The translations under genes and the position numbers were made by a program. A stretch of 64,000 nt of DNA from Acidimicrobiia bacterium (GTDB taxonomy: Bacteria > Actinomycetota > Acidimicrobiia > Acidimicrobiales > Aldehydirespiratoraceae): positions 8,232-72,231 of the forward strand of contig JAHQYN010000004.1 of the NCBI GenBank assembly GCA_024421085.1, in the 5' to 3' direction. The notes beneath the pieces were generated by a model. That model was given only the letters and a program-made list of their open reading frames with translations. It made no database searches and had not been told where the DNA came from. Shown piece after piece: positions 1 through 64,000 of the stretch. Every line of letters starts with the position of its first letter. Position 1 is the first letter of the stretch.

Positions 1-312
1 ACCCAAAGTGATGTTCATACCGTCGCTATTTCTAAGTAGTCGCACTATTGTGAATGCGGAACCGTAGTTGGTGAAATTGTCATCAGTAAGAACCGACGAG
101 TTATCACACCTTAGACTTGTATTGCTGCTTGCGTTGTTGCAACCCACCGTACTGCCGGGGGTGCTCGCGACTGTGATTGTGGCGGACCAAACCTCTATGG
201 GTTCGGTGTTTGGGTAACGTTGCGCTTCAGTGAGATGATCCGCACCAGCAGGCGCAACACCGGCCAGCAAACCCACCGGTGCTGCCAGCGCAACCGCTAG
301 CACACAAAGACC
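1..312 (-). CDS. Window-truncated paralog of the 1769..3145 secreted protein (signal peptide plus about the first 90 residues); start codon not identified, so it may be a pseudogene
   Basis: The minus-strand frame reads ..GLCVLAVALAAPVGLLAGVAPAGADHLTEAQRYPNTEPIEVWSATITVAS... DNA 181..312 is nearly identical to 2933..3064 and more diverged beyond that. There is no ATG/GTG/TTG just upstream of the hydrophobic core; the nearest in-frame GTG is at 399. Confidence 0.45.
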
Positions 313-318
313 GGACCG
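160..318. repeat. Dispersed direct duplication; partner copy at about 2912..3070
   Basis: By-eye alignment: ggcggaccaaacctctatggg.tcggtgtttgggtaacgttgcgcttc.gtgagatgatccgca occurs at 181 and at 2933. The copies cover the 5' ends of the two paralogous secreted-protein genes. Confidence 0.8.
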
Positions 319-330
319 ACTACCGACGCA

Positions 331-363
331 CGTTTGTGAGACACATTGTGCGTTTGTGAGACA
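331..363. promoter_or_regulatory. Two copies of the 13-bp direct repeat cgtttgtgagaca (331-343 and 351-363), directly abutting the ATG at 366; candidate operator in a divergent control region
   Basis: Exact repeat seen in the sequence with a 20-bp period, lying between the divergent paralog-1 gene and the ATPase gene. Confidence 0.3.
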
Positions 364-365
364 GG

Positions 366-1676
366 ATGTGTGGTAAACTTGGGTTCGTGATTCTTCCACC
401 GACCTCAGTCGACAGTCTCCCCGACAATCCGTTCACGCCTGATTTCGGCCAGCAGCCGAGCCGGCTCGTGGGACGCGACGATCTTGTCGCAACGCTGAAA
501 CAGGGGTTGGGCACAGGACCGCGCGATCCGCGTTTCACGTCTTTGTTGCTCGGACCGCGCGGTTCGGGCAAGACGGTCATCTTGAACCATCTCAAGAACG
601 AAGCCCGCGCGTCCGGTTGGATCGTGTTGTCACTCGACGCAACCACCGAAGGCATCCATGAACGAATCAGTGAACGCATCGACTGGGGGCGCAGCACACA
701 CGAGTCGGTTCCCGATGACGACACCGACATCACAAGTCGCAGAGTCGCGTCGCTCCGAGTGCCGCCAATCATTTGGGAACGCGAAGCTACCCGCACGCCG
801 CGTCCCAGATGGGGGCTTCGCCGTCAGTTGACCACTCTCGCTGAACACGCCGCTGAGCACGACACGGCGGCCCTGCTCGTTGTCGACGAAATGCACAGCG
901 GCGACTTCACCGAACTCAGGCGGCTAGCAGCGGACCTCCAACACATCACCAAAGACGAACTCATGCCCCTAGCGTTCTTGGGAGCGGGGCTTTCCGAAAT
1001 GAAGCGCACTTTGCTTGAAGACAAACGGATGACCTTCTTCGCTAGATGCAATCGAGGCAACATGCCGCCCTTGAGCCGTATCAACGCTCACCGGTTTCTG
1101 ACAGCGACCGTGCATGAAGCGGGCGGAGCTTTCAACGACGCAGCGTTGGACAGTTTGGTCGCGTCCGTTGGGTCGCTTCCCTACAGAATGCAACTCTTGG
1201 GGCACAGCGCATGGAACGCCGCTGGTGCCCCAGCGAACACAATCGACGCTAACGCAGCGGCGCTGGCTGTCAACGAAACAGATCGCTTGATGCACGAACG
1301 GGTCGCGCTGCCTGCATGGCACTCGCTCGCCGAGAGCGAACAAGCATACCTCGCCGCACTCGCCGCATTCGGTGGCGAAGCCACACCACGCCAAGTCGCG
1401 CAGGCTCTGTCGGTCAACCCGAGAACCCTCACCCGGGCATGGCGACACTTGGAGAACGCCGAATACATCAGTACAGACGGCCACGAACGGGTGCGGATCG
1501 CGGACGTCATCACCGTCGGAAGCGTCAAGAGAATCGCAGCCGAGGCGGCGATGCACACATACAATGATCCTGCCGCGCAGCAACCGAGCGCGATTCGTTG
1601 CAATGCTTGGATGCCGCGGGCGCACGCAAAATGTGTCCTGTCGCTTGGTCACGCTGGTCGGCACAGATCACGTTGA
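366..1676 (+). CDS. Orphan P-loop NTPase with a C-terminal winged-helix-like domain (AAA_16 / ATPase_2-like)
   Basis: Motifs: NPFTPDFG..LVGRDDL, Walker A GPRGSGKT, Walker B-like LLVVDEMH. The C-terminal segment EATPRQVAQALSVNPRTLTRAWRHLENAEYI looks like an HTH. The start could also be the GTG at 387. Confidence 0.7.
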   Translation: MCGKLGFVILPPTSVDSLPDNPFTPDFGQQPSRLVGRDDLVATLKQGLGTGPRDPRFTSLLLGPRGSGKTVILNHLKNEARASGWIVLSLDATTEGIHERISERIDWGRSTHESVPDDDTDITSRRVASLRVPPIIWEREATRTPRPRWGLRRQLTTLAEHAAEHDTAALLVVDEMHSGDFTELRRLAADLQHITKDELMPLAFLGAGLSEMKRTLLEDKRMTFFARCNRGNMPPLSRINAHRFLTATVHEAGGAFNDAALDSLVASVGSLPYRMQLLGHSAWNAAGAPANTIDANAAALAVNETDRLMHERVALPAWHSLAESEQAYLAALAAFGGEATPRQVAQALSVNPRTLTRAWRHLENAEYISTDGHERVRIADVITVGSVKRIAAEAAMHTYNDPAAQQPSAIRCNAWMPRAHAKCVLSLGHAGRHRSR

Positions 1677-1768
1677 ACGCCAACGGGACGTTCGCGACCA
1701 TAGACCATGCACCACAGCCAGCGTTGAGCGCAGGCCTCGAATCCGAACACGTTACGGTTGAAGTTGTG

Positions 1769-3145
1769 TTAGTTGTTGAGGTAGTGGCGGATGATGGCTA
1801 GGAGTTGTTGCCGGCTGATTTTATTGTTTTGGTAGTCTTGTGCGGCTCGCAGCATTTCTGACAGGTCGATCTTGCCGTTGTTGTTGGTGTCGTATTCGCC
1901 TATACCCGCCGGCAGTACTGAAGCAGCGTCGCGGTCACCTACATCGCTTGCGGCTACTGTAGACGCGCCGGTCGACGGTGTGCTCGTTGTCGGTGTGTTC
2001 GTAGTCGTTGTTAGTGTGCTGGGTGTGTGTGGTTCGGGTGCTGGGATTGCTTGTCGTGGGGACGCTTGTTGTGGCGAGGTCTTTTGGGGTTCGGTTTGTT
2101 TCGGGACGATAATGTCTGTCTCGGTGATCGTGTCGAGCGGGACGAACGACTTGCCTTGCTGGGAACCGCCTTCTTGTACCTTGACGTGAACACCGGCCAC
2201 GCTCAGCGGCGCGCGGTAACGGTCGTTTTCGCTTGCCGTCGACGCAGCCGACACGATCGCCAACAACACGAAATGTTCGTCGTCGCTGTCGTCGTCGGCC
2301 ACGCCGGAGACGGTCACGGTTTGGCCGGTGCTGAAATTCGACGAAGTGAACGTCAACACTGCGGGTGACACCGAAGCAGAGTCGATGTCTGACGGCGGAA
2401 CATCGGCGCAACCTGCACAAGAGATCGGGCTTCTCCGCCGGTTGACGGTGACGTTGGCTGTGGGTGCTTGCGTGAGCCGCACCTGAAACGTGCCTGAACC
2501 GCTGTCCGAGGCAATATTCAACGTTGGCGCGAAACCAGCCTCGGTTACCAAGTCACCACCGAACAGTTCCGTACCGAACCACCACGCCGGACGAGTAATA
2601 CGCAACTCAACCACATCACCCACCGACGAAGTAAGACCATGATTAGACCATGTTAACGTGTCGTTCGTAGACCAGACCGTGTCTCTCGTAGCATCATAGA
2701 AGGCGAGTTGTGTGTCGCCAACATGCAACGTTGCATGCAAATAGAGACTATCGGGAACAGATTGATATAAACGAAAATTTAGCTGGTTACCTTCGACTAT
2801 TGCTCTTACGGTGAGTGAGTAGCCGTAGCTCGTAATATCGTCATCAGTAAGAATCGAAGGGTTACTGCACTTAGAGCCGCCATCGGTGTTGCAACCGTCT
2901 GTACCTCCGGCGGTGCGTGCGACTGTGAGTGTGGCGGACCAAACCTCTATGGGGTCGGTGTTTGGGTAACGTTGCGCTTCCGTGAGATGATCCGCAACTG
3001 CCGGGGAAACACCGGTCAGAAAACCCACCGGTGCTGTCAGCGCAACCGCTAGCAGGCAAAGACCGAACCGGCGACGGAACCCTAGCTTAGATAAACTGCG
3101 GGGGGGGGGGGGGGGTGGGGGGGGAGGGGAAAGCAGACGCAACAA
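1769..3145 (-). CDS. Secreted multidomain protein with a Thr/Pro-rich linker and a C-terminal EF-hand/dockerin-like Ca-binding motif
   Basis: Signal-peptide-like RRRFGLCLLAVALTAPVGFLTGVSPAVA/DHL. Acidic Calx-beta-like segment TVTVSGVADDDSDDEHF. PT-rich linker. C-terminal DTNNNGKIDLSE. The only in-frame start upstream of the signal peptide is a TTG at 3145, reached by reading through the poly-C tract (Pro9), so the start is uncertain. Confidence 0.7.
   Translation of the reverse strand: MLRLLSPPPPPPPPPRSLSKLGFRRRFGLCLLAVALTAPVGFLTGVSPAVADHLTEAQRYPNTDPIEVWSATLTVARTAGGTDGCNTDGGSKCSNPSILTDDDITSYGYSLTVRAIVEGNQLNFRLYQSVPDSLYLHATLHVGDTQLAFYDATRDTVWSTNDTLTWSNHGLTSSVGDVVELRITRPAWWFGTELFGGDLVTEAGFAPTLNIASDSGSGTFQVRLTQAPTANVTVNRRRSPISCAGCADVPPSDIDSASVSPAVLTFTSSNFSTGQTVTVSGVADDDSDDEHFVLLAIVSAASTASENDRYRAPLSVAGVHVKVQEGGSQQGKSFVPLDTITETDIIVPKQTEPQKTSPQQASPRQAIPAPEPHTPSTLTTTTNTPTTSTPSTGASTVAASDVGDRDAASVLPAGIGEYDTNNNGKIDLSEMLRAAQDYQNNKISRQQLLAIIRHYLNN
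3100..3129. repeat. Homopolymer tract G16-T-G8-A-G4 (poly-C on the coding strand) at the 5' end of the secreted-protein gene
   Basis: Counted directly: G at 3100-3115, T at 3116, G at 3117-3124, A at 3125, G at 3126-3129. Confidence 0.9.
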
Positions 3146-3343
3146 AGGCAGCGCCCACGCCGCTGCGGGTGATCCTGTGACGGTTAACGAACATGATTAC
3201 GTAGTCCTTTCAAGAGGGGTTGGTGTCGCATACGAAGTCATCGGCCACACAGTAGCGCCACCCAACCCAGACCGCAACCCCTCAGGGCTGCGTTGGCAAA
3301 TTGTGTGGGGCTGACGAGATTTCGTGACCGCACGTCAGAGAAT

Positions 3344-3381
3344 TGCGAACCTCCCGGGACAATGCGAACCTCCCGGGACAA
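3344..3381. repeat. Perfect tandem duplication of the 19-bp unit tgcgaacctcccgggacaa (contains a CCCGGG palindrome)
   Basis: Units at 3344-3362 and 3363-3381 are identical; they lie in the non-coding spacer between 3145 and 3502. Confidence 0.85.
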
Positions 3382-3501
3382 TACTGCGGCGCACCAGCCA
3401 CTGCGATCGTGTGGTGACGTCAGCTACTTGGCGCAGTTCGACCCTGCGATCCAGGTGTCGGTCGTTCGTTGAACAACTCCGCAACACGCAGCACTCGCTG
3501 G

Positions 3502-4779
3502 TCACGGACCCAGAGCAGTGACAGGGATGACCGCGATGCCGTCGGACGACTCGAACCCGTAACCGCCGGCGGTGATCACGGCCAGCCGGCTCGGTTCACT
3601 CATACGACGAGTGTCTACCCGGTCCCGCAGAGCACGCAGCGACTCCATGGCTTCACGAATCCCGTCCTCGCTGCCGAGTTTCACCTCGAACGCGGCCCAC
3701 TCGCCGTCGGCCCGCTCCAGAATCACATCGACCTCCAGACCGTATTCGTCTCGGTAATGCGAGAGTTGGCAGCCTTCAAACTGTGAGTAGACCCGCAGAT
3801 CACGGACAACGAGCGATTCGAACAAGAAACCGAAGAACTCCAGGTCAGCCCGCAGGCGGGAACCGTTTGTCCGCAAGGCAGCAACCGCCAGCGACGGACA
3901 CACAAAATATCGGGTCGGGGTGGTTCGCAACGCGATCCGAGATCGCAAGTGCGGCTGCCACGCAGGCAGGTCCTCAACCACGAACAACCGCTCAAGAGCT
4001 TGCAAGTAACCCTTGACAGTGCGGGAGTGCATTGGGTCGTCACGATCGCCGGACGCGTCTCTGGCAAGCGTCGAATAGGCGGCTTTCGTGCCGGCGTTTC
4101 GCCCCAGCGATGTAAGCAACCGGCGCACACCTGTGGGATCGCGCCTCACGTCGTCCACAAGGGCGATGTCGGTTCGGGCGATGTCGGCTAGGTAGTTGCG
4201 CAGATATCGCTGCGCTGCGTTCGGGGTGCTCGTTGCGATCCTCGGCCAGCCCCCTCGACAGACGAGGTCGACGATGTCGCGTACCGAAAGTCCGGGGTTC
4301 TCCGGCTCACAGGAATCACCATCGATCAGCTTGCTGACCGACACGCTACCGTCCGACTCCCCAGACTCGAACAGCGACATGGGTCGCATGCGTACCCGGT
4401 CCACTCGTCCGGCACCTGAATGTCTGGTGACGTCATCAGGCGGGTAAGCCGAGCCTGTGAGGATGAACTGCCCTGATTGCGCCCGCTCATCGCAGGCTCT
4501 TCTCATGGCATTCCAGATGTCGGGGGTCTGCTGCCACTCGTCCAACAGGCGCGGCACAGGGCCCGCGAGCAAGGTAGCTGCATCCACTGATGCGGCCAGG
4601 CGGGCACCGGGGACAGCATCCAAGAGCACCTCGCTTTGGGCGCTGCGCTTTCCAGTCCAAGTCTTGCCGCAGGCGCGCGGTCCTTCCAGCAGGATCGCGG
4701 GGCTTACACACAACGCCTCGGCCACTTCCTGATCAACGACACGCGGTCGGTAGCCGGGAGGTGTGAGAGTGTCGGTCAT
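3502..4779 (-). CDS. AAA_14 / DUF4143-family ATPase
   Basis: Walker A GPRACGKT, Walker B-like PRLLDEWQ, and a C-terminal region typical of DUF4143 proteins. The ATG at 4779 (MTDTLTPPGY) is preceded by GAGG about 9 nt upstream; the ORF-track start at 5004 looks like an over-extension. Confidence 0.75.
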   Translation of the reverse strand: MTDTLTPPGYRPRVVDQEVAEALCVSPAILLEGPRACGKTWTGKRSAQSEVLLDAVPGARLAASVDAATLLAGPVPRLLDEWQQTPDIWNAMRRACDERAQSGQFILTGSAYPPDDVTRHSGAGRVDRVRMRPMSLFESGESDGSVSVSKLIDGDSCEPENPGLSVRDIVDLVCRGGWPRIATSTPNAAQRYLRNYLADIARTDIALVDDVRRDPTGVRRLLTSLGRNAGTKAAYSTLARDASGDRDDPMHSRTVKGYLQALERLFVVEDLPAWQPHLRSRIALRTTPTRYFVCPSLAVAALRTNGSRLRADLEFFGFLFESLVVRDLRVYSQFEGCQLSHYRDEYGLEVDVILERADGEWAAFEVKLGSEDGIREAMESLRALRDRVDTRRMSEPSRLAVITAGGYGFESSDGIAVIPVTALGP

Positions 4780-5025
4780 CGCGTTACCTCGGTGTGTGCA
4801 GACGGTCTCAGGCGAGACGAGTGGTTTCCAATGGTAGTCGCAGGTGCTGATAAATTGACGATTCAGGTGCTTTTTTATCGCGGTTCCACGTGCCGAGAAA
4901 CCGGTGCTTCGCGTTTCAGGTCGGAGCGAGGGCGTCGAGGACGGCCCAGTTGGGGAACACCAGATCGCCTGCCAACGCATCCACCGTGCCGTCGGACTGC
5001 ACAAACGCGGTGGGCAGCACGCTAC

Positions 5026-5100
5026 TGCCAGTGTCGGCGATGCCAGTGTCGACGATGCCAGTGTCGACGATGCCAGTGTTGACGATGCCAGTGTCGACGA
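5026..5100. repeat. Five tandem copies of the 15-bp unit tgccagtgtcgacga
   Basis: Units at 5026, 5041, 5056, 5071 and 5086 carry 1-nt variants. They lie in the divergent intergenic region between 4779 and 5224. Confidence 0.9.
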
Positions 5101-5223
5101 TGTGTTCTGTGTTCAACAATTGATTGTGAATGTTTGCCAAGCAGAGGAACGGGTGCTAATCTGAGGGCATCACTCGAGGACGGTGAATGCGACCCCTTCA
5201 ACACCGACGAAACAAAGAGGAGG

Positions 5224-5655
5224 ATGGTAATGTTGGCTGGTGAGGAAGAGCGCCTTGCGCTCCTGAACAAATTGACCGAAACAATCGGGGCCGATGCAGC
5301 TAGGACGATCATGGAGTCACTACCCCCAATGCGATGGGACCAAATCGCCACCAAAGAAGACCTGAGAGCCCTTGAGGAGCGCCTGGTCAGCAGGTCCAAC
5401 GGCGAGTTCACCAAGGTTGACGGCCAGTTCGCCAAGGTGTACGGCCAGTTCGACAAGGTGTACGGCCAGTTCGCCAAGGTGGACGGCGAGTTCGTCAAGG
5501 TGTACGGCGAGTTAGCTGAGCTACGAGGCGAGATCAGGGAGCTTCGCGGAGCCATATCCCTTGAAATCTCCAAGCAGACGCGCACGCTGTTGTTCACGAT
5601 GGTGGGCTTCGCCCTGACCGTTTGGATTTCAATATTCGCTATCGGAATCTCCTGA
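5224..5655 (+). CDS. Coiled-coil, C-terminally membrane-anchored protein (DUF1640-like) with 7-residue repeats
   Basis: AGGAGG lies 2 nt before the ATG at 5224. The protein contains LPPMRWDQIATKEDLRALEERL, then KVDGQFA/KVYGQFD/KVYGQFA/KVDGEFV/KVYGELA (21-bp DNA repeats, about 5400-5510), then a C-terminal TM segment LLFTMVGFALTVWISIFAIGI. Confidence 0.6.
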   Translation: MVMLAGEEERLALLNKLTETIGADAARTIMESLPPMRWDQIATKEDLRALEERLVSRSNGEFTKVDGQFAKVYGQFDKVYGQFAKVDGEFVKVYGELAELRGEIRELRGAISLEISKQTRTLLFTMVGFALTVWISIFAIGIS

Positions 5656-5665
5656 TCCCTGCCGT

Positions 5666-5685
5666 CCGACCGAAGGCGGGGTCGG
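5666..5685 (+). terminator. Weak hairpin between convergent genes (ccgacc-N8-ggtcgg)
   Basis: 6-bp stem with an 8-nt loop, followed by ttcgtctc with no real U-tract. Confidence 0.2.
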
Positions 5686-5740
5686 TTCGTCTCGGCAACC
5701 AGATCGAACTCAACCAGCGAGCCGACCAGCCCCTCAGCGT

Positions 5741-6649
5741 TTAACCGGTCAGGGCGATCCCGAGTGCCATCGCCAAACCGGCAATGAGTTGCACTCGACC
5801 GGTGGCGGCCAGCACCGCTATGAGTTCTGACCCCGACGCTTTGCGGCGAACCGAACCGACTGCGTGGACCGCGAACGGCAGCCCCACCAGAGCGGCCGCC
5901 GCGAAGCGGCCCGTCAACACCGTGATCAACACCGCGATCAACATCGCCGCGGCCTGCATGGCCGTGAAGAGGTGTCGGGTGCGGGCATCACCGAGTCGAA
6001 CCGCCAGGGTGATCTTGCCGCAGTCCCTGTCGCCAGGAATGTCGCGGAGGTTGTTGATCACCAGCAGCCCAGTGGCCCACAGTCCGATGACCACCGCGCA
6101 GCCCGCCGCCAATCCGTCGATGTCGTCGGTCAGCACGTAGTTCGTGCCCATGGTCGCCACCAGCCCGAAGAACACGAAAACGGACACCTCGCCGAGGCCC
6201 CGGTATCCGTAGGGGCGGGACCCACCGGTGTAGGTCCATGCCGCGACCACGCAGAGGACACCGACGACGAGCAGTTCGGGACCAACGACCAGCGCCAACA
6301 GCAAGCCGAACAGACCTGCGGCCGCGAATGCCCCCAGAGCAGCCCGCTTCACGAGCGCCGGGCTCACAGACCCGGAGCCGACCAACCGCACGGGCCCGGT
6401 TCGGCTGCTGCCGTCGGTGCCGCGGATCCCGTCGGAGTAGTCGTTGGCGAAGTTGACCCCAACCTGCAGCGCTAGTGCCACAGCCAGCGCTGCAGCGGCG
6501 CGCCACCATCGAGTGTCGTTGCTGTGCCCCACCGCCACGGCAGCCCCGACAGCCACCGGCACGATCGCCGCCACCAGCGTGCGCGGACGCGCCCCGGCCA
6601 GCCACATCGCCAGACCGGCGCGCTGCGAGGGCTCAGGCGAGGCGTTCAC
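5741..6649 (-). CDS. menA: 1,4-dihydroxy-2-naphthoate polyprenyltransferase (UbiA superfamily)
   Basis: Polytopic membrane protein with FANDYSDGIRGTD and NNLRDIPGD motifs. Its GTG start overlaps the purN stop (GTGA at 6646-6649). Confidence 0.85.
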   Translation of the reverse strand: MNASPEPSQRAGLAMWLAGARPRTLVAAIVPVAVGAAVAVGHSNDTRWWRAAAALAVALALQVGVNFANDYSDGIRGTDGSSRTGPVRLVGSGSVSPALVKRAALGAFAAAGLFGLLLALVVGPELLVVGVLCVVAAWTYTGGSRPYGYRGLGEVSVFVFFGLVATMGTNYVLTDDIDGLAAGCAVVIGLWATGLLVINNLRDIPGDRDCGKITLAVRLGDARTRHLFTAMQAAAMLIAVLITVLTGRFAAAALVGLPFAVHAVGSVRRKASGSELIAVLAATGRVQLIAGLAMALGIALTG

Positions 6650-7257
6650 AGCCCCTCCAAAAAGTCGGCGACCGCACGGACGAGCAGACCGTGTTCAGCG
6701 GCGTGGATTCGGGATTCGAGACTCTCGCGGTCGTCGTCGGGCGTAATCGGCACTGCCTCGGTTGCCAGTACCGGCCCGTTGTCAACACCCTCGTCGGGCA
6801 CCAGGTGGACCATCACCCCGGTGCGGTCGAGCCCGTCGCGCAGGTGCGCGTTCCAGGCATCGTCGATCGCGTTCGGGCCACCGAACTCACCTGGAAGCGC
6901 CGGGTGCAGGTTGATGACCCGACCCGGGAAATACTCCAAGAAACCCATGGTGAACAGGTGCATCCAGCCGGCGAGCACTACCAGGTCGGGGCGGTAGCCC
7001 AGAACCATTGCCGCCAGGTCCGCGTCGTAGCGACGACGCGCTTGCGCGGGGTCGTCGTGGTCGTCCAAGTAGGGCCGCAAGCCGAAGAACGCTGTAGCGA
7101 TGTTGTTTGATGCGGCCCGCTGGAGCGCAAAAGCGCTGCGTCGATTGACGATGACCGCGACGATCTCGGCGTCGAGGCGCCCGTCGCCGACCGCGTCGAT
7201 CAACGCCTGCAGATTCGACCCGGCACCCGAGGCGAGGACCACGATGCGTCGTGTCAA
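6646..7257 (-). CDS. purN: Phosphoribosylglycinamide formyltransferase
   Basis: Motifs RIVVLASGAGSNLQALIDA and INLHPALPGEF. The TTG at 7257 overlaps the purM stop (TTGA) and gives a canonical N-terminus. The ORF-track start at 7311 would overlap purM by 57 nt. Confidence 0.88.
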   Translation of the reverse strand: MTRRIVVLASGAGSNLQALIDAVGDGRLDAEIVAVIVNRRSAFALQRAASNNIATAFFGLRPYLDDHDDPAQARRRYDADLAAMVLGYRPDLVVLAGWMHLFTMGFLEYFPGRVINLHPALPGEFGGPNAIDDAWNAHLRDGLDRTGVMVHLVPDEGVDNGPVLATEAVPITPDDDRESLESRIHAAEHGLLVRAVADFLEGL

Positions 7258-8252
7258 CGCCAGTCTCCGTGCAGGCGCACTCGCGCGGAGCCCCCGGAGG
7301 CGACCAGACACCCGACAGTGGCGAGGCCAAGTTCGTCGATCTGCCGCTGCTGGGTCCGGTCAACCACCACGATCATGCCGATTCCCATGTTCCAGACTCG
7401 AAAAGCCTCATCGTCGGCCAGTTCTGCCCACTGCACCAAGGTTCGGAACGCCCGGGGCACCTGCCAGGCACCGAGGTCGATCCGAGCGCCCAGTTCAGCG
7501 GGCAGGACCCGGGGGAGGTTCTCGATCACTCCCCCGCCGGTTATATGGGCCAGCGCCTTGGGGCGAATCCCCGCTCCCTGCAGGAGTTCAATGTCGCCAA
7601 GGTAACAACGATGCGGAGTCAACAGAAACTCGAGCATCTCCGCGTCGGGCTCGTGCTGGTCAAGCAGGAGGCGGATCAGCGAATAGCCGTTGGTGTGGGG
7701 GCTGTCACTGGCCAGTCCCACCAGCAGGTCACCGGCACTGAGCTGCTCGGTCTGCGGCCACAGAGCGCCGCGGTCGGCCACCCCGACGATCGTGCCAGCG
7801 ACATCTGTGGCACCCGGCATATAGACGCCGGGCATCTCCGCGGTCTCGCCGCCCAGCAGCGCACAGTCCACTGCCCTGCAGGCCTCGCTCATGCCCGTGA
7901 CGATCTCGAGCACGATCTCAGGCACCAGAGAGGCCGTGGCGATGTAATCGAGGAAGAAGAGCGGACGCGCACCCTGGACCAGGATGTCGTTGACACAGTG
8001 ATTCACCAGGTCGGCGCCCAGTCCCTTGAAACGCCGGTGACGCGCCGCCAGTTCAACCTTGGTGCCCACGCCGTCGGTGGAAGCCACCAACACCTTTCCC
8101 GGTCCGAGCTCGTCGGCCGCGAACAGTCCGCCGAACGCTCCGATCTCCGACAGTACCGCCGGGGTCGCAGTAGAGGAAACAGCCTCGGCCAACAACTCGA
8201 CGGTCCGGTTTCCGGCGTCGATGTCCACACCGGCCTCGCGGTAGCTCTTCAT
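7254..8252 (-). CDS. purM: Phosphoribosylformylglycinamidine cyclo-ligase (AIR synthetase)
   Basis: Motifs MKSYREAGVDIDAGN, VASTDGVGTK and NDILVQGARPLFFLDY. Confidence 0.95.
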   Translation of the reverse strand: MKSYREAGVDIDAGNRTVELLAEAVSSTATPAVLSEIGAFGGLFAADELGPGKVLVASTDGVGTKVELAARHRRFKGLGADLVNHCVNDILVQGARPLFFLDYIATASLVPEIVLEIVTGMSEACRAVDCALLGGETAEMPGVYMPGATDVAGTIVGVADRGALWPQTEQLSAGDLLVGLASDSPHTNGYSLIRLLLDQHEPDAEMLEFLLTPHRCYLGDIELLQGAGIRPKALAHITGGGVIENLPRVLPAELGARIDLGAWQVPRAFRTLVQWAELADDEAFRVWNMGIGMIVVVDRTQQRQIDELGLATVGCLVASGGSARVRLHGDWR

Positions 8253-9538
8253 GCCCCGACCTGTGCCCCGACCCCACCGCCGATATCAGCACGGAACTGG
8301 GAACCCGCGAACGAGACCGCAGCAACTCCTCTGTAGGCAGCCGCAGACGCTTCGCTCAGTTCGGGCGCCAGAGCTGTAACCGCCAGCACCCTTCCCCCGG
8401 CGGTGTGGGGCTGTCCGGAACGCACGGCAGTACCGGCGTGGAACACCTTGGCACCGGTCGCGGCCGCGGCTTCGAGGCCCTCGATCGCGACCGGAGCGCT
8501 GCTTCGCACCGGGTAGCCCTGCGATGCCATCACAACGGTCACCGCGGCGCTTTCGCTCCAAACGATGTCGGTGGCCGACAGATCCCCCGCACAGCACGCC
8601 TCGAATATCTCATACAGGTCCGATTCGAGCAGGGGCAGAACAACCTGAGTCTCAGGATCACCGAATCGGCAGTTGAACTCGATGACTTTCGGCCCTGAGG
8701 ATGTGAGCATCATTCCCGCATACAGCACGCCCCGATAAGGCCGACCCTGCCGTGCCAACCCGGCCAGCGTGGGTGCCAGGACCTCCCTGCCGACCTGGGA
8801 AATCAACGCCTCGTCAGCGATCGGCGAAGGATGGAACGCTCCCATCCCGCCGGTGTTGGGTCCGTGGTCGCCGGCCAGCAGGCGCTTGTGGTCCTGGACG
8901 GGGGGCATGACCCGGAAGTCTCTGCCGTCACAGAAGGCCAGGACCGAAACCTCCGTGCCGATCAGGCGTTCTTCGAGCAGAATTTCGTGACCCGCTTCGC
9001 CGAAGCGGTCCTCGAGCAGCATCGAGATGATCGCATCGGCCGCTTCGGCAGTGGTCTGCGCGACGATCACCCCCTTCCCGGAGGCAAGACCGGTGGCCTT
9101 CACGACCGGCACGTCCGCCATGGCCTCGAGATGTTCGAGCGCGGCTGCGGGATCGTCGAACAGCGCCGCGTCGGCCGTGGGAATTCCGTTGTCGATCAGA
9201 AACTCCTTGCAGTGCGATTTGGAGCCCTCGAGCGCGGCGGCCGCCGCGCTGGGGCCGAAGGCGGCCACACCCGCTTCATTCAACACATCAACGAGTCCAG
9301 CGACTAGGGGGTCTTCGGGACCGACCACGACCATGTCGACACCTTGGGCCAGGGCGAAGTCCACAATTCCAGCCAAATCGGTCGGGGCCAGAGCCGCGTT
9401 GCGGCACTTGTGCTCCGTCGCCGTGCCGGCATTGCCCGGCGCCACTGTCACCTCAGCGACCCGGGGGGATTTGGCCAGGGTCGCGGCAATGGCGTGTTCG
9501 CGGCCACCGCCGCCGACGACCAACAGACTCGCCGACAT
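8249..9538 (-). CDS. purD: Phosphoribosylamine-glycine ligase
   Basis: Motifs LLVVGGGGREHAIA, an ATP-grasp core, and VIEFNCRFGDPETQ. Confidence 0.95.
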   Translation of the reverse strand: MSASLLVVGGGGREHAIAATLAKSPRVAEVTVAPGNAGTATEHKCRNAALAPTDLAGIVDFALAQGVDMVVVGPEDPLVAGLVDVLNEAGVAAFGPSAAAAALEGSKSHCKEFLIDNGIPTADAALFDDPAAALEHLEAMADVPVVKATGLASGKGVIVAQTTAEAADAIISMLLEDRFGEAGHEILLEERLIGTEVSVLAFCDGRDFRVMPPVQDHKRLLAGDHGPNTGGMGAFHPSPIADEALISQVGREVLAPTLAGLARQGRPYRGVLYAGMMLTSSGPKVIEFNCRFGDPETQVVLPLLESDLYEIFEACCAGDLSATDIVWSESAAVTVVMASQGYPVRSSAPVAIEGLEAAAATGAKVFHAGTAVRSGQPHTAGGRVLAVTALAPELSEASAAAYRGVAAVSFAGSQFRADIGGGVGAQVGA

Positions 9539-9543
9539 GTCTG

Positions 9544-10977
9544 CTAATCGCTCCAGACCGACGAGAACTCTTCTTTGGGATTCAAGCTGAGCTGCACGAA
9601 GCGCATCGACTCGAACGGATAGACGCCGGTGAAGCAGGCGTTGCAGTAACCGTTGTCCGAACCGAGGGCACGCATCATCGCCTCGATAGACAAGAACGCC
9701 AGCGAGTCCGCTCCGATGTGGTCGCAGATCTCCTCGACTGATCGATGCGCAGCGATCAGTTCATCCTTGCTGGCCATGTCGACACCCATGTAACAGGGGC
9801 TGACAATCGCCGGGCAGGCAACACGGAGATGCACTTCGAGCGCGCCCGCGTTGCGCAGCATTCTGACCAACGGGCCCGATGTGGTGCCGCGCACGATCGA
9901 ATCGTCGACCATGACCACCCGCTTGTCGGCCACGTTCTCGGCCAGGGGATTGAACTTCATCGCCACGCGGGCAGCCCGAAGCTGCTGTGTCGGCTCGATG
10001 AAGGTACGTCCCACATAGCGGTTCTTGATGAGTCCCTCGGTATAGGGGAGCCCCGTCTGTTGAGCGAACCCGACTGCGTGCGGAGTGCCCGAGTCTGGGA
10101 CCGACACCACCAGGTCGGCATCGACGGGCGCTTCTTTGGCCAGTTCACGACCCAGCCGTTGCCTCGTTGAGTGCACCAGGCTGCCGTCGCAGATCGAGTC
10201 GGGTCGAGAGAAGTAGATCTGCTCGAAGGTGCATAATGCCCGGTTCTTGGCAGACACGCCTTGGCGTGCAGAAAGACCGGAGTCGCTCAGGCGGACGACT
10301 TCACCGGGCTCCACCTCGCGCACGAACTCGGCACCGATGGTCGAGAAGACGCAAGTCTCCGAGGCGAGGACATGGCCGCCGTCGACGGCACCGATGACCA
10401 GCGGCCTCAACCCCCACCGGTCGCGCACTCCGTAGACGGCGTCGCGGGTAAGGATCGTCAGCGCATAGGCACCCTCGACGCGCTCCATGAGTGTCTGGAT
10501 CCGCTCCATCCAGTCTCCGCTCGCGCCGGTGAGCAGGTGGACCATGACCTCGGTGTCGCTCGACGTCTGCAGCCCGACTCCCCGCTCCAGCAGTTCGCGG
10601 CGCAGCAGGTGCGCATTGACGAGGTTGCCGTTGTGTGCCAGACCGAGCGGGCCGTCGATGGTCTCGATCAGTTGGGGTTGGGCGTTGCGCAGCCCCGATC
10701 CGCCGGTGGTCGAATAGCGGGTATGGCCAATGGCCAAATCGCCCGGAAGCGTCGCCAGGTTGTCCTCATTGAAGACGCTGGCGACGAGTCCCAGCCCCTT
10801 GTGCACATGAGCTGCGCCGTCTTTGGTGGTGGCGATCCCGGCGGCCTCCTGACCGCGGTGCTGAAGCGTGTGGAGCGCGAAGAACGCCAAGCGCGCTGCG
10901 TCGGAGCCTGCCGCGTGGATCCCGACCACACCGCACTCCTCGTGAAGGTCGTCAGCTCCGCTCAACACAGAAATCAC
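9544..10977 (-). CDS. purF: Amidophosphoribosyltransferase
   Basis: Ntn nucleophile context EECGVVGI and PRTase motif VVMVDDSIVRGTT. Its GTG start overlaps the purK stop (GTGA). Confidence 0.95.
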   Translation of the reverse strand: MISVLSGADDLHEECGVVGIHAAGSDAARLAFFALHTLQHRGQEAAGIATTKDGAAHVHKGLGLVASVFNEDNLATLPGDLAIGHTRYSTTGGSGLRNAQPQLIETIDGPLGLAHNGNLVNAHLLRRELLERGVGLQTSSDTEVMVHLLTGASGDWMERIQTLMERVEGAYALTILTRDAVYGVRDRWGLRPLVIGAVDGGHVLASETCVFSTIGAEFVREVEPGEVVRLSDSGLSARQGVSAKNRALCTFEQIYFSRPDSICDGSLVHSTRQRLGRELAKEAPVDADLVVSVPDSGTPHAVGFAQQTGLPYTEGLIKNRYVGRTFIEPTQQLRAARVAMKFNPLAENVADKRVVMVDDSIVRGTTSGPLVRMLRNAGALEVHLRVACPAIVSPCYMGVDMASKDELIAAHRSVEEICDHIGADSLAFLSIEAMMRALGSDNGYCNACFTGVYPFESMRFVQLSLNPKEEFSSVWSD

Positions 10978-12143
10978 CGGTCGGTCAGAGCCTGCCGCAA
11001 GGCGGTCACTCTATCCAGCAGGACGTGGGGGTCGTCGCCCACAGCGGTCAGATGGCCCATCTTTCGACCCTTTCGAGCTTCGTGCTTGCCGTAGAGGTGA
11101 AGGTGCACTCCGCTCTGGGCGAAGACCGGCGACCAGTCGGGGGTGCCTTCTGCGAAGAGGTCGCCGAGAAGTTGCACCATCGCCGCGGGTCGGCAGCGCC
11201 CGTCGCCCAGTGGCATTCCGACCACGGCACGAAGTTGCTGCTCGAACTGGCTGGTCGGCGACGCCTCAATGGTGCAGTGCCCGGAGTTGTGCGGGCGCGG
11301 CGCCACCTCGTTGACGACCAGTCCCCCGGCAGTGTCGAACATCTCGACGCACAACACACCGACCAGTCCCCACTGGTCGGCTATCTGGGTCGCGATGGCG
11401 GTGGCCTCGTCGAGGTGCCCTGGGCTGAGGCGCGCCAAAGTGATGGTGCTGTCGAGGATGTGGTCGACGTGGCGGTTCTCCATCACGCCATGGTCTGCGA
11501 CCTCCCCGTCAGGGGAGCGCGCCACAATCACCGACAGCTCTCTGTCGAAAGCCACAACCGACTCGACCACCAGTCGTTGGGCACCCAGCCGCCGCCAGAC
11601 GTCGGCTGTCTCGTCGGTCCGCTCGATCCGAGCCTGTCCCTTGCCGTCGTAGCCGAAGCGTGCGGCCTTGGCGATGACCGGCAAGCCGAGTTCATGAACA
11701 GCCGACACGAGCTCCGATTCACTTTCTGCAGAGCGCCAGGGGGCCACCGCAACACCCGCGGCGGTCAGAGCCTCCTTTTCTGCACGGCGGTCCTGGGCTG
11801 TGGCGACTATCTCGCCGCTGGGACGAACCTCCACGCCGGCGTTGGTGGCCGCGTCGGCGATCCCGGCGTCGACGTTCTCGAATTCCCAGGTGATCACGTC
11901 GGATTCTGCCACCAGGCGTGCAATGGCAGCCTCGTCGTCGAAGCCAGCGGCGATCTCGACTTCGGCGACCGCACCGGCCGGGGTGTCTGAGCCTCCGCCG
12001 GTCAGCACCGCCACGCGGTAGCCGTGCTGGTGGGCCGCGTAGCCCAACATGCGCCCCAGTTGACCGCCGCCGACGACGCCGACCGTGGACCCGGGCGGGA
12101 GCGGCGCCCGCGCCTTCGCCGAGTGTGCCTGTGCCGACGTCAC
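10974..12143 (-). CDS. purK: N5-carboxyaminoimidazole ribonucleotide synthase
   Basis: Motif [17 protein letters not shown] and an ATP-grasp fold. Its GTG start overlaps the purE stop. Confidence 0.9.
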
Positions 12144-12664
12144 CGGTCTAGTTCGCTTGATCTGACCCGGGCTGCCTGCTCGGAACGTCGCCGGCGCAAC
12201 TGGTCGGCCAAGGACGGGTCACTGCCAGCGAGGATCGCCACGGCGAAGAGCCCGGCGTTGGTCGCTCCGGCCGGTCCGATCGCCATTGTGGCGACCGGAA
12301 CACCGGCGGGCATCTGCACGATCGACAGCAGAGAGTCGATGCCGTTGAGCGCGCGGCTCTTGATCGGTACCCCGATGACCGGGACCAGCGTGTGCGACGC
12401 AACCATTCCCGGCAGGTGGGCGGCCCCGCCGGCGCCAGCGATGATCACCTGCAAGCCCCGTGCCTGTGCAGTTGCTGCGTATTCGTTCATGTCCTCGGGG
12501 GTCCGGTGTGCCGACACCACCCGGCACTCGTGCGGCACCCCGAAATCGGTCAACACGTCTGCCGCGCAGCGCATCGTCTCCCAGTCGGATTCGCTGCCCA
12601 TGATGACGCCTGCGATTGGATCAGGATTCACGCCTCGAACCTTGCCTTGTCTGCCCTGGACCAT
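12140..12664 (-). CDS. purE: N5-CAIR mutase
   Basis: Motifs [18 protein letters not shown] and [17 protein letters not shown]. Confidence 0.95.
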
Positions 12665-12765
12665 CCTGCCAGGACTGCACCCGCCCTCGGCGGACAGTTT
12701 CAGATCGTCTCTACTGAATGTACACCGATCGGCCAGTGAGTTGCGTCGGCACCTGTGTCTACCGC

Positions 12766-13160
12766 CGCTCCCGTTCGCTGCGCTCCCCCTTCACTCCTGT
12801 TCGCTGCGCTTCCCCTCCGCTCCTGTTCGCTGCACTCACGGGCCGCTCCTGTTCGCTGCACTCACGGGCCGCTCAGACCACGGGTCCACCCCAGGGCCAC
12901 GAGCAGGCCGCTCAGGCCACGGGTCCGCTCGGGACCACGCGCAGGCCGCTCAGGCCACTCAGGCCACGGGTCCGCTCGGGACCAGGCGCAGGCCGCTCAG
13001 GCCACGGGTCCGCTCGGGACCAGGCGCAGGCCGCTCAGGCCACGGGCAGGCCACCTCAGGGCCACGAGCAGGCCGCTCAGGCCACGGGTCCGCTCGGGAC
13101 CACGCGCAGGCCGCTCAGGCCACGGGCAGGCCACCTCAGGCCACGGGTCCGCTCGGACGC
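12766..13160. repeat. Compound GC-rich minisatellite of about 400 bp (about 28-bp units, then about 38-bp units of gcaggccgctcaggccacgggtccgctcgggaccaggc) between purC and purE
   Basis: The units are contiguous with no unique spacers. The array fills nearly the whole 510-nt purC-purE spacer. Confidence 0.85.
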
Positions 13161-13173
13161 GGTCGTGGGGGGA

Positions 13174-14142
13174 TCAATCCGTTCGGTCTCTGATCGCGGC
13201 CTCTATGCGGGGGGCCGCAGGGTACGCGGCCGGTGAGAGCGGGGTCTTGGTGAGCAGTTCGAAGGCCTCCGCGTAGATCTGGGCGGCGCGGCTCGCCAGG
13301 GCGGAGTCGAGTGAAGGGGGCTCACCGTCGCCACGGTAGCCCCGCGCGACGTAGTCGAGCCGGATGACCTCCTTGTCGAGGTTCTCTGGCTCGAGACCGG
13401 CAGCGAGACGCTCCTGCAGGCTCAAGGCGCGCCAGTAGCGCGAGCTGTCGGGGGTGTGAACCTCGTCGATCAAGGTGAGCCGCCCATCGGCGTCGAGTCC
13501 GAACTCGTACTTCGTGTCGACCAGGACTAGGCCGGCCGCCGCCGCGATAGCTCTGCCGCGCTCGAACAGATCGAGCGCGACGGTCCGCACCTCCTCCCAG
13601 CGCCCGCCGTCGACCAAGCCGTCGGCGACGATCTCGGCCTCGGTTATCGGTGTGTCGTGCTCCCCGTCGGCGGCTTTGGTGGTCGGGGTGATGATCGGGC
13701 GCCGAAGCTGCTGGTTCTTCCTCATCCCGTCGGGGAAGGTCATTCCGTATATTCGGCGGTGCCCTGCGTCATACTGCGTCCACAGGGAAGTGGAGGTGGT
13801 ACCGGTGAGACGATCTCTCACGACCACCTCGACCGGCAGGGTTCGACAGGCCCGCGCAACAGTGACGTTGGGGTCGGGCACCGCAACAACATGCGACGCC
13901 ACGATGTCAGAGACCTCCTCGAACCACCACGCCGAGAGCTCGTTGAGGATCTGACCCCGAAAGGGCACCGTTCCGAGGACCCGGTCGAAAGCCGAGACAC
14001 GGTCCGTCGACACCATCACCAGTCGGTCGCCCAGATCGATGACGTCTCTCACCTTGCCGCGTCGAAGAGGTCCGACATCGGCCAATGCCCGCGCATCGAG
14101 ACCCTCGAAGGGAGACTCCTGCGCAGGGGTCAGCTCGAGCAT
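13174..14142 (-). CDS. purC: SAICAR synthetase
   Basis: Motifs GKVRDVIDLGDRLVMVSTDRVSAFD and LVDTKYEFG. Confidence 0.95.
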   Translation of the reverse strand: MLELTPAQESPFEGLDARALADVGPLRRGKVRDVIDLGDRLVMVSTDRVSAFDRVLGTVPFRGQILNELSAWWFEEVSDIVASHVVAVPDPNVTVARACRTLPVEVVVRDRLTGTTSTSLWTQYDAGHRRIYGMTFPDGMRKNQQLRRPIITPTTKAADGEHDTPITEAEIVADGLVDGGRWEEVRTVALDLFERGRAIAAAAGLVLVDTKYEFGLDADGRLTLIDEVHTPDSSRYWRALSLQERLAAGLEPENLDKEVIRLDYVARGYRGDGEPPSLDSALASRAAQIYAEAFELLTKTPLSPAAYPAAPRIEAAIRDRTD

Positions 14143-14954
14143 CAGCGAGCCGCCGCCACGAAAGCCTTGAACAACGGCAGCCCTGTCGCACCCGGATCAC
14201 CGTTGGGTCGCTGCCAGTCGAGGACATGGTCCTCCGGATGGGGCATCAGCCCCACCACGGCTCCGCTGTGGTCGCAGATCCCGGCTATGTCAGCTGCAGA
14301 ACCATTGGGGTTGGCAGGGTAGGCACCGGCTGCGGCTCTCACCGAGTCCGGCTGAAAGACCGGTGTCGCGCCGGAGTCCTGATACCTGAACGCAACGAGT
14401 CCCTGCGCCTCCAACTCGGCGCTCACAGAGTCGTCGGCGCTGACGAACCGGCCCTCACCGTGGGCGACGGGACAGCGGATGATCGTGTCTCTGATCGGCC
14501 CGAGCCAGGTGCTGCGAACTGCAGGTTCCACTCGCAGCGTGACCCAGCGGCACTCGAAGCGGCCACGGGCGTTGTCGGTGAGCGTAACCTGCCGGTTCTC
14601 GGGCGCAAGGCGATGCTCCGACACCGCACCCAACAGGCCTGCCTTGACCAGCACCTGGAAGCCGTTGCAGATTCCCAGCACCGGTTTTCCCGCTGTGACC
14701 ACCTCGGACAGTTCCTGGGCGAACCACAGCCGAAGCTCCAGCGCCAGCCTCTGCCCGGCGCCGAGCGAGTCGCCGTAGGAGAACCCTCCGGGGATCAACA
14801 CGCCGGCATGGTCGGCGAAGGTCACCTCGCCTCGGCGCAGTTGATTGACATGCACGATCCGCGGGCTGCCCCCGGCCAGTTCAATCGCCTGTGCGGCGTC
14901 GCCGTCGCGGTTCGTGCCCGAAGCATGCACAATGAGGATCGGTGCTGCGCTCAC
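14142..14954 (-). CDS. purQ: FGAM synthase, glutaminase subunit
   Basis: Class-I glutamine amidotransferase with GICNGFQVL (nucleophile Cys) and MPHPE. Its GTG start overlaps the purL stop. Confidence 0.9.
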   Translation of the reverse strand: MSAAPILIVHASGTNRDGDAAQAIELAGGSPRIVHVNQLRRGEVTFADHAGVLIPGGFSYGDSLGAGQRLALELRLWFAQELSEVVTAGKPVLGICNGFQVLVKAGLLGAVSEHRLAPENRQVTLTDNARGRFECRWVTLRVEPAVRSTWLGPIRDTIIRCPVAHGEGRFVSADDSVSAELEAQGLVAFRYQDSGATPVFQPDSVRAAAGAYPANPNGSAADIAGICDHSGAVVGLMPHPEDHVLDWQRPNGDPGATGLPLFKAFVAAAR

Positions 14955-17800
14955 GTCGCCACCGACGATGTGAATGCTCGTACTGCGTCACCGACATCAA
15001 CACAGACCAATGCAGCCGCGATCGTTTCGCCGTTGGCCCCCTGCACCCCCAAGCTGATCCGGCTGTTTGCGGTCACCTCGCCGATCCGTCGCCCGTTGAC
15101 GCCCAGCGTCTGACCGAGCACATCACGGTCGCTCCGCTGTGCGGCCAACACGAGGCGCCCCGGTCCCTCATTGGTGAGAGCCGCGAACTCGTCGCATCCG
15201 TCGGCGGGAACCTCCACGGCCACGCCGTGGCGGGCGGCAATCGCCATCTCCGCGATCGCTGCCGCGATTCCGCCGTCGCTGCAGTCGTGCGCGGCAGACA
15301 CCAGACCAGCCGCGATGGCGGAATGCACGGCTCGATAACGCGGCAGGGGGTCATCGAGGGGCGCGGGGACATCGGTGGCACCAAGACCGTAGAGAGCGTC
15401 GGCTACAGAACCGCCGAGCGCGGCACTCCCCCGACCGACGAGCCACAGATCGTCGCCGACGCTCATGCCCGCCGAGTCGATGGCGCGGTTGAGGTCAGCG
15501 ACCAGTCCCAGTGCCGAAATCAGCAGTGTTGGCGGCACCGGCCGCCCCTCGAACTCGTTGAAGAGGCTGTCCTTGCCGGAGATGAAAGGCATGGCGTAGC
15601 GGCGGGCGCCGTCGGTGCAGCCCTGCACGGCGCGGACCAGGCTGCCGAGGCGGTCGCTGCGGGTCGGGTCTCCCCAGCAGAAGTTGTCGAGCAGCGCCAC
15701 CCGGTCGGGGTCGCCGCCTACCGCGACCAGATTGCGGACCGCCTCGTCGAGGGCCAGCAGTGCCATCGCGTACGGGTCGTGCCTGCCGACACGCGGACAC
15801 AGGCCGTTGCTCACCACTGCTGCAGCGGGAGTGTGCTGTGTGCCGAGCGGCTTGATGACCGCGGCGTCGGCGGGGCCGTCAGCGTTGCGTCCCACCAGGG
15901 GACGCACGACGGTCCCGGCGCGCACCTCATGGTCGTAGCGCCGGACAATGTCCTCCTTGCTGGCAACATCGGGATGTGCCAGGAGCCCCAGGAGCATCTC
16001 CGCGTCGACGCGCGGCGACTCGACCGCGGTGCTCGGCGGGTCGATGAAGGTCGCGGTCAGCTCCCGGCGGGGCAGCCCGTTGTGCAGGAAGTCCATCGAC
16101 ATGTCGATCACCGGGGTGTCGCCATGCCGGACCACCAGCTTGCCGGACCCGCTGAAGCTGCCCAGATCGGTCAACTCCACGTCCCAGTCGTCGCATATCT
16201 GCTGCAGTGCCAGCAGCGAATCGGGCGGCACCGCCATGACCATCCGTTCCTGCGCTTCGGAGAGCCAGATCTCCCATGGCTGCAGGCCCGAGTACTTGAG
16301 ACGCACTCCTTCGAGGTCGATCTCGACGCCCAGGTCCTCGCCCATCTCGCCCACAGCAGATGAGAAGCCTCCCGCCCCGCAGTCCGTGATGGCGTTGTAC
16401 AGACCGAGCCCGCAGGCACGCTCGACCACCTCGATGCAGCCCTTCTCGGTTATCGGATCGCCGATCTGCACCGCCGCGCCGACCGAATCGACGGTGGACG
16501 CGTCCATGGTGGCCGACGAGAAGGTGGCGCCGTGGATTCCGTCGCGGCCGACCCTTCCCCCGATGGAGACGACACGGTCCCCGAGTTGGGCCGCGCGCGG
16601 ATGTGAACCGTTGACCAGCAGCCCCAGCGCGCCGCAGTACACTAGCGGGTTGCCGATGTATCCCTCGTCGTAGACCACCGCGCCATTGACAGTCGGTAGG
16701 CCCAGCTTGTTTCCGTAGTCGGCGATCCCTGCGACGACTCCGTCGCGAATTCGGCGGGGATGCAGAACTCCCGCCAACAGTCGTTCAGCGGGCAGGTCGA
16801 CGGGGCCGAAACACAGCACGTTGGTGCAGGCGATGGGCCGTGCCGACACCCCCAGAATGTCTCGGACCACGCCGCCGACACCGGTGTTGGCACCACCGAA
16901 CGGCTCAAGGGCCGACGGGTGGTTGTGAGTCTCCACCTTGAAGGCGAGATCGAAGCGGTCGTCGAAGGCGACTATCCCGGCATCGTCGACGAATGCTGAT
17001 CGCAGCCACCATGGATCGAGCTCCTCGGTAACCTCGCGCAGCGCGGCCAGCAGGCCGTCGTGGCGGGTCACCGTCGTTCGGCCATCGGCGCTGGTGTGAG
17101 TCAGCTCGATCGCAGCCCGGAACGTCTTGTGGACACAGTGCTCGGACCAGGTCTGAGCCAACGTCTCAAGCTCCGCATCGGTGGGGCTGCGACCGATGTC
17201 ATCAAAGTAGCGCTGGATGGCGCGCATCTCCTCGGTGTCGAGTGACAGCAGCCGTTGGGAGCTCAACGTCTGAAGTTCGCTGTCGCTGAGCCCGCGCAGC
17301 GGCACCGACTCGACCCTGCAGTCCGCGTCCGCTTGAGCGACGAACGCGGGGGCCAATGTGCCTTGGTGGGACTGCTCGATCGTGTCGTTGGCCAACAGGC
17401 GCCGGGTGATGACGGCCACGGCACGGTCGTCGAGGTCCCCGATCAGGTCGTAGCGGACCGCGGTCGAGACCCGCAGGTCGGCTATCTGCAGTTGCTGCGC
17501 GGCACGTTCGAGCTCTCTCGCATCGAGGTCTGTCACTCCCGGAAGTGCTGCCACCTCGACGGCGCGGCCCATGGCTGGGAGCGCGGCGCCTATGGAGTAT
17601 TCGGCCACGACGGGGTCGACGAGCACCTCGCGGCAGAGCCGATCGACGTCGTCGTTCCCCAAGGGGCCAGCGGCGTCGAGGTGATAGACCCTCGAGACCC
17701 GGCATTGCGCGAGTCCGCGGACGCCGACGAGGGGCGCGGCGGAGACGATCGCTTCGCCTTGCGGGTCGCTGTGCGACGTGACCGTGACACGCAGCGGCAT
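14951..17800 (-). CDS. purL: FGAM synthase subunit PurL carrying an N-terminal extension of about 190 aa made of two PurS-like modules
   Basis: PurL core: TWSEHCVHKTF, HNHPSALEPFGGA, DCGAGG. The N-terminus has two PurS-like segments (..SDPQGEAIVSA..VDRLCREVLVDPVVAEYS and ..DLDARELERAA..ITRRLLANDTIEQS). The ATG at 17800 is preceded by GGGAGG. Confidence 0.88.
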   Translation of the reverse strand: MPLRVTVTSHSDPQGEAIVSAAPLVGVRGLAQCRVSRVYHLDAAGPLGNDDVDRLCREVLVDPVVAEYSIGAALPAMGRAVEVAALPGVTDLDARELERAAQQLQIADLRVSTAVRYDLIGDLDDRAVAVITRRLLANDTIEQSHQGTLAPAFVAQADADCRVESVPLRGLSDSELQTLSSQRLLSLDTEEMRAIQRYFDDIGRSPTDAELETLAQTWSEHCVHKTFRAAIELTHTSADGRTTVTRHDGLLAALREVTEELDPWWLRSAFVDDAGIVAFDDRFDLAFKVETHNHPSALEPFGGANTGVGGVVRDILGVSARPIACTNVLCFGPVDLPAERLLAGVLHPRRIRDGVVAGIADYGNKLGLPTVNGAVVYDEGYIGNPLVYCGALGLLVNGSHPRAAQLGDRVVSIGGRVGRDGIHGATFSSATMDASTVDSVGAAVQIGDPITEKGCIEVVERACGLGLYNAITDCGAGGFSSAVGEMGEDLGVEIDLEGVRLKYSGLQPWEIWLSEAQERMVMAVPPDSLLALQQICDDWDVELTDLGSFSGSGKLVVRHGDTPVIDMSMDFLHNGLPRRELTATFIDPPSTAVESPRVDAEMLLGLLAHPDVASKEDIVRRYDHEVRAGTVVRPLVGRNADGPADAAVIKPLGTQHTPAAAVVSNGLCPRVGRHDPYAMALLALDEAVRNLVAVGGDPDRVALLDNFCWGDPTRSDRLGSLVRAVQGCTDGARRYAMPFISGKDSLFNEFEGRPVPPTLLISALGLVADLNRAIDSAGMSVGDDLWLVGRGSAALGGSVADALYGLGATDVPAPLDDPLPRYRAVHSAIAAGLVSAAHDCSDGGIAAAIAEMAIAARHGVAVEVPADGCDEFAALTNEGPGRLVLAAQRSDRDVLGQTLGVNGRRIGEVTANSRISLGVQGANGETIAAALVCVDVGDAVRAFTSSVAT

Positions 17801-17823
17801 ATTCGACTCGCTGCCTCCCGTTA

Positions 17824-19074
17824 TCAGGCGGCGGCCCTCTCCAGGACATGGACAGCGCACGCCGACCCCAAACCGATGACATGCGTTAGACCGACCTTGG
17901 CATCGGCAATCTGCCGGTCGCCGGCTTCGCCGCGAAGGTGGGTCGTGACCTCGAAGACGTTGGCAACGCCGGTGGCGCCGATCGGGTGGCCCTTGGAGAT
18001 CAACCCGCCCGACACGTTGACCGGGGTCGTGCCGTCACGGAACGGAGCACCGGAATCGATGAAGTCGCCTGCCGCGCCGGGCTCACACAGCCCGAGGTTG
18101 TCGTAATGGATCAACTCCGCGGTGGCGAAGCAGTCGTGAAGCTCCACCAAGTCGAGGTCCTCGGGACCGACGCCTGCGGCCTCATAGGCCTGTGCCGCGG
18201 CGTTGCGCGTCAGCGTGTTGACATCGGGCTGCACCTGGCCCGCCTCGGTGTAGGGGTCTGAGGTCAGCACCGAGGCCGATATCTTGACGGCTCGCTTGCG
18301 GGCCTGCGCCGGCATCGCCTTGAGCCGCTGGCCGGAGACGAGCACCGCCGCGGCCGCGCCGTCACCGGTGGGGCAGCACATCAACAGGGTGTTCGGATAG
18401 CTCATGGTCGGCGAGGCCATGATCTCTTCCATCGAGAACTCCTTGCGGTACTGTGCCAGCGGGTTGAGCGTGGAGTGGAGGTGGTTCTTGTATGCCACCC
18501 TGGCGAACTGCTCGAAGCCGACGCCGTCGTATTCGTTGGCGTACTCCATCCCCGCCTGGGCGAACACACCGGGCATACCTTCGGTGCCGATGTAACCGTC
18601 GACTCCGGTCACAGCTCCGTAGCGCCCGCTGGGCTCGAAGACCTTCTTCTCCTTCTTGGTGCCGGCGCCGCCGAGCAGACCCATCTTACCCATCTGCTCG
18701 ACCCCCACGGCGAGGCCCAGATCAGCCTCTCCGGCCTTGATCGAGAGGTAGACCGTGCGCACCGCGGTTGCACCGGTTGCACAGGCGTTGGCCACGTTGT
18801 ACACCGGGATGCCGGTCTGGCCGATCTGCTTCTGGAGACGCTGCCCGATCCCGGTACCGGCATTGAAGAGCGATCCTGCCGCTAGCACGTCCATGTCGTG
18901 GATGGTCACGTCGCCGTCCTCGAGTGCGGCGATCGAGGCCTCCGCTGCCAGATCCACCACGTCGGAGTCGGGATAACGGGCGAAGCGGGTCATGTGGGTG
19001 CCCAGAATCCACACACTGTCATCGCTGATCGTCGTTGCTGAGGACCTTGTTGTCGGGCTTTTCGTGGTGGCCAT
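17824..19074 (-). CDS. Thiolase-fold protein (SCP-x / lipid-transfer type)
   Basis: Motifs VYNVANACATGATA (active-site Cys), ELHDCFA and GGLISKGHPIGATG. Confidence 0.8.
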   Translation of the reverse strand: MATTKSPTTRSSATTISDDSVWILGTHMTRFARYPDSDVVDLAAEASIAALEDGDVTIHDMDVLAAGSLFNAGTGIGQRLQKQIGQTGIPVYNVANACATGATAVRTVYLSIKAGEADLGLAVGVEQMGKMGLLGGAGTKKEKKVFEPSGRYGAVTGVDGYIGTEGMPGVFAQAGMEYANEYDGVGFEQFARVAYKNHLHSTLNPLAQYRKEFSMEEIMASPTMSYPNTLLMCCPTGDGAAAAVLVSGQRLKAMPAQARKRAVKISASVLTSDPYTEAGQVQPDVNTLTRNAAAQAYEAAGVGPEDLDLVELHDCFATAELIHYDNLGLCEPGAAGDFIDSGAPFRDGTTPVNVSGGLISKGHPIGATGVANVFEVTTHLRGEAGDRQIADAKVGLTHVIGLGSACAVHVLERAAA

Positions 19075-19096
19075 CTGGGATGCTCCTTCGTGTTGT

Positions 19097-19175
19097 GGGC
19101 GGGCCTTGCCGCGGGCGGGTCTTGCTGCGGGCTGGTCTTGCTGCGGGCGGAGTGCGGGTGGGCTTGTGGTGGGCG
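19097..19175. repeat. Short tandem 16-bp units (gggcgggtcttgctgc, more than 3 copies) in the DUF35-thiolase spacer
   Basis: Seen directly at 19097, 19113 and 19129, followed by degenerate copies. Confidence 0.7.
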
Positions 19176-19199
19176 GGTTTCAGCCAGTGTCGGCGGGAT

Positions 19200-19628
19200 T
19201 CAGGCTGGTTGATAACCGAAGGCGACCGCTTCGGTGCCGTGGTCGTCGGTGCCGATGGGATAGGTGGTGAGCTTGAGGTTCATTCCCAACTGCACGACTT
19301 CGGGGTCGGGCTCGCAGTTGACCACGTTGGACCGGACCGTGGTGCCGTCGGCAGTTTCGACGATGGCTGAGACATAGGGCGCGGGGATGCCCGGCGCGGC
19401 GCGGTGGACGATCGTGAACGCCTTCAGCTTCGCGGCGTTGTCGACCCGAACACTCTTGAATTCGCGCAGGCCGCATTGCGCACAGGCGTTGCGGCGGTCG
19501 AAGAACCGGGCACCGCAGTTCGTGCATTGATTGGCTACGAGGTGAGGCCGCGGGCCCAACCGAAGGTAGCTCACGAGCGGAACTTGAGTTGGTGTGTCCG
19601 CTTGCATCGGGCCTCCGATCGGGCTCAT
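19200..19628 (-). CDS. DUF35 Zn-ribbon / OB-fold protein (thiolase partner)
   Basis: Rubredoxin-like CTNCGARFFDRRNACAQCG followed by an OB-fold-length C-terminus; encoded directly upstream of the thiolase gene. Confidence 0.8.
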   Translation of the reverse strand: MSPIGGPMQADTPTQVPLVSYLRLGPRPHLVANQCTNCGARFFDRRNACAQCGLREFKSVRVDNAAKLKAFTIVHRAAPGIPAPYVSAIVETADGTTVRSNVVNCEPDPEVVQLGMNLKLTTYPIGTDDHGTEAVAFGYQPA

Positions 19629-19736
19629 TGTCTGGGGAACATTGCCATGAACCCGCTGAGGGTATCTTTGCGCCGGTCACGACACCAAACCGCGGCGCGG
19701 ATTCGTGAAGGCTCAGCGAACTGCGCGGACTGCCGG

Positions 19737-20303
19737 TCACCACTTGTTGCGGTGGACGACCTCGCCGATCCGTCGACGGCGCCTCAGCTGACTCTGCGCG
19801 GGCCTGTCGTCGGCGCGCTGCCCGAGGGCGACCGCCCCCAGGGCCCTCCACCTCGGGGGCACCCCGAAAACCTCGCGCACCTTCGGCTCGTGGTCGAACA
19901 CACCGAAGAACAACGCTCCCAGCCCCATGTCCTCGGCAGCCAGCAGCAGTGTCTGCACCGCTGCGCCGCCGTCGATGAACCAGTAGGGAACGTCCCAAGC
20001 GTCGAGCGACTCCCCGAGATGCGTATGTGCCTTGTCGGCCTCACGGTAGCGCTCAAGGTAGATCTGGGGGTTGACCCACGGAATCACGATCACCGGGGCG
20101 TTCAGCAGCCCGGGCCAGGCGAAGCCGCCGCGGCGCTCTGGGGGCAGGGTGGTGTCCCAGTAGGCGGCCACGGCCGCCGCGTCGTGCAGTATCAGCCACT
20201 CCAACGCGGAGGCGTTGCCAGCGGACGGGGAACGCCGCGCCAGATCGATCAGTTCTTCAACAACCTCGGGAGCGATCGGTTCGCTCAAGAACGACCGCGT
20301 CAT
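19737..20303 (-). CDS. Nitroreductase-family protein
   Basis: The N-terminus MTRSFLSEPIAPEVVEELIDLARRSPSAGN is the typical nitroreductase signature. Confidence 0.75.
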   Translation of the reverse strand: MTRSFLSEPIAPEVVEELIDLARRSPSAGNASALEWLILHDAAAVAAYWDTTLPPERRGGFAWPGLLNAPVIVIPWVNPQIYLERYREADKAHTHLGESLDAWDVPYWFIDGGAAVQTLLLAAEDMGLGALFFGVFDHEPKVREVFGVPPRWRALGAVALGQRADDRPAQSQLRRRRRIGEVVHRNKW

Positions 20304-20341
20304 CCGTCGACGACGGACGATCCCGGCGAATCCGGAGTCGT

Positions 20342-21010
20342 TCAGAGCAGTTTCTCGAGGTCCTCGGCCATGGCCCAGCCGAAGACGATCAGCGTGTCGC
20401 CTGCCGCGACATCGAGAGCGGCGAGTTGTTCAGTGACCTCAGCGGGGATCTTCTCGGGCCTGATGCTGGCATGGTCGAGCACGACCGGCTGCTTGCCGTC
20501 TCCACGAACGATGAACGCGCGGTCTTCGTAGCGGTTCGCGGCGACACCGAAACGCTTCGCCAACCGACGGCCCCAAGCCCGCTCCTCACCGGAGGCCCTG
20601 TGGTTGGGACGGGGGACGATATCGTCGAGGGTCTTGTAGGCGTCGAGGGCACCCGCATCGTTGATCTGGGCCCCGACGAGCACGTCCTCGTCTGGGAAAG
20701 CCAACACTGAGCGGCGGAGCTGGTCGGTGATGATGGCACGGAGGACCGTATCGCGTCTGTTGTTGCGGCAGATGTGCGCTGCGCCGACCAGCACACTCGG
20801 CGTTCCGCCGATCCGCTCAAGCGTGCAATAGGAGAATCCCCGGATCTTGCCGCCCTCGCTGGCCACGGTGACCAGAACCCACTCTTCGCACTGCTTGGAC
20901 AGCATCCCCACCTCCAGGGCGTTGCGAGACCCCGCGCAGAGATCCGCCATCTCGGTGAGTTCGGCATCGCATACCGCGCTGCAATCCTTGGTCTCCACTT
21001 CGATGGCCAT
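20342..21010 (-). CDS. Hypothetical protein (222 aa); no family recognised
   Basis: Clean ORF in the coding strand context with a codon pattern like its neighbours. I can name no diagnostic motif. Confidence 0.5.
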   Translation of the reverse strand: MAIEVETKDCSAVCDAELTEMADLCAGSRNALEVGMLSKQCEEWVLVTVASEGGKIRGFSYCTLERIGGTPSVLVGAAHICRNNRRDTVLRAIITDQLRRSVLAFPDEDVLVGAQINDAGALDAYKTLDDIVPRPNHRASGEERAWGRRLAKRFGVAANRYEDRAFIVRGDGKQPVVLDHASIRPEKIPAEVTEQLAALDVAAGDTLIVFGWAMAEDLEKLL

Positions 21011-21155
21011 TTGGCACCCCTACTTCGTCGGCTGCTGGATCGTCTGCTGAGATGTCTGCCGAAACCTCCACCTGCAACCTGCCGGGACGGGTCGCTCGAG
21101 CACACAGACGAAGACAGTCTTAGACAAATTTGGAGTTTTCGCAACTGCGAAGGCC

Positions 21156-24100
21156 TCAAACAAGGATCGAGTCAGATCCCAGGAGCGCTCGGAGCTCGGC
21201 GACGACACCGTTCGAGCGGTCCACGGAGTACTCTTCAGACAACCGGAAGACCCGCTTGTCGCTGAGGTGGAGCTCAACGGGGCACTCGCCGCGATGGGCC
21301 TGCAGGACCGACTTCAGTTCGGCGATCCTCGACTTTTCGTGGTGCGCCACATCGAGGAGGAGCCGCACCGGGGGGTTCTTGGCGGGCTCTTCGACAACGT
21401 CGATCTCCATCGCCAGAATCTTCACCTCGTCGTCACCGCCTCCCCCGCCACCGCCGCCGCGGCGCTTCGAAGAGCGGCCGCTCTCCCGGCGTCCGCGGAC
21501 CAGGACAATGGCATCGTCGTGGAGCTTCTGGCCGTGGTCCTTCATGGCATTGGGGAAGACCACAACCTCGACCGAACCTTCCAGGTCCTCGAGATCGAAC
21601 AGGGCCATCAGCTCGCCCCGGTTGGTCCAGCGGCGGTTCAGGTTGGTGATCGACCCGCCGACGGTGACGACCGACCGGTCCGGCTCTTCGCTGAGCGCGG
21701 CGACCGTGCATGAGGCTCGGCGGCGGATCTGCTCCTCGTATCCGTAGAGCGGATGATCCGACACGTACAGGCCGAGCATCTCGCGTTCATGGGCCAGCTT
21801 GGTCTTCTTGTCGAATTCCACCTCGGGTATCTCCGGGCGTTCGTCGAAGGTCGGGCCCTCGTCGAGCTCACCGAACAGCGACATCACCCCCATGTCGTGC
21901 TCTTTGCGGCGTTCCACGGTCATCTCGGTGATCCGCTCATGCACCTGGAGCAGCCCCTTGCGCGGATGCCCGAGCGAATCGAACGCCCCGCCCTTGATCA
22001 GCGACTCGGTGGTGCGCTTGTTGAGCGACTCGATGTTGATCCGCTCCACGAAGTCCATGAACGACTTGAACGGTCCGTTGGCGTCGCGCTCCTCGAGCAC
22101 TTTGGCGACGAACCCCACCCCCACATTGCGGATGGCGGAGAGCCCAAAGACGATCCGGCCCGGAGACGACGCATCGGTGCTCAGGTCGGGCTCCGGGGTG
22201 AAGTCGGACTCCGAGCGATTGATGTCGGGGACCCCGATGTCGATGCCCATGAGCCGGCACTCGTTGAGGTACACCGCGGCTGAGTCGAGCCTCGCCTTGA
22301 CGCTGGTGAGCAGCGCCGAAAGGTACTCGACCGGGTAGTTGGCCTTCAGGTAGGCGATCTGGTAGGCCACATAGCCGTAACCGTAGGAATGGCTCTTGTT
22401 GAAGGCGTAGTCGGCGAACCGGTCGATGATGTCGAAAAGGTCGGTGGCCAGAGAACGGTCGTAGCCGTTGGCGACGACCCCGGCGACGAACTTCTCGCGC
22501 TCCTCGGCCATGGCCTCGCGGATCTTCTTGCCCATGGCCTTGCGCAGCGAATCAGCCTCAGCGAGCGTGTAGCCCGCGAACTTCTGGGCCACCCGCATGA
22601 CGTTCTCCTGGTAGATCATCAACCCGTAGGTCTCGCTGAGCAGCTCCTCAGCGTCGGGGTGAATGAACTCCACCGGGCGGCGGCCGTTCTTGCGGTCGGC
22701 GTAGTCGTTGTGCATGTTGGCGGCCATCGGCCCGGGCCGGTACAGCGCCACCAGCGCCGCCACGTCGTCGAAGGAGGTTGGGGCGAGGGAGCGGATCAGC
22801 GCCCGCATCGGCGCCGACTCAAGCTGGAACACGCCGACAGTGTCGCCGCGCTGCAGCAGTTCGAAGGTGGCCGGGTCGGTGAGGTCGACCGAGTCGATGT
22901 CGATGGGCCCGCCGCGCGTCCGCTCGATGAGGCTCAGGCAGTCGGCGATCACATCGAGGTTGCGGAGGCCCAGGAAGTCCATCTTCAACAGGCCCAGGCT
23001 CTCGATTCCGTTCATCTCGTACTGGGTGACGATCGGCGCGTTCTCGATCGATGCCTTGCGGCCCTCCGGCTTGCGCTGGATCGGCAGGTACTCGGTCAAG
23101 GGCTCGTCGGTGATCACCACCGCAGCAGCGTGGATGCTGTCCTGGCGGCGCAGGCCCTCAAGCCCCTTGGCCACCTCGATGACCCGGGCTGCGTCGGGAT
23201 CCTCCTCGACCATTCCCCGCAGCTCGACAGCAGCACGGTAGCCCTCGAGGTACTTGGGATGCTCTTCGAGGCAGTACTTAAGCGGTGTGTCGCGACCCAT
23301 CAACAGCGGTGGCATGGACTTCGCGAGCTTGTCGCCGAGGCCGTAGGGGTACCCGAGGACCCGGGCGGCGTCGCGCACCGCGGCGCGTGCCTTGATCTGC
23401 GAGAAGGTGACGATCTGGGCGACGTTGTCGCGTCCGTACTTCTCGGACGCGTAGCGGATCACCGCGTCCCGGTGACGAGTCTCGAAGTCCATGTCGATGT
23501 CGGGCATCGACAGGCGCGAGGGGTTGAGGAACCGCTCGAAGAGCAGGTCGTACTTGATCGGGTCGAGATCGGTGATCCACAAGGTGTAGGCGACCGCGCA
23601 GCCCGCAGCCGAGCCCCTGCCCGGACCCACCCGCATGCCGCTCTCGCGGGCGAAGCGGATCAAGTCCCAGGTGATCAGGAAGTAGGCCGCGAACCCCATC
23701 CTGTCGATCACGCCCAGCTCGAAGTCAAGCCGCTCGACGGTCTCGGCGCGCAGGTCCTGGCCCCAGCGGCGTTTCGCCCCCTCGTAGGTCAGGTGGCGCA
23801 GGTAATCGGAGTCTGAGCTGAAACCCTCGGGGAGCGGGAACCTCGGGAGCCTCGGTCGACCGAACTCGATGCTGACGTCGGCCCGCTCGGCCACCCACAG
23901 CGTGTTGTCGCAAGCCTCCGGGAGTTCCTTGAAGAGCCGCCGCATCTCAGCGGCCGACTTGATGTAGTGCTGGTCGCCGTGGAACTTGAAGCGGTCGGTG
24001 TCGCTCAACAGCGAGCCGGTCTGGACGCACAGCAGTGCGTCATGCGCCTCGGCGTCGTGGCGGTGGGTGTAGTGGCTGTCGTTGGTCGCCAAGACCGGCG

Positions 24101-24737
24101 CCTTGATCTTGCGGGCGATCTCCAACAGTTGCGGGTTGGTCCTGTGCTGTTCGGGGATCCCGTGGTCCTGTATCTCGATGAAGTAGTTGTCCCTCCCGAA
24201 GATGTCCTGGAACCGTGCCGCCTGCTCCAGCGCTATTTTCTCCTGCCCTTGCAGCAGCGACTGGAGAACGTGCCCTCCGAGGCAGCCGCAGGTGGCGATC
24301 AGTCCCTCGTGGTACTTCTCTAGCAGTTCGAAGTCGGCGCGGGGCTTGTAGTGGTAGCCCGAGAGGAACGCCTCGCTGGATATCTGGATCAGGTTCTTGT
24401 AGCCGACGTTGTTCTCGGCGAGCAGTATCGCGTGGTAGTAGAGCTTCTGGCCCGAACCGGTGCTGCCGCCGGAGTCGTCGGCGCTCCCGGTGCGGTTCGG
24501 TCGCTCGTGGCGCGACTCGTGGGCCAAGTAGACCTCGCTGCCGATGATCGGCTTGATCCCCGCGTCGCGGCAGCCCCTGTAGAACTCGAGGACGCCGTAC
24601 ATGTTGCCGTGGTCGGTGATCGCCAAGGCGGGTTGCCCGTCAACCACCGCAGCGTTGATGGCGTCGTCGACGCGCGAGGCACCGTCGAGCATCGAATACT
24701 CGGTGTGGACGTGAAGATGGGTGAACGAATCGCCCAA
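21156..24737 (-). CDS. dnaE: DNA polymerase III alpha subunit
   Basis: PHP domain FTHLHVHTEYSMLDG and a polymerase core. The TTG at 24737 is preceded by AAGGAG with a 5-nt spacer; the ORF-track start at 24800 is probably too long. A Gly8 insertion lies near the C-terminus. Confidence 0.95.
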   Translation of the reverse strand: MGDSFTHLHVHTEYSMLDGASRVDDAINAAVVDGQPALAITDHGNMYGVLEFYRGCRDAGIKPIIGSEVYLAHESRHERPNRTGSADDSGGSTGSGQKLYYHAILLAENNVGYKNLIQISSEAFLSGYHYKPRADFELLEKYHEGLIATCGCLGGHVLQSLLQGQEKIALEQAARFQDIFGRDNYFIEIQDHGIPEQHRTNPQLLEIARKIKAPVLATNDSHYTHRHDAEAHDALLCVQTGSLLSDTDRFKFHGDQHYIKSAAEMRRLFKELPEACDNTLWVAERADVSIEFGRPRLPRFPLPEGFSSDSDYLRHLTYEGAKRRWGQDLRAETVERLDFELGVIDRMGFAAYFLITWDLIRFARESGMRVGPGRGSAAGCAVAYTLWITDLDPIKYDLLFERFLNPSRLSMPDIDMDFETRHRDAVIRYASEKYGRDNVAQIVTFSQIKARAAVRDAARVLGYPYGLGDKLAKSMPPLLMGRDTPLKYCLEEHPKYLEGYRAAVELRGMVEEDPDAARVIEVAKGLEGLRRQDSIHAAAVVITDEPLTEYLPIQRKPEGRKASIENAPIVTQYEMNGIESLGLLKMDFLGLRNLDVIADCLSLIERTRGGPIDIDSVDLTDPATFELLQRGDTVGVFQLESAPMRALIRSLAPTSFDDVAALVALYRPGPMAANMHNDYADRKNGRRPVEFIHPDAEELLSETYGLMIYQENVMRVAQKFAGYTLAEADSLRKAMGKKIREAMAEEREKFVAGVVANGYDRSLATDLFDIIDRFADYAFNKSHSYGYGYVAYQIAYLKANYPVEYLSALLTSVKARLDSAAVYLNECRLMGIDIGVPDINRSESDFTPEPDLSTDASSPGRIVFGLSAIRNVGVGFVAKVLEERDANGPFKSFMDFVERINIESLNKRTTESLIKGGAFDSLGHPRKGLLQVHERITEMTVERRKEHDMGVMSLFGELDEGPTFDERPEIPEVEFDKKTKLAHEREMLGLYVSDHPLYGYEEQIRRRASCTVAALSEEPDRSVVTVGGSITNLNRRWTNRGELMALFDLEDLEGSVEVVVFPNAMKDHGQKLHDDAIVLVRGRRESGRSSKRRGGGGGGGGDDEVKILAMEIDVVEEPAKNPPVRLLLDVAHHEKSRIAELKSVLQAHRGECPVELHLSDKRVFRLSEEYSVDRSNGVVAELRALLGSDSILV

Positions 24738-24898
24738 CCGGACTCCTTTCGCGTTTGTTGCCTGCTCGCGCTCCTGCGTTGTCTCGCTGCCGAACCGCAA
24801 TCACATGGCTGTGATTCGACCCTACCCGCCGCCCGCGGATGCGTCCACCCCGCTCACGCGGAGAGGCTCGGGGCCGATACCGGCACCGGCGAGACAGC

Positions 24899-25423
24899 CT
24901 ACAGGTAGGTGCCGGGACGCTCGTCGCTGTGATCGCTCTGGGGCGGCCCGATCCGGGTGCGCATCGACTGGAGTTGCTGCTGCGCCGCCATCTGCTGGGC
25001 GAACAGCATCGCCTGGATCCCCTGGACGAGCCCCTCGAGCCAGCCGACGAGCTGTGCCTTGGCTATCTGCAGCTCGGCGCCCGATGGGGTCTCTGCGGAG
25101 CCGAAAGGCAAGGCGAGCCGTCCCAGTTCCTTACGGAGGTCCTCAGAGAGGGCCCCGCCGAGTTCGGCAATGGAGGTCTCGTAGATGTCACGCAGACGGT
25201 CGCGGCTGGGTTCGTCGAGGTCGGTTGACCGCACCTCGTCGAGCAGCTGTTTCATCATGGTCCCGATGCGCATCACCTTGGCGGGGTGGTCGATCGACTC
25301 GCTCGGTTCTTCGGCGGATTCGGTGGGTTCGAGCACTTCGGGCGGCTCGAGCAGCTGTGGCTCTGTGCCGGGATTGTCGGGGTTGTTGGGTCGTTCAGGC
25401 AAGGAGTTCTCCCATATCGACAA
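24899..25423 (-). CDS. bpa: Bacterial proteasome activator (Bpa/PafE family)
   Basis: AKVMRIGTMMKQLLDEVR...AQLVGWLEGLVQGIQAMLFAQQMAA with a C-terminal GTYL. This closely matches my recollection of M. tuberculosis Rv3780, which ends GQYL. Confidence 0.85.
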   Translation of the reverse strand: MSIWENSLPERPNNPDNPGTEPQLLEPPEVLEPTESAEEPSESIDHPAKVMRIGTMMKQLLDEVRSTDLDEPSRDRLRDIYETSIAELGGALSEDLRKELGRLALPFGSAETPSGAELQIAKAQLVGWLEGLVQGIQAMLFAQQMAAQQQLQSMRTRIGPPQSDHSDERPGTYL

Positions 25424-25430
25424 ATCAAGG

Positions 25431-26534
25431 TCAGCTGGTGAAGGTTAGGACGGGGATGAGCATCTCGTCGGGTGTGAGCGATCCATGACGGCCGATCAAC
25501 TCGATCCTCGGGTTGTCGACCGGATCGGTGAAATACCAACGATCCTTGGCCACAACGGCCACATCGCCGAGCCTGGACCGAGCCGCGTCGGTCACTTCAG
25601 GGCCGAACCAGCCCTCATCTATCATCTCCTCGGCGGTGTGTACCCAGGCCCGGTCAGAATGCGCGGCGGCTGCCGCGGCGAAGAGGTCGGCCTGCCGGCC
25701 GGGCTCGGCGTGCAACCAGCGAAAGCGGGCCTCGCCGCTCCGGGAGCGCACCTGGGCGCTCACCTCGGGGGCGAACGCGGTGGCGGCACCCTGGCAGTCG
25801 ACCAGTCCGTGATCTGCGGTCACGACAATGGCCGTGCCGCGTGGCAGCGCCGTCATCAGGTCGGCCACCAGTTTGTCGCAGGCGGCCAGTTCAGCGTCGT
25901 AGAACTCACCGAATCCACGAAGGTGAGCCGTCTTGTCGATGCCGTCGTAGTAGGCGTAGACGAAGGGTTCCCCGGAGGCGACCGCCTGACGCACCTGGAC
26001 CGCTATCGCGGGCATCGTCTGCCAGCCGCGGTGCCTCACGTCCGCGAGGTGTGCCATCGTGAACCCGCTGTGAAGGAACTCGGCATTCTGCACAACGACT
26101 GGTCGCTGACCAAAGAAGGCCGCTTCGGGCTGGAACTCGCCGGGCACAATGCGTTTGCGAGCATCGCCGCTCGGTGTGCTCCAACGCAGGGTGTTGAGCA
26201 CCTCTCCGTCGACGTTGATCCGATAGCCGACCACGCCGTGGCGACCGGGGGGAGTTCCAGTCACCAGCGAGGTGAGCGCCGTGGCCGTTGTCGACGGGGC
26301 CACCGTGGTGGCGCTGCGCTGCTTCATCGACATCAGGGTCGGCGCCAGATGGGGCCGTTGCTGCAACTGGTTCCAACCGAGGCCGTCGAGGACCAGCATC
26401 ACCGTTGCGTAACTGTCGAGCACCGCTTCATCGAGCAGCGACTGCGGAGGTGCCGTCACCCCGAGGAGTGCAGGCACGAGGTCTGTTATGCAGTTGCCGC
26501 CGAAGGCGGGCAGCATCGGTTCAGGGTCGTCCAT
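25431..26534 (-). CDS. Alkaline-phosphatase-superfamily (nucleotide pyrophosphatase/phosphodiesterase-like) protein
   Basis: Motifs VLDGLGWNQL, APSTTATALTSLVTGTPPGRHGVVGY and VVTADHG. The ATG at 26534 (MDDPEP) has GAAGGA upstream. The ORF-track start at 26627 would collide with the Rrf2 start. Confidence 0.7.
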   Translation of the reverse strand: MDDPEPMLPAFGGNCITDLVPALLGVTAPPQSLLDEAVLDSYATVMLVLDGLGWNQLQQRPHLAPTLMSMKQRSATTVAPSTTATALTSLVTGTPPGRHGVVGYRINVDGEVLNTLRWSTPSGDARKRIVPGEFQPEAAFFGQRPVVVQNAEFLHSGFTMAHLADVRHRGWQTMPAIAVQVRQAVASGEPFVYAYYDGIDKTAHLRGFGEFYDAELAACDKLVADLMTALPRGTAIVVTADHGLVDCQGAATAFAPEVSAQVRSRSGEARFRWLHAEPGRQADLFAAAAAAHSDRAWVHTAEEMIDEGWFGPEVTDAARSRLGDVAVVAKDRWYFTDPVDNPRIELIGRHGSLTPDEMLIPVLTFTS

Positions 26535-26625
26535 TCGCTCAAGTCCTTCGGAAGTTCGGCTCGCGTCGCTCCGCAGTGACTCTACAACTCTCCTGAGCCG
26601 ACGACAGTCGCGTAGGCTCTGGACC

Positions 26626-27072
26626 ATGCGAGTCTCGACCAGAGGTGACTACGCCGCCCGCGCGCTGCTCTCGTTGGCACTGCACACCGAGGACGCGCCC
26701 ACGTCTGTGCGCGAGATCGCCGAACGCACCGCTCTCCCCCAGCCCTATCTCGAGCAGATCCTGCTGGCGGTGAAGGGGGCGGGGATTGTGCGCTCGAAGC
26801 GGGGAGTCGGCGGCGGCTACGTCCTGACTCGGGACCCGAGCGAGATTCGACTGTCGGAGATAGTTCGAGCCGTCGACGGACCGATCACCGCGGGCGACTT
26901 CTCAGAACCTCACAGCGACGGGGCCTGCGACCATGAGGGGCAGTGTGTCCTGCTCAGCATCTGGAGTGCTGCCGGAAGCCACATGCGCGACTTCCTCGAT
27001 TCGTTCACCCTCGCCGACATTGCGCGAATGTCTCGGGGTCGAGCCCCGTGGCCCGCCACCGAGGAACTCTAG
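26626..27072 (+). CDS. Rrf2-family transcriptional regulator
   Basis: MRVSTRGDYAARALLSLAL..SVREIAERTALPQPYLEQILLAVKGAGIVRSKRGVGGGYVL. Confidence 0.85.
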   Translation: MRVSTRGDYAARALLSLALHTEDAPTSVREIAERTALPQPYLEQILLAVKGAGIVRSKRGVGGGYVLTRDPSEIRLSEIVRAVDGPITAGDFSEPHSDGACDHEGQCVLLSIWSAAGSHMRDFLDSFTLADIARMSRGRAPWPATEEL

Positions 27073-27212
27073 GAACCGCTGCTGGCTCTTCGCAGGTCAT
27101 CGCGGGTGCTCGCGGCGTGACCTTGCTGGCATTTCCTTTCCGTGGGACCTTGCCAGCGCTGTGGTCGGGGCCGACCGATCCTTCGATGCCTGCACCGGAG
27201 CCGGAGCCGCGT

Positions 27213-28199
27213 TCAGGCGGCGCAGCGAGCCAGGGTGGCCGACAGCTCTTGGGGAAGGGCGGACTCCAGTTCGAGGCGCTCGCCGGTAACCGGGTGACGC
27301 AGGCTGAGCGCACAGGCGTGAAGGAACGGTCGAGTCATTTCGATTCCCGGTCTGGCACCGTCGTAGGCCCGGTCGCCGACGACGGGATGGCCGATGGCCC
27401 GCAGATGCACCCGGATCTGGTGGGTCCGCCCCGTCTCGAGGCGGCACGACAGCAGCGTCGTGTCGCGCGGCTGGCTGAAACGGTCGAGGACCTCGTAGCG
27501 AGTGGACGCCCGGCGCCCCCGGTCAGTCACCGACATCCGCGTCGGATGCCTCAGTGATCGCCCGACCGGCGCATCGATCGTCCCTTGGTCGGCCTCGAGG
27601 TGACCCCAGACGAGCGCCTGGTAGACCCGTTCGGGCTCGCGGGCCGACAGTTGTTGGACGAGCCCCCGGTATGCCTTTGCGCTGCGGGCTGCGACGAGCA
27701 GGCCCGACGTCGTCCGATCGAGCCGATGCACGATACCCGGCCTGTGCGCTTCACCGACAGAGGCCATCTCCGGGTAGCGGGACACCAGGCCGTTGACCAG
27801 AGTCCGGTCGGGGTGGCCCGCGCCGGGGTGGACGACGAGGCCGACCGGCTTGTCCACAACAACAATGTCGGGGTCTTCGTATACCACCGCGAACTCCACC
27901 TCCCCGTCGGGGATGGGCCGCGGATCCCGCGGCGCCGGGCGCACAGCCCTGATCGTGCTGCCGATGACGACACGAAGCGAGCCCGACGCCGCGACCACCC
28001 CATCAACGGCGACCGCCCCCTCATCGATCATCCGTGCGGCTGTGGATCGGCTCACCTCGGCCATCAACGCGACTACCCGGTCGAGGCGTTCATCGGCCAG
28101 CGCCGCCGGTATCTCCTCTGAGACGACGCGTTGATCCGGCAAGGCGGTCCACCCGCTCCGTTCAGCGCAGCCCGAGGCTGCCGGCCTTGTATTCGACAC
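27213..28199 (-). CDS. rluD: RluA-family 23S rRNA pseudouridine synthase
   Basis: S4-like N-terminus (RLDRVVALMAEVSRSTAARMIDEGAV) and catalytic HRLDRTTSGLL. The start is uncertain; the gene overlaps the upstream gene by 38 nt. Confidence 0.85.
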   Translation of the reverse strand: MSNTRPAASGCAERSGWTALPDQRVVSEEIPAALADERLDRVVALMAEVSRSTAARMIDEGAVAVDGVVAASGSLRVVIGSTIRAVRPAPRDPRPIPDGEVEFAVVYEDPDIVVVDKPVGLVVHPGAGHPDRTLVNGLVSRYPEMASVGEAHRPGIVHRLDRTTSGLLVAARSAKAYRGLVQQLSAREPERVYQALVWGHLEADQGTIDAPVGRSLRHPTRMSVTDRGRRASTRYEVLDRFSQPRDTTLLSCRLETGRTHQIRVHLRAIGHPVVGDRAYDGARPGIEMTRPFLHACALSLRHPVTGERLELESALPQELSATLARCAA

Positions 28200-29802
28200 G
28201 TTCCGTGGCCCAGGGGATCGCCCGGAGACGCTCCTGTGGAATTCGCAGCCCGGAGACTATGCATATGCCGTAGGTGCCGGCTGCAATCCGGTCCAGGGCG
28301 GCATTGATCTGTTCGACTGCGCCTCTGGCCTGAGCCGACAGCGCGAGGTCGCGCTCGCGCTCCACGGCGAGCGTGTCGCCCTCGCCGCTCTCTTCGTCGA
28401 ACTGGACATCGCCCGGTTCGCGCCCCTCAATCAGCGCCTCGGCCTCGGCCCTATAGACCTCTTCAGAGTGGAGGTATTTGGCCCGTTCCGCGAGCAGCCG
28501 TTTCTTCATCTCCTCGTTGAACCTCTCGCTGAACGGCGGCGCAGTCCTCTTCTTCGCTCGCTTCTTCGCCGCAGCCTTCTTGACCGGCGCCTTCTTGACC
28601 CGGGCCTTCTTGGCCGCAGCCTTCTTAGTCGCGGCCTCCTTGACCGCTTGCTCCTGGGCCGGCGTCTTCTTGGCTGGCGTCTTCTTGGCTGGTGTCTTCT
28701 TGGCTAGCGTCTTCTTGGCTGGCGTCTTCTTGGCTGGGGCCTTCTTGGCTGGGGCCTTCTTGACCGCGGCCTCCTTGACCGCAGCCTTCTTGGCTGGAGT
28801 CTTCTTGGCCGGGGCCTTCTTGACAGACTGCTTCTTCACTGGAGTCTTCGTGACCGCAGCCTTCTTAGCTGGCGTCTTCTTGGCCGGGGCCTTCTTGACC
28901 GCAGCCTTCTTGGCTGGCGTCTTCTTGGCCGGGGCCTTCTTGACAGACTGCTTCTTCACTGGAGTCTTCGTGACCGCAGCCTTCTCCTTAGTCGCGGCCT
29001 CCTTGACCGCAGCCTTCTTGGCTGATGTCTTCTTGGCAGACTGCTTCTTGACCGCAGCCTTCTTGACCGGGGCCTCCTTAGTCGCGGCCTTCTTGGCAGA
29101 CCGCTTGTTGACCGCAGCCTTCTTGACCGGGGCCTCCTTAGTCGCGGCCTTCTTGGCAGACTGCTTCTTGACCGCAGCCTTCTTGACCGGGGCCTCCTTG
29201 GCCGCGGCCTTCTTGGCAGACTGCTTCTTGACCGCAGCCTTCTTGACCGGGGCCTCCTTGGCCGCGGCCTTCTTGGCTGATGTCTTCTTGGCAGACTGCT
29301 TCTTGGCAGACTGCTTCTTGGCTGGGGCCTTCTTAGTCGCGGCCTCCTTGGCCGGAGCCTCCTTAGTCGCGGCCTCCTTGGCCGCGGCCTTCTTGACGGG
29401 GGCCTCCTTAGTCGCGGCCTCTTTGGCTGGGGCCTTCTTGACAGACTGCTTCTTCACTGGCGTCTTCTTGACGGCTTGTTTCTTGACCGCAACCTTCTTG
29501 ACGGGGGCCTCCTTAGTCGCGGCCTTCTTGGCCGCTTGCTTCTTGACGGGGGCCTCCTTAGTCGCGGCCTTCTTGGCCGGAGCCTTCTTGACCGCTTGTT
29601 TCTTGACCGCAGCCTTCTTGACCGGCGCCTCCTTGACGGCGGCCTTCTTGGCCGCTTGCTTCTCGGCTGGGGCCTTCTTGGCTGGAGTCTTCTTGGCTGG
29701 AGTCTTCTTGGCCGCGGCGTCGGGCGCGGTGCGTTCCCGCTTGGAGGCGGGGCTAGCCGAATCTTCGGTCTTGGCGCCTGCGCTACGCTTTTTCTTGACC
29801 AT
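28162..29802 (-). CDS. Chimeric protein: Lys/Ala-rich histone-H1-like repeat domain of about 420 aa fused to a C-terminal DksA/TraR-like domain
   Basis: The N-terminus consists of reiterated [18 protein letters not shown] motifs (DNA repeats about 28540-29750, including four copies of about 60 bp at about 29041-29280). The C-terminus has a coiled coil plus [39 protein letters not shown], which is DksA/TraR-like but lacks the four Zn-finger cysteines. Confidence 0.75.
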
Positions 29803-29884
29803 GCTGCCGGTCCTTCACACCTGTGACCGACGCATCACCGCCCCAGTCGGGTCCGCAGTGTACCCGATGCCAGCATCGACTAGT

Positions 29885-31111
29885 TCAACGGCCCCCCAAG
29901 AACCACGGAGACCTGCGTTGATCCTCCTCCTGGTTGAAGAACGCTGACAGAGCGTCGTCTGTATCGGTTCGGATGTTGTCTCTCGAGGCAGCCTCTCGGA
30001 GTTGGGCAAGAAACGGCTCCTCCTCGCGTCTCCGCACCGCCGCAGACGACAGTTCGGTCTCGTCGAACAACTGCGGGCGCAGCGGAGCACCCTCCACTCC
30101 CAGCGGCTCGGCTCCGTCGTCGCGAGCAGGCTGCTGCTCGAGATCTTCAACGGTCACGAACCTCGGCTGCCCATGTGGCGTCTCGACAGACTCGCCGAGT
30201 GCAGCGCCGGAGGCGTAGCTCGGCGTCTCGCTGAGCAGCGAGTCGGCCCCGTCATCAACAACGGCGGATGCATCCAAGCCGGGTACTTCATCGGCTTGCG
30301 GCGCAGTGCTGTCGGTGTCCTCGGCTCGGGGCCCGCTCGATTCCGACTCGTGTGAGTCCTCGCCGTCAAGTTCCACGCGCTCACCCGCTCCGTCCTCGGG
30401 ATCGACAGCGTCGGTCGCCGCCCCAGAATCCGTGTCGTCAACGACAGGCTCGGAGTTCCCGTTCAATGGTTCTCGCACCGCTCGGAAGATCTCTGCGGAC
30501 TCGAAGACCTCGACCAGTCTCGACAACGATGTCTCGACCTCTCGGCGCCTCTCAGCAACCTGGCGCTCGAACAACTCCAGATCTTCTTGTTGCCGGGCGC
30601 GTTGTGCGGCCAACTCGCTGATCGCAGAGGCGTGCTGCTCGCGCTCGGCGGCCGCCGCGGCGGCTTCGCGTTCCCTGGCCAGATTCTCGACGTCTGCGAG
30701 GGTGGACGCGGCAAATTCGTCGGCTTCGTGGCGTATCCGCGTTCCCTCCGCATGGGCACCGGCGATCATGGCCTCCACCCGGCTCTCGGCCTCAGCAACG
30801 ATCTGCTTTGCCTGTTGACCGGCTTCATCGATTGCGTCGTCCGCGGCGTCTTGGTCCGACCCGAGCGCTCGGGCAGGCTCTTCGGCTTTGGCGGCCTCTT
30901 CGGCTGCGGAAGTCCCGGGCTTTGGATCGACGGGTTCGTCCGCGCGCGTCGATTCGGTCCCGACACGCTCGGTGAGGGTCTCAATCCGGCTGCGCGCCCA
31001 GACAGCCGCCCTGGTCGCGCTGTCGACATACGCGTCAACCTCTGCGGGGTCGTAGCCCCTCCAACGCTCGTGAAACCTGACCTGGGCAAGAAGGGGAGAC
31101 AATTCGTCCAT
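29885..31111 (-). CDS. divIVA: DivIVA-domain protein (Wag31-like) with a long acidic coiled-coil C-terminus
   Basis: [30 protein letters not shown] is the DivIVA N-terminal signature. The ATG at 31111 lies just after the sepF stop. Confidence 0.85.
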
Positions 31112-31139
31112 GTCATGGATTGTAGAACAGGAGAGTCCG

Positions 31140-31736
31140 CTAATCGGGGACACCCTCGGCAGTCGCCCTGGATTCGAACATCGCACGCACCGTGGCCTCG
31201 GGAGGAGTTATCAGGAACACCTGGTCGGCGACCCGATCCATGTTCCCCCCGAGCGCGTAGCACGCACCGCTCGCAAAGTCGAGAAGCCGACGCCGAGTGC
31301 CCCGCTCCGCGTTCTGGAGGTTCAGGATCACAGGCTGCCCCCCCTTGAGCCGTTCACCAAACTGGGGGGCGTCCTCGAATACCGTCGGCGAGGCCGTATG
31401 GGGGGTCGCGTTGGAGGGCCTGGTCGGGGGATCGTCGACGATTCGGACCGCAGACTCGCCCGCATCCGACGACTGGCGCCGCCCACGCGGCCCTCTGTCG
31501 CGGGGCCAGTCATCGACCGGAGCCATCGGGCGGACAACCGCGTCGGCACTGCCAGCAGGCATGATCGGGCGGACCGTGGCGCTGCCGGGGCCCCGTCGAG
31601 CATCGAGTCCAGTCGGCGAGTTGGCGTAGACTTCCTCAGCCCCGCCGGGATATCCTCCGCCCGCGAGCTGTTCGTCGTACTGCTCGTATTCCTCGTCGGA
31701 CCCGAGTCCCAGGTAAAATAGCGCTTTCTTCAGCAT
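31140..31736 (-). CDS. sepF: Cell-division protein SepF
   Basis: N-terminal amphipathic MLKKALFYLGLG and C-terminal core GQPVILNLQNAERGTRRRLLDFASGACYALGGNMDRV. GGAGG lies upstream of the ATG. Confidence 0.9.
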   Translation of the reverse strand: MLKKALFYLGLGSDEEYEQYDEQLAGGGYPGGAEEVYANSPTGLDARRGPGSATVRPIMPAGSADAVVRPMAPVDDWPRDRGPRGRRQSSDAGESAVRIVDDPPTRPSNATPHTASPTVFEDAPQFGERLKGGQPVILNLQNAERGTRRRLLDFASGACYALGGNMDRVADQVFLITPPEATVRAMFESRATAEGVPD

Positions 31737-31777
31737 GTTGAACCTGCCTCCTGCCGCAAATGTAGCGTTAGCGGAGC

Positions 31778-31975
31778 AGCGGGTGCGTCATTACCGTGCA
31801 GAACGTGCGCAGCGGGTGCGTCATTACCGTGCAGAACGTGCGCAGCGGCCGTGTCATTACCGTGCAGAACGTGCGCAGCGGCCGTGTCATGGCCGCGCAG
31901 AACGTGCATAGCGGATGCCTCATGGCCGCGCAGAACGTGCATAGCGGATGCCTCATGGCCGCGCAGAACGTGCGC
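31778..31975. repeat. Six tandem 33-bp units in the yggS-sepF spacer
   Basis: Units start at 31778, 31811, 31844, 31877, 31910 and 31943. Units 1 and 2 are identical; the others are a block-wise mosaic. Every unit contains ATGA on the minus strand. Confidence 0.9.
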
Positions 31976-31989
31976 TGCAACAGCACCGC

Positions 31990-32724
31990 TCAAGGAGCAC
32001 TTCGCTGGTTCCGCTGCGCCCGCGGACCGAACAGGCCCGAGCCGATCCTGACCATTGTGGCACCCTGTTGCACCGCGACCTCCAAGTCTGCGGTCATCCC
32101 CATCGAACACTCGGCAAGACCGAGCCGGTCGACGAGCCCGCGCAGCAGGGCGAATCCCCTGCCGGCATCCTCCGGTTCGCCAATCGGGCCGATCCCCATC
32201 AACCCGGCCACGTCGAGCCCCAGCGCCCGCAGGCGTTGCACCAGTTCCGGGGCCTCCGAGAGCCCGCACCCGCGTCTGTGTCCATCGCCGGAGAGGTTGA
32301 CTTGCACCATCACCTCGGCCGACGGGCACCGCTTCGCCAACTCCTCGCCGAGGTCGAGTCGGTCGATGGACTGCCAGACGTCGACGGTCGAGGCCAGCTT
32401 GCGTACCTTGTTGCTCTGCAGGCCCCCGACGAAATGCAGGCGGGCCCGCGCCCGGCTGTGCTCGGTCAGCGCCCGGCTCTTGTGCAGCAACTCCTGGGCA
32501 TAGCTCTCGGCGACGTCGCAGCAGCCCGCGGCGATCGCCGACTCCATCGTCTGCACGCCGCAGCCCTTGGTCACGGCCACGATCCGGACGCTGTCACCTC
32601 CTGCGGCCGCGATGCGCGCGCGGACCCGCTCGAGGCGCCGCCGGATCGTCGCCGGGTCGTTCATCGCCTTGTCGTTCATCGCCGGGTCGTTCATCGCCTT
32701 GTCGTTCATCGCCGGGCCGTTCAT
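31990..32724 (-). CDS. yggS: PLP-binding protein YggS/YlmE
   Basis: VRIVAVTKG (PLP lysine) and MGMTADLEVAVQQGATMVRIGSGLFG. The ATG at 32724 overlaps the pgeF stop (ATGA). Four further in-frame ATGs lie in the 15-bp repeat. The ORF-track start is 32739. Confidence 0.85.
   Translation of the reverse strand: MNGPAMNDKAMNDPAMNDKAMNDPATIRRRLERVRARIAAAGGDSVRIVAVTKGCGVQTMESAIAAGCCDVAESYAQELLHKSRALTEHSRARARLHFVGGLQSNKVRKLASTVDVWQSIDRLDLGEELAKRCPSAEVMVQVNLSGDGHRRGCGLSEAPELVQRLRALGLDVAGLMGIGPIGEPEDAGRGFALLRGLVDRLGLAECSMGMTADLEVAVQQGATMVRIGSGLFGPRAQRNQRSAP
32650..32724. repeat. Five tandem 15-bp units (RC: ATGAACGACnnGGCG) at the pgeF/yggS junction
   Basis: tcat occurs at 32661, 32676, 32691, 32706 and 32721. 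The units are translated as MNGPA-MNDKA-MNDPA-MNDKA-MNDPA. Confidence 0.9.
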
Positions 32725-33419
32725 CGCCGTTCGAGCCACGCCACCGTCGCCTGACGCTGGCGTTCGCCACGGCAGCGGTGGGAGTACCAGCGGTCCTCGG
32801 AGGTGTCGAAGGGCACGTCGCTGTGGGGCGGTCCGACCACCGAGAACGAAGCGACCCCTGCTTGCTCACACTGTGACCGGACCGCCGCGGCCAGGTCCAG
32901 TGCCGGCAGGCCGTCGGCGGTGGTCGAGCGCACACAGTCCCCCGCCACCGAAGCCACAAGGTCCAACTCGGCCGCGCCGAACCCGTACCGGGACGCGGCG
33001 ATGCAGGGACCCAGCAGGGCGTGGGTCCGTCCTCCGCCGAGCGCGCCGAGCAGATCAGTGGCTGCCGGGACGATCCTCTGCACGATTCCCCGCCAGCCTG
33101 CATGCACCAGCCCCACGAGACCCTCCGAGGCGAGCACCAGCGGCGCACAGTCGGCTGTCTGGACAGACAGCCGCGCATCGACACAGCCGGTCACGCAGCC
33201 GTCCGCCGCCGCGCCGCGGCGCGCACCGGGCCCGTGGACCACGACTATGTCGGATCCGTGGACCTGCTCGAGCCAGGTCCACTGGCCCGAGACCAAGCGG
33301 GCACGGGCCCGTGCCAGTTCCCCGGGGTCTGCGTCGATGGCGAAGTCGCCGTCGCAGCGCTCCGAGCAGACCACGCGCACGACGTGGTCGCGACCGGCCT
33401 GAAGCGTGCGCTCAATCAC
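32721..33419 (-). CDS. pgeF: Peptidoglycan editing factor PgeF (YfiH/DUF152 family)
   Basis: LEQVHGSDIVVV, ADCAPLVL and HAGWRG motifs, in the conserved position downstream of ftsZ. Confidence 0.85.
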   Translation of the reverse strand: MIERTLQAGRDHVVRVVCSERCDGDFAIDADPGELARARARLVSGQWTWLEQVHGSDIVVVHGPGARRGAAADGCVTGCVDARLSVQTADCAPLVLASEGLVGLVHAGWRGIVQRIVPAATDLLGALGGGRTHALLGPCIAASRYGFGAAELDLVASVAGDCVRSTTADGLPALDLAAAVRSQCEQAGVASFSVVGPPHSDVPFDTSEDRWYSHRCRGERQRQATVAWLERR

Positions 33420-33431
33420 TCGCCGGTTCCG

Positions 33432-34535
33432 TCACCTCAAGAATGACGGCACGTCGAACTCGTCGTTTGGGTCGAGGTCGTCGTCGCCGAAGGACGCGAA
33501 CACGTCGACGATCGGAACGTCTCCGGTGGGCTGGGCACCGTGGGGGTCGTCGGCCCCGGACGGTTGTCTCGGCGCCTGGCGCGTGTCGTCCCAGCGGTCG
33601 AAGCCAGCGGCGATGACCGTGACCCTCACGTCGTCACCCATCTCTTCGTCGACGACCGTCCCGAAAATGATGTTGGCGTCCTGGTGGGCGACGGCGTGGA
33701 TGATCTCGGCTGCCTCGTTGACCTCGAGCAGGCCCAGGTCGGGTCCGCCGCTGACGTTCAGCAGAATGCCGCGGGCGTTCTCGATCGAAGCCTCAAGCAG
33801 GGGGCTGGAGATGGCGTCGCGGGCCGCGCCGACGGCGCGGCCCTCACCGGTGCCGCGGCCAATTCCCATCAGGGCGCTGCCCGCGTCGGTCATCACGGTG
33901 CGGACATCGGCGAAGTCGGTGTTGATCAAGCCCGGGGTGGTTATCAGCGTGGTGATGCCCTGGACACCCTGCAGCAGGATCTCGTCGGCCATCTTGAAGG
34001 CGTTCAGCACCGAGGTGTTGGTGTCGGCCACCGTCAGCAGCCGGTCGTTGGGGATCACGATCAGCGTGTCGACCTTCTCCTTGAGCCTCTGGATCCCCGT
34101 CTCGGCTTGAACCGAGCGGCGGCGGCCCTCGAAGGCGAAGGGCCGGGTAACCACCCCTATCGTGAGGGCGCCCTCCGATTTGGCGAGTTCGGCGATCACC
34201 GGCGCGGCACCGGTCCCGGTCCCGCCGCCCTTGCCCGCGGTGATGAAGACCATGTCGGCACCGCGGATCGACTCGCGGATCTCGTCGATGTGCGCTTCAG
34301 CGGCCGAACGCCCCACCTCCGGGTCGCTGCCCGCACCGAGGCCGCGGGTCAGGTCGCGCCCGATATCGATCTTCTCGTCGGCATCGCTCATCAACAACGC
34401 TTGGGCATCGGTGTTGGCGGCAATGAACTCGACTCCTTTCAACCCGGCGTCGATCATCCGGTTGACGGCATTGACACCCCCGCCGCCGACTCCTATCACC
34501 TTGATGACGGCTAGATAATTCTGCGGATGAGACAT
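33432..34535 (-). CDS. ftsZ: Cell-division GTPase FtsZ
   Basis: [17 protein letters not shown], the tubulin signature [13 protein letters not shown], and a C-terminal DVPSFLR tail. Confidence 0.97.
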
Positions 34536-34695
34536 CGCGTGCTTGTCCTAATATCTTGATTTGAGAGATGTGGAACCTGGGCCGAAGCGACCCGGCACCA
34601 GTCAAACGATGACCGTATACGACCGAGCGCGCAGATTCGCGGACGGTAGGCCAGTTTCGTGCGGTGTGCAACGCGTCCGGCGGTCGGCGCAGCGG

Positions 34696-35511
34696 TCATG
34701 GACGTTCGATTCCGGCGCGGGCGGCACACCCCGGGTCGCGTCGGACAGTCGGGAAATCGGCGACTGCGACATCGATCGTGCGGACGCAGGTCAGATCGAT
34801 CCCGTTGATCACCGTTCTCAGCGCTTGGACCTTGTCGGCTAGGAGCGTGGGCTCGCCGAGGTCTGCCTCGGCCTCCCCGACCAGATCGAACCCGACCAGT
34901 CCCCTAGCCCGTTCGGAGGCGCCGGGGCGGTAGGTGACGGCTTCGACCCAGGCTGCCAGGTCGTCGGGGAGCACTTCGATCAACTTGAGCCCGGGCAGTG
35001 CCTCGGGCTCGACCTGCCCCGGTTGGGCGCTGCTCTCCAACGAGATCATCGGCAGCTCCCGGTACCGGTCGCCGCCCTCGGCGATCACCGCGCCGACGGC
35101 ATCGACGACTGCGCCGGGGCCGTCGGGCCCGGTGAGGCGCGCCACCGCCGTGCGCTCGACCACCTCGACGCGCACGGTGCCGGGCCACGACTTCTCGACT
35201 GCGGCGTCGAGCACCCAGGGGAGTGCTTCGAGGTCGGCTTCGATCAGCGCCGAATCGACGTCTTTGAGCGGTGTCCCCCGCACCGGCCCGACGACCTGCG
35301 ACACCTCGGCGAGCCGCGACGGGCCGAGGCCGTGGACCTCGATATGGTCGAGGTCCAGCAGTGGTGACCGCAGCGCCGCCCAGCCCGCGAAGATCAGTCC
35401 CAGGATCGCCGCGCCGACGACGACGAAGCGCAGTCGGCGCCGGCCCTCGGCCCGCCGCACCGCAGCTCGTCGCGCCCGGAGCCGTGGGTCAATCCTGCCA
35501 GCCACCGTCAT
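34696..35511 (-). CDS. ftsQ: Cell-division protein FtsQ (POTRA)
   Basis: Arg-rich N-terminus, one TM segment (FVVVGAAILGLIFAGWAAL), and a POTRA-like LDLDHIEVHG. Its ATG overlaps the murB stop (ATGA). Confidence 0.8.
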   Translation of the reverse strand: MTVAGRIDPRLRARRAAVRRAEGRRRLRFVVVGAAILGLIFAGWAALRSPLLDLDHIEVHGLGPSRLAEVSQVVGPVRGTPLKDVDSALIEADLEALPWVLDAAVEKSWPGTVRVEVVERTAVARLTGPDGPGAVVDAVGAVIAEGGDRYRELPMISLESSAQPGQVEPEALPGLKLIEVLPDDLAAWVEAVTYRPGASERARGLVGFDLVGEAEADLGEPTLLADKVQALRTVINGIDLTCVRTIDVAVADFPTVRRDPGCAARAGIERP

Positions 35512-36794
35512 CGGCTGCCGTTTCCGTCGGCACAGCCGCCCGAATCGGCGGGCGCTGCCCCTTCCCCGCAGGTGTTGCCAGCCCCGCAGGCGTCTTTGGC
35601 CCCGCAGGCGTTACCAGCCCCGCGGGCGTCTCCCGCCCCGTAGGCGTTACCAGCCCCGCAGGCGTTACCAGCCCCGCGGGCGTCTCCGGCCCCGCAGGCG
35701 TCTTTGGCCCCGCAGGCGTTACCAGCCCCGCGGGCGTCTCCGGCCCCGCAGGCGTTACCAGCCCCGCGGGCATCTTTGGCCCCGCAGGCGTTACCAGCCG
35801 CGCGGGGGTCCCAGTCGTCGGACGCGTCGGGTTCGTCGAATCCGAGCAGTTGCGTCTCGAACTGCAGCTCGATCCCATGGCGCTCCAGCACCCGCCGTCG
35901 CAACTCCGCCATCAACGACAAGATGTCGGCGGCGCGCCCGTCGTCGTCGGCCTGAATGAAGTTGGCGTGCTTGCGTGACACCTCCGCGGTGCCGATCCGC
36001 AGGCCCTTGGCGCCGACAGTCTCGATGAGCCGCCCGGCACTGTCACCGTCGGGATTGCTGAACACCGACCCGGAGTTGTGTCCGCCGGGCTGATTGGCCC
36101 GTCTCCAGGCGACTATCTCGGCGAGCCGGGCGCTGCCGGCGGCCGCGGCTGCGCGGCTCAACTCGAAGCGGGCACCGAGCACCAGTTCGGCCGTGTCCAC
36201 CGACGAGGTGCGGTAGCCGAACTCCAGGCCGTCGTTGCTGCGGCTGAAGAGAGCACCGTTGCGCAGGTCGATCAGCTCGGCGTCGATCAGGGAGTCCCTG
36301 ATCTCGGCGCCGTGCCCGCCCGCGTTCATGCGGACCGCGCCGCCGACCGACCCTGGGACTCCGACAGCCCACTCGAAACCGCTGAGTCCGGCGCTGACCG
36401 AGGCGCGCGCGACCACGGGTAGCTTGGCAGACCCGCCCGCGGCGACCGTCGTCTCGGCGATGCTGACCTTGCTGAAACCCGGGCCCAGCATCACCGCCAG
36501 CCCGGCGAATCCGTCGTCGCTCACCAGCAGATTGGAGCCCCGCCCTATCACCGCAACCGGCGTGCGGGCGCACTCCTGGCTGCTGCAGAGAGCCTCGCAC
36601 AGCGCGGCGACTTCGCCGCGGTCGTTGACCACCACGAGCGCCGAGGCGGAACCGCCCACTCGATAGCTGGTGAGCGGGCCGAGGGCCGCGTCGACGCGGG
36701 TCTTCGCTGACAACGGACCCGAAAGCAGCGCCTGGATCACGGCCTCGTCACCCCGAGTGCCGCGCCGAGCACCGCGGCCGCCCGGACCGGTCAT
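35508..36794 (-). CDS. murB: UDP-N-acetylenolpyruvoylglucosamine reductase with a C-terminal hexapeptide-repeat tail of about 100 aa
   Basis: FAD-binding core: TSYRVGGSA, GRGSNLLV, GGHNSGSVFSNP. The tail consists of 13 hexapeptides (AGNACG/AKDARG/AGDARG..). Confidence 0.85.
   Translation of the reverse strand: MTGPGGRGARRGTRGDEAVIQALLSGPLSAKTRVDAALGPLTSYRVGGSASALVVVNDRGEVAALCEALCSSQECARTPVAVIGRGSNLLVSDDGFAGLAVMLGPGFSKVSIAETTVAAGGSAKLPVVARASVSAGLSGFEWAVGVPGSVGGAVRMNAGGHGAEIRDSLIDAELIDLRNGALFSRSNDGLEFGYRTSSVDTAELVLGARFELSRAAAAAGSARLAEIVAWRRANQPGGHNSGSVFSNPDGDSAGRLIETVGAKGLRIGTAEVSRKHANFIQADDDGRAADILSLMAELRRRVLERHGIELQFETQLLGFDEPDASDDWDPRAAGNACGAKDARGAGNACGAGDARGAGNACGAKDACGAGDARGAGNACGAGNAYGAGDARGAGNACGAKDACGAGNTCGEGAAPADSGGCADGNGSR
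35565..35798. repeat. 13 tandem 18-bp units (gccccgcaggcgttacca type) inside the murB 3' end
   Basis: Counted from the hexapeptide repeats in the translated tail; in frame with murB. Confidence 0.85.
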
Positions 36795-38173
36795 GGTGCC
36801 TCGGCGGTCCGCAACCGCTCGAGCACGGCATCGGGAACGCTGGTCAGGTCGCCTGCGCCGAGCGTCAGGCAGAGGTCTCCGGCTCTGAGACCGCCGGCGA
36901 GTCGCGCCACGACGTCGCTGAGACGGGCGACCTGGCTGATCCGGGTCTCGGGGTGCGCGTCGAGCACCGCGTCCACGATGAGCTTGGCGGTGACCCCCGG
37001 GCGCGGCGTCTCACCCGCAGCGTAGACATCGGTGACCACAACCTCGTCGGCTCGCTCGAAGGCGTCCGCGAAGTCGTGGGCCAATGCCGCGACCCGGCTG
37101 TAGCGGTGCGGCTGGAACACCGCCACGATCCGCTTCCAGCCTCCGTCGCCCGCCGCGGCCAGTGCGGCCTCGACCTCGGCTGGAAGATGCGCGTAGTCGT
37201 CGACGAAGGTGACTCCCGCGGCTTCGCCGCGAAACTCGTAGCGTCGTGCCACGCCGCCGAAGCGCGACAGCGCTCTGCTTGCGGCATCGGCCGGTGCACC
37301 GATCTCCAGGGCGGTCGCTACCGCGGCAGCGGCGTTGCGGGCATTGTGCAGTCCCGGCGTCGGCAGAGCCACGCTGACCAGGCGCTGTTGGCGCTGCTTC
37401 AACGAGAACGAGACCGAGGCACGGCCCCTGACGAGGTCGACGATCTGATAGTCGGCTGCGGGGTCGATCCCATAGGTCACCGCGTCGGCGAGCCGCGCCA
37501 GCCCGGCGGCGCCCGGGTCGTCCGCGCACATGACGCAGTTCGAGGCCCCGTCGGCGAACTCGGCGAAAGCGGCGTAGAGCGCGGCGGGGTCTCCGCCATA
37601 GGTCTCGAGATGGTCGGATTCGGCGTTGGTGACCACCGCAACTTCGGCGTCCAAAGAGAGGAAGGTGCGATCGCTCTCGTCGGCTTCGACAACGATCCAC
37701 TCGCCGTCGCCCCAGACGGCGCCCGAGCCGATCTCATTGACGTCTCCGCCGATGATGAAAGACGGCTGAAGTCCCGCTTCGGTCAGCACCATCGAGAGCA
37801 TCGAGGCGGTTGTGGTCTTGCCGTGGGTGCCGGCAACGGCGATGGTTCGCCTCTGTGCGGCGACGGCAGGCAGCAGGTCCGCTCGGCGGAGCACTTCGAT
37901 CCCTGATTCGCGGGCCGCCCGCAACTCCGGGTTGTGTTCTGGAATCGCGCTGCTGATCGCCACCAGTTCGGCCTCGCCGAGGTTCGCCGGTTCATGGCCG
38001 ATCGTCACCTCGACGCCCTCGGCACGGAGACGTTCAACGATCGGTCCTTCCTTGAGGTCGCTTCCCGACACCTCATGGCCCATGGCTGCCAGTACCGAGG
38101 CGATCGCGCCCATGCCGGCGCCGCCAGCACCGATGAGGTGGATCCGGCGGGCTCGGCCGAGATCGACGGTCAC
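36791..38173 (-). CDS. murC: UDP-N-acetylmuramate-L-alanine ligase
   Basis: IHLIGAGGAGMGAIA and GTHGKTTT motifs. The GTG at 38173 (VTVDLGRARR) sits in the first GTGA repeat unit. The ORF-track ATG at 38281 lies inside the 59-bp repeat array and is less likely. Confidence 0.88.
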   Translation of the reverse strand: MTVDLGRARRIHLIGAGGAGMGAIASVLAAMGHEVSGSDLKEGPIVERLRAEGVEVTIGHEPANLGEAELVAISSAIPEHNPELRAARESGIEVLRRADLLPAVAAQRRTIAVAGTHGKTTTASMLSMVLTEAGLQPSFIIGGDVNEIGSGAVWGDGEWIVVEADESDRTFLSLDAEVAVVTNAESDHLETYGGDPAALYAAFAEFADGASNCVMCADDPGAAGLARLADAVTYGIDPAADYQIVDLVRGRASVSFSLKQRQQRLVSVALPTPGLHNARNAAAAVATALEIGAPADAASRALSRFGGVARRYEFRGEAAGVTFVDDYAHLPAEVEAALAAAGDGGWKRIVAVFQPHRYSRVAALAHDFADAFERADEVVVTDVYAAGETPRPGVTAKLIVDAVLDAHPETRISQVARLSDVVARLAGGLRAGDLCLTLGAGDLTSVPDAVLERLRTAEAP

Positions 38174-38405
38174 GAGCCGCCTCCGCGTAGCAGCGGCCAC
38201 TTGGCGTGGCGCTCGAGCACAACGACGCTCACGAGCCGCCTCCGCGTAGCAGCGGCCGCTTGGCGTGGCGCTCGAGCACAACGACGCTCACGAGCCGCCT
38301 CCGCGTAGCAGCGGCCGCTTGGCGTGGCGCTCTAGCAGATCGACGCTCACGAGCCGCCTCCGCGTAGCAGCGGCCGCTTGGCGTGGCGCTCTAGCAGATC
38401 GACGA
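38170..38405. repeat. Four tandem 59-bp units duplicating the murG 3' end and the GTGA stop/start junction
   Basis: tcacgagccgcctccgcgtagcagcggcc.cttggcgtggcgctc.agca...cgacgc starts at 38170, 38229, 38288 and 38347. Confidence 0.95.
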
Positions 38406-39618
38406 CTGCCTGCGCTGCGTCGGGTCGTCCGTGGGTCCTGGCAGCAGCCGACATGGCGGCTAGGCGCCGCTCGTCGCCGAGCAGTTCGTCAACCTCGCGA
38501 TAGAGCCGCTCACCGTTGAGCTCGCTGTCGGGCACGACTCTCGCCGCGTTCGATTCGCCGAGAATGCGCGCGTTGGCGCTCTGGTGGTCAGCGGTCGCTG
38601 CGGGGAACGGCACGAGAATTGCCGGCACCCCGGCGACAGCCAGTTCCGCCACCGTGCTCGCGCCCGCACGGCAGACCAGGAGATCGCAGGCCGCATATAC
38701 CGCCGCCATGTCCTGTTCGAACTCGACTAGCTGCAGGACCAGCCCGCCGTCGAGTCGGTAGGTGAGGGGCGATCCCGAGTCGGTGAGTCGGTAGGTGAGA
38801 GGCGATCCGGAGTCGTCGAGTCGGTAGGTGAGGGGAGATCCGGAGTCGCTTTGGGCAGGCCCGTTGAAGCGCTCGTTGAAGCGCTCGACGAACTCGGCGT
38901 AGTCGCGTCTTCCGGTGACCTGGCGTATGGTCAGGTCAGCGCGCTGCTGGCCCTGCTCGAGAGCATCGAACAGCGCCTCGTTGATCCGCCGAGCGCCCAA
39001 CGAGCCCCCGAGGACGCACAGGAGCTTGCGCCGGGGGTCTACGCCGAGCCGTCGACAAGCCTCGTCACGACCCTCGCCGCGGTCGACTCCGATGACCGCG
39101 GAGCGCACCGGGTTGCCGGTCTGCACTGCGCGGGGGAGGTTCACCCCAGCGAACGGGACCGCAGCGGCCTTGGCGAACCTCGCCCCCATCCGGTTGGCAG
39201 CACTCGGCACGGCATTCTGTTCGACCACCACCAGCGGCACCCGCCAGACGACCGCCGCCACCACGCCGGGGACCGAGGCGAAACCACCGAGTCCGACCAC
39301 CACTGCCGGACGCCACCGGGCCATCCGGACCACCGCCTCGATGATCGCCGCGCAGAGCCCGACCACCGCGGCGATGTTGCTGAGCGTGAACCTGCGGGCG
39401 ATTCCCCGGCCCCGCAGAGCCGTCAAGGTGAACCCGGCTTGGGGGACGACGGTGGTCTCGAGTCCTCGGCGACTGCCCAGGCAGTGCACCGCCTCGAAGC
39501 GGTCGCAACGCGCCACGATCTGCTCGGCGACAGCGAGTCCGGCAACGACGTGGCCGCCCGTCCCTCCCCCGGCAACGACAGCCCAGACACGCCCGGAACT
39601 CTTCGACGGTCCTTTCAT
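38347..39618 (-). CDS. murG: Lipid II glycosyltransferase MurG (UDP-GlcNAc transferase) with an internal 3 x 11-aa repeat insertion
   Basis: VVAGGGTGGHVVAGLAVA and C-terminal GASTVAELAVAGVPAILVP. The ATG at 39618 overlaps the ftsW stop (ATGA); the 162-codon upstream part of the ORF-track call overlaps ftsW and is rejected. Confidence 0.9.
   Translation of the reverse strand: MKGPSKSSGRVWAVVAGGGTGGHVVAGLAVAEQIVARCDRFEAVHCLGSRRGLETTVVPQAGFTLTALRGRGIARRFTLSNIAAVVGLCAAIIEAVVRMARWRPAVVVGLGGFASVPGVVAAVVWRVPLVVVEQNAVPSAANRMGARFAKAAAVPFAGVNLPRAVQTGNPVRSAVIGVDRGEGRDEACRRLGVDPRRKLLCVLGGSLGARRINEALFDALEQGQQRADLTIRQVTGRRDYAEFVERFNERFNGPAQSDSGSPLTYRLDDSGSPLTYRLTDSGSPLTYRLDGGLVLQLVEFEQDMAAVYAACDLLVCRAGASTVAELAVAGVPAILVPFPAATADHQSANARILGESNAARVVPDSELNGERLYREVDELLGDERRLAAMSAAARTHGRPDAAQAVVDLLERHAKRPLLRGGGS
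38752..38850. repeat. Three tandem 33-bp units inside murG (DSGSPLTYRLD x 3)
   Basis: Units at 38752, 38785 and 38818; in frame. Confidence 0.9.
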
Positions 39619-40856
39619 CGATCGCTCCTTCGGGTCTGGCGGGCCACGTTGAGCAGGATCCCGGCGGTCACCATCATCATTACCAGCGAAGTCCCGCCGT
39701 GCGACACCAGCGGGAGCGTCACGCCCACGGTCGGGAGCAGCCCCATCACCGAGCCCAGGTTGAGGGACGCCTGAGCGAAGATCCAGGTCGTGATCCCGGC
39801 CGCGAGCAGCATGCCCAAGCGGTCGGGCGCCCTCACCGCCACAACGGAGCCGACCACGCCGATGCCGAGGTACAGCAGGATCACCGCGCCAGCCCCGAGT
39901 ATCCCCAGTTCTTCGGCGATGACCGCGAAGATGAAGTCGCTGTGCGCGAAGGGAACGAAACCCCATTTGGCCAGTCCGTCGCCGATCCCGGTGCCGCGGA
40001 TTCCGCCGACCGTGATGGCGTGGAGCGACTGCAGCAGCTGAAAGCTGTCGCCGCCGGGGTCGCTCCACGGGTCGAAAACGCTCAACAGACGTTGGCGGCG
40101 CCATGCAGTGCTCCAGACCACGAGTCCCGCCAACGACACCCCGACGAACGCTGTGGCTGACAACAGCCGTATCGGCGTCCCCGCCCAGAACAGCATCGTC
40201 AGCGCGATCACCCCGAGGATCAGGGTGTTGCCGAAATGAGGCTGCAGCATGATCAGCACGGCGAACAGCGCTGTGCAGGCCAGGACCGGAACCAGCGTGC
40301 TCCGGGCGTTGCGGACATCACGGCGCGGCCGCGACAGGAAGTCCGCCGCGAAGAAGAGCAACGCGAGTTTCGCAACCTCGGACGGCTGGAACGAGATGAC
40401 ACCGATGTCGAGCCAACGAGTTGCGTTGTTCTGGTTGATACCCAAGCCCGGGACCGCCAGCAGAGCGAGCGCCATAAGTGAACCGACCACCGCAGGCACC
40501 GCCAGGGTGCGCCAATGGTGGTAGTCGATGCGGATCGCCACGAACATCAGGACCAGTCCGGCTGCAGCCGACCGCGCCTGGCGGTTGAACTCGCTCCAGG
40601 CGTTTCCACTGTGCTTGATGCTGACGACCGCCGACGCCGAGAGCACCATCACCAGACCCAGCACGACCAGCGTGCTGACCATCACCAGCAATGAGATGAA
40701 CAACAGGGAGCGCTGACCCGCTGCCACGCTTGGTCGGGCCGCGGCCTTTGCCCGTGATGGGCGCGCCTGCGATGGGCGCGACTGCGAAGGGCGCGACTGC
40801 GAAGCGCGCGACCGCGAAGCGCGAGCTTGTGGAGTGACGGGCCCGGCGGCTCTCAT
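39615..40856 (-). CDS. ftsW: SEDS peptidoglycan polymerase FtsW
   Basis: Polytopic membrane protein with SDFIFAVIAEELG and LPLVSHGGTS motifs. Its ATG overlaps the murD stop (ATGA). The N-terminal tail contains a 5 x 15-bp repeat at 40756-40830 (ASRSR/ASQSR/PSQSR/PSQAR/PSRAK). Confidence 0.9.
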   Translation of the reverse strand: MRAAGPVTPQARASRSRASQSRPSQSRPSQARPSRAKAAARPSVAAGQRSLLFISLLVMVSTLVVLGLVMVLSASAVVSIKHSGNAWSEFNRQARSAAAGLVLMFVAIRIDYHHWRTLAVPAVVGSLMALALLAVPGLGINQNNATRWLDIGVISFQPSEVAKLALLFFAADFLSRPRRDVRNARSTLVPVLACTALFAVLIMLQPHFGNTLILGVIALTMLFWAGTPIRLLSATAFVGVSLAGLVVWSTAWRRQRLLSVFDPWSDPGGDSFQLLQSLHAITVGGIRGTGIGDGLAKWGFVPFAHSDFIFAVIAEELGILGAGAVILLYLGIGVVGSVVAVRAPDRLGMLLAAGITTWIFAQASLNLGSVMGLLPTVGVTLPLVSHGGTSLVMMMVTAGILLNVARQTRRSDR

Positions 40857-42193
40857 TGCTGCTCCCCGACCGCTCTGCTGAAATCCTCACCACGTTCGTG
40901 ATAGCTCCCGTACCAGTCGAACGACGCGCAGCCGGGGCTGAGCAGCACCGGAACTCCCCCGGCCGCCAGACGGCGGGCGCGCCGCACCGCGTCGTCCATG
41001 TCCGAGGCCGTCTCAACCGGGTGCGTGGCTCTGAAGGCATCGACGATCTCCGCTGAGGCATCGCCGATCGCCACCACCGCGGCGACCCGGGAGGCCTCGA
41101 CGGTCATCTCGGCGAGATCAACTCCCTTGTTCAGTCCGCCGGCGATCAACACGACCGCGCCGAGGCCCCGCAGCGCGGCGGAGGTCGCATGGGGAGTGGT
41201 TGCCTTGGAATCGTCGTAGTAAACGGATCCGTCGATCTCCCCAACCGGGGTGATCCTGTGTGGCAGTCCGCGGAACTCCCGGCATGCCTGCGCCACTGCG
41301 TCTGTGGTTGCACCGACGTGAGTGGCGGACGCGGCGACGGCGAGGGCGGCCTCGACGTCGTGGGGAAGCGTCCGCCACAGCGTCGCCACGTCTGCGAAAG
41401 GTCCGTCCGGCCCGACCAGCTCGCCGTGGACGACGCGCCAGTCCGCTCGGCATCCTCCGAAGGTGACGGTCCGCAGGTCGGAGCGCACCTGGCCCATCAC
41501 GACCGGGTCGAGCGCGTTGGCCACGCACACGCCGTCGTCGCTGAGGTTCCGCCAGATCCGGGACTTCGCGCTACGGTACGAGTCTAGGTCGCGGTGCACG
41601 TCGAGGTGGTCGGGCGCGAAGTTGAGCCAGGTTGCGACCTGCGGAGAGAACTCGCGGACTCGGGCGAGTCGGAACGAGCTCGCCTCCACCACGAACACCT
41701 CGGCGGTCGCGTCGTCGATCGCCTCGACTAGGGGGACGTCGGTGTTGCCCGCGGTGACCGCCTTGAGGCCTGAACGCGCGAGCGCGTCGGCGCACAGTTC
41801 GACAACGGTGGTCTTGCCGTTGGTGCCGGTGATCGCCACGACCGGGCGGTCATCCCAGCGTGCGGCCAGGTCCAGTTCCGACACCAGCGGCAGGCCCCGC
41901 CGCTGCGCGAGCCCGAACAGTGCGTGGTGCTCGGCCAGCCCCGGCGTGGGGACGACAAGATCCACGGTCCCGAGGCAGCGCTCCAACTCTGCTGCCGAGT
42001 CGAGCAGTTCAATTCCGAGTTCGTCGGCGACTCTGCGAACGGCATCGTTCGGCTCGTCGTCAAAAGCCACGACCGTGTGGCCCCGCTCGGCGAGCGCGGC
42101 GGCCACCGCCCGGTTGGTACGGCCCAAACCCCCGACGAGCACGTTGCGGGGCACACCGGGACCCGACCCCGCCGCTGCGGCAGCCGCACTCAC
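40853..42193 (-). CDS. murD: UDP-N-acetylmuramoylalanine-D-glutamate ligase
   Basis: VAITGTNGKTT motif, Mur ligase middle and C-terminal domains, and synteny between mraY and ftsW. Confidence 0.9.
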   Translation of the reverse strand: MSAAAAAAGSGPGVPRNVLVGGLGRTNRAVAAALAERGHTVVAFDDEPNDAVRRVADELGIELLDSAAELERCLGTVDLVVPTPGLAEHHALFGLAQRRGLPLVSELDLAARWDDRPVVAITGTNGKTTVVELCADALARSGLKAVTAGNTDVPLVEAIDDATAEVFVVEASSFRLARVREFSPQVATWLNFAPDHLDVHRDLDSYRSAKSRIWRNLSDDGVCVANALDPVVMGQVRSDLRTVTFGGCRADWRVVHGELVGPDGPFADVATLWRTLPHDVEAALAVAASATHVGATTDAVAQACREFRGLPHRITPVGEIDGSVYYDDSKATTPHATSAALRGLGAVVLIAGGLNKGVDLAEMTVEASRVAAVVAIGDASAEIVDAFRATHPVETASDMDDAVRRARRLAAGGVPVLLSPGCASFDWYGSYHERGEDFSRAVGEQQ

Positions 42194-43224
42194 GCTGTGA
42201 ACCCCTGAGCGATCGCATCACGGTAGAAGATCCCCAGGCCGACCGCGGTGCACAGCCCCGACATGATCCAGAGGCGCACTATCACGGTCGTCTCAGGCCA
42301 GCCGAGCAGCTCGAAGTGGTGATGGATGGGCGCCATGAGCAAAAGGCGCCGCCCGCCGAATCGATGGAACACGATTATCTGCGCGATCACCGAGACCGTC
42401 TCCACAACGAACAGCCCTCCGATGATCGGCAGCAGCAGGTGTGTGCCGGTCGACAGCGCCAGAGCGGCGAGTCCGCTGCCGATAGCCAGAGCGCCCGCAT
42501 CACCCATGAAGATCTGCGCGGGCGCGGCATTCCACCACAGGAAGCCGACGATGCCCCCGACCATCGCTGCGGAGATGACCGCCAGGTCGAGCGCCGCGGG
42601 GTTGTTGTAGTCTTGCAGGTGGCGGAACTGCCAGAACGAGATCAGGGTGAAGGCGGCGAAGCAGATCACGCTGGCGCCGGCGGCCAGACCGTCGAGGCCG
42701 TCGGTGAGGTTGACGCTGTTGGTCGTCGCCACGATCAGCACGACGGCCCATACCATCCAGCCGACGCGCCCCAGATCCCATCCGGGGTTGTCGAAACGGG
42801 TGAACGCGACTGTCGTGGAGACGTTGGTGAACTGTGTCATCAAGAACGCGAACCCGACCGCAACAACCAACAGACCGATGGTCTTCGCCCGTTTGTTGAG
42901 CCCGCGGTTGCGGGCTGCAACGACCTTGATCCAGTCGTCGAGCAGGCCGACCGCGCCTCCGCCGACGATGCACATGAGCACGAAGATGCCACGGATCGTG
43001 TAGATCCCCCCGAAGAAGTCTGAGATCACGTAGCCGAGCACAGCCCCCGAGACGATGGCGACCCCGCCCATCGTCGGGGTGCCCGCCTTGGTGCGGTGGC
43101 CCTCGGGACCGTCGCTGCGAATCGGCTGGCCGATCTTGTGCTCGGTCAACCACTTCAGCAGCAGCTTCGTGCCGAACAGGGAGACCATCATTGAGACCGC
43201 GGCCGCGATGAGCAGGCGATTCAC
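42190..43224 (-). CDS. mraY: Phospho-N-acetylmuramoyl-pentapeptide transferase
   Basis: KAGTPTMGG, NSVNLTDGLDGLA and APIHHHFE motifs. Confidence 0.95.
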   Translation of the reverse strand: MNRLLIAAAVSMMVSLFGTKLLLKWLTEHKIGQPIRSDGPEGHRTKAGTPTMGGVAIVSGAVLGYVISDFFGGIYTIRGIFVLMCIVGGGAVGLLDDWIKVVAARNRGLNKRAKTIGLLVVAVGFAFLMTQFTNVSTTVAFTRFDNPGWDLGRVGWMVWAVVLIVATTNSVNLTDGLDGLAAGASVICFAAFTLISFWQFRHLQDYNNPAALDLAVISAAMVGGIVGFLWWNAAPAQIFMGDAGALAIGSGLAALALSTGTHLLLPIIGGLFVVETVSVIAQIIVFHRFGGRRLLLMAPIHHHFELLGWPETTVIVRLWIMSGLCTAVGLGIFYRDAIAQGFTA

Positions 43225-44627
43225 GACCGGACACCTGCTCGCAACCGCAGTTCCTGGCGCGCCACGACTCGATCATCGAAGGAGAACACCTCAGACCCGA
43301 TCGCCTGGGTCGCCTCATGGCCCTTGCCCGCGAGCAGCACGAGGTCTCCTGGTGCGGCCATGTCGAAGGCTGCACCGATGGCGCGGCGGCGGTCGACTTC
43401 AACAAGGTCCGGAGGGGCTGCCATACCCGAGACGATGGCAGAAATGATGTCTTGTGGGTGTTCATCGCGGGGATTGTCGCTGGTCACGACAACCCGGTCG
43501 GCAAGGTCGCGGGCAACCTCGCCCATCAGCGGACGCTTGGCCCGGTCGCGGTTCCCACCCGCGCCGAACACCACGATCAGCGATCTCTCGGTCACGGCCC
43601 TGGCCGCCTCCAGAGCGCTGGCCAGCGCCTCGTGAGTGTGCGCATAGTCAACGATCACCGAGAACTGCTGGCCCTGATCGATTGCCTCGAAACGGCCCGG
43701 CACACCGGGAACCGTTGCCAGCGCCTCGGCAACGGCGTTCGGGGGGTGACCCAGCGCCACTGCCATCTCCGCCGCCATCACCGCGTTGACAACATTGAAT
43801 CCTCCCACCAGCTGAGTCTCCACTGTCCGGCCGCGCCAGCGGAACGTGCTAGCGCGGGAGTCGAATCGCACCGCGTCGACTAGGTGGCGACCGACCGGCA
43901 CGACCGGAATCCTGCTCTCGGCGGCCAGACGCGACCCGAACTCACAGTCCACATTCACGACGGCCAGATCGCTCAATTCAGGACTGAACAGCCTCGCCTT
44001 GGCAGCGAAGTAGTGCTCGACCGTGCCGTGGTAGTCGAGATGGTCGTTGCCGAGGTTGGTGAACGCCGCGACCGCGAACCGGCAGCCGTCGACCCGGTGC
44101 TGAGCCAAGCCGTGCGAGGAGACCTCCATGGCCGCGGTGTCCACTCCCCGACCGACGGCAGCAGCGAGGACCCGCTGCAGCTCCGGTGCTTCGGGGGTGG
44201 TCCGCTCGCCGGTCAGGGTTCCGATCTCAAGCACCGAAGCGCCGAGCGCAGCCAGCAGCCCACAGAGGATGCGGACCGTGGTCGTCTTCCCGTCGGTGCC
44301 GGTGACGCCGACGAGCCGCAGCGATCGGCTCGGGTCGCCATGCACCGCCGAGGCCACCGCACCGAGCGACTCGCGGACCGAGGCGACCTTCAGTTCCGGC
44401 ACCCCGACCCCCAAGCGTCGTTGCACCAGAAGGGCTGCCGCGCCTGCATCCACCGCGGCGACGGCATGGTCGTGCCCGTCGTGGCAGTCGCCGCGGATCG
44501 CCGCGAACAGCGAACCGGGCACCATCTCCCGGGAGTCGTGACGGACATCGCGGATCTCAATATCGGGCCATCGCGGGTCCGGCTCGATTCCCACGACGCT
44601 GGCCAACTCAGACAGTCGCCTGCTCAT
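43221..44627 (-). CDS. murE: UDP-MurNAc-L-Ala-D-Glu : meso-DAP (or L-Lys) ligase
   Basis: DSREMVPGSLFAAIRG..DGHD, VGVTGTDGKTTT and C-terminal GKGHE. Single-domain length (468 aa), so it is not a MurE-MurF fusion. Confidence 0.88.
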   Translation of the reverse strand: MSRRLSELASVVGIEPDPRWPDIEIRDVRHDSREMVPGSLFAAIRGDCHDGHDHAVAAVDAGAAALLVQRRLGVGVPELKVASVRESLGAVASAVHGDPSRSLRLVGVTGTDGKTTTVRILCGLLAALGASVLEIGTLTGERTTPEAPELQRVLAAAVGRGVDTAAMEVSSHGLAQHRVDGCRFAVAAFTNLGNDHLDYHGTVEHYFAAKARLFSPELSDLAVVNVDCEFGSRLAAESRIPVVPVGRHLVDAVRFDSRASTFRWRGRTVETQLVGGFNVVNAVMAAEMAVALGHPPNAVAEALATVPGVPGRFEAIDQGQQFSVIVDYAHTHEALASALEAARAVTERSLIVVFGAGGNRDRAKRPLMGEVARDLADRVVVTSDNPRDEHPQDIISAIVSGMAAPPDLVEVDRRRAIGAAFDMAAPGDLVLLAGKGHEATQAIGSEVFSFDDRVVARQELRLRAGVRS

Positions 44628-46576
44628 TGCCGCGTCTCCGAGCCGCTCTGCGCGGCCATTGCAACCGGCACGGCGGCCGGGTCTGCCCGGACGCGCTGTG
44701 CCACGACGGTCTGGTCACCGAAGGGTGCGAGATGCAGTTGGCGGACCGCATAGCCCGCAATTTCAGCAAAGATCGGGGCGGCCACCGAACCGCCTCCGTA
44801 GCTCTCGCCCTGCGGATCATCGACCACGACGAGGGCACTCAACACGGGACCCTGGTCGTTTTCCACTATGCCGACGAAACTGGCCGTGTAGTGCCGTTCC
44901 TTGACTTCTAGGTCATCGGGGTCGGCACCGTATTCGAGTTCTTCATTGCAGATGTAGCCGGCGACGTTGCCGCACGGCTGCCATGCGGTCCCCGTCTTGC
45001 CCGCCACAAGATAGCCGTGCAGAGCCGCGCGTTTGCCGGTGCCTGAACTGACCACGCCGCGCAACATGTCCATGAGCGACTGTGCGTTCGCAGCTGACAC
45101 GACCCTGACCGGCTGCGCCGGGGAGCTTTCGGGATCGTCGAACCCGCCCTCGAGCAGCAGCTTCGGCTCGATCCGGACCCCGCCGTTGGCCAGGGTGTTG
45201 TACGCCTGAATCAATTGCAGCGGCGTGACCGCGATGCTCTGCCCGATGGCGGCGTTCGACAAGATCAGGCTGTGCGAGTCGAGATCCTCGACGATGCCGG
45301 GGCTCTCGCCCGGGAATGCCAAGCCGGTCTGGCGCCCGAACCCGAAGTTCTCGAAGGTCCGCTGGAGCGCCTCTGCTCCGAGGGCCTGGGCGAGCAGCAC
45401 CGTCCCGGTGTTCGAGGAGTGCATGAGAATCGTCGAGGGGAGGTTCTCAACAGTCGTGCCCCAGGGGACTCGCTTGTCGAGATAGACGAGGCTGTCGACA
45501 CCGGATTCGCGCGCCACCGCGACCGATGCCGGGACCTCCACCGGATCATCGACTCCCCACGCGCCATGGTCGAACACGCCCGCGAGCGTTACCCCTTTCA
45601 TGGTCGATCCCGGTTCGTAGGCCCACACCGCCGCCAGGTTGGCGTCGCTGCATTCGACCTCCCCGGTGTCTGCGTCTCGCAGGACGCTGGCCATGGCGTA
45701 GATCTCCCCGGTCAGGGGATCCGTGACGATGGCGATGGCCGTGGCTGCCTGCGTCTCTGTCAGCGCGGCAGCGAGGATCTGTTCTGTTCGATACTGGATG
45801 TTGCGGTCGATGCTCAGTCTCAGGTCCTCTCCGGACTCTTGGGGCCGGGTCACCTGGTAACCGTCGGGGATCTGCACGGCGCGGTCGATCTGCGTCTGGC
45901 GCAGGGCGCGGCCCGGGCTTCCCCGGAGCTGCTCGTCGAACTGCTTCTCGAGGCCCGATATGCCGACCTGCTCGGTGTCTACGATACCGACCACTGACAG
46001 CGCCGAGCACGGACCGTTGGGGTGCTCGCGGTACTGCTCGTCGATGGTCCAGACGTCTGGAAGTCCGAGGGCCTCGACGGCTTCGCCGACTTCGGGGGCT
46101 ACATGTCGCTCAAGGTAGACGAAGTTCTTGTCGCGGTGCAGATCCCGCGTCATCGTTTCGGGGTCGGTGGTCAGCACCGTTGCGAGTTCGGCGACGATGT
46201 CATCGATGTCGGCGGTCGCCGAGCTGGCGATGCCGCGGGGGTCGGCGACGGCCGACGGCCGCGGTGCGGAGAATGCGAGCAGCCGACCGTGGCGGTCCAC
46301 GATGTCGCCGCGCGATGCTTCGATCCGCTCCTCGCGCAGGTAGCTCCCCACGTTGTTGAGCAGGTCGTAGTCGGGGCTCAGCTGCAGGTCCACCAGCTTC
46401 CACAGGAAGCCTCCGGTCGCGAGCACCAGCGCAAAAAGGATCACCCCGAAGCGCCAAGGGCTGACCTCGACGCGACCACCGCGCCGCGGGGCCCGACCCT
46501 CGACGCGACCACCGCGCCGCGGGGCCCGGTTGCGGCCTCGTTGTCCGGCTCGGTCCGAATGCGGCGTCCGGCTCAT
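44624..46576 (-). CDS. ftsI: Class B penicillin-binding protein (FtsI-type transpeptidase)
   Basis: N-terminal TM segment WRFGVILFALVLATGGFLW, then PBP dimerisation and transpeptidase domains (SSNTG and KTGTA). The ATG at 46576 overlaps the ftsL stop; the 208-codon upstream part of the ORF-track call is rejected. A 2 x 33-bp repeat lies at 46465-46530. Confidence 0.9.
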   Translation of the reverse strand: MSRTPHSDRAGQRGRNRAPRRGGRVEGRAPRRGGRVEVSPWRFGVILFALVLATGGFLWKLVDLQLSPDYDLLNNVGSYLREERIEASRGDIVDRHGRLLAFSAPRPSAVADPRGIASSATADIDDIVAELATVLTTDPETMTRDLHRDKNFVYLERHVAPEVGEAVEALGLPDVWTIDEQYREHPNGPCSALSVVGIVDTEQVGISGLEKQFDEQLRGSPGRALRQTQIDRAVQIPDGYQVTRPQESGEDLRLSIDRNIQYRTEQILAAALTETQAATAIAIVTDPLTGEIYAMASVLRDADTGEVECSDANLAAVWAYEPGSTMKGVTLAGVFDHGAWGVDDPVEVPASVAVARESGVDSLVYLDKRVPWGTTVENLPSTILMHSSNTGTVLLAQALGAEALQRTFENFGFGRQTGLAFPGESPGIVEDLDSHSLILSNAAIGQSIAVTPLQLIQAYNTLANGGVRIEPKLLLEGGFDDPESSPAQPVRVVSAANAQSLMDMLRGVVSSGTGKRAALHGYLVAGKTGTAWQPCGNVAGYICNEELEYGADPDDLEVKERHYTASFVGIVENDQGPVLSALVVVDDPQGESYGGGSVAAPIFAEIAGYAVRQLHLAPFGDQTVVAQRVRADPAAVPVAMAAQSGSETRQ

Positions 46577-47022
46577 TGCCGCGCGCCCGGCGGAGTGAAG
46601 GGATCGGCCGTTCTCGGGGGCTCCAGCAGGCCGGGGGTGAGCGGCACCAGCAGCGCCACTTCCGCGGCCGGCACCAGCCCGGCGTCGCCGACCTTGTCGG
46701 AGAGTCCTTCGGGGGAGTCGTGCCAGGCCCGTTCGGCCAGGGCCCTGATCCGCGTCTGCCGCAATTCGATCATCTCCCGCTCTATCCCGTCGATCTCCGC
46801 CTGCACCTGGATGTCGCCGGCGAACAGGCCGGCGACCACGAAGGCGATCCCCACCGCGATCGAGCAGACGACCGTCATTGCGGGCCAGATGCGGTCGTCG
46901 GTTCGGGCCGCCCTGTTGCTGGGCGCGACCTTCAAGTTCGCCCGCCGCGGGGCGGCTTCGGGCGAACTTCGGGGCGCGGGCCGGGCTGCTGCGGCGTTTC
47001 TTCGGGAGGCGCTCGTCGCCAT
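46573..47022 (-). CDS. ftsL: FtsL-like bitopic division protein
   Basis: Basic N-terminus, a single TM segment (MTVVCSIAVGIAFVVAGLFAG), then a short coiled coil, in the canonical slot between rsmH and ftsI. The call rests on position and topology only. Confidence 0.6.
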   Translation of the reverse strand: MATSASRRNAAAARPAPRSSPEAAPRRANLKVAPSNRAARTDDRIWPAMTVVCSIAVGIAFVVAGLFAGDIQVQAEIDGIEREMIELRQTRIRALAERAWHDSPEGLSDKVGDAGLVPAAEVALLVPLTPGLLEPPRTADPFTPPGARQ

Positions 47023-47993
47023 TACCGTTCCTCTCGGAGTCGCTCGACCGCACGCAGGCGTGCGGCTCTTGCACGAGGGTTCCGGTCTGTCTCCTGCGCG
47101 CCGGGCCTGCGGGCGCCGCGCCACAGCAGGCGGACGCTCGCCGGTCGGGGCTGCGCCGGCAGGCCGGGTCGAGGAGGGGGAACTTGGCCCGAGGCCTCAT
47201 TGAAGCAGCGCTTGACGATCCGGTCCTCGCCGGAGTGGTAGGCCAGCACCGCGCAGCGCCCGCGCGGCGCCAGCAGCGCTAGCGCCTGTTTGATCGCGTC
47301 CTCCAGGATCCTGAGCTCTTCGTTGACCTCGACGCGGATCGCCTGGAAGGTCCGGCGTGCGGGATGGCCCCTGCTCCGACGGACCGCTGCGGGAACGGCA
47401 CCGCGGACGACCTCCGCGAGCTCGACCGTCGAGGTGATCGGTCTGGCCGCGACTATCGCCCGCGCGATTCGGTGGGCATCGGGCTCGTCGCCATGCTGCC
47501 GCAGCAGCGCCGCCAGCGCCCCCTGGTCGTAGCTGTTGACCACATCGGCGCCGGTGATCCCGCGGCTGCGGTCCATCCGCATGTCGAGCGGGCCGCAGTG
47601 CCGGTAGCTGAAACCGCGCTCGGCGGTGTCGAGCTGCATCGAGCTGACCCCCAGGTCGAATAGGCATCCCGAGATTCTCTGGACGTCGAGCTTTCGCAGC
47701 GTCGCCTCCATCTCGTCGAAGCGGCAGTGGACCAGCGCAGCCCGTGGTCGCTGAGGGGCCAGCCGGGCGCCCGCGGCGCTCAGCGCGTCGGGGTCGCGGT
47801 CGATCCCGACCAGCGACAGACCGCGGTTGGCGTTCAGCAGCGCCTCGGCGTGTCCGCCCGCGCCGAGTGTGGCATCGACCACGACGCCATCAGGCACTCG
47901 GGACAGCACCGCCACTACTTCGTCGAGCATTGCCGGTTGATGCCCAGAGCTGCCCACGAGGTCTTCGATGCCCAGGCGGTCTTCGGTGCTCAC
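47022..47993 (-). CDS. rsmH: 16S rRNA m4C1402 methyltransferase
   Basis: HQPAMLDEVV, DATLGAGGHA, FDLGVSSMQLD and NPRARAARLRA motifs. The GTG at 47993 overlaps the mraZ stop (GTGA). Confidence 0.9.
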   Translation of the reverse strand: MSTEDRLGIEDLVGSSGHQPAMLDEVVAVLSRVPDGVVVDATLGAGGHAEALLNANRGLSLVGIDRDPDALSAAGARLAPQRPRAALVHCRFDEMEATLRKLDVQRISGCLFDLGVSSMQLDTAERGFSYRHCGPLDMRMDRSRGITGADVVNSYDQGALAALLRQHGDEPDAHRIARAIVAARPITSTVELAEVVRGAVPAAVRRSRGHPARRTFQAIRVEVNEELRILEDAIKQALALLAPRGRCAVLAYHSGEDRIVKRCFNEASGQVPPPRPGLPAQPRPASVRLLWRGARRPGAQETDRNPRARAARLRAVERLREER

Positions 47994-48445
47994 GTGCCCG
48001 CCTCGGTGCCGACGGGCCCGAGCCCGTATTCGCGGACGATGGAGGAAACGAATTTGGCGGGCCCGGATGGAAACACGGCGGCCCAGCGGGCCGGGTCCCA
48101 TACTTCGATTCTCTCGAGCACGCCCGCCACAACGACTCTGTCGCCGAGGCCCGCCAAGTCCCTCAGATGCGCGGCCAAGCGCATCCGGCCCTGGGAGTCG
48201 GGCACTGCCTCATCGGCGAGGCTGGCGAAGGCGCGCAGATGGTCGAGGTCCGCCCTTCCCTGCGACACCTGAGCCTTGAGGTGGGTCGCCATACGGTCGA
48301 ACTCCTCGGGGGGGAGGATCGCCAGGCAACGGTCGAGAGGGACCGTGACTGATCCCTGGGCCAGTTTCGAACGGAAGGTCGCGGGGAGGATGAGCCGGCC
48401 CTTCTCGTCGAGCGTGTGCTCGTATGTCCCCATGAACATTGCCAT
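47990..48445 (-). CDS. mraZ: Transcriptional regulator MraZ
   Basis: FMGTYEHTLDEKGRLILPATFR and a second DSQGRMRL half-domain. Confidence 0.9.
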   Translation of the reverse strand: MAMFMGTYEHTLDEKGRLILPATFRSKLAQGSVTVPLDRCLAILPPEEFDRMATHLKAQVSQGRADLDHLRAFASLADEAVPDSQGRMRLAAHLRDLAGLGDRVVVAGVLERIEVWDPARWAAVFPSGPAKFVSSIVREYGLGPVGTEAGT

Positions 48446-48494
48446 TTTCGGTCCCTGTGCCTACCTGCGAAGCTAGGTAGCCTTCAATTTCGCT

Positions 48495-48545
48495 CCCTTA
48501 TCCACCACAACGCTCCACTATATTCCCATATCCACCACATCGACA
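48495..48545 (-). promoter_or_regulatory. Candidate MraZ operator: three GTGG-type boxes (two copies of TGTGGTGGATA 30 bp apart with TAGTGGAG between them) upstream of mraZ
   Basis: tatccaccaca occurs at 48499-48509 and 48529-48539, and ctccacta at about 48514-48521. MraZ is known to bind serial GTG-containing direct repeats in its own promoter. Confidence 0.4.
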
Positions 48546-48577
48546 CAAGTTCGCATTGACCGACGACGCAAAACAGA

Positions 48578-48721
48578 GGCGCGGGACTCTGGTGCTGCGC
48601 ACAGGCCGCGGTCGTTCGCGGCTCCGGCTGCGCCCGGCGAAAGCACGGAGGCGCGGGACCCCGACGCCGCGCACAGGCCGCGGTCGTTCACGGCTCCGGC
48701 TGCGCCCGGCGAGAGCACAGA
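48578..48721. repeat. Two tandem 72-bp units upstream of the mraZ control region
   Basis: ggcgcggga...gcgcacaggccgcggtcgttc.cggctccggctgcgcccggcga.agcac.ga starts at 48578 and 48650. Confidence 0.85.
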
Positions 48722-48735
48722 GGCCCCTGAATTGC

Positions 48736-49437
48736 TCAGCGCAGGTGCGGCAGCAACAAATCGAGCACCGCCAGGTCGCCGATCTCATAGACCCTCGACC
48801 GCAAGCGCCGTGCCAAGGTGCCGACCGTTGGGCCGGCGCTCGGGTTCACCGCGACGAGACGAGCCGTCTGCTCGGCTGAGAATCGACGGTGCATGATCGT
48901 CTGGAAGCGGATCCAGTCACGGGTTCGCCGCTGGCTCAGTCCCACGACCTTCTTGGCTCCGCTGAAGACCTCCCCGGGTCCCCGGCCCACGAAACAGACC
49001 TTGCGGGAGAGGGCATCGCTGCTTGCGGGCCCGCGATGCACCGACAGGTCGGCGATGCCCGCATCGCGCAGCGCCGAAACGAACGTCTCACCGAGCCAGT
49101 CCGCCGCGACGACTACGTCGTCGCGCCACAGGGCGTCGCCCGCGGGCAGCCAGAAGTCGATCCAGACGTGCTCCGCGGGAACCAACAGGACGGCACCTCC
49201 CCCGCTGCGCCGCCGGACGACCTCCACACCCGTGGATTCGGCGCTGCCAAGGTCGATGTCGCTGTCGGGCTGGGAACTGCCGATGACGACCGCCGCAGAG
49301 ACTGCCTCGAGGATCCGCAGCGTGCGCCGGGCCTGCGCCGGGGGTGTGAACTCGTGGAGCGTCGCGGCGCGTCCGCGCAGGTGCTCGGCACCCCAGGTCA
49401 CGCTGAGCGGCGCTGAGCGGTCAGATACTGGGACCAA
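48736..49437 (-). CDS. Lipoate/biotin protein ligase (BPL_LplA_LipB) family protein
   Basis: VVRRRSGGGAVLLVP and GAKKVVGLSQRR (conserved Lys) motifs. The start is uncertain: a TTG at 49437 is chosen to limit overlap with the upstream HNH gene, while the ORF-track start is 49566. Confidence 0.6.
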   Translation of the reverse strand: MVPVSDRSAPLSVTWGAEHLRGRAATLHEFTPPAQARRTLRILEAVSAAVVIGSSQPDSDIDLGSAESTGVEVVRRRSGGGAVLLVPAEHVWIDFWLPAGDALWRDDVVVAADWLGETFVSALRDAGIADLSVHRGPASSDALSRKVCFVGRGPGEVFSGAKKVVGLSQRRTRDWIRFQTIMHRRFSAEQTARLVAVNPSAGPTVGTLARRLRSRVYEIGDLAVLDLLLPHLR

Positions 49438-49904
49438 GCGACCGGCATCGACCCCGCGGCAGCCTCGATCCACAAACCTGCAGGAGGCGGACCCGGCGGG
49501 TTCCGAAGCCGCATCGCGGTCTCGCCGAGCAGGCGGTCGCGCTTGTTGGCATTGCAGACCCGGCAAGCCGCGACGACGTTCTCCCAGACGTGGCGGCCGC
49601 CCCGGCTGCGCGGCACGACGTGATCGACAGTCTCGGCGCGCGCACCGCAGTACTGGCAGCCGTGGCCGTCGCGGGCGAAGATGCCGCGCCGGTCGGGTGA
49701 GCGGTGGCGCGCATAGGGAACCTTCACGAAACGCGAGAGTCTCACCACTGAGGGCTCGGCCAAGGCCAAGCGCTCAGAGCGCACCAGACGACCCGAGCTG
49801 TGCAGCATCTCGACCTTGTCGGCCAGTATCAAACACACCGCCCGGCGAACCGGAACGACCGCGAGCGGCTCGAACGTCGCGTTCAGAACGAGGACTCCGG
49901 CCAT
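49398..49904 (-). CDS. HNH endonuclease (McrA-like, small actinobacterial type)
   Basis: CQYCGARAETVDHVVPRSRGGRHVWENVVAACRVCNANK. Confidence 0.85.
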   Translation of the reverse strand: MAGVLVLNATFEPLAVVPVRRAVCLILADKVEMLHSSGRLVRSERLALAEPSVVRLSRFVKVPYARHRSPDRRGIFARDGHGCQYCGARAETVDHVVPRSRGGRHVWENVVAACRVCNANKRDRLLGETAMRLRNPPGPPPAGLWIEAAAGSMPVAWSQYLTAQRRSA

Positions 49905-49913
49905 GCGCGAACG

Positions 49914-50162
49914 CTAGTCTCCGCGGTGCCGCAGGTTCTCAGATTTGCACCAACGCAACCATGCGACAACGTCGGCGGCCGCGACCCGAGCCTCGGGATC
50001 GCCGTACTGGGTGACGACTCGGAAGCGGAGCATCCTCGGATCCGGCAGCGGCAGGAACGGTGCGCGGCGGTACCAGTGGTCGGGCGCGAACCTCTTAGCC
50101 TCCACGACCGCGGTCACCCACAGCGACGGCCTCAACAACACCGCCGCAACAACCGCGAACAC
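49914..50162 (-). CDS. Small hypothetical membrane protein
   Basis: The GTG at 50162 gives VFAVVAAVLLRPSLWVTAVV (TM) ..PFLPLPDPRMLRFRVVTQYGD. The ORF-track N-terminus (to 50336) is translation of the 88-bp repeat and is rejected. Confidence 0.35.
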   Translation of the reverse strand: MFAVVAAVLLRPSLWVTAVVEAKRFAPDHWYRRAPFLPLPDPRMLRFRVVTQYGDPEARVAAADVVAWLRWCKSENLRHRGD

Positions 50163-50169
50163 CGGTTGC

Positions 50170-50345
50170 GAAACTCGCGCACCGCTCACCACAGCCCCCT
50201 CACCGCGACCACCCCGAAACCACCGCCTCACCGCGACCACCTCAACACCACCGGCACCGCAACTCCCGCACCGCCTCACCACAGCCCCCTCACCGCGACC
50301 ACCCCGAAACCGCCGACACCGCAACCACCGCCACACCGCAGCCCC
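50170..50345. repeat. Two tandem units of about 88 bp (..caccacagccccctcaccgcgaccaccccgaaacc..)
   Basis: Seen at about 50179 and about 50267, between the ROK gene stop and the small ORF. Confidence 0.75.
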
Positions 50346-50346
50346 C

Positions 50347-51216
50347 TCACCGGCTTCTGGCGCCGTGTTTCGAGCCGGCGAAACCGACCGCCGCGGCGCC
50401 GATTAGCGGACCCCTCTCAGCCAGCCCGGCCGCCACGATCTGCGTCCCGACGGAGTGTTGAAGCCGGGCTACTCGGTCGCACTCAAGCTGGGCCGCGGCG
50501 AAGAAATCGTCGCCGTAACCGAGAGCCACCGAACCCGCTACCACTGCCAACTGCAGGTCCAGCAGGTTCGCGACCGAGCCCACCGCGCGTCCGACCATGG
50601 TGCCAGCACGCCTTCGTTCGTCTGCGCTGGCCTCGCTGGGCGGGGCGCCGGTCCGATGCGCGATGGCGATGCCGCTGGCCTCGGCTTCGAGCACTCCGCG
50701 CACATGGCCGGGCAGCTCGGTGCCCTCGGGCTCCACCACGAGGTGGCCGATGTGACCGGCGTTGCCCGCGGCGCCGTCGAGCAGCCTGCCGTCGAGGACG
50801 ATTCCGCCGCCGACACCGGTCGACACCACCATGGCGATGTAGTTGGAGACCCCCACCGCCGCGCCCAGCCACCCCTCCCCCAGGGCCAGGGCCTTGGCGT
50901 CGTTGTCGACGAACGTCGCCAGCCCGGTCAGCGCAGCCAACCGGGAGCGCAGCGGAAAGTCGCGCCACACCGCGATGTTGAGCGGCGACACCTGCTCGCC
51001 GTTGGGCCGCATCGGGCCGCCCGAGCCGACCCCGCAGACGTCCACGCCAGCGAGGTCGATCGTCTCGATGATCCCGGCCAGACGACCGAACAGCTCCTCG
51101 CCGTTGCGCGCGCCGGTCGAGTCGACTCGGACGCGCCCGTCGATCTCGCCGCTGTCGTCGACGACCGCGGCCTCGAACTTCGTCCCACCTATATCGACCG
51201 CGAGCGCAACTGCCAC
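50347..51216 (-). CDS. ROK-family sugar kinase (glucokinase / polyphosphate-glucokinase-like)
   Basis: LAVDIGGTKFEAAVVD and GHIGHLVV motifs. The usual CxCGxxGC zinc motif is not present (PEGTELPGHVRGVLE). Confidence 0.8.
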   Translation of the reverse strand: MAVALAVDIGGTKFEAAVVDDSGEIDGRVRVDSTGARNGEELFGRLAGIIETIDLAGVDVCGVGSGGPMRPNGEQVSPLNIAVWRDFPLRSRLAALTGLATFVDNDAKALALGEGWLGAAVGVSNYIAMVVSTGVGGGIVLDGRLLDGAAGNAGHIGHLVVEPEGTELPGHVRGVLEAEASGIAIAHRTGAPPSEASADERRRAGTMVGRAVGSVANLLDLQLAVVAGSVALGYGDDFFAAAQLECDRVARLQHSVGTQIVAAGLAERGPLIGAAAVGFAGSKHGARSR

Positions 51217-51357
51217 ATCTCAAAACTAGCCCTTGATTGTTGCAACGGACACGGCCCCAACGGGACTGCACGGCTCAGAGCCGCGGCGCGGCCCGACACG
51301 CTCTCCAACACTGAGACGCGCCGTGTGCCGGTTACGATTGACTCCCTTGGAGGTGCT

Positions 51358-52395
51358 GTGAGCGTTCTGGGCGACAACAGGGGTGGTCCCGCGGGCCTGA
51401 CCGCCGACGGCAAGGTTCCCGGTCGAGCCGCGGCCCTCGGGCCAGCCACCGATTTCCAGGAGACGTTCGCTTCGATCGTCGCCAACATCGAGACGGTGAT
51501 ACGCGGCAAGGCCGACGTGATCCAACTGCTCGTGCTCGCCCTGGTCTGCGACGGCCATGTGCTGATCGAGGATGTCCCCGGCGTCGGCAAGACCACCCTC
51601 GGCAAGGCCTTGGCGCGCAGCGTCGACGGCCGCTTCGGACGGGTCCAGTTCACCCCCGACCTGCTGCCCACCGATGTGACTGGCATGTCGGTCTGGAATC
51701 GGGCGGCCGAGACCTTCGAGTTCCGCGCCGGGCCGATCTTCTCGGACGTGCTGTTGGCCGATGAGATCAACCGCGCCTCCCCCAAGACCCAGTCCGCGCT
51801 CCTCGAGGCCATGGCCGAGCGCCAGGTCACCTCCGACGGGGTGACCCACGAACTGGGCTCACCGTTCATGGTCATCGCCACGCAGAACCCGATCGAACAC
51901 GAGGGCACCTACCGGCTGCCGGAGGCCCAGCTCGACCGTTTCCTGATGCAGATCGCCATCGGCTACCCCGACCGCGGGGCCGAGGAGCAGATACTCGAAT
52001 CGCAAGCCGGTACCGCTGGCCGTGCAGACCGGCTCGGCGCCGTCGTGTCGTCACTGGCGATCACCGAGATGTCTGCGTCCCTTGACCGGGTATACGTGGC
52101 TCCGCAGTTGCGCCGGTATCTGCTCGACCTGGCCGCCGCGACCCGCTCGCACCCGTCTTTGGCGCTCGGACTCTCGCCGCGGGGCCTGCTGGCCCTGCAA
52201 CGCGCGGCGCGTGCTCGGGCCGCGTCGGTCGGTCGCCAGTTCTGCACCCCCGACGATGTCAAGGAACTGGCAGGCGTGGTTCTGCCGCACCGGCTGCTCG
52301 TCACCGCCGAGGCGCGCATGCGCGGCGTGGCACCCGCCGAGGTCGTCACCGAGATCTTGGACAGCGTTCCTTTGCCGCGACCGAACCGAAACTGA
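51358..52395 (+). CDS. moxR: MoxR-family AAA+ ATPase
   Basis: [34 protein letters not shown] and ATQNP motifs. The start is the GTG at 51358 (GGAGG upstream) or the GTG at 51325; the ORF-track start at 50455 is rejected. Confidence 0.9.
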
Positions 52396-52396
52396 C

Positions 52397-53554
52397 GTGC
52401 CGACCCCGACAGGCTGGTGGGTGCTGGGCGTCGGCCTCGCCGCAGGGGTCTTCGGGCGGCTGATCGGCAGCATCGAGTTGATCGTCCCCGCGGCGGCGGC
52501 GGTCGCTGCGGTCGGGCTGGGGTTGCTGCGGCTGCTGCTCCCGACCCGGCTGTCGGTCAAGAAGCAACTGTCTGCGGTGCGCGTCCCCGCGGGAGGATCG
52601 GTCCGAGTCGATATCGAACTGAGAAACGGCGGCGCCCGACGCACGCCCGTGCTCCGCCTGCACGACACGGTGGGAGGCACGCGGGGTTTCAGTGTGGAAA
52701 TCGCACCAGTCGCCGCAGGCGACACGGCCAGCATTTCGTACCGCCTCAACACCGCGGACCGCGGCCTGCAGCAGATCGGGCCCCTCACGGTCAGCGACAG
52801 CGACGCTTTCGGGCTGGTGCGGCGGAGACGACAGTTCCGCGGTGTGTTGCGGCTGATCGTCCATCCCCGCCTGGAGGCCGTCGCTGCGCCGCGGGCCGCC
52901 GCCTCAGAGGATTCACTGCTCGGCAGGGAGCACCACCGAGCGCTCGGGCTCAGCGACGAGGACTTCGATGGGCTTCGCCCCTACATCCCGGGCGACGATC
53001 TGCGGCGCGTGCATTGGGCGTCGTCGGCGCGCCACGACGAGCTCCTAGTGCGCAGGCACCGCCCGCCGCGGCTCGGACTGCTCTCAGTGGTGATCGACAC
53101 AAGGCCGCCCGGTGACAGTGAATCGGTGTTGGACATCAGCACTTCGATCGCCGGGTCGATCGCCGCGTCGGTTCTGGGGGCTGGCGACGCGGCCCTGGTC
53201 GAGACGACCGACGGCCGGTCGACGAGACGAGTCGTCGGCACTTCACAGCTCGACTTGCTGCTGGAGTTCCTCGCCCTGCTCGCCGACGGGTCGCCGGAGG
53301 TCCACGCGGCGGTACCGAGTAGCGGCGGGCCCGTCGTCGCAGTCTCAGCAGACCCTCTGCTCGTCGCTGACCCGGCGGCGCGGCGCAACTTCGCCCAACG
53401 GCTGCGGGCCCGGCTCGTCATCACCGCCGACGCCGAGAACTGGGGCGGCGACCATCGGCCGCACCGCTCGGCGGGGTGGATACATCTGACCGCCCCCGAC
53501 CAGCTCGGGGGACTGCTGCTGCCCGACCGCCTCCGCCCTCAGGAGTCCGCGTGA
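52397..53554 (+). CDS. DUF58 (vWA-like) protein, MoxR partner
   Basis: Two N-terminal TM segments and DFDGLRPYIPGDDLRRVHWASSAR. The GTG lies 2 nt after the moxR stop. Confidence 0.85.
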   Translation: MPTPTGWWVLGVGLAAGVFGRLIGSIELIVPAAAAVAAVGLGLLRLLLPTRLSVKKQLSAVRVPAGGSVRVDIELRNGGARRTPVLRLHDTVGGTRGFSVEIAPVAAGDTASISYRLNTADRGLQQIGPLTVSDSDAFGLVRRRRQFRGVLRLIVHPRLEAVAAPRAAASEDSLLGREHHRALGLSDEDFDGLRPYIPGDDLRRVHWASSARHDELLVRRHRPPRLGLLSVVIDTRPPGDSESVLDISTSIAGSIAASVLGAGDAALVETTDGRSTRRVVGTSQLDLLLEFLALLADGSPEVHAAVPSSGGPVVAVSADPLLVADPAARRNFAQRLRARLVITADAENWGGDHRPHRSAGWIHLTAPDQLGGLLLPDRLRPQESA

Positions 53555-56100
53555 AGCCGCGTCAGGCGGCTGCGTATGCCGCCGAGGCTTCGCTTACCGC
53601 CACCACAGTCGTCGCCGCGTTCAGCATGCAGCGCCTCTTCGTCGACTCGGCGCCGCTGCGCGACCTGCTGTTGATGGGCGTCTGCTCGCACCTCGTGGCG
53701 ATCTCCTGTCGCCGCTGCGGGTTCAAGTTCGGCCCCTCAGCGGTGCTGAGCGGGATCATGCTGGTGCTGCTCAGCAGCGCCGTGTTCTATCCCGAGGACA
53801 GCTTGTTCGTGGTGCCGACGCTCGACACGGTCAGCGCCCTGCGCGCAGACCTGTCAGCGGCGGGCACCGTGTTCATCGAGGAGTCCGCTCCGGTCGAACC
53901 CTTGCGGGGTTTTGTGGCAGGCGCCGCGGCGCTGCTCTGGGTCGGGGCGTTCCTGGCCGACTCTGCGGCCTTCAGGCTGAGATCGTTCGTCGAGGCTGTC
54001 GCCTTCGTCACGGCGGTCTTGGCGCTCAGCGCGATCTTGGGTGCCGACCGGGATCGGCCGGCCATCGGTGTGGCGTTCACAGCCGCGTTGGCGGCCCTGG
54101 CGCTCTTTATGCGAACGCTCGACAGGGCCGACGATGATCTCTGGTCGACCGGCAGGGCCGGACCGGGAGTGTCGGCGACCCTGCGTTCCGGCGCGTTGTT
54201 CGGCTTGATCGTCGTGGTCGCCGGGGGGCTCGCGGCCCCGCGCCTGCCCGGCGCGGACTCCCAGCCGCTCCTCGACATCGCCGGACTCAACGATCCAACG
54301 TCGACTCGCAGCATCGCCAGTCCCCTGGTCAATGTCTCAGCCTCACTGGTCGAGCAGAGCGACGAGGAGATCTTCTCGGTGAGGGTCGCCCCCGAGGAGC
54401 GCGACTATTGGCGCCTGATGGCCCTGACCAGATTCGACGGCAACCAGTGGCAGCGCACCTCGAACTTCGATGGGGCTCGTGGTCAACTCCCGAGCACCAC
54501 CGACTCGTCGGTGCTCAACCGCAGGAGGCTGGTCCAGACCGTGACCAAGCGTTCCCGCGGCGAGGACGACATCTTCTTGCCGGCCGCCTACGAATTGAGC
54601 CGGGTGCTCGACGACGGAGGAGTCGACCTCGAATACGAGGTTGCCACCGGCGCGCTGGTATACCAACGCAACTCCCAAGAACTCGCCGAGCAGGGGTTCT
54701 CCTACACGATCGAGAGTCAGGTCCCCGACTACGAGCCGTTGGTGCTCGGGGCCGCAGCGGCGGCCGACTTGAGCGGCGAGTTCTTGGCGCAGCACACGCA
54801 GCTGCCGCCGGTCTGCGCTGCGGGCCAGTCGAGCGCGACCCGCGACTGCTGGCCGGCACGGATCACCGCTCTCGCCGAAAAGGTCACGGCGGGCGCTGCC
54901 AGCGACTACGAGCGGGCCAGGATGCTGCAGGACTTCCTGCGGAGTCCGGCGAACTTCAGCTACGACCTCGACGTCGCCCGGCGTCACGACATCGCCAGCG
55001 TCGAGGACTTCCTGTTCAACGTCCGCGCCGGTTATTGCGAGCAGTTCGCCTCGGTGTTCGCGGCGATGGCCCGGTCGCTGGGGATCCCCACCCGGGTGGC
55101 GGTCGGTTACACCTGGGGTTCATGGGATCCCCAACGCCAAGAGTACGTTGTGCGCGGACATCACGCCCATGCTTGGCCCGAGGTCTACTTCGCGCAGGTC
55201 GGTTGGGTCATCTTCGAGCCGACGCCGGGCCGCAGCAGGCCCCATGACTCAGACGTCTCCGGCCTCACCGACGCCCGGCAGTATCCCAGCAACGAGTCAC
55301 CGGCGCTGTCGGAGTCCTCTCCCGGCGTTGTCGGCGCTGGCGCGGCCGACAACGGCGCCGCGGTGCCTCCGGTCCCCCGTCCAAGCGCAACGGGCGTCGC
55401 TCCAGCAACAGCCCCGGCTTCGGACTCGAGCGAATCGTCGGTGCTGTTCTCGGTGTTGCGGCCGGCTCTCATCGCCGTCGCCGGCGTCGCTGCGGCCACC
55501 TTGGCGATCCCCGCAGTCAGAGCGTTCCGCAGACGAAGACGTCTGCTGCGCGCCGCCGGCGACCCGGTGCTGCGAGGCGAGATCGCCTGGGACGACGCGC
55601 TCGGCGCCCTCCGGCTGGTCGGATTCTCACCCAACGGTGCCCAGACGCCGTTGGAGGTCGCCCACGCGGCGGGACAGTTCGGAGACGGTCTCGGTCCGAT
55701 CGATGAACTGGCCGCCGCCCTCACCGCGCTGCGCTACTCAAACACATCGGTTGAAGGTTCAAGCGACCTGACCGGTCAAAGCGGACCCAGCACCACCGAG
55801 AAACCCAATGTTGCCAGCAAGCCCAGCACCGCCGACAAACCCAGTGCTGCCGACAAACCCAGTGCTGCCCGCAAACCCAGTGCTGCCGACAAACCCAGCA
55901 CCACCGGCAAACCCAGCACCACCGGCAAACCCAGCACCGCCCACAAACCCAGCACCGCCGGCAAGCCCAGCACCGCCCACGAGTTGGCGCTGCGTGCCAA
56001 GGAGGCATCCGCTCGCATCGTTGATCGCTGCCACACACTCGCAGGCCTGCGCCGGGTGACGCTGGCCGCGATTGATCCGCGGGACCCCGTCAAGAACTGA
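53551..56100 (+). CDS. Membrane transglutaminase-domain protein (TgpA-like) with a C-terminal KPS(T/A)A(D/G/H) hexapeptide repeat
   Basis: N-terminal polytopic region and transglutaminase core CEQFASVFAAMARSLGIPTRVAVGY..HAWPEVYF..FEPTP. Nine 18-bp repeats lie at about 55815-55980. Its GTG overlaps the DUF58 stop (GTGA). Confidence 0.85.
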   Translation: MKPRQAAAYAAEASLTATTVVAAFSMQRLFVDSAPLRDLLLMGVCSHLVAISCRRCGFKFGPSAVLSGIMLVLLSSAVFYPEDSLFVVPTLDTVSALRADLSAAGTVFIEESAPVEPLRGFVAGAAALLWVGAFLADSAAFRLRSFVEAVAFVTAVLALSAILGADRDRPAIGVAFTAALAALALFMRTLDRADDDLWSTGRAGPGVSATLRSGALFGLIVVVAGGLAAPRLPGADSQPLLDIAGLNDPTSTRSIASPLVNVSASLVEQSDEEIFSVRVAPEERDYWRLMALTRFDGNQWQRTSNFDGARGQLPSTTDSSVLNRRRLVQTVTKRSRGEDDIFLPAAYELSRVLDDGGVDLEYEVATGALVYQRNSQELAEQGFSYTIESQVPDYEPLVLGAAAAADLSGEFLAQHTQLPPVCAAGQSSATRDCWPARITALAEKVTAGAASDYERARMLQDFLRSPANFSYDLDVARRHDIASVEDFLFNVRAGYCEQFASVFAAMARSLGIPTRVAVGYTWGSWDPQRQEYVVRGHHAHAWPEVYFAQVGWVIFEPTPGRSRPHDSDVSGLTDARQYPSNESPALSESSPGVVGAGAADNGAAVPPVPRPSATGVAPATAPASDSSESSVLFSVLRPALIAVAGVAAATLAIPAVRAFRRRRRLLRAAGDPVLRGEIAWDDALGALRLVGFSPNGAQTPLEVAHAAGQFGDGLGPIDELAAALTALRYSNTSVEGSSDLTGQSGPSTTEKPNVASKPSTADKPSAADKPSAARKPSAADKPSTTGKPSTTGKPSTAHKPSTAGKPSTAHELALRAKEASARIVDRCHTLAGLRRVTLAAIDPRDPVKN

Positions 56101-56134
56101 GAACCCGCGGATCGAACTACGCGTTTCGCCGGTT

Positions 56135-56518
56135 CTAGAGGCGGTCGTCGGGGCGCTGGAACCGTTGCCGAAAACGCGCCCCCGCGCCTCCGACCGCGTC
56201 GCGCAGGGTCCCGCCGCGGTAGTGCTCGGTCATCTCCTGGAGACCTGCCCGCCCCAGCTTCCGAGCGTTGTTCTCGAACCACAGCACGCTCACCAGCATC
56301 ACTGCGAAACCAACGAATGCGAGCACGAAGTGGACCGACAGCAGCACGACCATCAGCACGGCACCCAACAGGAACGTCAGGGTAGCCCATTTGAGGTTTC
56401 TGAAGGCGTGCGTGTAGATGGTGGTCTGCGCGACCCCGCGCGCCAAGGCCGGGTCGCTCTCGTAGAGATGGTCCTCAATCTCGTTGAGGATGCGTCGCTC
56501 GTCTTCTGATAGCGGCAC
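56135..56518 (-). CDS. DUF3040 membrane protein
   Basis: PLSEDERRILNEIEDHLYESDP followed by two TM segments. The GTG at 56518 has GGAGGA 6 nt upstream. Confidence 0.8.
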   Translation of the reverse strand: MPLSEDERRILNEIEDHLYESDPALARGVAQTTIYTHAFRNLKWATLTFLLGAVLMVVLLSVHFVLAFVGFAVMLVSVLWFENNARKLGRAGLQEMTEHYRGGTLRDAVGGAGARFRQRFQRPDDRL

Positions 56519-56606
56519 GGATTTTCCTCCAGACCGGATGTCCGTTACTTGCAGTGTCGCACAGCTTGCGCGCCAAACCAACGCTTGCATCGGCGAACTG
56601 CGTCGC

Positions 56607-57347
56607 TCAGGGTCGTTTTCCCAACGAGCGGCGCAAGCACTCGAAGCGGTCCCGCGCTCCCCACCGAGTCACCAGCACCAGTGCTTCGACAACGATTCGA
56701 GGCGACATCTTCGACGTGCCTCGCACTCGGTCGACGAACTCTATGGGGAGTTCGCGAACGGTACCGCCCAGGCCCTGCATCCGGTAGGCCATTTCGATCT
56801 GGAAGCCGTATCCGTCGGCTCGGACCTCGCGAAAGTCGATCTTGGCGATCATTGCGGCCCGATAGGCGCGGTAGCCGCTCGTGGCGTCGGCAACATCCAG
56901 TCCGAGCGCAGCTGCCGCATAGCGGTTGCCCCATCTCGAGAGCAGCCTCCGGTGCCAGGACCAGTCGGGAATGGACCCGCCGGACACGTAGCGGCTGCCG
57001 ATGACCAGATCCGCTCCCTGATCGATCACATCGAGGAGTTGTGGGAGCACTCCCGGGTCGTGCGAAAGGTCGCTGTCCATCGCCACGAGAATGTCGAAAC
57101 CCTGTTCCAACCCCCTCTGGAACCCCTCGCGGTATGCAGACCCCAGACCCGCTTTGGCGCTGCGCCTCAGCAGTTCGATACCCCAGAGGTCATCAGCGAG
57201 GGAACTGACAACGTCGGCAGTACCGTCGGGGGAGGCGTCGTCGACAACCAGCACGTTGGCCTGCGGACAGGCCGAGCGCAAGCGGTCCAGCACCTCGGCG
57301 ATGTTCGTCGCCTCGTTGTATGTCGGAAGAACCACCAGTGCCCGCAC
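56607..57347 (-). CDS. ppm1: Polyprenol-phosphate mannosyltransferase (GT2)
   Basis: MRALVVLPTYNEATNI, VLVVDDASPDGT and VAMDSDLSHDP motifs. Confidence 0.8.
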   Translation of the reverse strand: MRALVVLPTYNEATNIAEVLDRLRSACPQANVLVVDDASPDGTADVVSSLADDLWGIELLRRSAKAGLGSAYREGFQRGLEQGFDILVAMDSDLSHDPGVLPQLLDVIDQGADLVIGSRYVSGGSIPDWSWHRRLLSRWGNRYAAAALGLDVADATSGYRAYRAAMIAKIDFREVRADGYGFQIEMAYRMQGLGGTVRELPIEFVDRVRGTSKMSPRIVVEALVLVTRWGARDRFECLRRSLGKRP

Positions 57348-57398
57348 TGCGGGAACTCTAGGCGGCAGCGACGGCGGCGCGTCGCTAGGATCGGTGCA

Positions 57399-57674
57399 AT
57401 GACCACGACGTCTGCTCCCAAGAGGATTGCGCGTGTGCTCGCTGTGCTCTCGATTCTGCTCGCCGGTGCCTGCGGCGGCCTAGTCGGTTATGCGGTCATG
57501 GATCTCCAATGCCACGACGGTTGTTCCACCGCAGCAGGTTTCGTGGGGCTTGCAAGTGCCGTCGGTTGCGCCGCGGGGGTCGCGGTCGTGGCGGTTCTCG
57601 CCCTGCGAGCGTCCACTGAATGGAACGAGCGAGAAGCACGGGAGCGAGCCCATCAGCAGCGGGGACTCACCTGA
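57399..57674 (+). CDS. Small two-TM hypothetical protein upstream of mtrA
   Basis: The ATG at 57399 gives IARVLAVLSILLAGACGGLVGYAV and a second hydrophobic helix. No family recognised. Confidence 0.4.
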   Translation: MTTTSAPKRIARVLAVLSILLAGACGGLVGYAVMDLQCHDGCSTAAGFVGLASAVGCAAGVAVVAVLALRASTEWNEREARERAHQQRGLT

Positions 57675-57702
57675 AGGCCGAGAGACCGGAGACTGCGCAA
57701 CT

Positions 57703-58383
57703 GTGACTACACGAATACTGACTGTCGAGGACGACGAGCGGATCCGCATGTCGGTGCGCCTCGCCTTGGAGGACGAGGGCTACGAGGTGGCCGAGGCCGA
57801 GTCGGGTGAGGACGCTCTGCTTGCCTTCGGTTCGGCGCCGGCCGATGTCGTGTTGATCGACATCATGCTCCCGGGCATGGACGGCTTCGAAGTCTGTCGG
57901 TCGATCCGCAAGGTGTCCGACGTTCCCATCGTGATGGTCACGGCTCGGGCCGACACCCATGATGTGGTCGCCGGACTCGAGGCAGGCGCCGACGACTATC
58001 TCACCAAGCCGCACGCACCCAAGGAGCTGTCGGCCCGGATCAGGGCGTTGCTGCGCCGCGTCCGCGCCTCGGACTCAGGCGCTCTCCAGTTCGTTTTCGG
58101 CGAGCTGGAGATAATCCCCGACGAGGGAGTGGTCCGAGTCGGTGTAGAAGAGGTGCATCTCACCAAGACGGAGTTTCGGCTCCTCGTGGAGTTGGCTTCA
58201 AACGTCGGGCGGGTGTTCAGCCGCGAGCTCCTGTTAGAGCGGGTCTGGGGTTACGGATATTTCGGCGACGGTCGCCTCGTTGACGTGCATATTCGCCGGC
58301 TTCGCACCAAGATTGAGCCCGATCCGGCCAACCCGCGCTATGTCGTGACCGTCCGCGGGCTGGGCTACAAGCTCGCTGCGTAG
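57703..58383 (+). CDS. mtrA: OmpR-family response regulator, MtrA-like
   Basis: RILTVEDDERI..VLIDIMLPGMDGFEVCRSIR..PIVMVTARADTHDVVAGLEAGADDYLTKP, plus a winged-helix C-terminus ending VRGLGYKL. Confidence 0.85.
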   Translation: MTTRILTVEDDERIRMSVRLALEDEGYEVAEAESGEDALLAFGSAPADVVLIDIMLPGMDGFEVCRSIRKVSDVPIVMVTARADTHDVVAGLEAGADDYLTKPHAPKELSARIRALLRRVRASDSGALQFVFGELEIIPDEGVVRVGVEEVHLTKTEFRLLVELASNVGRVFSRELLLERVWGYGYFGDGRLVDVHIRRLRTKIEPDPANPRYVVTVRGLGYKLAA

Positions 58384-58393
58384 ACTTGAGACC

Positions 58394-59800
58394 GTGTCAC
58401 GATGGGAACGACTTGGCCTGAGGGCCAGAATCACCCTCCTCTTTGCTTTGGGGGGCCTGCTGTTGGCCACCACGATCGGCCTGCTGACACTGACACTGAC
58501 ACGTCGAAGCCTCCTGGTTGAACGCGACGCTGCCGCCCTTGCCTCGTTCGCCGAGAACGGTCAGAGGTTCCAGCGTCAAGTCGGCGATGATCCGGCCGCG
58601 GAGGGCGTCGCGGCAATCCTGGAATCTTTGACGACCACCTCCGGCGCGCTGCCGCTGGTCCGATTCGGCGACGAGTGGGTGGGGCTCAACTCGCTGGTCT
58701 TCAGCGAGGAGACCGTGCCCGAGACCCTGCTGGCGCTCCTCTCGCAAGGAGTTGCGGGCCGCACGCGGATCACCTTGAACGGCGAGCCCGCCATTGTCAG
58801 CGGTGTCGAACTCCCGGGCCGCGATGCCGCATATTTCGAGGCGGTGCTCATCGGGGAGGTCGATGAGACCCTGAATTCGTTGGGGCTCATTCTGCTGGTT
58901 GTCGGCACGGTCACGACTCTGGTTGCAGCGGCATTGGGGCTGTGGGCCTCGCGTCGCGCCCTGACGCCGCTGGCTGACATTCGCGCTGCAGCCGAATCGC
59001 TGGCCGCGGGTGAACTCAAGACACGGCTCGATCCACCCGCTGATGCCGACCTTGCGTCGCTGTCGGCCTCATTCAACGGCATGGCCCAGTCCCTCGAAGA
59101 CCGAATCGACCGGGACGCGCGTTTCGCCTCCGAGGTGAGCCATGAGCTCCGTTCTCCGCTGATGACCTTCAGTGCCTCGGCGGAGGTTCTCAACAACGAC
59201 CGCCACCAGATGTCGCAACGCAGTCAGACGGCGCTGGCCCTGCTGACTGACGACATCGCCCGATTCACCCAACTGGTCGAGAACCTCCTGGAGATCAGCC
59301 GTTACGATGTCGGTACCGCGGCGCTCCAGGCCGAGCCGGTCTTCTTCGCGGAGTTCGTGCGGCATGCGATCAGCTATTCGTCCCGCCCCGACATCTCGCT
59401 GTCGGTGAGCGAGGAGGGTGAGTCGCTGGTGATCGTCGCTGACAAGCGCCGCTTGGCGCAGGTCATCGCCAACCTCATCGACAACGCCGACAAGTACGGC
59501 GGCGGCAACATTGAGGTCGAGATCTCCAGCGATTCCGACGTGGCGTTGTTGGCGGTCCAGGACCGTGGGCCGGGCGTGCCCGCAGCCGAGCGGCAGGTGA
59601 TCTTCGACCGCTTCAGCCGAGGCAGTTCGGGAGGGCGGCGCGGCCACGACACCGGCACGGGACTCGGCTTGTCTCTCGTCTCAGAACATGTGCGCCTCCA
59701 CAACGGAGAGGTTTGGGTGGAGGACCGGCTCGATCAGATGCCGGGCGCGCGGATGGTTGTGGCCCTGCCGATAAGGATTGATCTGGAAGAGGACCAGTGA
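58394..59800 (+). CDS. mtrB: Sensor histidine kinase, MtrB-like
   Basis: Two TM segments, a HAMP domain, H-box FASEVSHELRSPL, N-box NLIDNADKYG and G-box GTGLGLS. Confidence 0.8.
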   Translation: MSRWERLGLRARITLLFALGGLLLATTIGLLTLTLTRRSLLVERDAAALASFAENGQRFQRQVGDDPAAEGVAAILESLTTTSGALPLVRFGDEWVGLNSLVFSEETVPETLLALLSQGVAGRTRITLNGEPAIVSGVELPGRDAAYFEAVLIGEVDETLNSLGLILLVVGTVTTLVAAALGLWASRRALTPLADIRAAAESLAAGELKTRLDPPADADLASLSASFNGMAQSLEDRIDRDARFASEVSHELRSPLMTFSASAEVLNNDRHQMSQRSQTALALLTDDIARFTQLVENLLEISRYDVGTAALQAEPVFFAEFVRHAISYSSRPDISLSVSEEGESLVIVADKRRLAQVIANLIDNADKYGGGNIEVEISSDSDVALLAVQDRGPGVPAAERQVIFDRFSRGSSGGRRGHDTGTGLGLSLVSEHVRLHNGEVWVEDRLDQMPGARMVVALPIRIDLEEDQ

Positions 59801-60438
59801 GGTGGATCACCAACTCAGCGTTGGCTGTTCTGCTGGCGGTCACGGCCTGCGCAGTCCCCACTGACGGGCCGGCATCGGAGATCTCCTCTGACGACCTGCC
59901 CGAGAACCTTCGACCGGGCTACACCACGACCACGACCACCGCGCCGGTGGTCCCCACCGAGCCCGCCGTCTTCTATCTGATCGACCAGGTTGAATCGATC
60001 GTGGTTTCGGTCGTGCGAGAGATCCGGCCGATTACCACCAACGCGGGTCGCTTGCGACCGCTCTTTGACGAGTTCCGCACTGAGGAGGAGCGCAACATCG
60101 GCCTGGTGAACCAGTTGCTCGAGTTCGATTTGCTGAGCGCAACCCGCGACCGGGACCTGTTGACGATAAACATCACCCAGGACGACCCCGAAGCGGACGT
60201 GAGCCCGATTCTGCTTGAGGCCGTGGCCCAACTTGTCTGGACCGCGACGGAGCCCGACAACGTCAACCGGGTCCGAGTGTTGATCGATTCTCAGCGCCAG
60301 GCACTCCCGACCAGCGCCGAGACCACTGACGAGGACCAAACGGTTGACCGCAGCAACTACGCCTCGTTCAACCCCGAATCTCAAGCTCAAGGTGAGCCCG
60401 AGTCCACAGATGAAGATCCAGGTGACGTAGAGGGTTAG
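59797..60438 (+). CDS. Short lipoprotein in the lpqB position (GerMN-like domain)
   Basis: Lipobox LLAVTAC. It overlaps the mtrB stop. At 213 aa it is much shorter than LpqB as I recall it. Confidence 0.55.
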   Translation: MRWITNSALAVLLAVTACAVPTDGPASEISSDDLPENLRPGYTTTTTTAPVVPTEPAVFYLIDQVESIVVSVVREIRPITTNAGRLRPLFDEFRTEEERNIGLVNQLLEFDLLSATRDRDLLTINITQDDPEADVSPILLEAVAQLVWTATEPDNVNRVRVLIDSQRQALPTSAETTDEDQTVDRSNYASFNPESQAQGEPESTDEDPGDVEG

Positions 60439-60488
60439 GCCCCCGTTCGCGGTTCTGCTTCACTGAACGGTTCAACGACCGAACGGTC

Positions 60489-61517
60489 TCAGGGGAAGAA
60501 GGTGCGAGCCACTTCCAGCAGATCCGGGTCTGCGTATTTCAGCGTCGAGACACACTCGTCGAGACGCCTCCGCTCGACCTTGTTGTTGTTGAAAGCAACC
60601 ATCGTCCCGAAGTCGCCTTCGTGCGCCGCACGCATGGCGGCAACCCCGTACCAAGTGGAGAGCACTCTGTCCAGCGCCGAGGGGGTACCACCGCGCTGGA
60701 CATGTCCAAGCACGGTGACCCGCGTCTCGAAGCCAGTACGTTGTTCGATCTCCTCAGCCACGACGTTGCAGATTCCACCGAGTCTGGCGTGGCCGTATTC
60801 GTCGATTGTCGGCTCAGCGACCGTAAGCGATCCAGGCACAGGAACCGCGCCCTCCGCAACTACCACTATCGAGGAGAAGCGCCCTCGCCGGTGCCTTCTC
60901 CTGAGCGACTCACATATCGCGCCGATATCGAACGGCACCTCTGGAACCAGCACTATCGTGGCGCCGCCGGCGATCCCGGCCCAGGTGGCAATGTGTCCCA
61001 CATGGCGGCCCATCACCTCAACGACAATCACCCGATCATGGGACTCCGCGGTGGTGTGGAGTCGGTCGATCGCATCAGTCGCAGTCTGCACCGCGGTGTC
61101 GAAACCGAAGGTCCGTTGCGTCCCGTTGATGTCGTTGTCGATGGTCTTGGGCACGCCGACCAAAGGCACGCCATCGGCGTAGATTCGAGAGGCGGCCGAG
61201 AGAGTTCCCTCTCCTCCGATGACGATCAGCGCATCAACGAAGTGTCGGGCCATGGTGGCTTTCACCCGTTCAACCCCGTCATCAAACATGTAGGGCTGGT
61301 AGCGACTCGTCCCCAAGACGGTACCTCCGCGGGTCAGAAGTCCTCGGCAAGCCTCGACGTCGAGTGGCATCGCGCGATCTTCGAGCAGGCCGCTCCAACC
61401 GTCGAGGAACCCGACAACCACGTCGCCGTATTCCCGCTCGGCCTTGCGCACGACACCTCGGATTACCGCGTTCAAGCCAGGACAGTCGCCACCACCGGTA
61501 AGCACCCCAACTTTCAT
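60489..61517 (-). CDS. pfk: 6-phosphofructokinase (ATP- or PPi-dependent)
   Basis: MKVGVLTGGGDCPGLNAVIRG, IGGEGT, PKTIDNDI and MGRHVG motifs. The ATG at 61517 is used. Confidence 0.9.
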   Translation of the reverse strand: MKVGVLTGGGDCPGLNAVIRGVVRKAEREYGDVVVGFLDGWSGLLEDRAMPLDVEACRGLLTRGGTVLGTSRYQPYMFDDGVERVKATMARHFVDALIVIGGEGTLSAASRIYADGVPLVGVPKTIDNDINGTQRTFGFDTAVQTATDAIDRLHTTAESHDRVIVVEVMGRHVGHIATWAGIAGGATIVLVPEVPFDIGAICESLRRRHRRGRFSSIVVVAEGAVPVPGSLTVAEPTIDEYGHARLGGICNVVAEEIEQRTGFETRVTVLGHVQRGGTPSALDRVLSTWYGVAAMRAAHEGDFGTMVAFNNNKVERRRLDECVSTLKYADPDLLEVARTFFP

Positions 61518-61865
61518 TCCAGCGACGCTACCAACAGATACGCACGAACTGGACGTTCCAGAAAATCCCAAGAAAGTTCATACCCCCAGCAAAACCAACA
61601 AAAACAAGCAGGCGCGGAGCAAACGACGCTTTGGCGGCTGAGGCGCCGGGCGCCTATGACCGCATCGTGTGCAGACGGTCTCGACGCTGACCATGGAGTT
61701 GGTGACTTGCGTTCAGCGGAGTAACGGACCGGGGGCGGTTGCTGGTGCGGCGCGCCTACGCACTCGTTGCGCATCGTGACCAGTTCGACAGATCCGCCAC
61801 TACGAACTTCATCCCGCGACCGGCCCTGGTTCTGCTGGTCGGCCAATGGCACTCGAGTCGACAAA

Positions 61866-62477
61866 TCAGAGTAGTCGGTCAACGAGTTCCCAGACGGTGC
61901 TGCTCGGGTTCTCCGTGGGATTCGAGCCGTTTCCCATGTGGCGCTGTCGAAGCTGCTGTGCTCGTAGCTTCGCAGCGTCATAGCCGCCGAGTAACGCTTC
62001 GATGTTCCGTGGATCTAGACGCTTGGCGTCTAGCGCGCCGAGGACTCGTGCTCGACGTTGGGCGTTGCGACGATCAATGTGGGCGGTCTGATCCTCGTAG
62101 TGGAGGATGATCCAGAGTTCAAAGCACGGGTTAGAGAGCGCGACATCAATGCCGCTTTGTTGGGCTTCGTTGATCGCCTGTGTGAGGTTGACGTGTTGGT
62201 CGACATCGAACACGCACCAGATCTCGTCGAATTCGACACCGCGACCTTTGCGTCGTGGGGGCCGGTTGGCTTTCTGGTAGTCGCGGGCACGCTGAACAAG
62301 GCTGAGCGGCACCATGCCGGAGTCAGCTACGTCGATATGGACGCCGCGGTTTCGACGGGCCCACTGCGCGAGATAGCCGGGTTCGGTGACCGCTCCTTCG
62401 GTGAGCACTCGGATGATTCGGCGATGGTCTCGTTTCCCTACTGGTCGGCGGGGTCTGCCGTTTCTGGGTCGTTTCAT
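61866..62477 (-). CDS. RloB-like (AbiLii-family) protein
   Basis: IIRVLTEGAVTEPGYL, EIWCVFDVDQH and ALSNPCFELWIILHYE match the RloB pattern (EGxxTE / DxD / NPCFExW). Its ATG overlaps the upstream ATPase stop (ATGA). Confidence 0.75.
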   Translation of the reverse strand: MKRPRNGRPRRPVGKRDHRRIIRVLTEGAVTEPGYLAQWARRNRGVHIDVADSGMVPLSLVQRARDYQKANRPPRRKGRGVEFDEIWCVFDVDQHVNLTQAINEAQQSGIDVALSNPCFELWIILHYEDQTAHIDRRNAQRRARVLGALDAKRLDPRNIEALLGGYDAAKLRAQQLRQRHMGNGSNPTENPSSTVWELVDRLL

Positions 62478-63814
62478 TTGTCGACTAGGTCCAGTCCGGC
62501 TCGGATTTCGCCGTGGTCTAGGACCGGTACTGCACCGTAGCGTCCTTGCAGATAGCGCCGACCGAGTGCTTCGTCGCGGCGTGGTCGGAACTCGACGAGC
62601 GGGTAGACGGTGGTTGCGCCTTCTATGTCCTTTTCTGCGAACCAGATCTGGTCTCGACCGAGAACGCTCTGCTCGGAGTCTCCGAGCACGCTGGTGTCAT
62701 GCGCGTTGAAGATCAACTGGGCGCAGCGCGAGTTTCGCTTGGGGTCTTGGAACATCTCGACGAGGAGCGCTACCAGGTGGGGGTGAAGGCTGGCATCTAG
62801 TTCGTCGGCAAGAAGAACGCGGCCTTCAACGAGCGCGTCGAGGACGGGTCCGATCAGACCGACCCAGACCATGGTGCCGAGGGACTCGAACTCAGCGTCA
62901 AGCTCGACATCGCCGACCGCTGCGCTATGCTTGAGGCGAACTGAGTCCTCGAACACGACCTTGATCTCATGATCGGAGTCCTCCGGATTGCCTTCCTCGC
63001 CCCGCAGCACCCGCAGGGCGAGTTGAAGCTGTTCAGCTACTCTTGGGTCGACAATCGCCCGCTCGATATCGCACACACCGAGGTCTGCGGCGCGCACCAG
63101 CGCCATGACCCGCTCCTTGGTGTCCGGTTCTTTGACCATCTCCGCGGTACGCACGACGCGCGCACCCCTGTTGTTGGCCTGTGCGAGGAGGAGGTTGTGG
63201 TGGAACCACTCAAAGAGCGGACCGAGTCGTTCATCATCTGCGGCACCCACGACCGACAAGAACAGCGCGTTGTCTCGCATCAGTTGACCGAGTGCACGCC
63301 CTGAGGACCGGAACGGGGGCCCAAACGAGATACTGTCTAGGGTCCGGTCGAACACCATAGCCTGTCGGCCATGGGGGTAATGGTAGGCGTACTCACCGAG
63401 GATTCGATCGTCGTTGACCTCAAAACCGTACTGCCAGTGCACCCCATGCAAGATGAGTTCGACTTCGTACCTGGTCGGCAGGGACCTGTAGGCGTCGTCG
63501 AGCAGGAACCGTCGACGGTAGACCCCACTGGATCGGGTCCCGCTGCGGAACGAACCGATAACGACGGCTCGCATGTCCGCGAGCGCCAGCAGGAGCGTTG
63601 ACTTGCCCGAAGCATTCGCACCAAAGACCCCGGCGGTGGGTAGCACACCGATGGGGGTCCTCGAGGCGCGGGTGCTGAGTTCTCTACGGACTTGCTGCCG
63701 GGCAAAACGCGTCGCGAGCAACGAGAAGTTCACCTCGTCGCGGTAGGAACGAACGTTGCTGGCAGTGAACGACAGCAGGGCGCTTGGGGGAGGCATTGCC
63801 TCTTCAAGACTCAT
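62474..63814 (-). CDS. AAA_21/ABC-like ATPase (RloA / AbiLi-like), partner of RloB
   Basis: N-terminal LLSFTASNVRSYRDEVNFSL, Walker A GANASGKST and Walker B-like LLADELDASLHPHL. The ATG at 63814 is preceded by AAGGA. Confidence 0.75.
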   Translation of the reverse strand: MSLEEAMPPPSALLSFTASNVRSYRDEVNFSLLATRFARQQVRRELSTRASRTPIGVLPTAGVFGANASGKSTLLLALADMRAVVIGSFRSGTRSSGVYRRRFLLDDAYRSLPTRYEVELILHGVHWQYGFEVNDDRILGEYAYHYPHGRQAMVFDRTLDSISFGPPFRSSGRALGQLMRDNALFLSVVGAADDERLGPLFEWFHHNLLLAQANNRGARVVRTAEMVKEPDTKERVMALVRAADLGVCDIERAIVDPRVAEQLQLALRVLRGEEGNPEDSDHEIKVVFEDSVRLKHSAAVGDVELDAEFESLGTMVWVGLIGPVLDALVEGRVLLADELDASLHPHLVALLVEMFQDPKRNSRCAQLIFNAHDTSVLGDSEQSVLGRDQIWFAEKDIEGATTVYPLVEFRPRRDEALGRRYLQGRYGAVPVLDHGEIRAGLDLVDK

Positions 63815-63854
63815 TTGACCATCCTTGTGGAAAAACCTCACAAAATACAATTTG

Positions 63855-63888
63855 GAAGTTTATTGGATGATACTATAGCGGATCAAGC
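63855..63888 (-). promoter_or_regulatory. Possible sigma70-type promoter (TTGATC-N18-TAAACT) in the AT-rich stretch upstream of the ATPase/RloB pair
   Basis: RC of 63881-63886 is TTGATC and RC of 63857-63862 is TAAACT. The surrounding roughly 70 bp are strikingly AT-rich for this genome. Confidence 0.3.
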
Positions 63889-64000
63889 GAGAAAAAGTCC
63901 CGTGAATCACGATTAGAGGCTCTTCGCGTTCGAGGTCGGGGTCGGTGGGGTGAGAGTCCACGCCTGAACGCGAGGGATGGCAAGCTCTATCGGTGGTTGC

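What the first reader, a model, noticed from the sequence alone, without database searches (positions are those of the whole stretch)
38170..38405. Amplified GTGA stop/start junction between murG and murC forms a relay of three 20-codon mini-ORFs
Seen directly: four 59-bp units start at 38170, 38229, 38288 and 38347. On the minus strand each unit carries GTGA (a GTG start overlapping a TGA stop) plus the last roughly 19 codons of murG. Because 59 = 3n-1, the GTG of one unit is in frame with the TGA of the next unit. This gives three consecutive mini-ORFs: VSVDLLERHAKRPLLRGGGS, VSVVVLERHAKRPLLRGGGS and VSVVVLERHAKWPLLRGGGS. Each mini-ORF stop overlaps the next GTG, and the last one overlaps the murC GTG at 38173 (VTVDLGRARRIHLIGAGG). 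Every other junction of this 11-gene dcw operon is a 1-4-nt overlap, so the array looks like a duplication of the coupling junction itself that still preserves a termination-reinitiation chain. The logic resembles mycobacterial MIRU elements (intergenic tandem repeats whose small ORFs overlap the flanking stop and start codons). Here the unit is clearly derived from the murG 3' end, and it sits inside an essential operon. Copy number could tune the MurC:MurG ratio.
Basis: partly seen in the sequence, partly recalled or inferred. Interest (0 to 1): 0.7.

Follow-up and report, generated by a model that had tools for sequence, protein, structure and literature searches.

The report
Tandemly duplicated murG–murC gene junction
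In an uncultured marine actinobacterium, the 59-base piece of DNA that joins two essential cell-wall genes has been copied three extra times, and each copy automatically recreates the stop/start signal, so the chain of tiny genes looks like a harmless by-product of replication slippage rather than a purpose-built regulator.

Summary
A 59-bp unit occurs four times head to tail (TRF 38164-38404, 97% identity). On the minus strand each unit carries GGAGG-N6-GTGA. Three 20-codon mini-ORFs chain murG's stop to murC's GTG. It is not an assembly artefact: the same four-unit array is in five assembly records. One record has three units, and two contigs break inside the array.

The closest other lineage found (95-97% nt identity) and all more distant Acidimicrobiales relatives checked (L001-L007, L082) have one unit and an ATGA junction. 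That lineage already carries a 9-nt direct repeat, CGTCGATCT (V-D-L in the MurG tail and in the MurC N-terminus), exactly 59 nt apart and in the same codon phase. Slippage between these repeats must fuse murC's start in frame to murG's tail and stop. The relay is therefore a geometric necessity, not evidence of selection. A neutrality check gives P = 0.38-0.59.

The window is also unusually rich in tandem arrays, including in-frame arrays in ftsW, murG and murB. The best reading is a lineage-specific, MIRU-like but locally derived intercistronic VNTR that is tolerated because it regenerates the coupling junction. Tuning of the MurC:MurG ratio is untested, and copy number is nearly fixed at four. 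Interest is moderate to low.

The parts
38347..39618 (-). murG coding sequence (423 aa), ending with the native TGA at 38349-38347
   Evidence: Translation. Exact-protein look-up shows it called as a 423-aa gene with PF03033/PF04101.
38164..38404 (-). 59-bp tandem array, 4.1 copies. The first copy is the native murG tail and the other three are extra.
   Evidence: TRF, the repeat finder family D1, pattern matches.
38396..38404 (-). Upstream copy of the 9-nt direct repeat CGTCGATCT (codons V-D-L of the MurG tail); proposed slippage end-point
   Evidence: Sequence. The same 9-mer pair, 59 nt apart, is present in the single-unit lineage L081/L083.
38160..38168 (-). Downstream copy of CGTCGATCT (codons V-D-L of the MurC N-terminus), in the same codon phase
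   Evidence: Sequence.
38288..38350 (-). Mini-ORF 1, VSVDLLERHAKRPLLRGGGS*. Its GTG overlaps the murG TGA and its TGA overlaps the next GTG.
38229..38291 (-). Mini-ORF 2, VSVVVLERHAKRPLLRGGGS*
38170..38232 (-). Mini-ORF 3, VSVVVLERHAKWPLLRGGGS*. Its TGA overlaps the murC GTG.
38357..38361 (-). GGAGG Shine-Dalgarno, 6 nt before the GTG of mini-ORF 1. Identical copies lie at 38298-38302, 38239-38243 and 38180-38184 (the last serves murC).
   Evidence: Sequence; checked programmatically.
36791..38173 (-). murC coding sequence (460 aa), GTG start
   Evidence: Translation. Homologues are about 460 aa (most exactly 460) with the same N-terminus. Exact protein found in public assemblies.

Best explanation
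This is a lineage-specific variable-number tandem repeat. It arose by replication slippage or unequal recombination between two pre-existing 9-nt direct repeats, CGTCGATCT. One encodes V-D-L in the MurG C-terminal tail and the other encodes V-D-L at residues 3-5 of MurC. They lie 59 nt apart.

The two repeats occupy the same codon phase in their own genes, and the genes overlap as NTGA. Each duplication therefore joins murC's SD, start codon and first two codons in frame to the last 18 codons and stop of murG. Every extra unit is thus a complete SD-GTG-20-codon-TGA cistron whose stop overlaps the next start. For any copy number, murG keeps its native end and murC keeps its native initiation region.

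Inferred: ribosomes finishing murG are passed along the mini-ORFs, or load at each GGAGG. murC therefore still sees a terminating ribosome 1 nt from its start, which is why a 177-nt insertion into an essential, tightly coupled operon is tolerated.

The array is best seen as a near-neutral product of a tandem-duplication-prone genome, not as an evolved regulator.
For: Shown:
- The array and the mini-ORFs are real.
- The identical four-unit allele is in five assembly records: the window, GCA_026713045.1, JGI 3300027391, JGI 3300027328 and ENA ERZ27241788. ENA ERZ27241794 has three units. Two contigs end inside the array.
- Every relative checked has one unit with ATGA. These include the two 97%-identical-MurC contigs L081/L083 and the 3.8-Mb contig L082 (ctg17314_30x_c).
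- No non-3n array lies at this junction in any of the 83 relatives' loci.
- In L081/L083, CGTCGATCT spaced 59 nt is among the longest direct repeats within 300 nt of the junction.
- Unit variants show at least three successive duplications plus point changes, so the array is not brand new. The variants are A and A' with CTAGAG, B and B' with GTTGTG, and B' with TGG; all internal heads read GTGAGC.
- The window has 2.3 arrays (TRF score >=80) per 10 kb, and 4 in its 7.4-kb dcw segment. The homologous dcw loci of 83 relatives have 0.36 per 10 kb.
- The murG 33-bp array is likewise flanked by a short direct repeat in the single-copy lineage L083.
- The initiation region is predicted to be strongly base-paired in every context (15-20 kcal/mol to open). 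This is consistent with dependence on upstream translation.

From the literature:
- Termination-reinitiation coupling collapses once the spacer reaches about 20 nt (PMC10666635).
- Short ORFs coupled at -4 can deliver ribosomes, as proposed for MIRUs (PMC12548453).
Against: - Nothing here shows that the mini-ORFs are translated or that murC depends on coupling. The opening-energy figures are equilibrium predictions with large error.
- The three-unit allele comes from a short-read k141 assembly, so collapse cannot be fully excluded. That contig does differ by SNPs and by another array.
- Whether the assembly records come from independent biological samples was not verified.
- The start codon is GTG here but ATG in all relatives, and this is unexplained. 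It could hint at adjustment of murC expression.
Confidence: 0.75

Rival explanations
1. Inert spacer. The extra units are untranslated or irrelevant intergenic DNA. Coupling to murG is lost, and murC is made only by independent initiation at its own GGAGG-GTG.
For: murC keeps its own strong SD. The array shows no selection signal. Other non-3n arrays in the window lie in plain intergenic DNA with stops in all frames.
Against: Each mini-ORF has the same SD, spacing and start codon as murC itself and directly follows a translated gene, so not translating them would need a special reason. The predicted opening cost of the murC initiation region is high (19.6 kcal/mol), which argues that help from upstream ribosomes matters.
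Confidence: 0.2
2. Adaptive rheostat. Copy number of the junction unit is selected to set the MurC:MurG ratio.
For: Copy number differs between lineages: 1, 3 or 4 units. The ATG-to-GTG change accompanies the array. Each relay step could attenuate or add ribosome flux.
Against: The relay is an automatic outcome of the slippage geometry. Five of six complete records share one allele. P = 0.38-0.59 that the observed substitutions spare the relay by chance. The same genome carries many other arrays with no plausible tuning role.
Confidence: 0.07
3. Assembly artefact, or a mobile MIRU/MITE-like insertion.
For: Short-read assemblers can mis-handle 59-bp repeats, and two contigs break in the array. 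The MIRU architecture is similar.
Against: The same ordered set of distinguishable unit variants was recovered in five records made by different pipelines. The unit is murG's own 3' end, as seen in single copy in relatives. There are no other copies in the 64-kb window and none in the species-representative genomes, although this species seems absent from that collection. No terminal inverted repeats and no significant fold were found.
Confidence: 0.03

Closest known systems
Mycobacterial interspersed repetitive units (MIRU-VNTR; Supply et al. 1997, as summarised in PMC12548453 and PMC3184786)
   Same: Both are 40-100-bp units in tandem, located between cistrons of an operon. Both have variable copy number. 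In both, an ORF inside the unit overlaps the downstream start at -4 and the upstream stop, so the insertion has little effect on expression.
   Different: MIRUs are a dispersed family of about 40-50 loci that appear to insert as mobile elements. Here the unit is the local murG tail plus the murC start. It is found only at this locus in the window, arose from flanking microhomology, and occurs in an Acidimicrobiales MAG rather than a mycobacterium.
Ordinary slipped-strand or microhomology-mediated tandem duplication (bacterial VNTRs)
   Same: Copies are head to tail. The unduplicated ancestor shows a short direct repeat at both end-points. Copies are gained and lost between strains.
   Different: The unit length is not a multiple of 3, and the unit spans a stop/start overlap inside an essential operon. 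This would normally be expected to be disruptive, but the in-phase end-points make it self-repairing.
Termination-reinitiation coupling at NTGA overlaps, and synthetic 'bicistronic design' leader ORFs
   Same: Each junction has the classic 4-nt overlap with an upstream SD. The last mini-ORF sits in front of murC just as an engineered leader cistron that delivers ribosomes would.
   Different: This is natural, repeated three times in series, and derived from the upstream gene's own tail. Function has not been measured.

Membership tests
MIRU | Dispersed multi-locus family (tens of loci per genome) with a shared unit sequence | tested here: not met
   The unit core matches only the four tandem copies in the 64-kb window. 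There are no matches in the species-representative genomes. The whole genome of this organism was not available.
MIRU | Located between cistrons of a polycistronic operon | tested here: met
   The array lies between murG and murC in the dcw cluster.
MIRU | Unit ORF overlaps the upstream stop and the downstream start (-4) | tested here: met
   GTGA is present at all four junctions.
MIRU | Inserted as a foreign or mobile sequence (filled versus empty sites with target duplications) | tested here: not met
   The 'empty' site in relatives already contains one full unit as native murG/murC sequence.
MIRU | Mycobacterial host and homology to MIRU consensus sequences | tested here: not met
   For host: the relatives are Acidimicrobiales / Ca. 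Aldehydirespiratoraceae MAGs. Similarity to the MIRU consensus was not compared.
Slippage-derived VNTR | Head-to-tail copies of high identity | tested here: met
   4.1 copies at 97% identity.
Slippage-derived VNTR | Short direct repeats at the unit boundaries in the unduplicated state | tested here: met
   CGTCGATCT occurs twice, 59 nt apart, in L081/L083.
Slippage-derived VNTR | Copy-number polymorphism among close strains | tested here: met
   Four units in five records and three units in ERZ27241794. One unit in the 95-97% nt lineage L081/L083. Collapse in the short-read three-unit assembly is not fully excluded.
Termination-reinitiation coupled gene pair | Stop and start overlap by 4 nt or 1 nt, with an SD upstream | tested here: met
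   GGAGG-N6-GTGA occurs four times.
Termination-reinitiation coupled gene pair | Downstream translation depends on upstream translation | not testable with these tools
   This needs reporter fusions or ribosome profiling. The only indirect hint is the high predicted opening energy of the initiation region.

The most novel reading that the evidence does not exclude
NTGA gene junctions flanked by in-phase microhomology may be natural birthplaces of 'self-healing' intercistronic VNTRs. In a lineage with a burst of tandem duplication, the only non-3n arrays that survive inside essential operons would be those that regenerate the coupling junction. This would offer an origin model for MIRU-like elements. 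The resulting copy-number alleles might measurably shift the MurC:MurG ratio.
Probability: 0.12. Interest if true: 0.7.

Novelty: new variant of a known kind. Interest (0 to 1): 0.38.

Why it matters
The array is a clean natural example of how a frameshifting-length tandem duplication can land inside an essential, translationally coupled operon and persist. The duplicated piece carries its own stop, SD and start, so the operon's translation logic is rebuilt at every copy.

It provides a ready-made allelic series (1, 3 and 4 units) for testing how far termination-reinitiation can be relayed through serial mini-cistrons. It also suggests a local-duplication route to MIRU-like architectures.

It does not, on present evidence, reveal a new regulatory mechanism.

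Tried and rejected
- **RNA element:** the array and the single-unit junction fold no better than shuffles (z = 0.58 and 0.27). There were no Rfam hits (best E about 1, miRNA noise).
- **Internal promoter or terminator:** none on the coding strand.
- **N-terminally extended MurC from TTG 38281:** rejected. Homologues are about 460 aa and start M(T/S)VDL, and gene callers chose GTG 38173.
- **Selection on the relay:** 82-90% of possible single substitutions are harmless. P = 0.38-0.59 for the 4-5 observed events, so there is no signal.
- **Recurrence of junction duplication in other lineages:** none in 83 relatives' loci.
- **Pattern scans for the unit or the novel joint:** 0 hits in genome contigs and 0 in metagenome contigs. 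JGI contigs that demonstrably contain the sequence were not found, so the metagenome negatives are uninformative. The genome-contig scans missed even the locus itself, so this species seems absent from that collection too.
- **Other non-3n arrays in the window (12762-13147, 19097-19176):** examined for a similar relay and none found. They lie in ordinary intergenic DNA with stops in all frames.
- **Literature search for junction-derived VNTRs in bacteria:** only mitochondrial-genome papers and general reviews came up.

Full report
**1. Is it there?**

Yes. Tandem Repeats Finder reports one array at 38164-38404 with period 59, 4.1 copies, 97% matches and no indels. A 45-nt core of the unit matches four times with at most 1 mismatch, at 38170, 38229, 38288 and 38347 on the minus strand. 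No match is expected in 100 shuffles.

Reading the minus strand:
- murG ends ...AVVDLLERHAKRPLLRGGGS with TGA at 38349-38347.
- The G before that TGA starts a GTG codon (38350).
- From there, three 20-codon ORFs follow, each ending on a TGA that overlaps the next GTG. They are VSVDLLERHAKRPLLRGGGS, VSVVVLERHAKRPLLRGGGS and VSVVVLERHAKWPLLRGGGS.
- The last TGA (38172-38170) overlaps the murC GTG at 38173.

Each unit also carries GGAGG six nucleotides before its GTG, so the whole murC initiation region is repeated.

Gene identities are secure. Pfam domains for MurG and MurC appear in the look-ups. Pfam also identifies the neighbours: rsmH, ftsI, one Mur ligase, mraY, murD, ftsW, murB, ftsQ and ftsZ. 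All junctions from rsmH to ftsQ are ATGA, GTGA or TAATG, except murG-murC.

**2. Is it real DNA or an assembly product?**

Exact-sequence look-ups of the window's MurC and MurG found several public contigs.
- The same four units, with the same order of distinguishable variants, occur in NCBI GCA_026713045.1 (JAPOPG010000132.1), JGI 3300027391, JGI 3300027328 and ENA ERZ27241788, besides the window.
- ENA ERZ27241794 has three units; the second unit is missing. That contig also differs by five SNPs in 3.9 kb and by 90 nt in the murB array, so it is a different strain.
- Two short contigs (Logan SRR6214543 and JGI 3300002160) end inside the array, as expected for a real repeat in short-read graphs.

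An artefact is therefore very unlikely. The three-unit allele comes from a short-read assembly and still needs long-read confirmation.

**3. What do relatives look like?**

The closest genomes are uncultured Acidimicrobiales labelled Candidatus Aldehydirespiratoraceae. The library's only paper naming this family describes a sponge-symbiotic lineage and a free-living sister lineage within it (PMC11706023).

Every relative inspected has one unit and an ATGA junction. These include two contigs whose MurC is 97% identical (L081, L083), the 3.8-Mb contig L082, and L001-L007. None of the 83 relatives' loci has a non-3n tandem array at the junction. The array and the ATG-to-GTG change are thus specific to the window's population.

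**4. How it arose**

In the single-unit lineage L081/L083, the sequence CGTCGATCT occurs twice, 59 nt apart. One copy is in the MurG tail (codons V-V-D-L) and the other is in MurC (codons T-V-D-L). It is among the longest direct repeats within 300 nt of the junction. These are exactly the array boundaries in the window (38404-38396 and 38168-38160). This is the classic substrate for slipped-strand duplication.

The unit variants show that expansion was stepwise:
- All internal heads read GTGAGC, against GTGACC at murC. This is one substitution that was later copied.
- Units 1-2 share CTAGAG, where the ancestral sequence is CTCGAG.
- Units 3-4 share GTTGTG in place of GATCTG.
- Unit 4 alone has CGG->TGG.

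At least three duplications and four to five point events followed the split from the single-unit lineage.

**5. Why the relay is automatic**

Both copies of the 9-mer sit in the same codon phase (xxC GTC GAT CTx) in their own gene, and the two genes are offset by one base through the NTGA overlap. The spacing therefore has to be 3n-1. A slippage joint has to place murC's GTG and second codon in frame with murG's ...VDLLERHAKRPLLRGGGS-TGA.

That frame is open by definition, because it is murG's frame. It ends on murG's stop, which by definition overlaps the next GTG. Given these end-points, the probability of a relay is 1.

I also asked whether later substitutions avoided breaking it. Of 543 possible single changes in the three extra units, 82% leave the starts, stops, open frames and SDs intact, or 90% if the SDs are ignored. 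Four to five neutral events would spare the relay with P = 0.38-0.59. There is no evidence of selection for or against the relay.

**6. How it most likely works**

Shown: each extra unit is a full SD-GTG-ORF-TGA cistron. murG and murC are unaltered for any copy number.

Inferred: ribosomes terminating on murG reinitiate, or fresh ribosomes load on GGAGG, at each mini-ORF. murC is therefore still preceded by a terminating ribosome at -4.

Two considerations make the geometry relevant:
- Measured termination-reinitiation coupling collapses with spacers of about 20 nt (PMC10666635). A 173-nt untranslated gap would uncouple the genes.
- The murC initiation region is predicted to be tightly base-paired in both the four-unit and a one-unit context (19.6 versus 16.9 kcal/mol to open). 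This suggests that unwinding by upstream ribosomes helps. These energies are rough.

The array has no fold beyond chance, no Rfam match, and no promoter or terminator on the coding strand.

**7. Context: a repeat-prone genome**

The window holds 15 separate arrays with TRF score >=80, or 2.3 per 10 kb. Four of them lie in the 7.4 kb around murC. The homologous dcw regions of 83 relatives have 0.36 per 10 kb.

In-frame arrays sit in three dcw genes:
- ftsW: 15 bp x 4.3, against 8.8 copies in L081/L083.
- murG: 33 bp x 3, against 1 copy in L083, again flanked there by a short direct repeat.
- murB: 36 bp x 6.9. The MurB protein length is 428, 398 or 392 aa in different assemblies.

The 59-bp array is one product of a general mutational tendency. 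This favours a near-neutral reading over a dedicated regulatory device.

**8. Comparison with known systems**

The architecture matches what is described for mycobacterial MIRUs: 40-100-bp intercistronic tandem units whose ORF couples at -4 to the downstream gene, so that insertion has minimal impact (PMC12548453; PMC3184786).

It fails the MIRU membership tests. It is not dispersed, it is not an insertion of foreign sequence, and the host is not a mycobacterium. It is a slippage-derived VNTR whose unit happens to be a coupling junction. It also resembles the synthetic 'bicistronic design' leader-ORF principle mentioned in the same review.

**9. Verdict**

The preserved relay is a geometric by-product, and the rheostat idea is unsupported, since five of six complete records share one allele.

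It is a new variant of a known kind and of moderate to low interest. It could serve as a natural allelic series for testing serial termination-reinitiation.

**Caveats**
- No expression data exist for this organism.
- Independence of the biological samples behind the assembly records was not checked.
- The collection-wide pattern scans were uninformative. The metagenome scans missed JGI contigs known to contain the sequence, and this species seems absent from genome contigs.

Noticed in passing
window 38751-38848 (minus strand, inside murG): An in-frame 33-bp x 3 repeat adds two extra copies of an 11-residue unit (consensus DSGSPLTYRLD) to MurG relative to L083, which has one copy. The single copy there is flanked by a short direct repeat, CGACTC. 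A 12-bp x 2 repeat (ERFNERFN) lies just upstream at 38862-38887.
   Followed up: partly
window 35564-35810 (murB) and 40759-40823 (ftsW N-terminus): Both are in-frame arrays (36 bp x 6.9 and 15 bp x 4.3) in essential division and cell-wall genes. The murB array length differs between assemblies of the same population (MurB 428, 398 or 392 aa). The ftsW array has 8.8 copies in L081/L083.
   Followed up: partly
whole window: There are 15 distinct tandem arrays with TRF score >=80 in 64 kb. This is about 6-fold the density in the homologous dcw loci of 83 relatives (about 15-fold for the dcw segment itself). It suggests a lineage-wide tendency to microhomology-mediated tandem duplication; the cause is unknown.
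   Followed up: partly
window 38205-38224 and 38264-38283 (units 3 and 4): The paired substitutions GATCTG->GTTGTG make the sequence around CTCGAG a better palindrome (12/20 to 16/20 self-complementary). The repeat finder reports the palindrome only in these two units. This looks like a quasi-palindrome template-switch mutation.
   Followed up: partly
window 12762-13147: A complex ~390-bp block of overlapping tandem repeats (periods 26, 38 and 80) fills the gap between two co-directional minus-strand ORFs. Stops occur in all frames, so it is not a relay. Its nature is unknown.
   Followed up: partly
window 28561-29718 (ORF 28162-29814, minus): A 15-bp unit repeated about 77 times encodes a very long lysine/alanine-rich (AKK/PAKK) N-terminal region of a 551-codon ORF. 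The ORF has a non-repetitive C-terminal domain.
   Followed up: no
window 3100-3129: A near-homopolymeric run of about 30 G (16 G, T, 8 G, A, 4 G) lies in what appears to be intergenic DNA.
   Followed up: no
window 43221-47200 and 49398-49904: Only one Mur-ligase gene lies between ftsI and mraY, where many dcw clusters have both murE and murF. The ftsI ORF is open for 858 codons, with PBP domains starting only at residue 293. An HNH-endonuclease ORF sits just upstream of the cluster.
   Followed up: no
tool behaviour (versus 34, 35): Exact-pattern scans of metagenome contigs returned nothing for sequences that are present verbatim in JGI contigs fetched by the look-up of encoding contigs. Negative results from that collection should not be read as absence.
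   Followed up: yes
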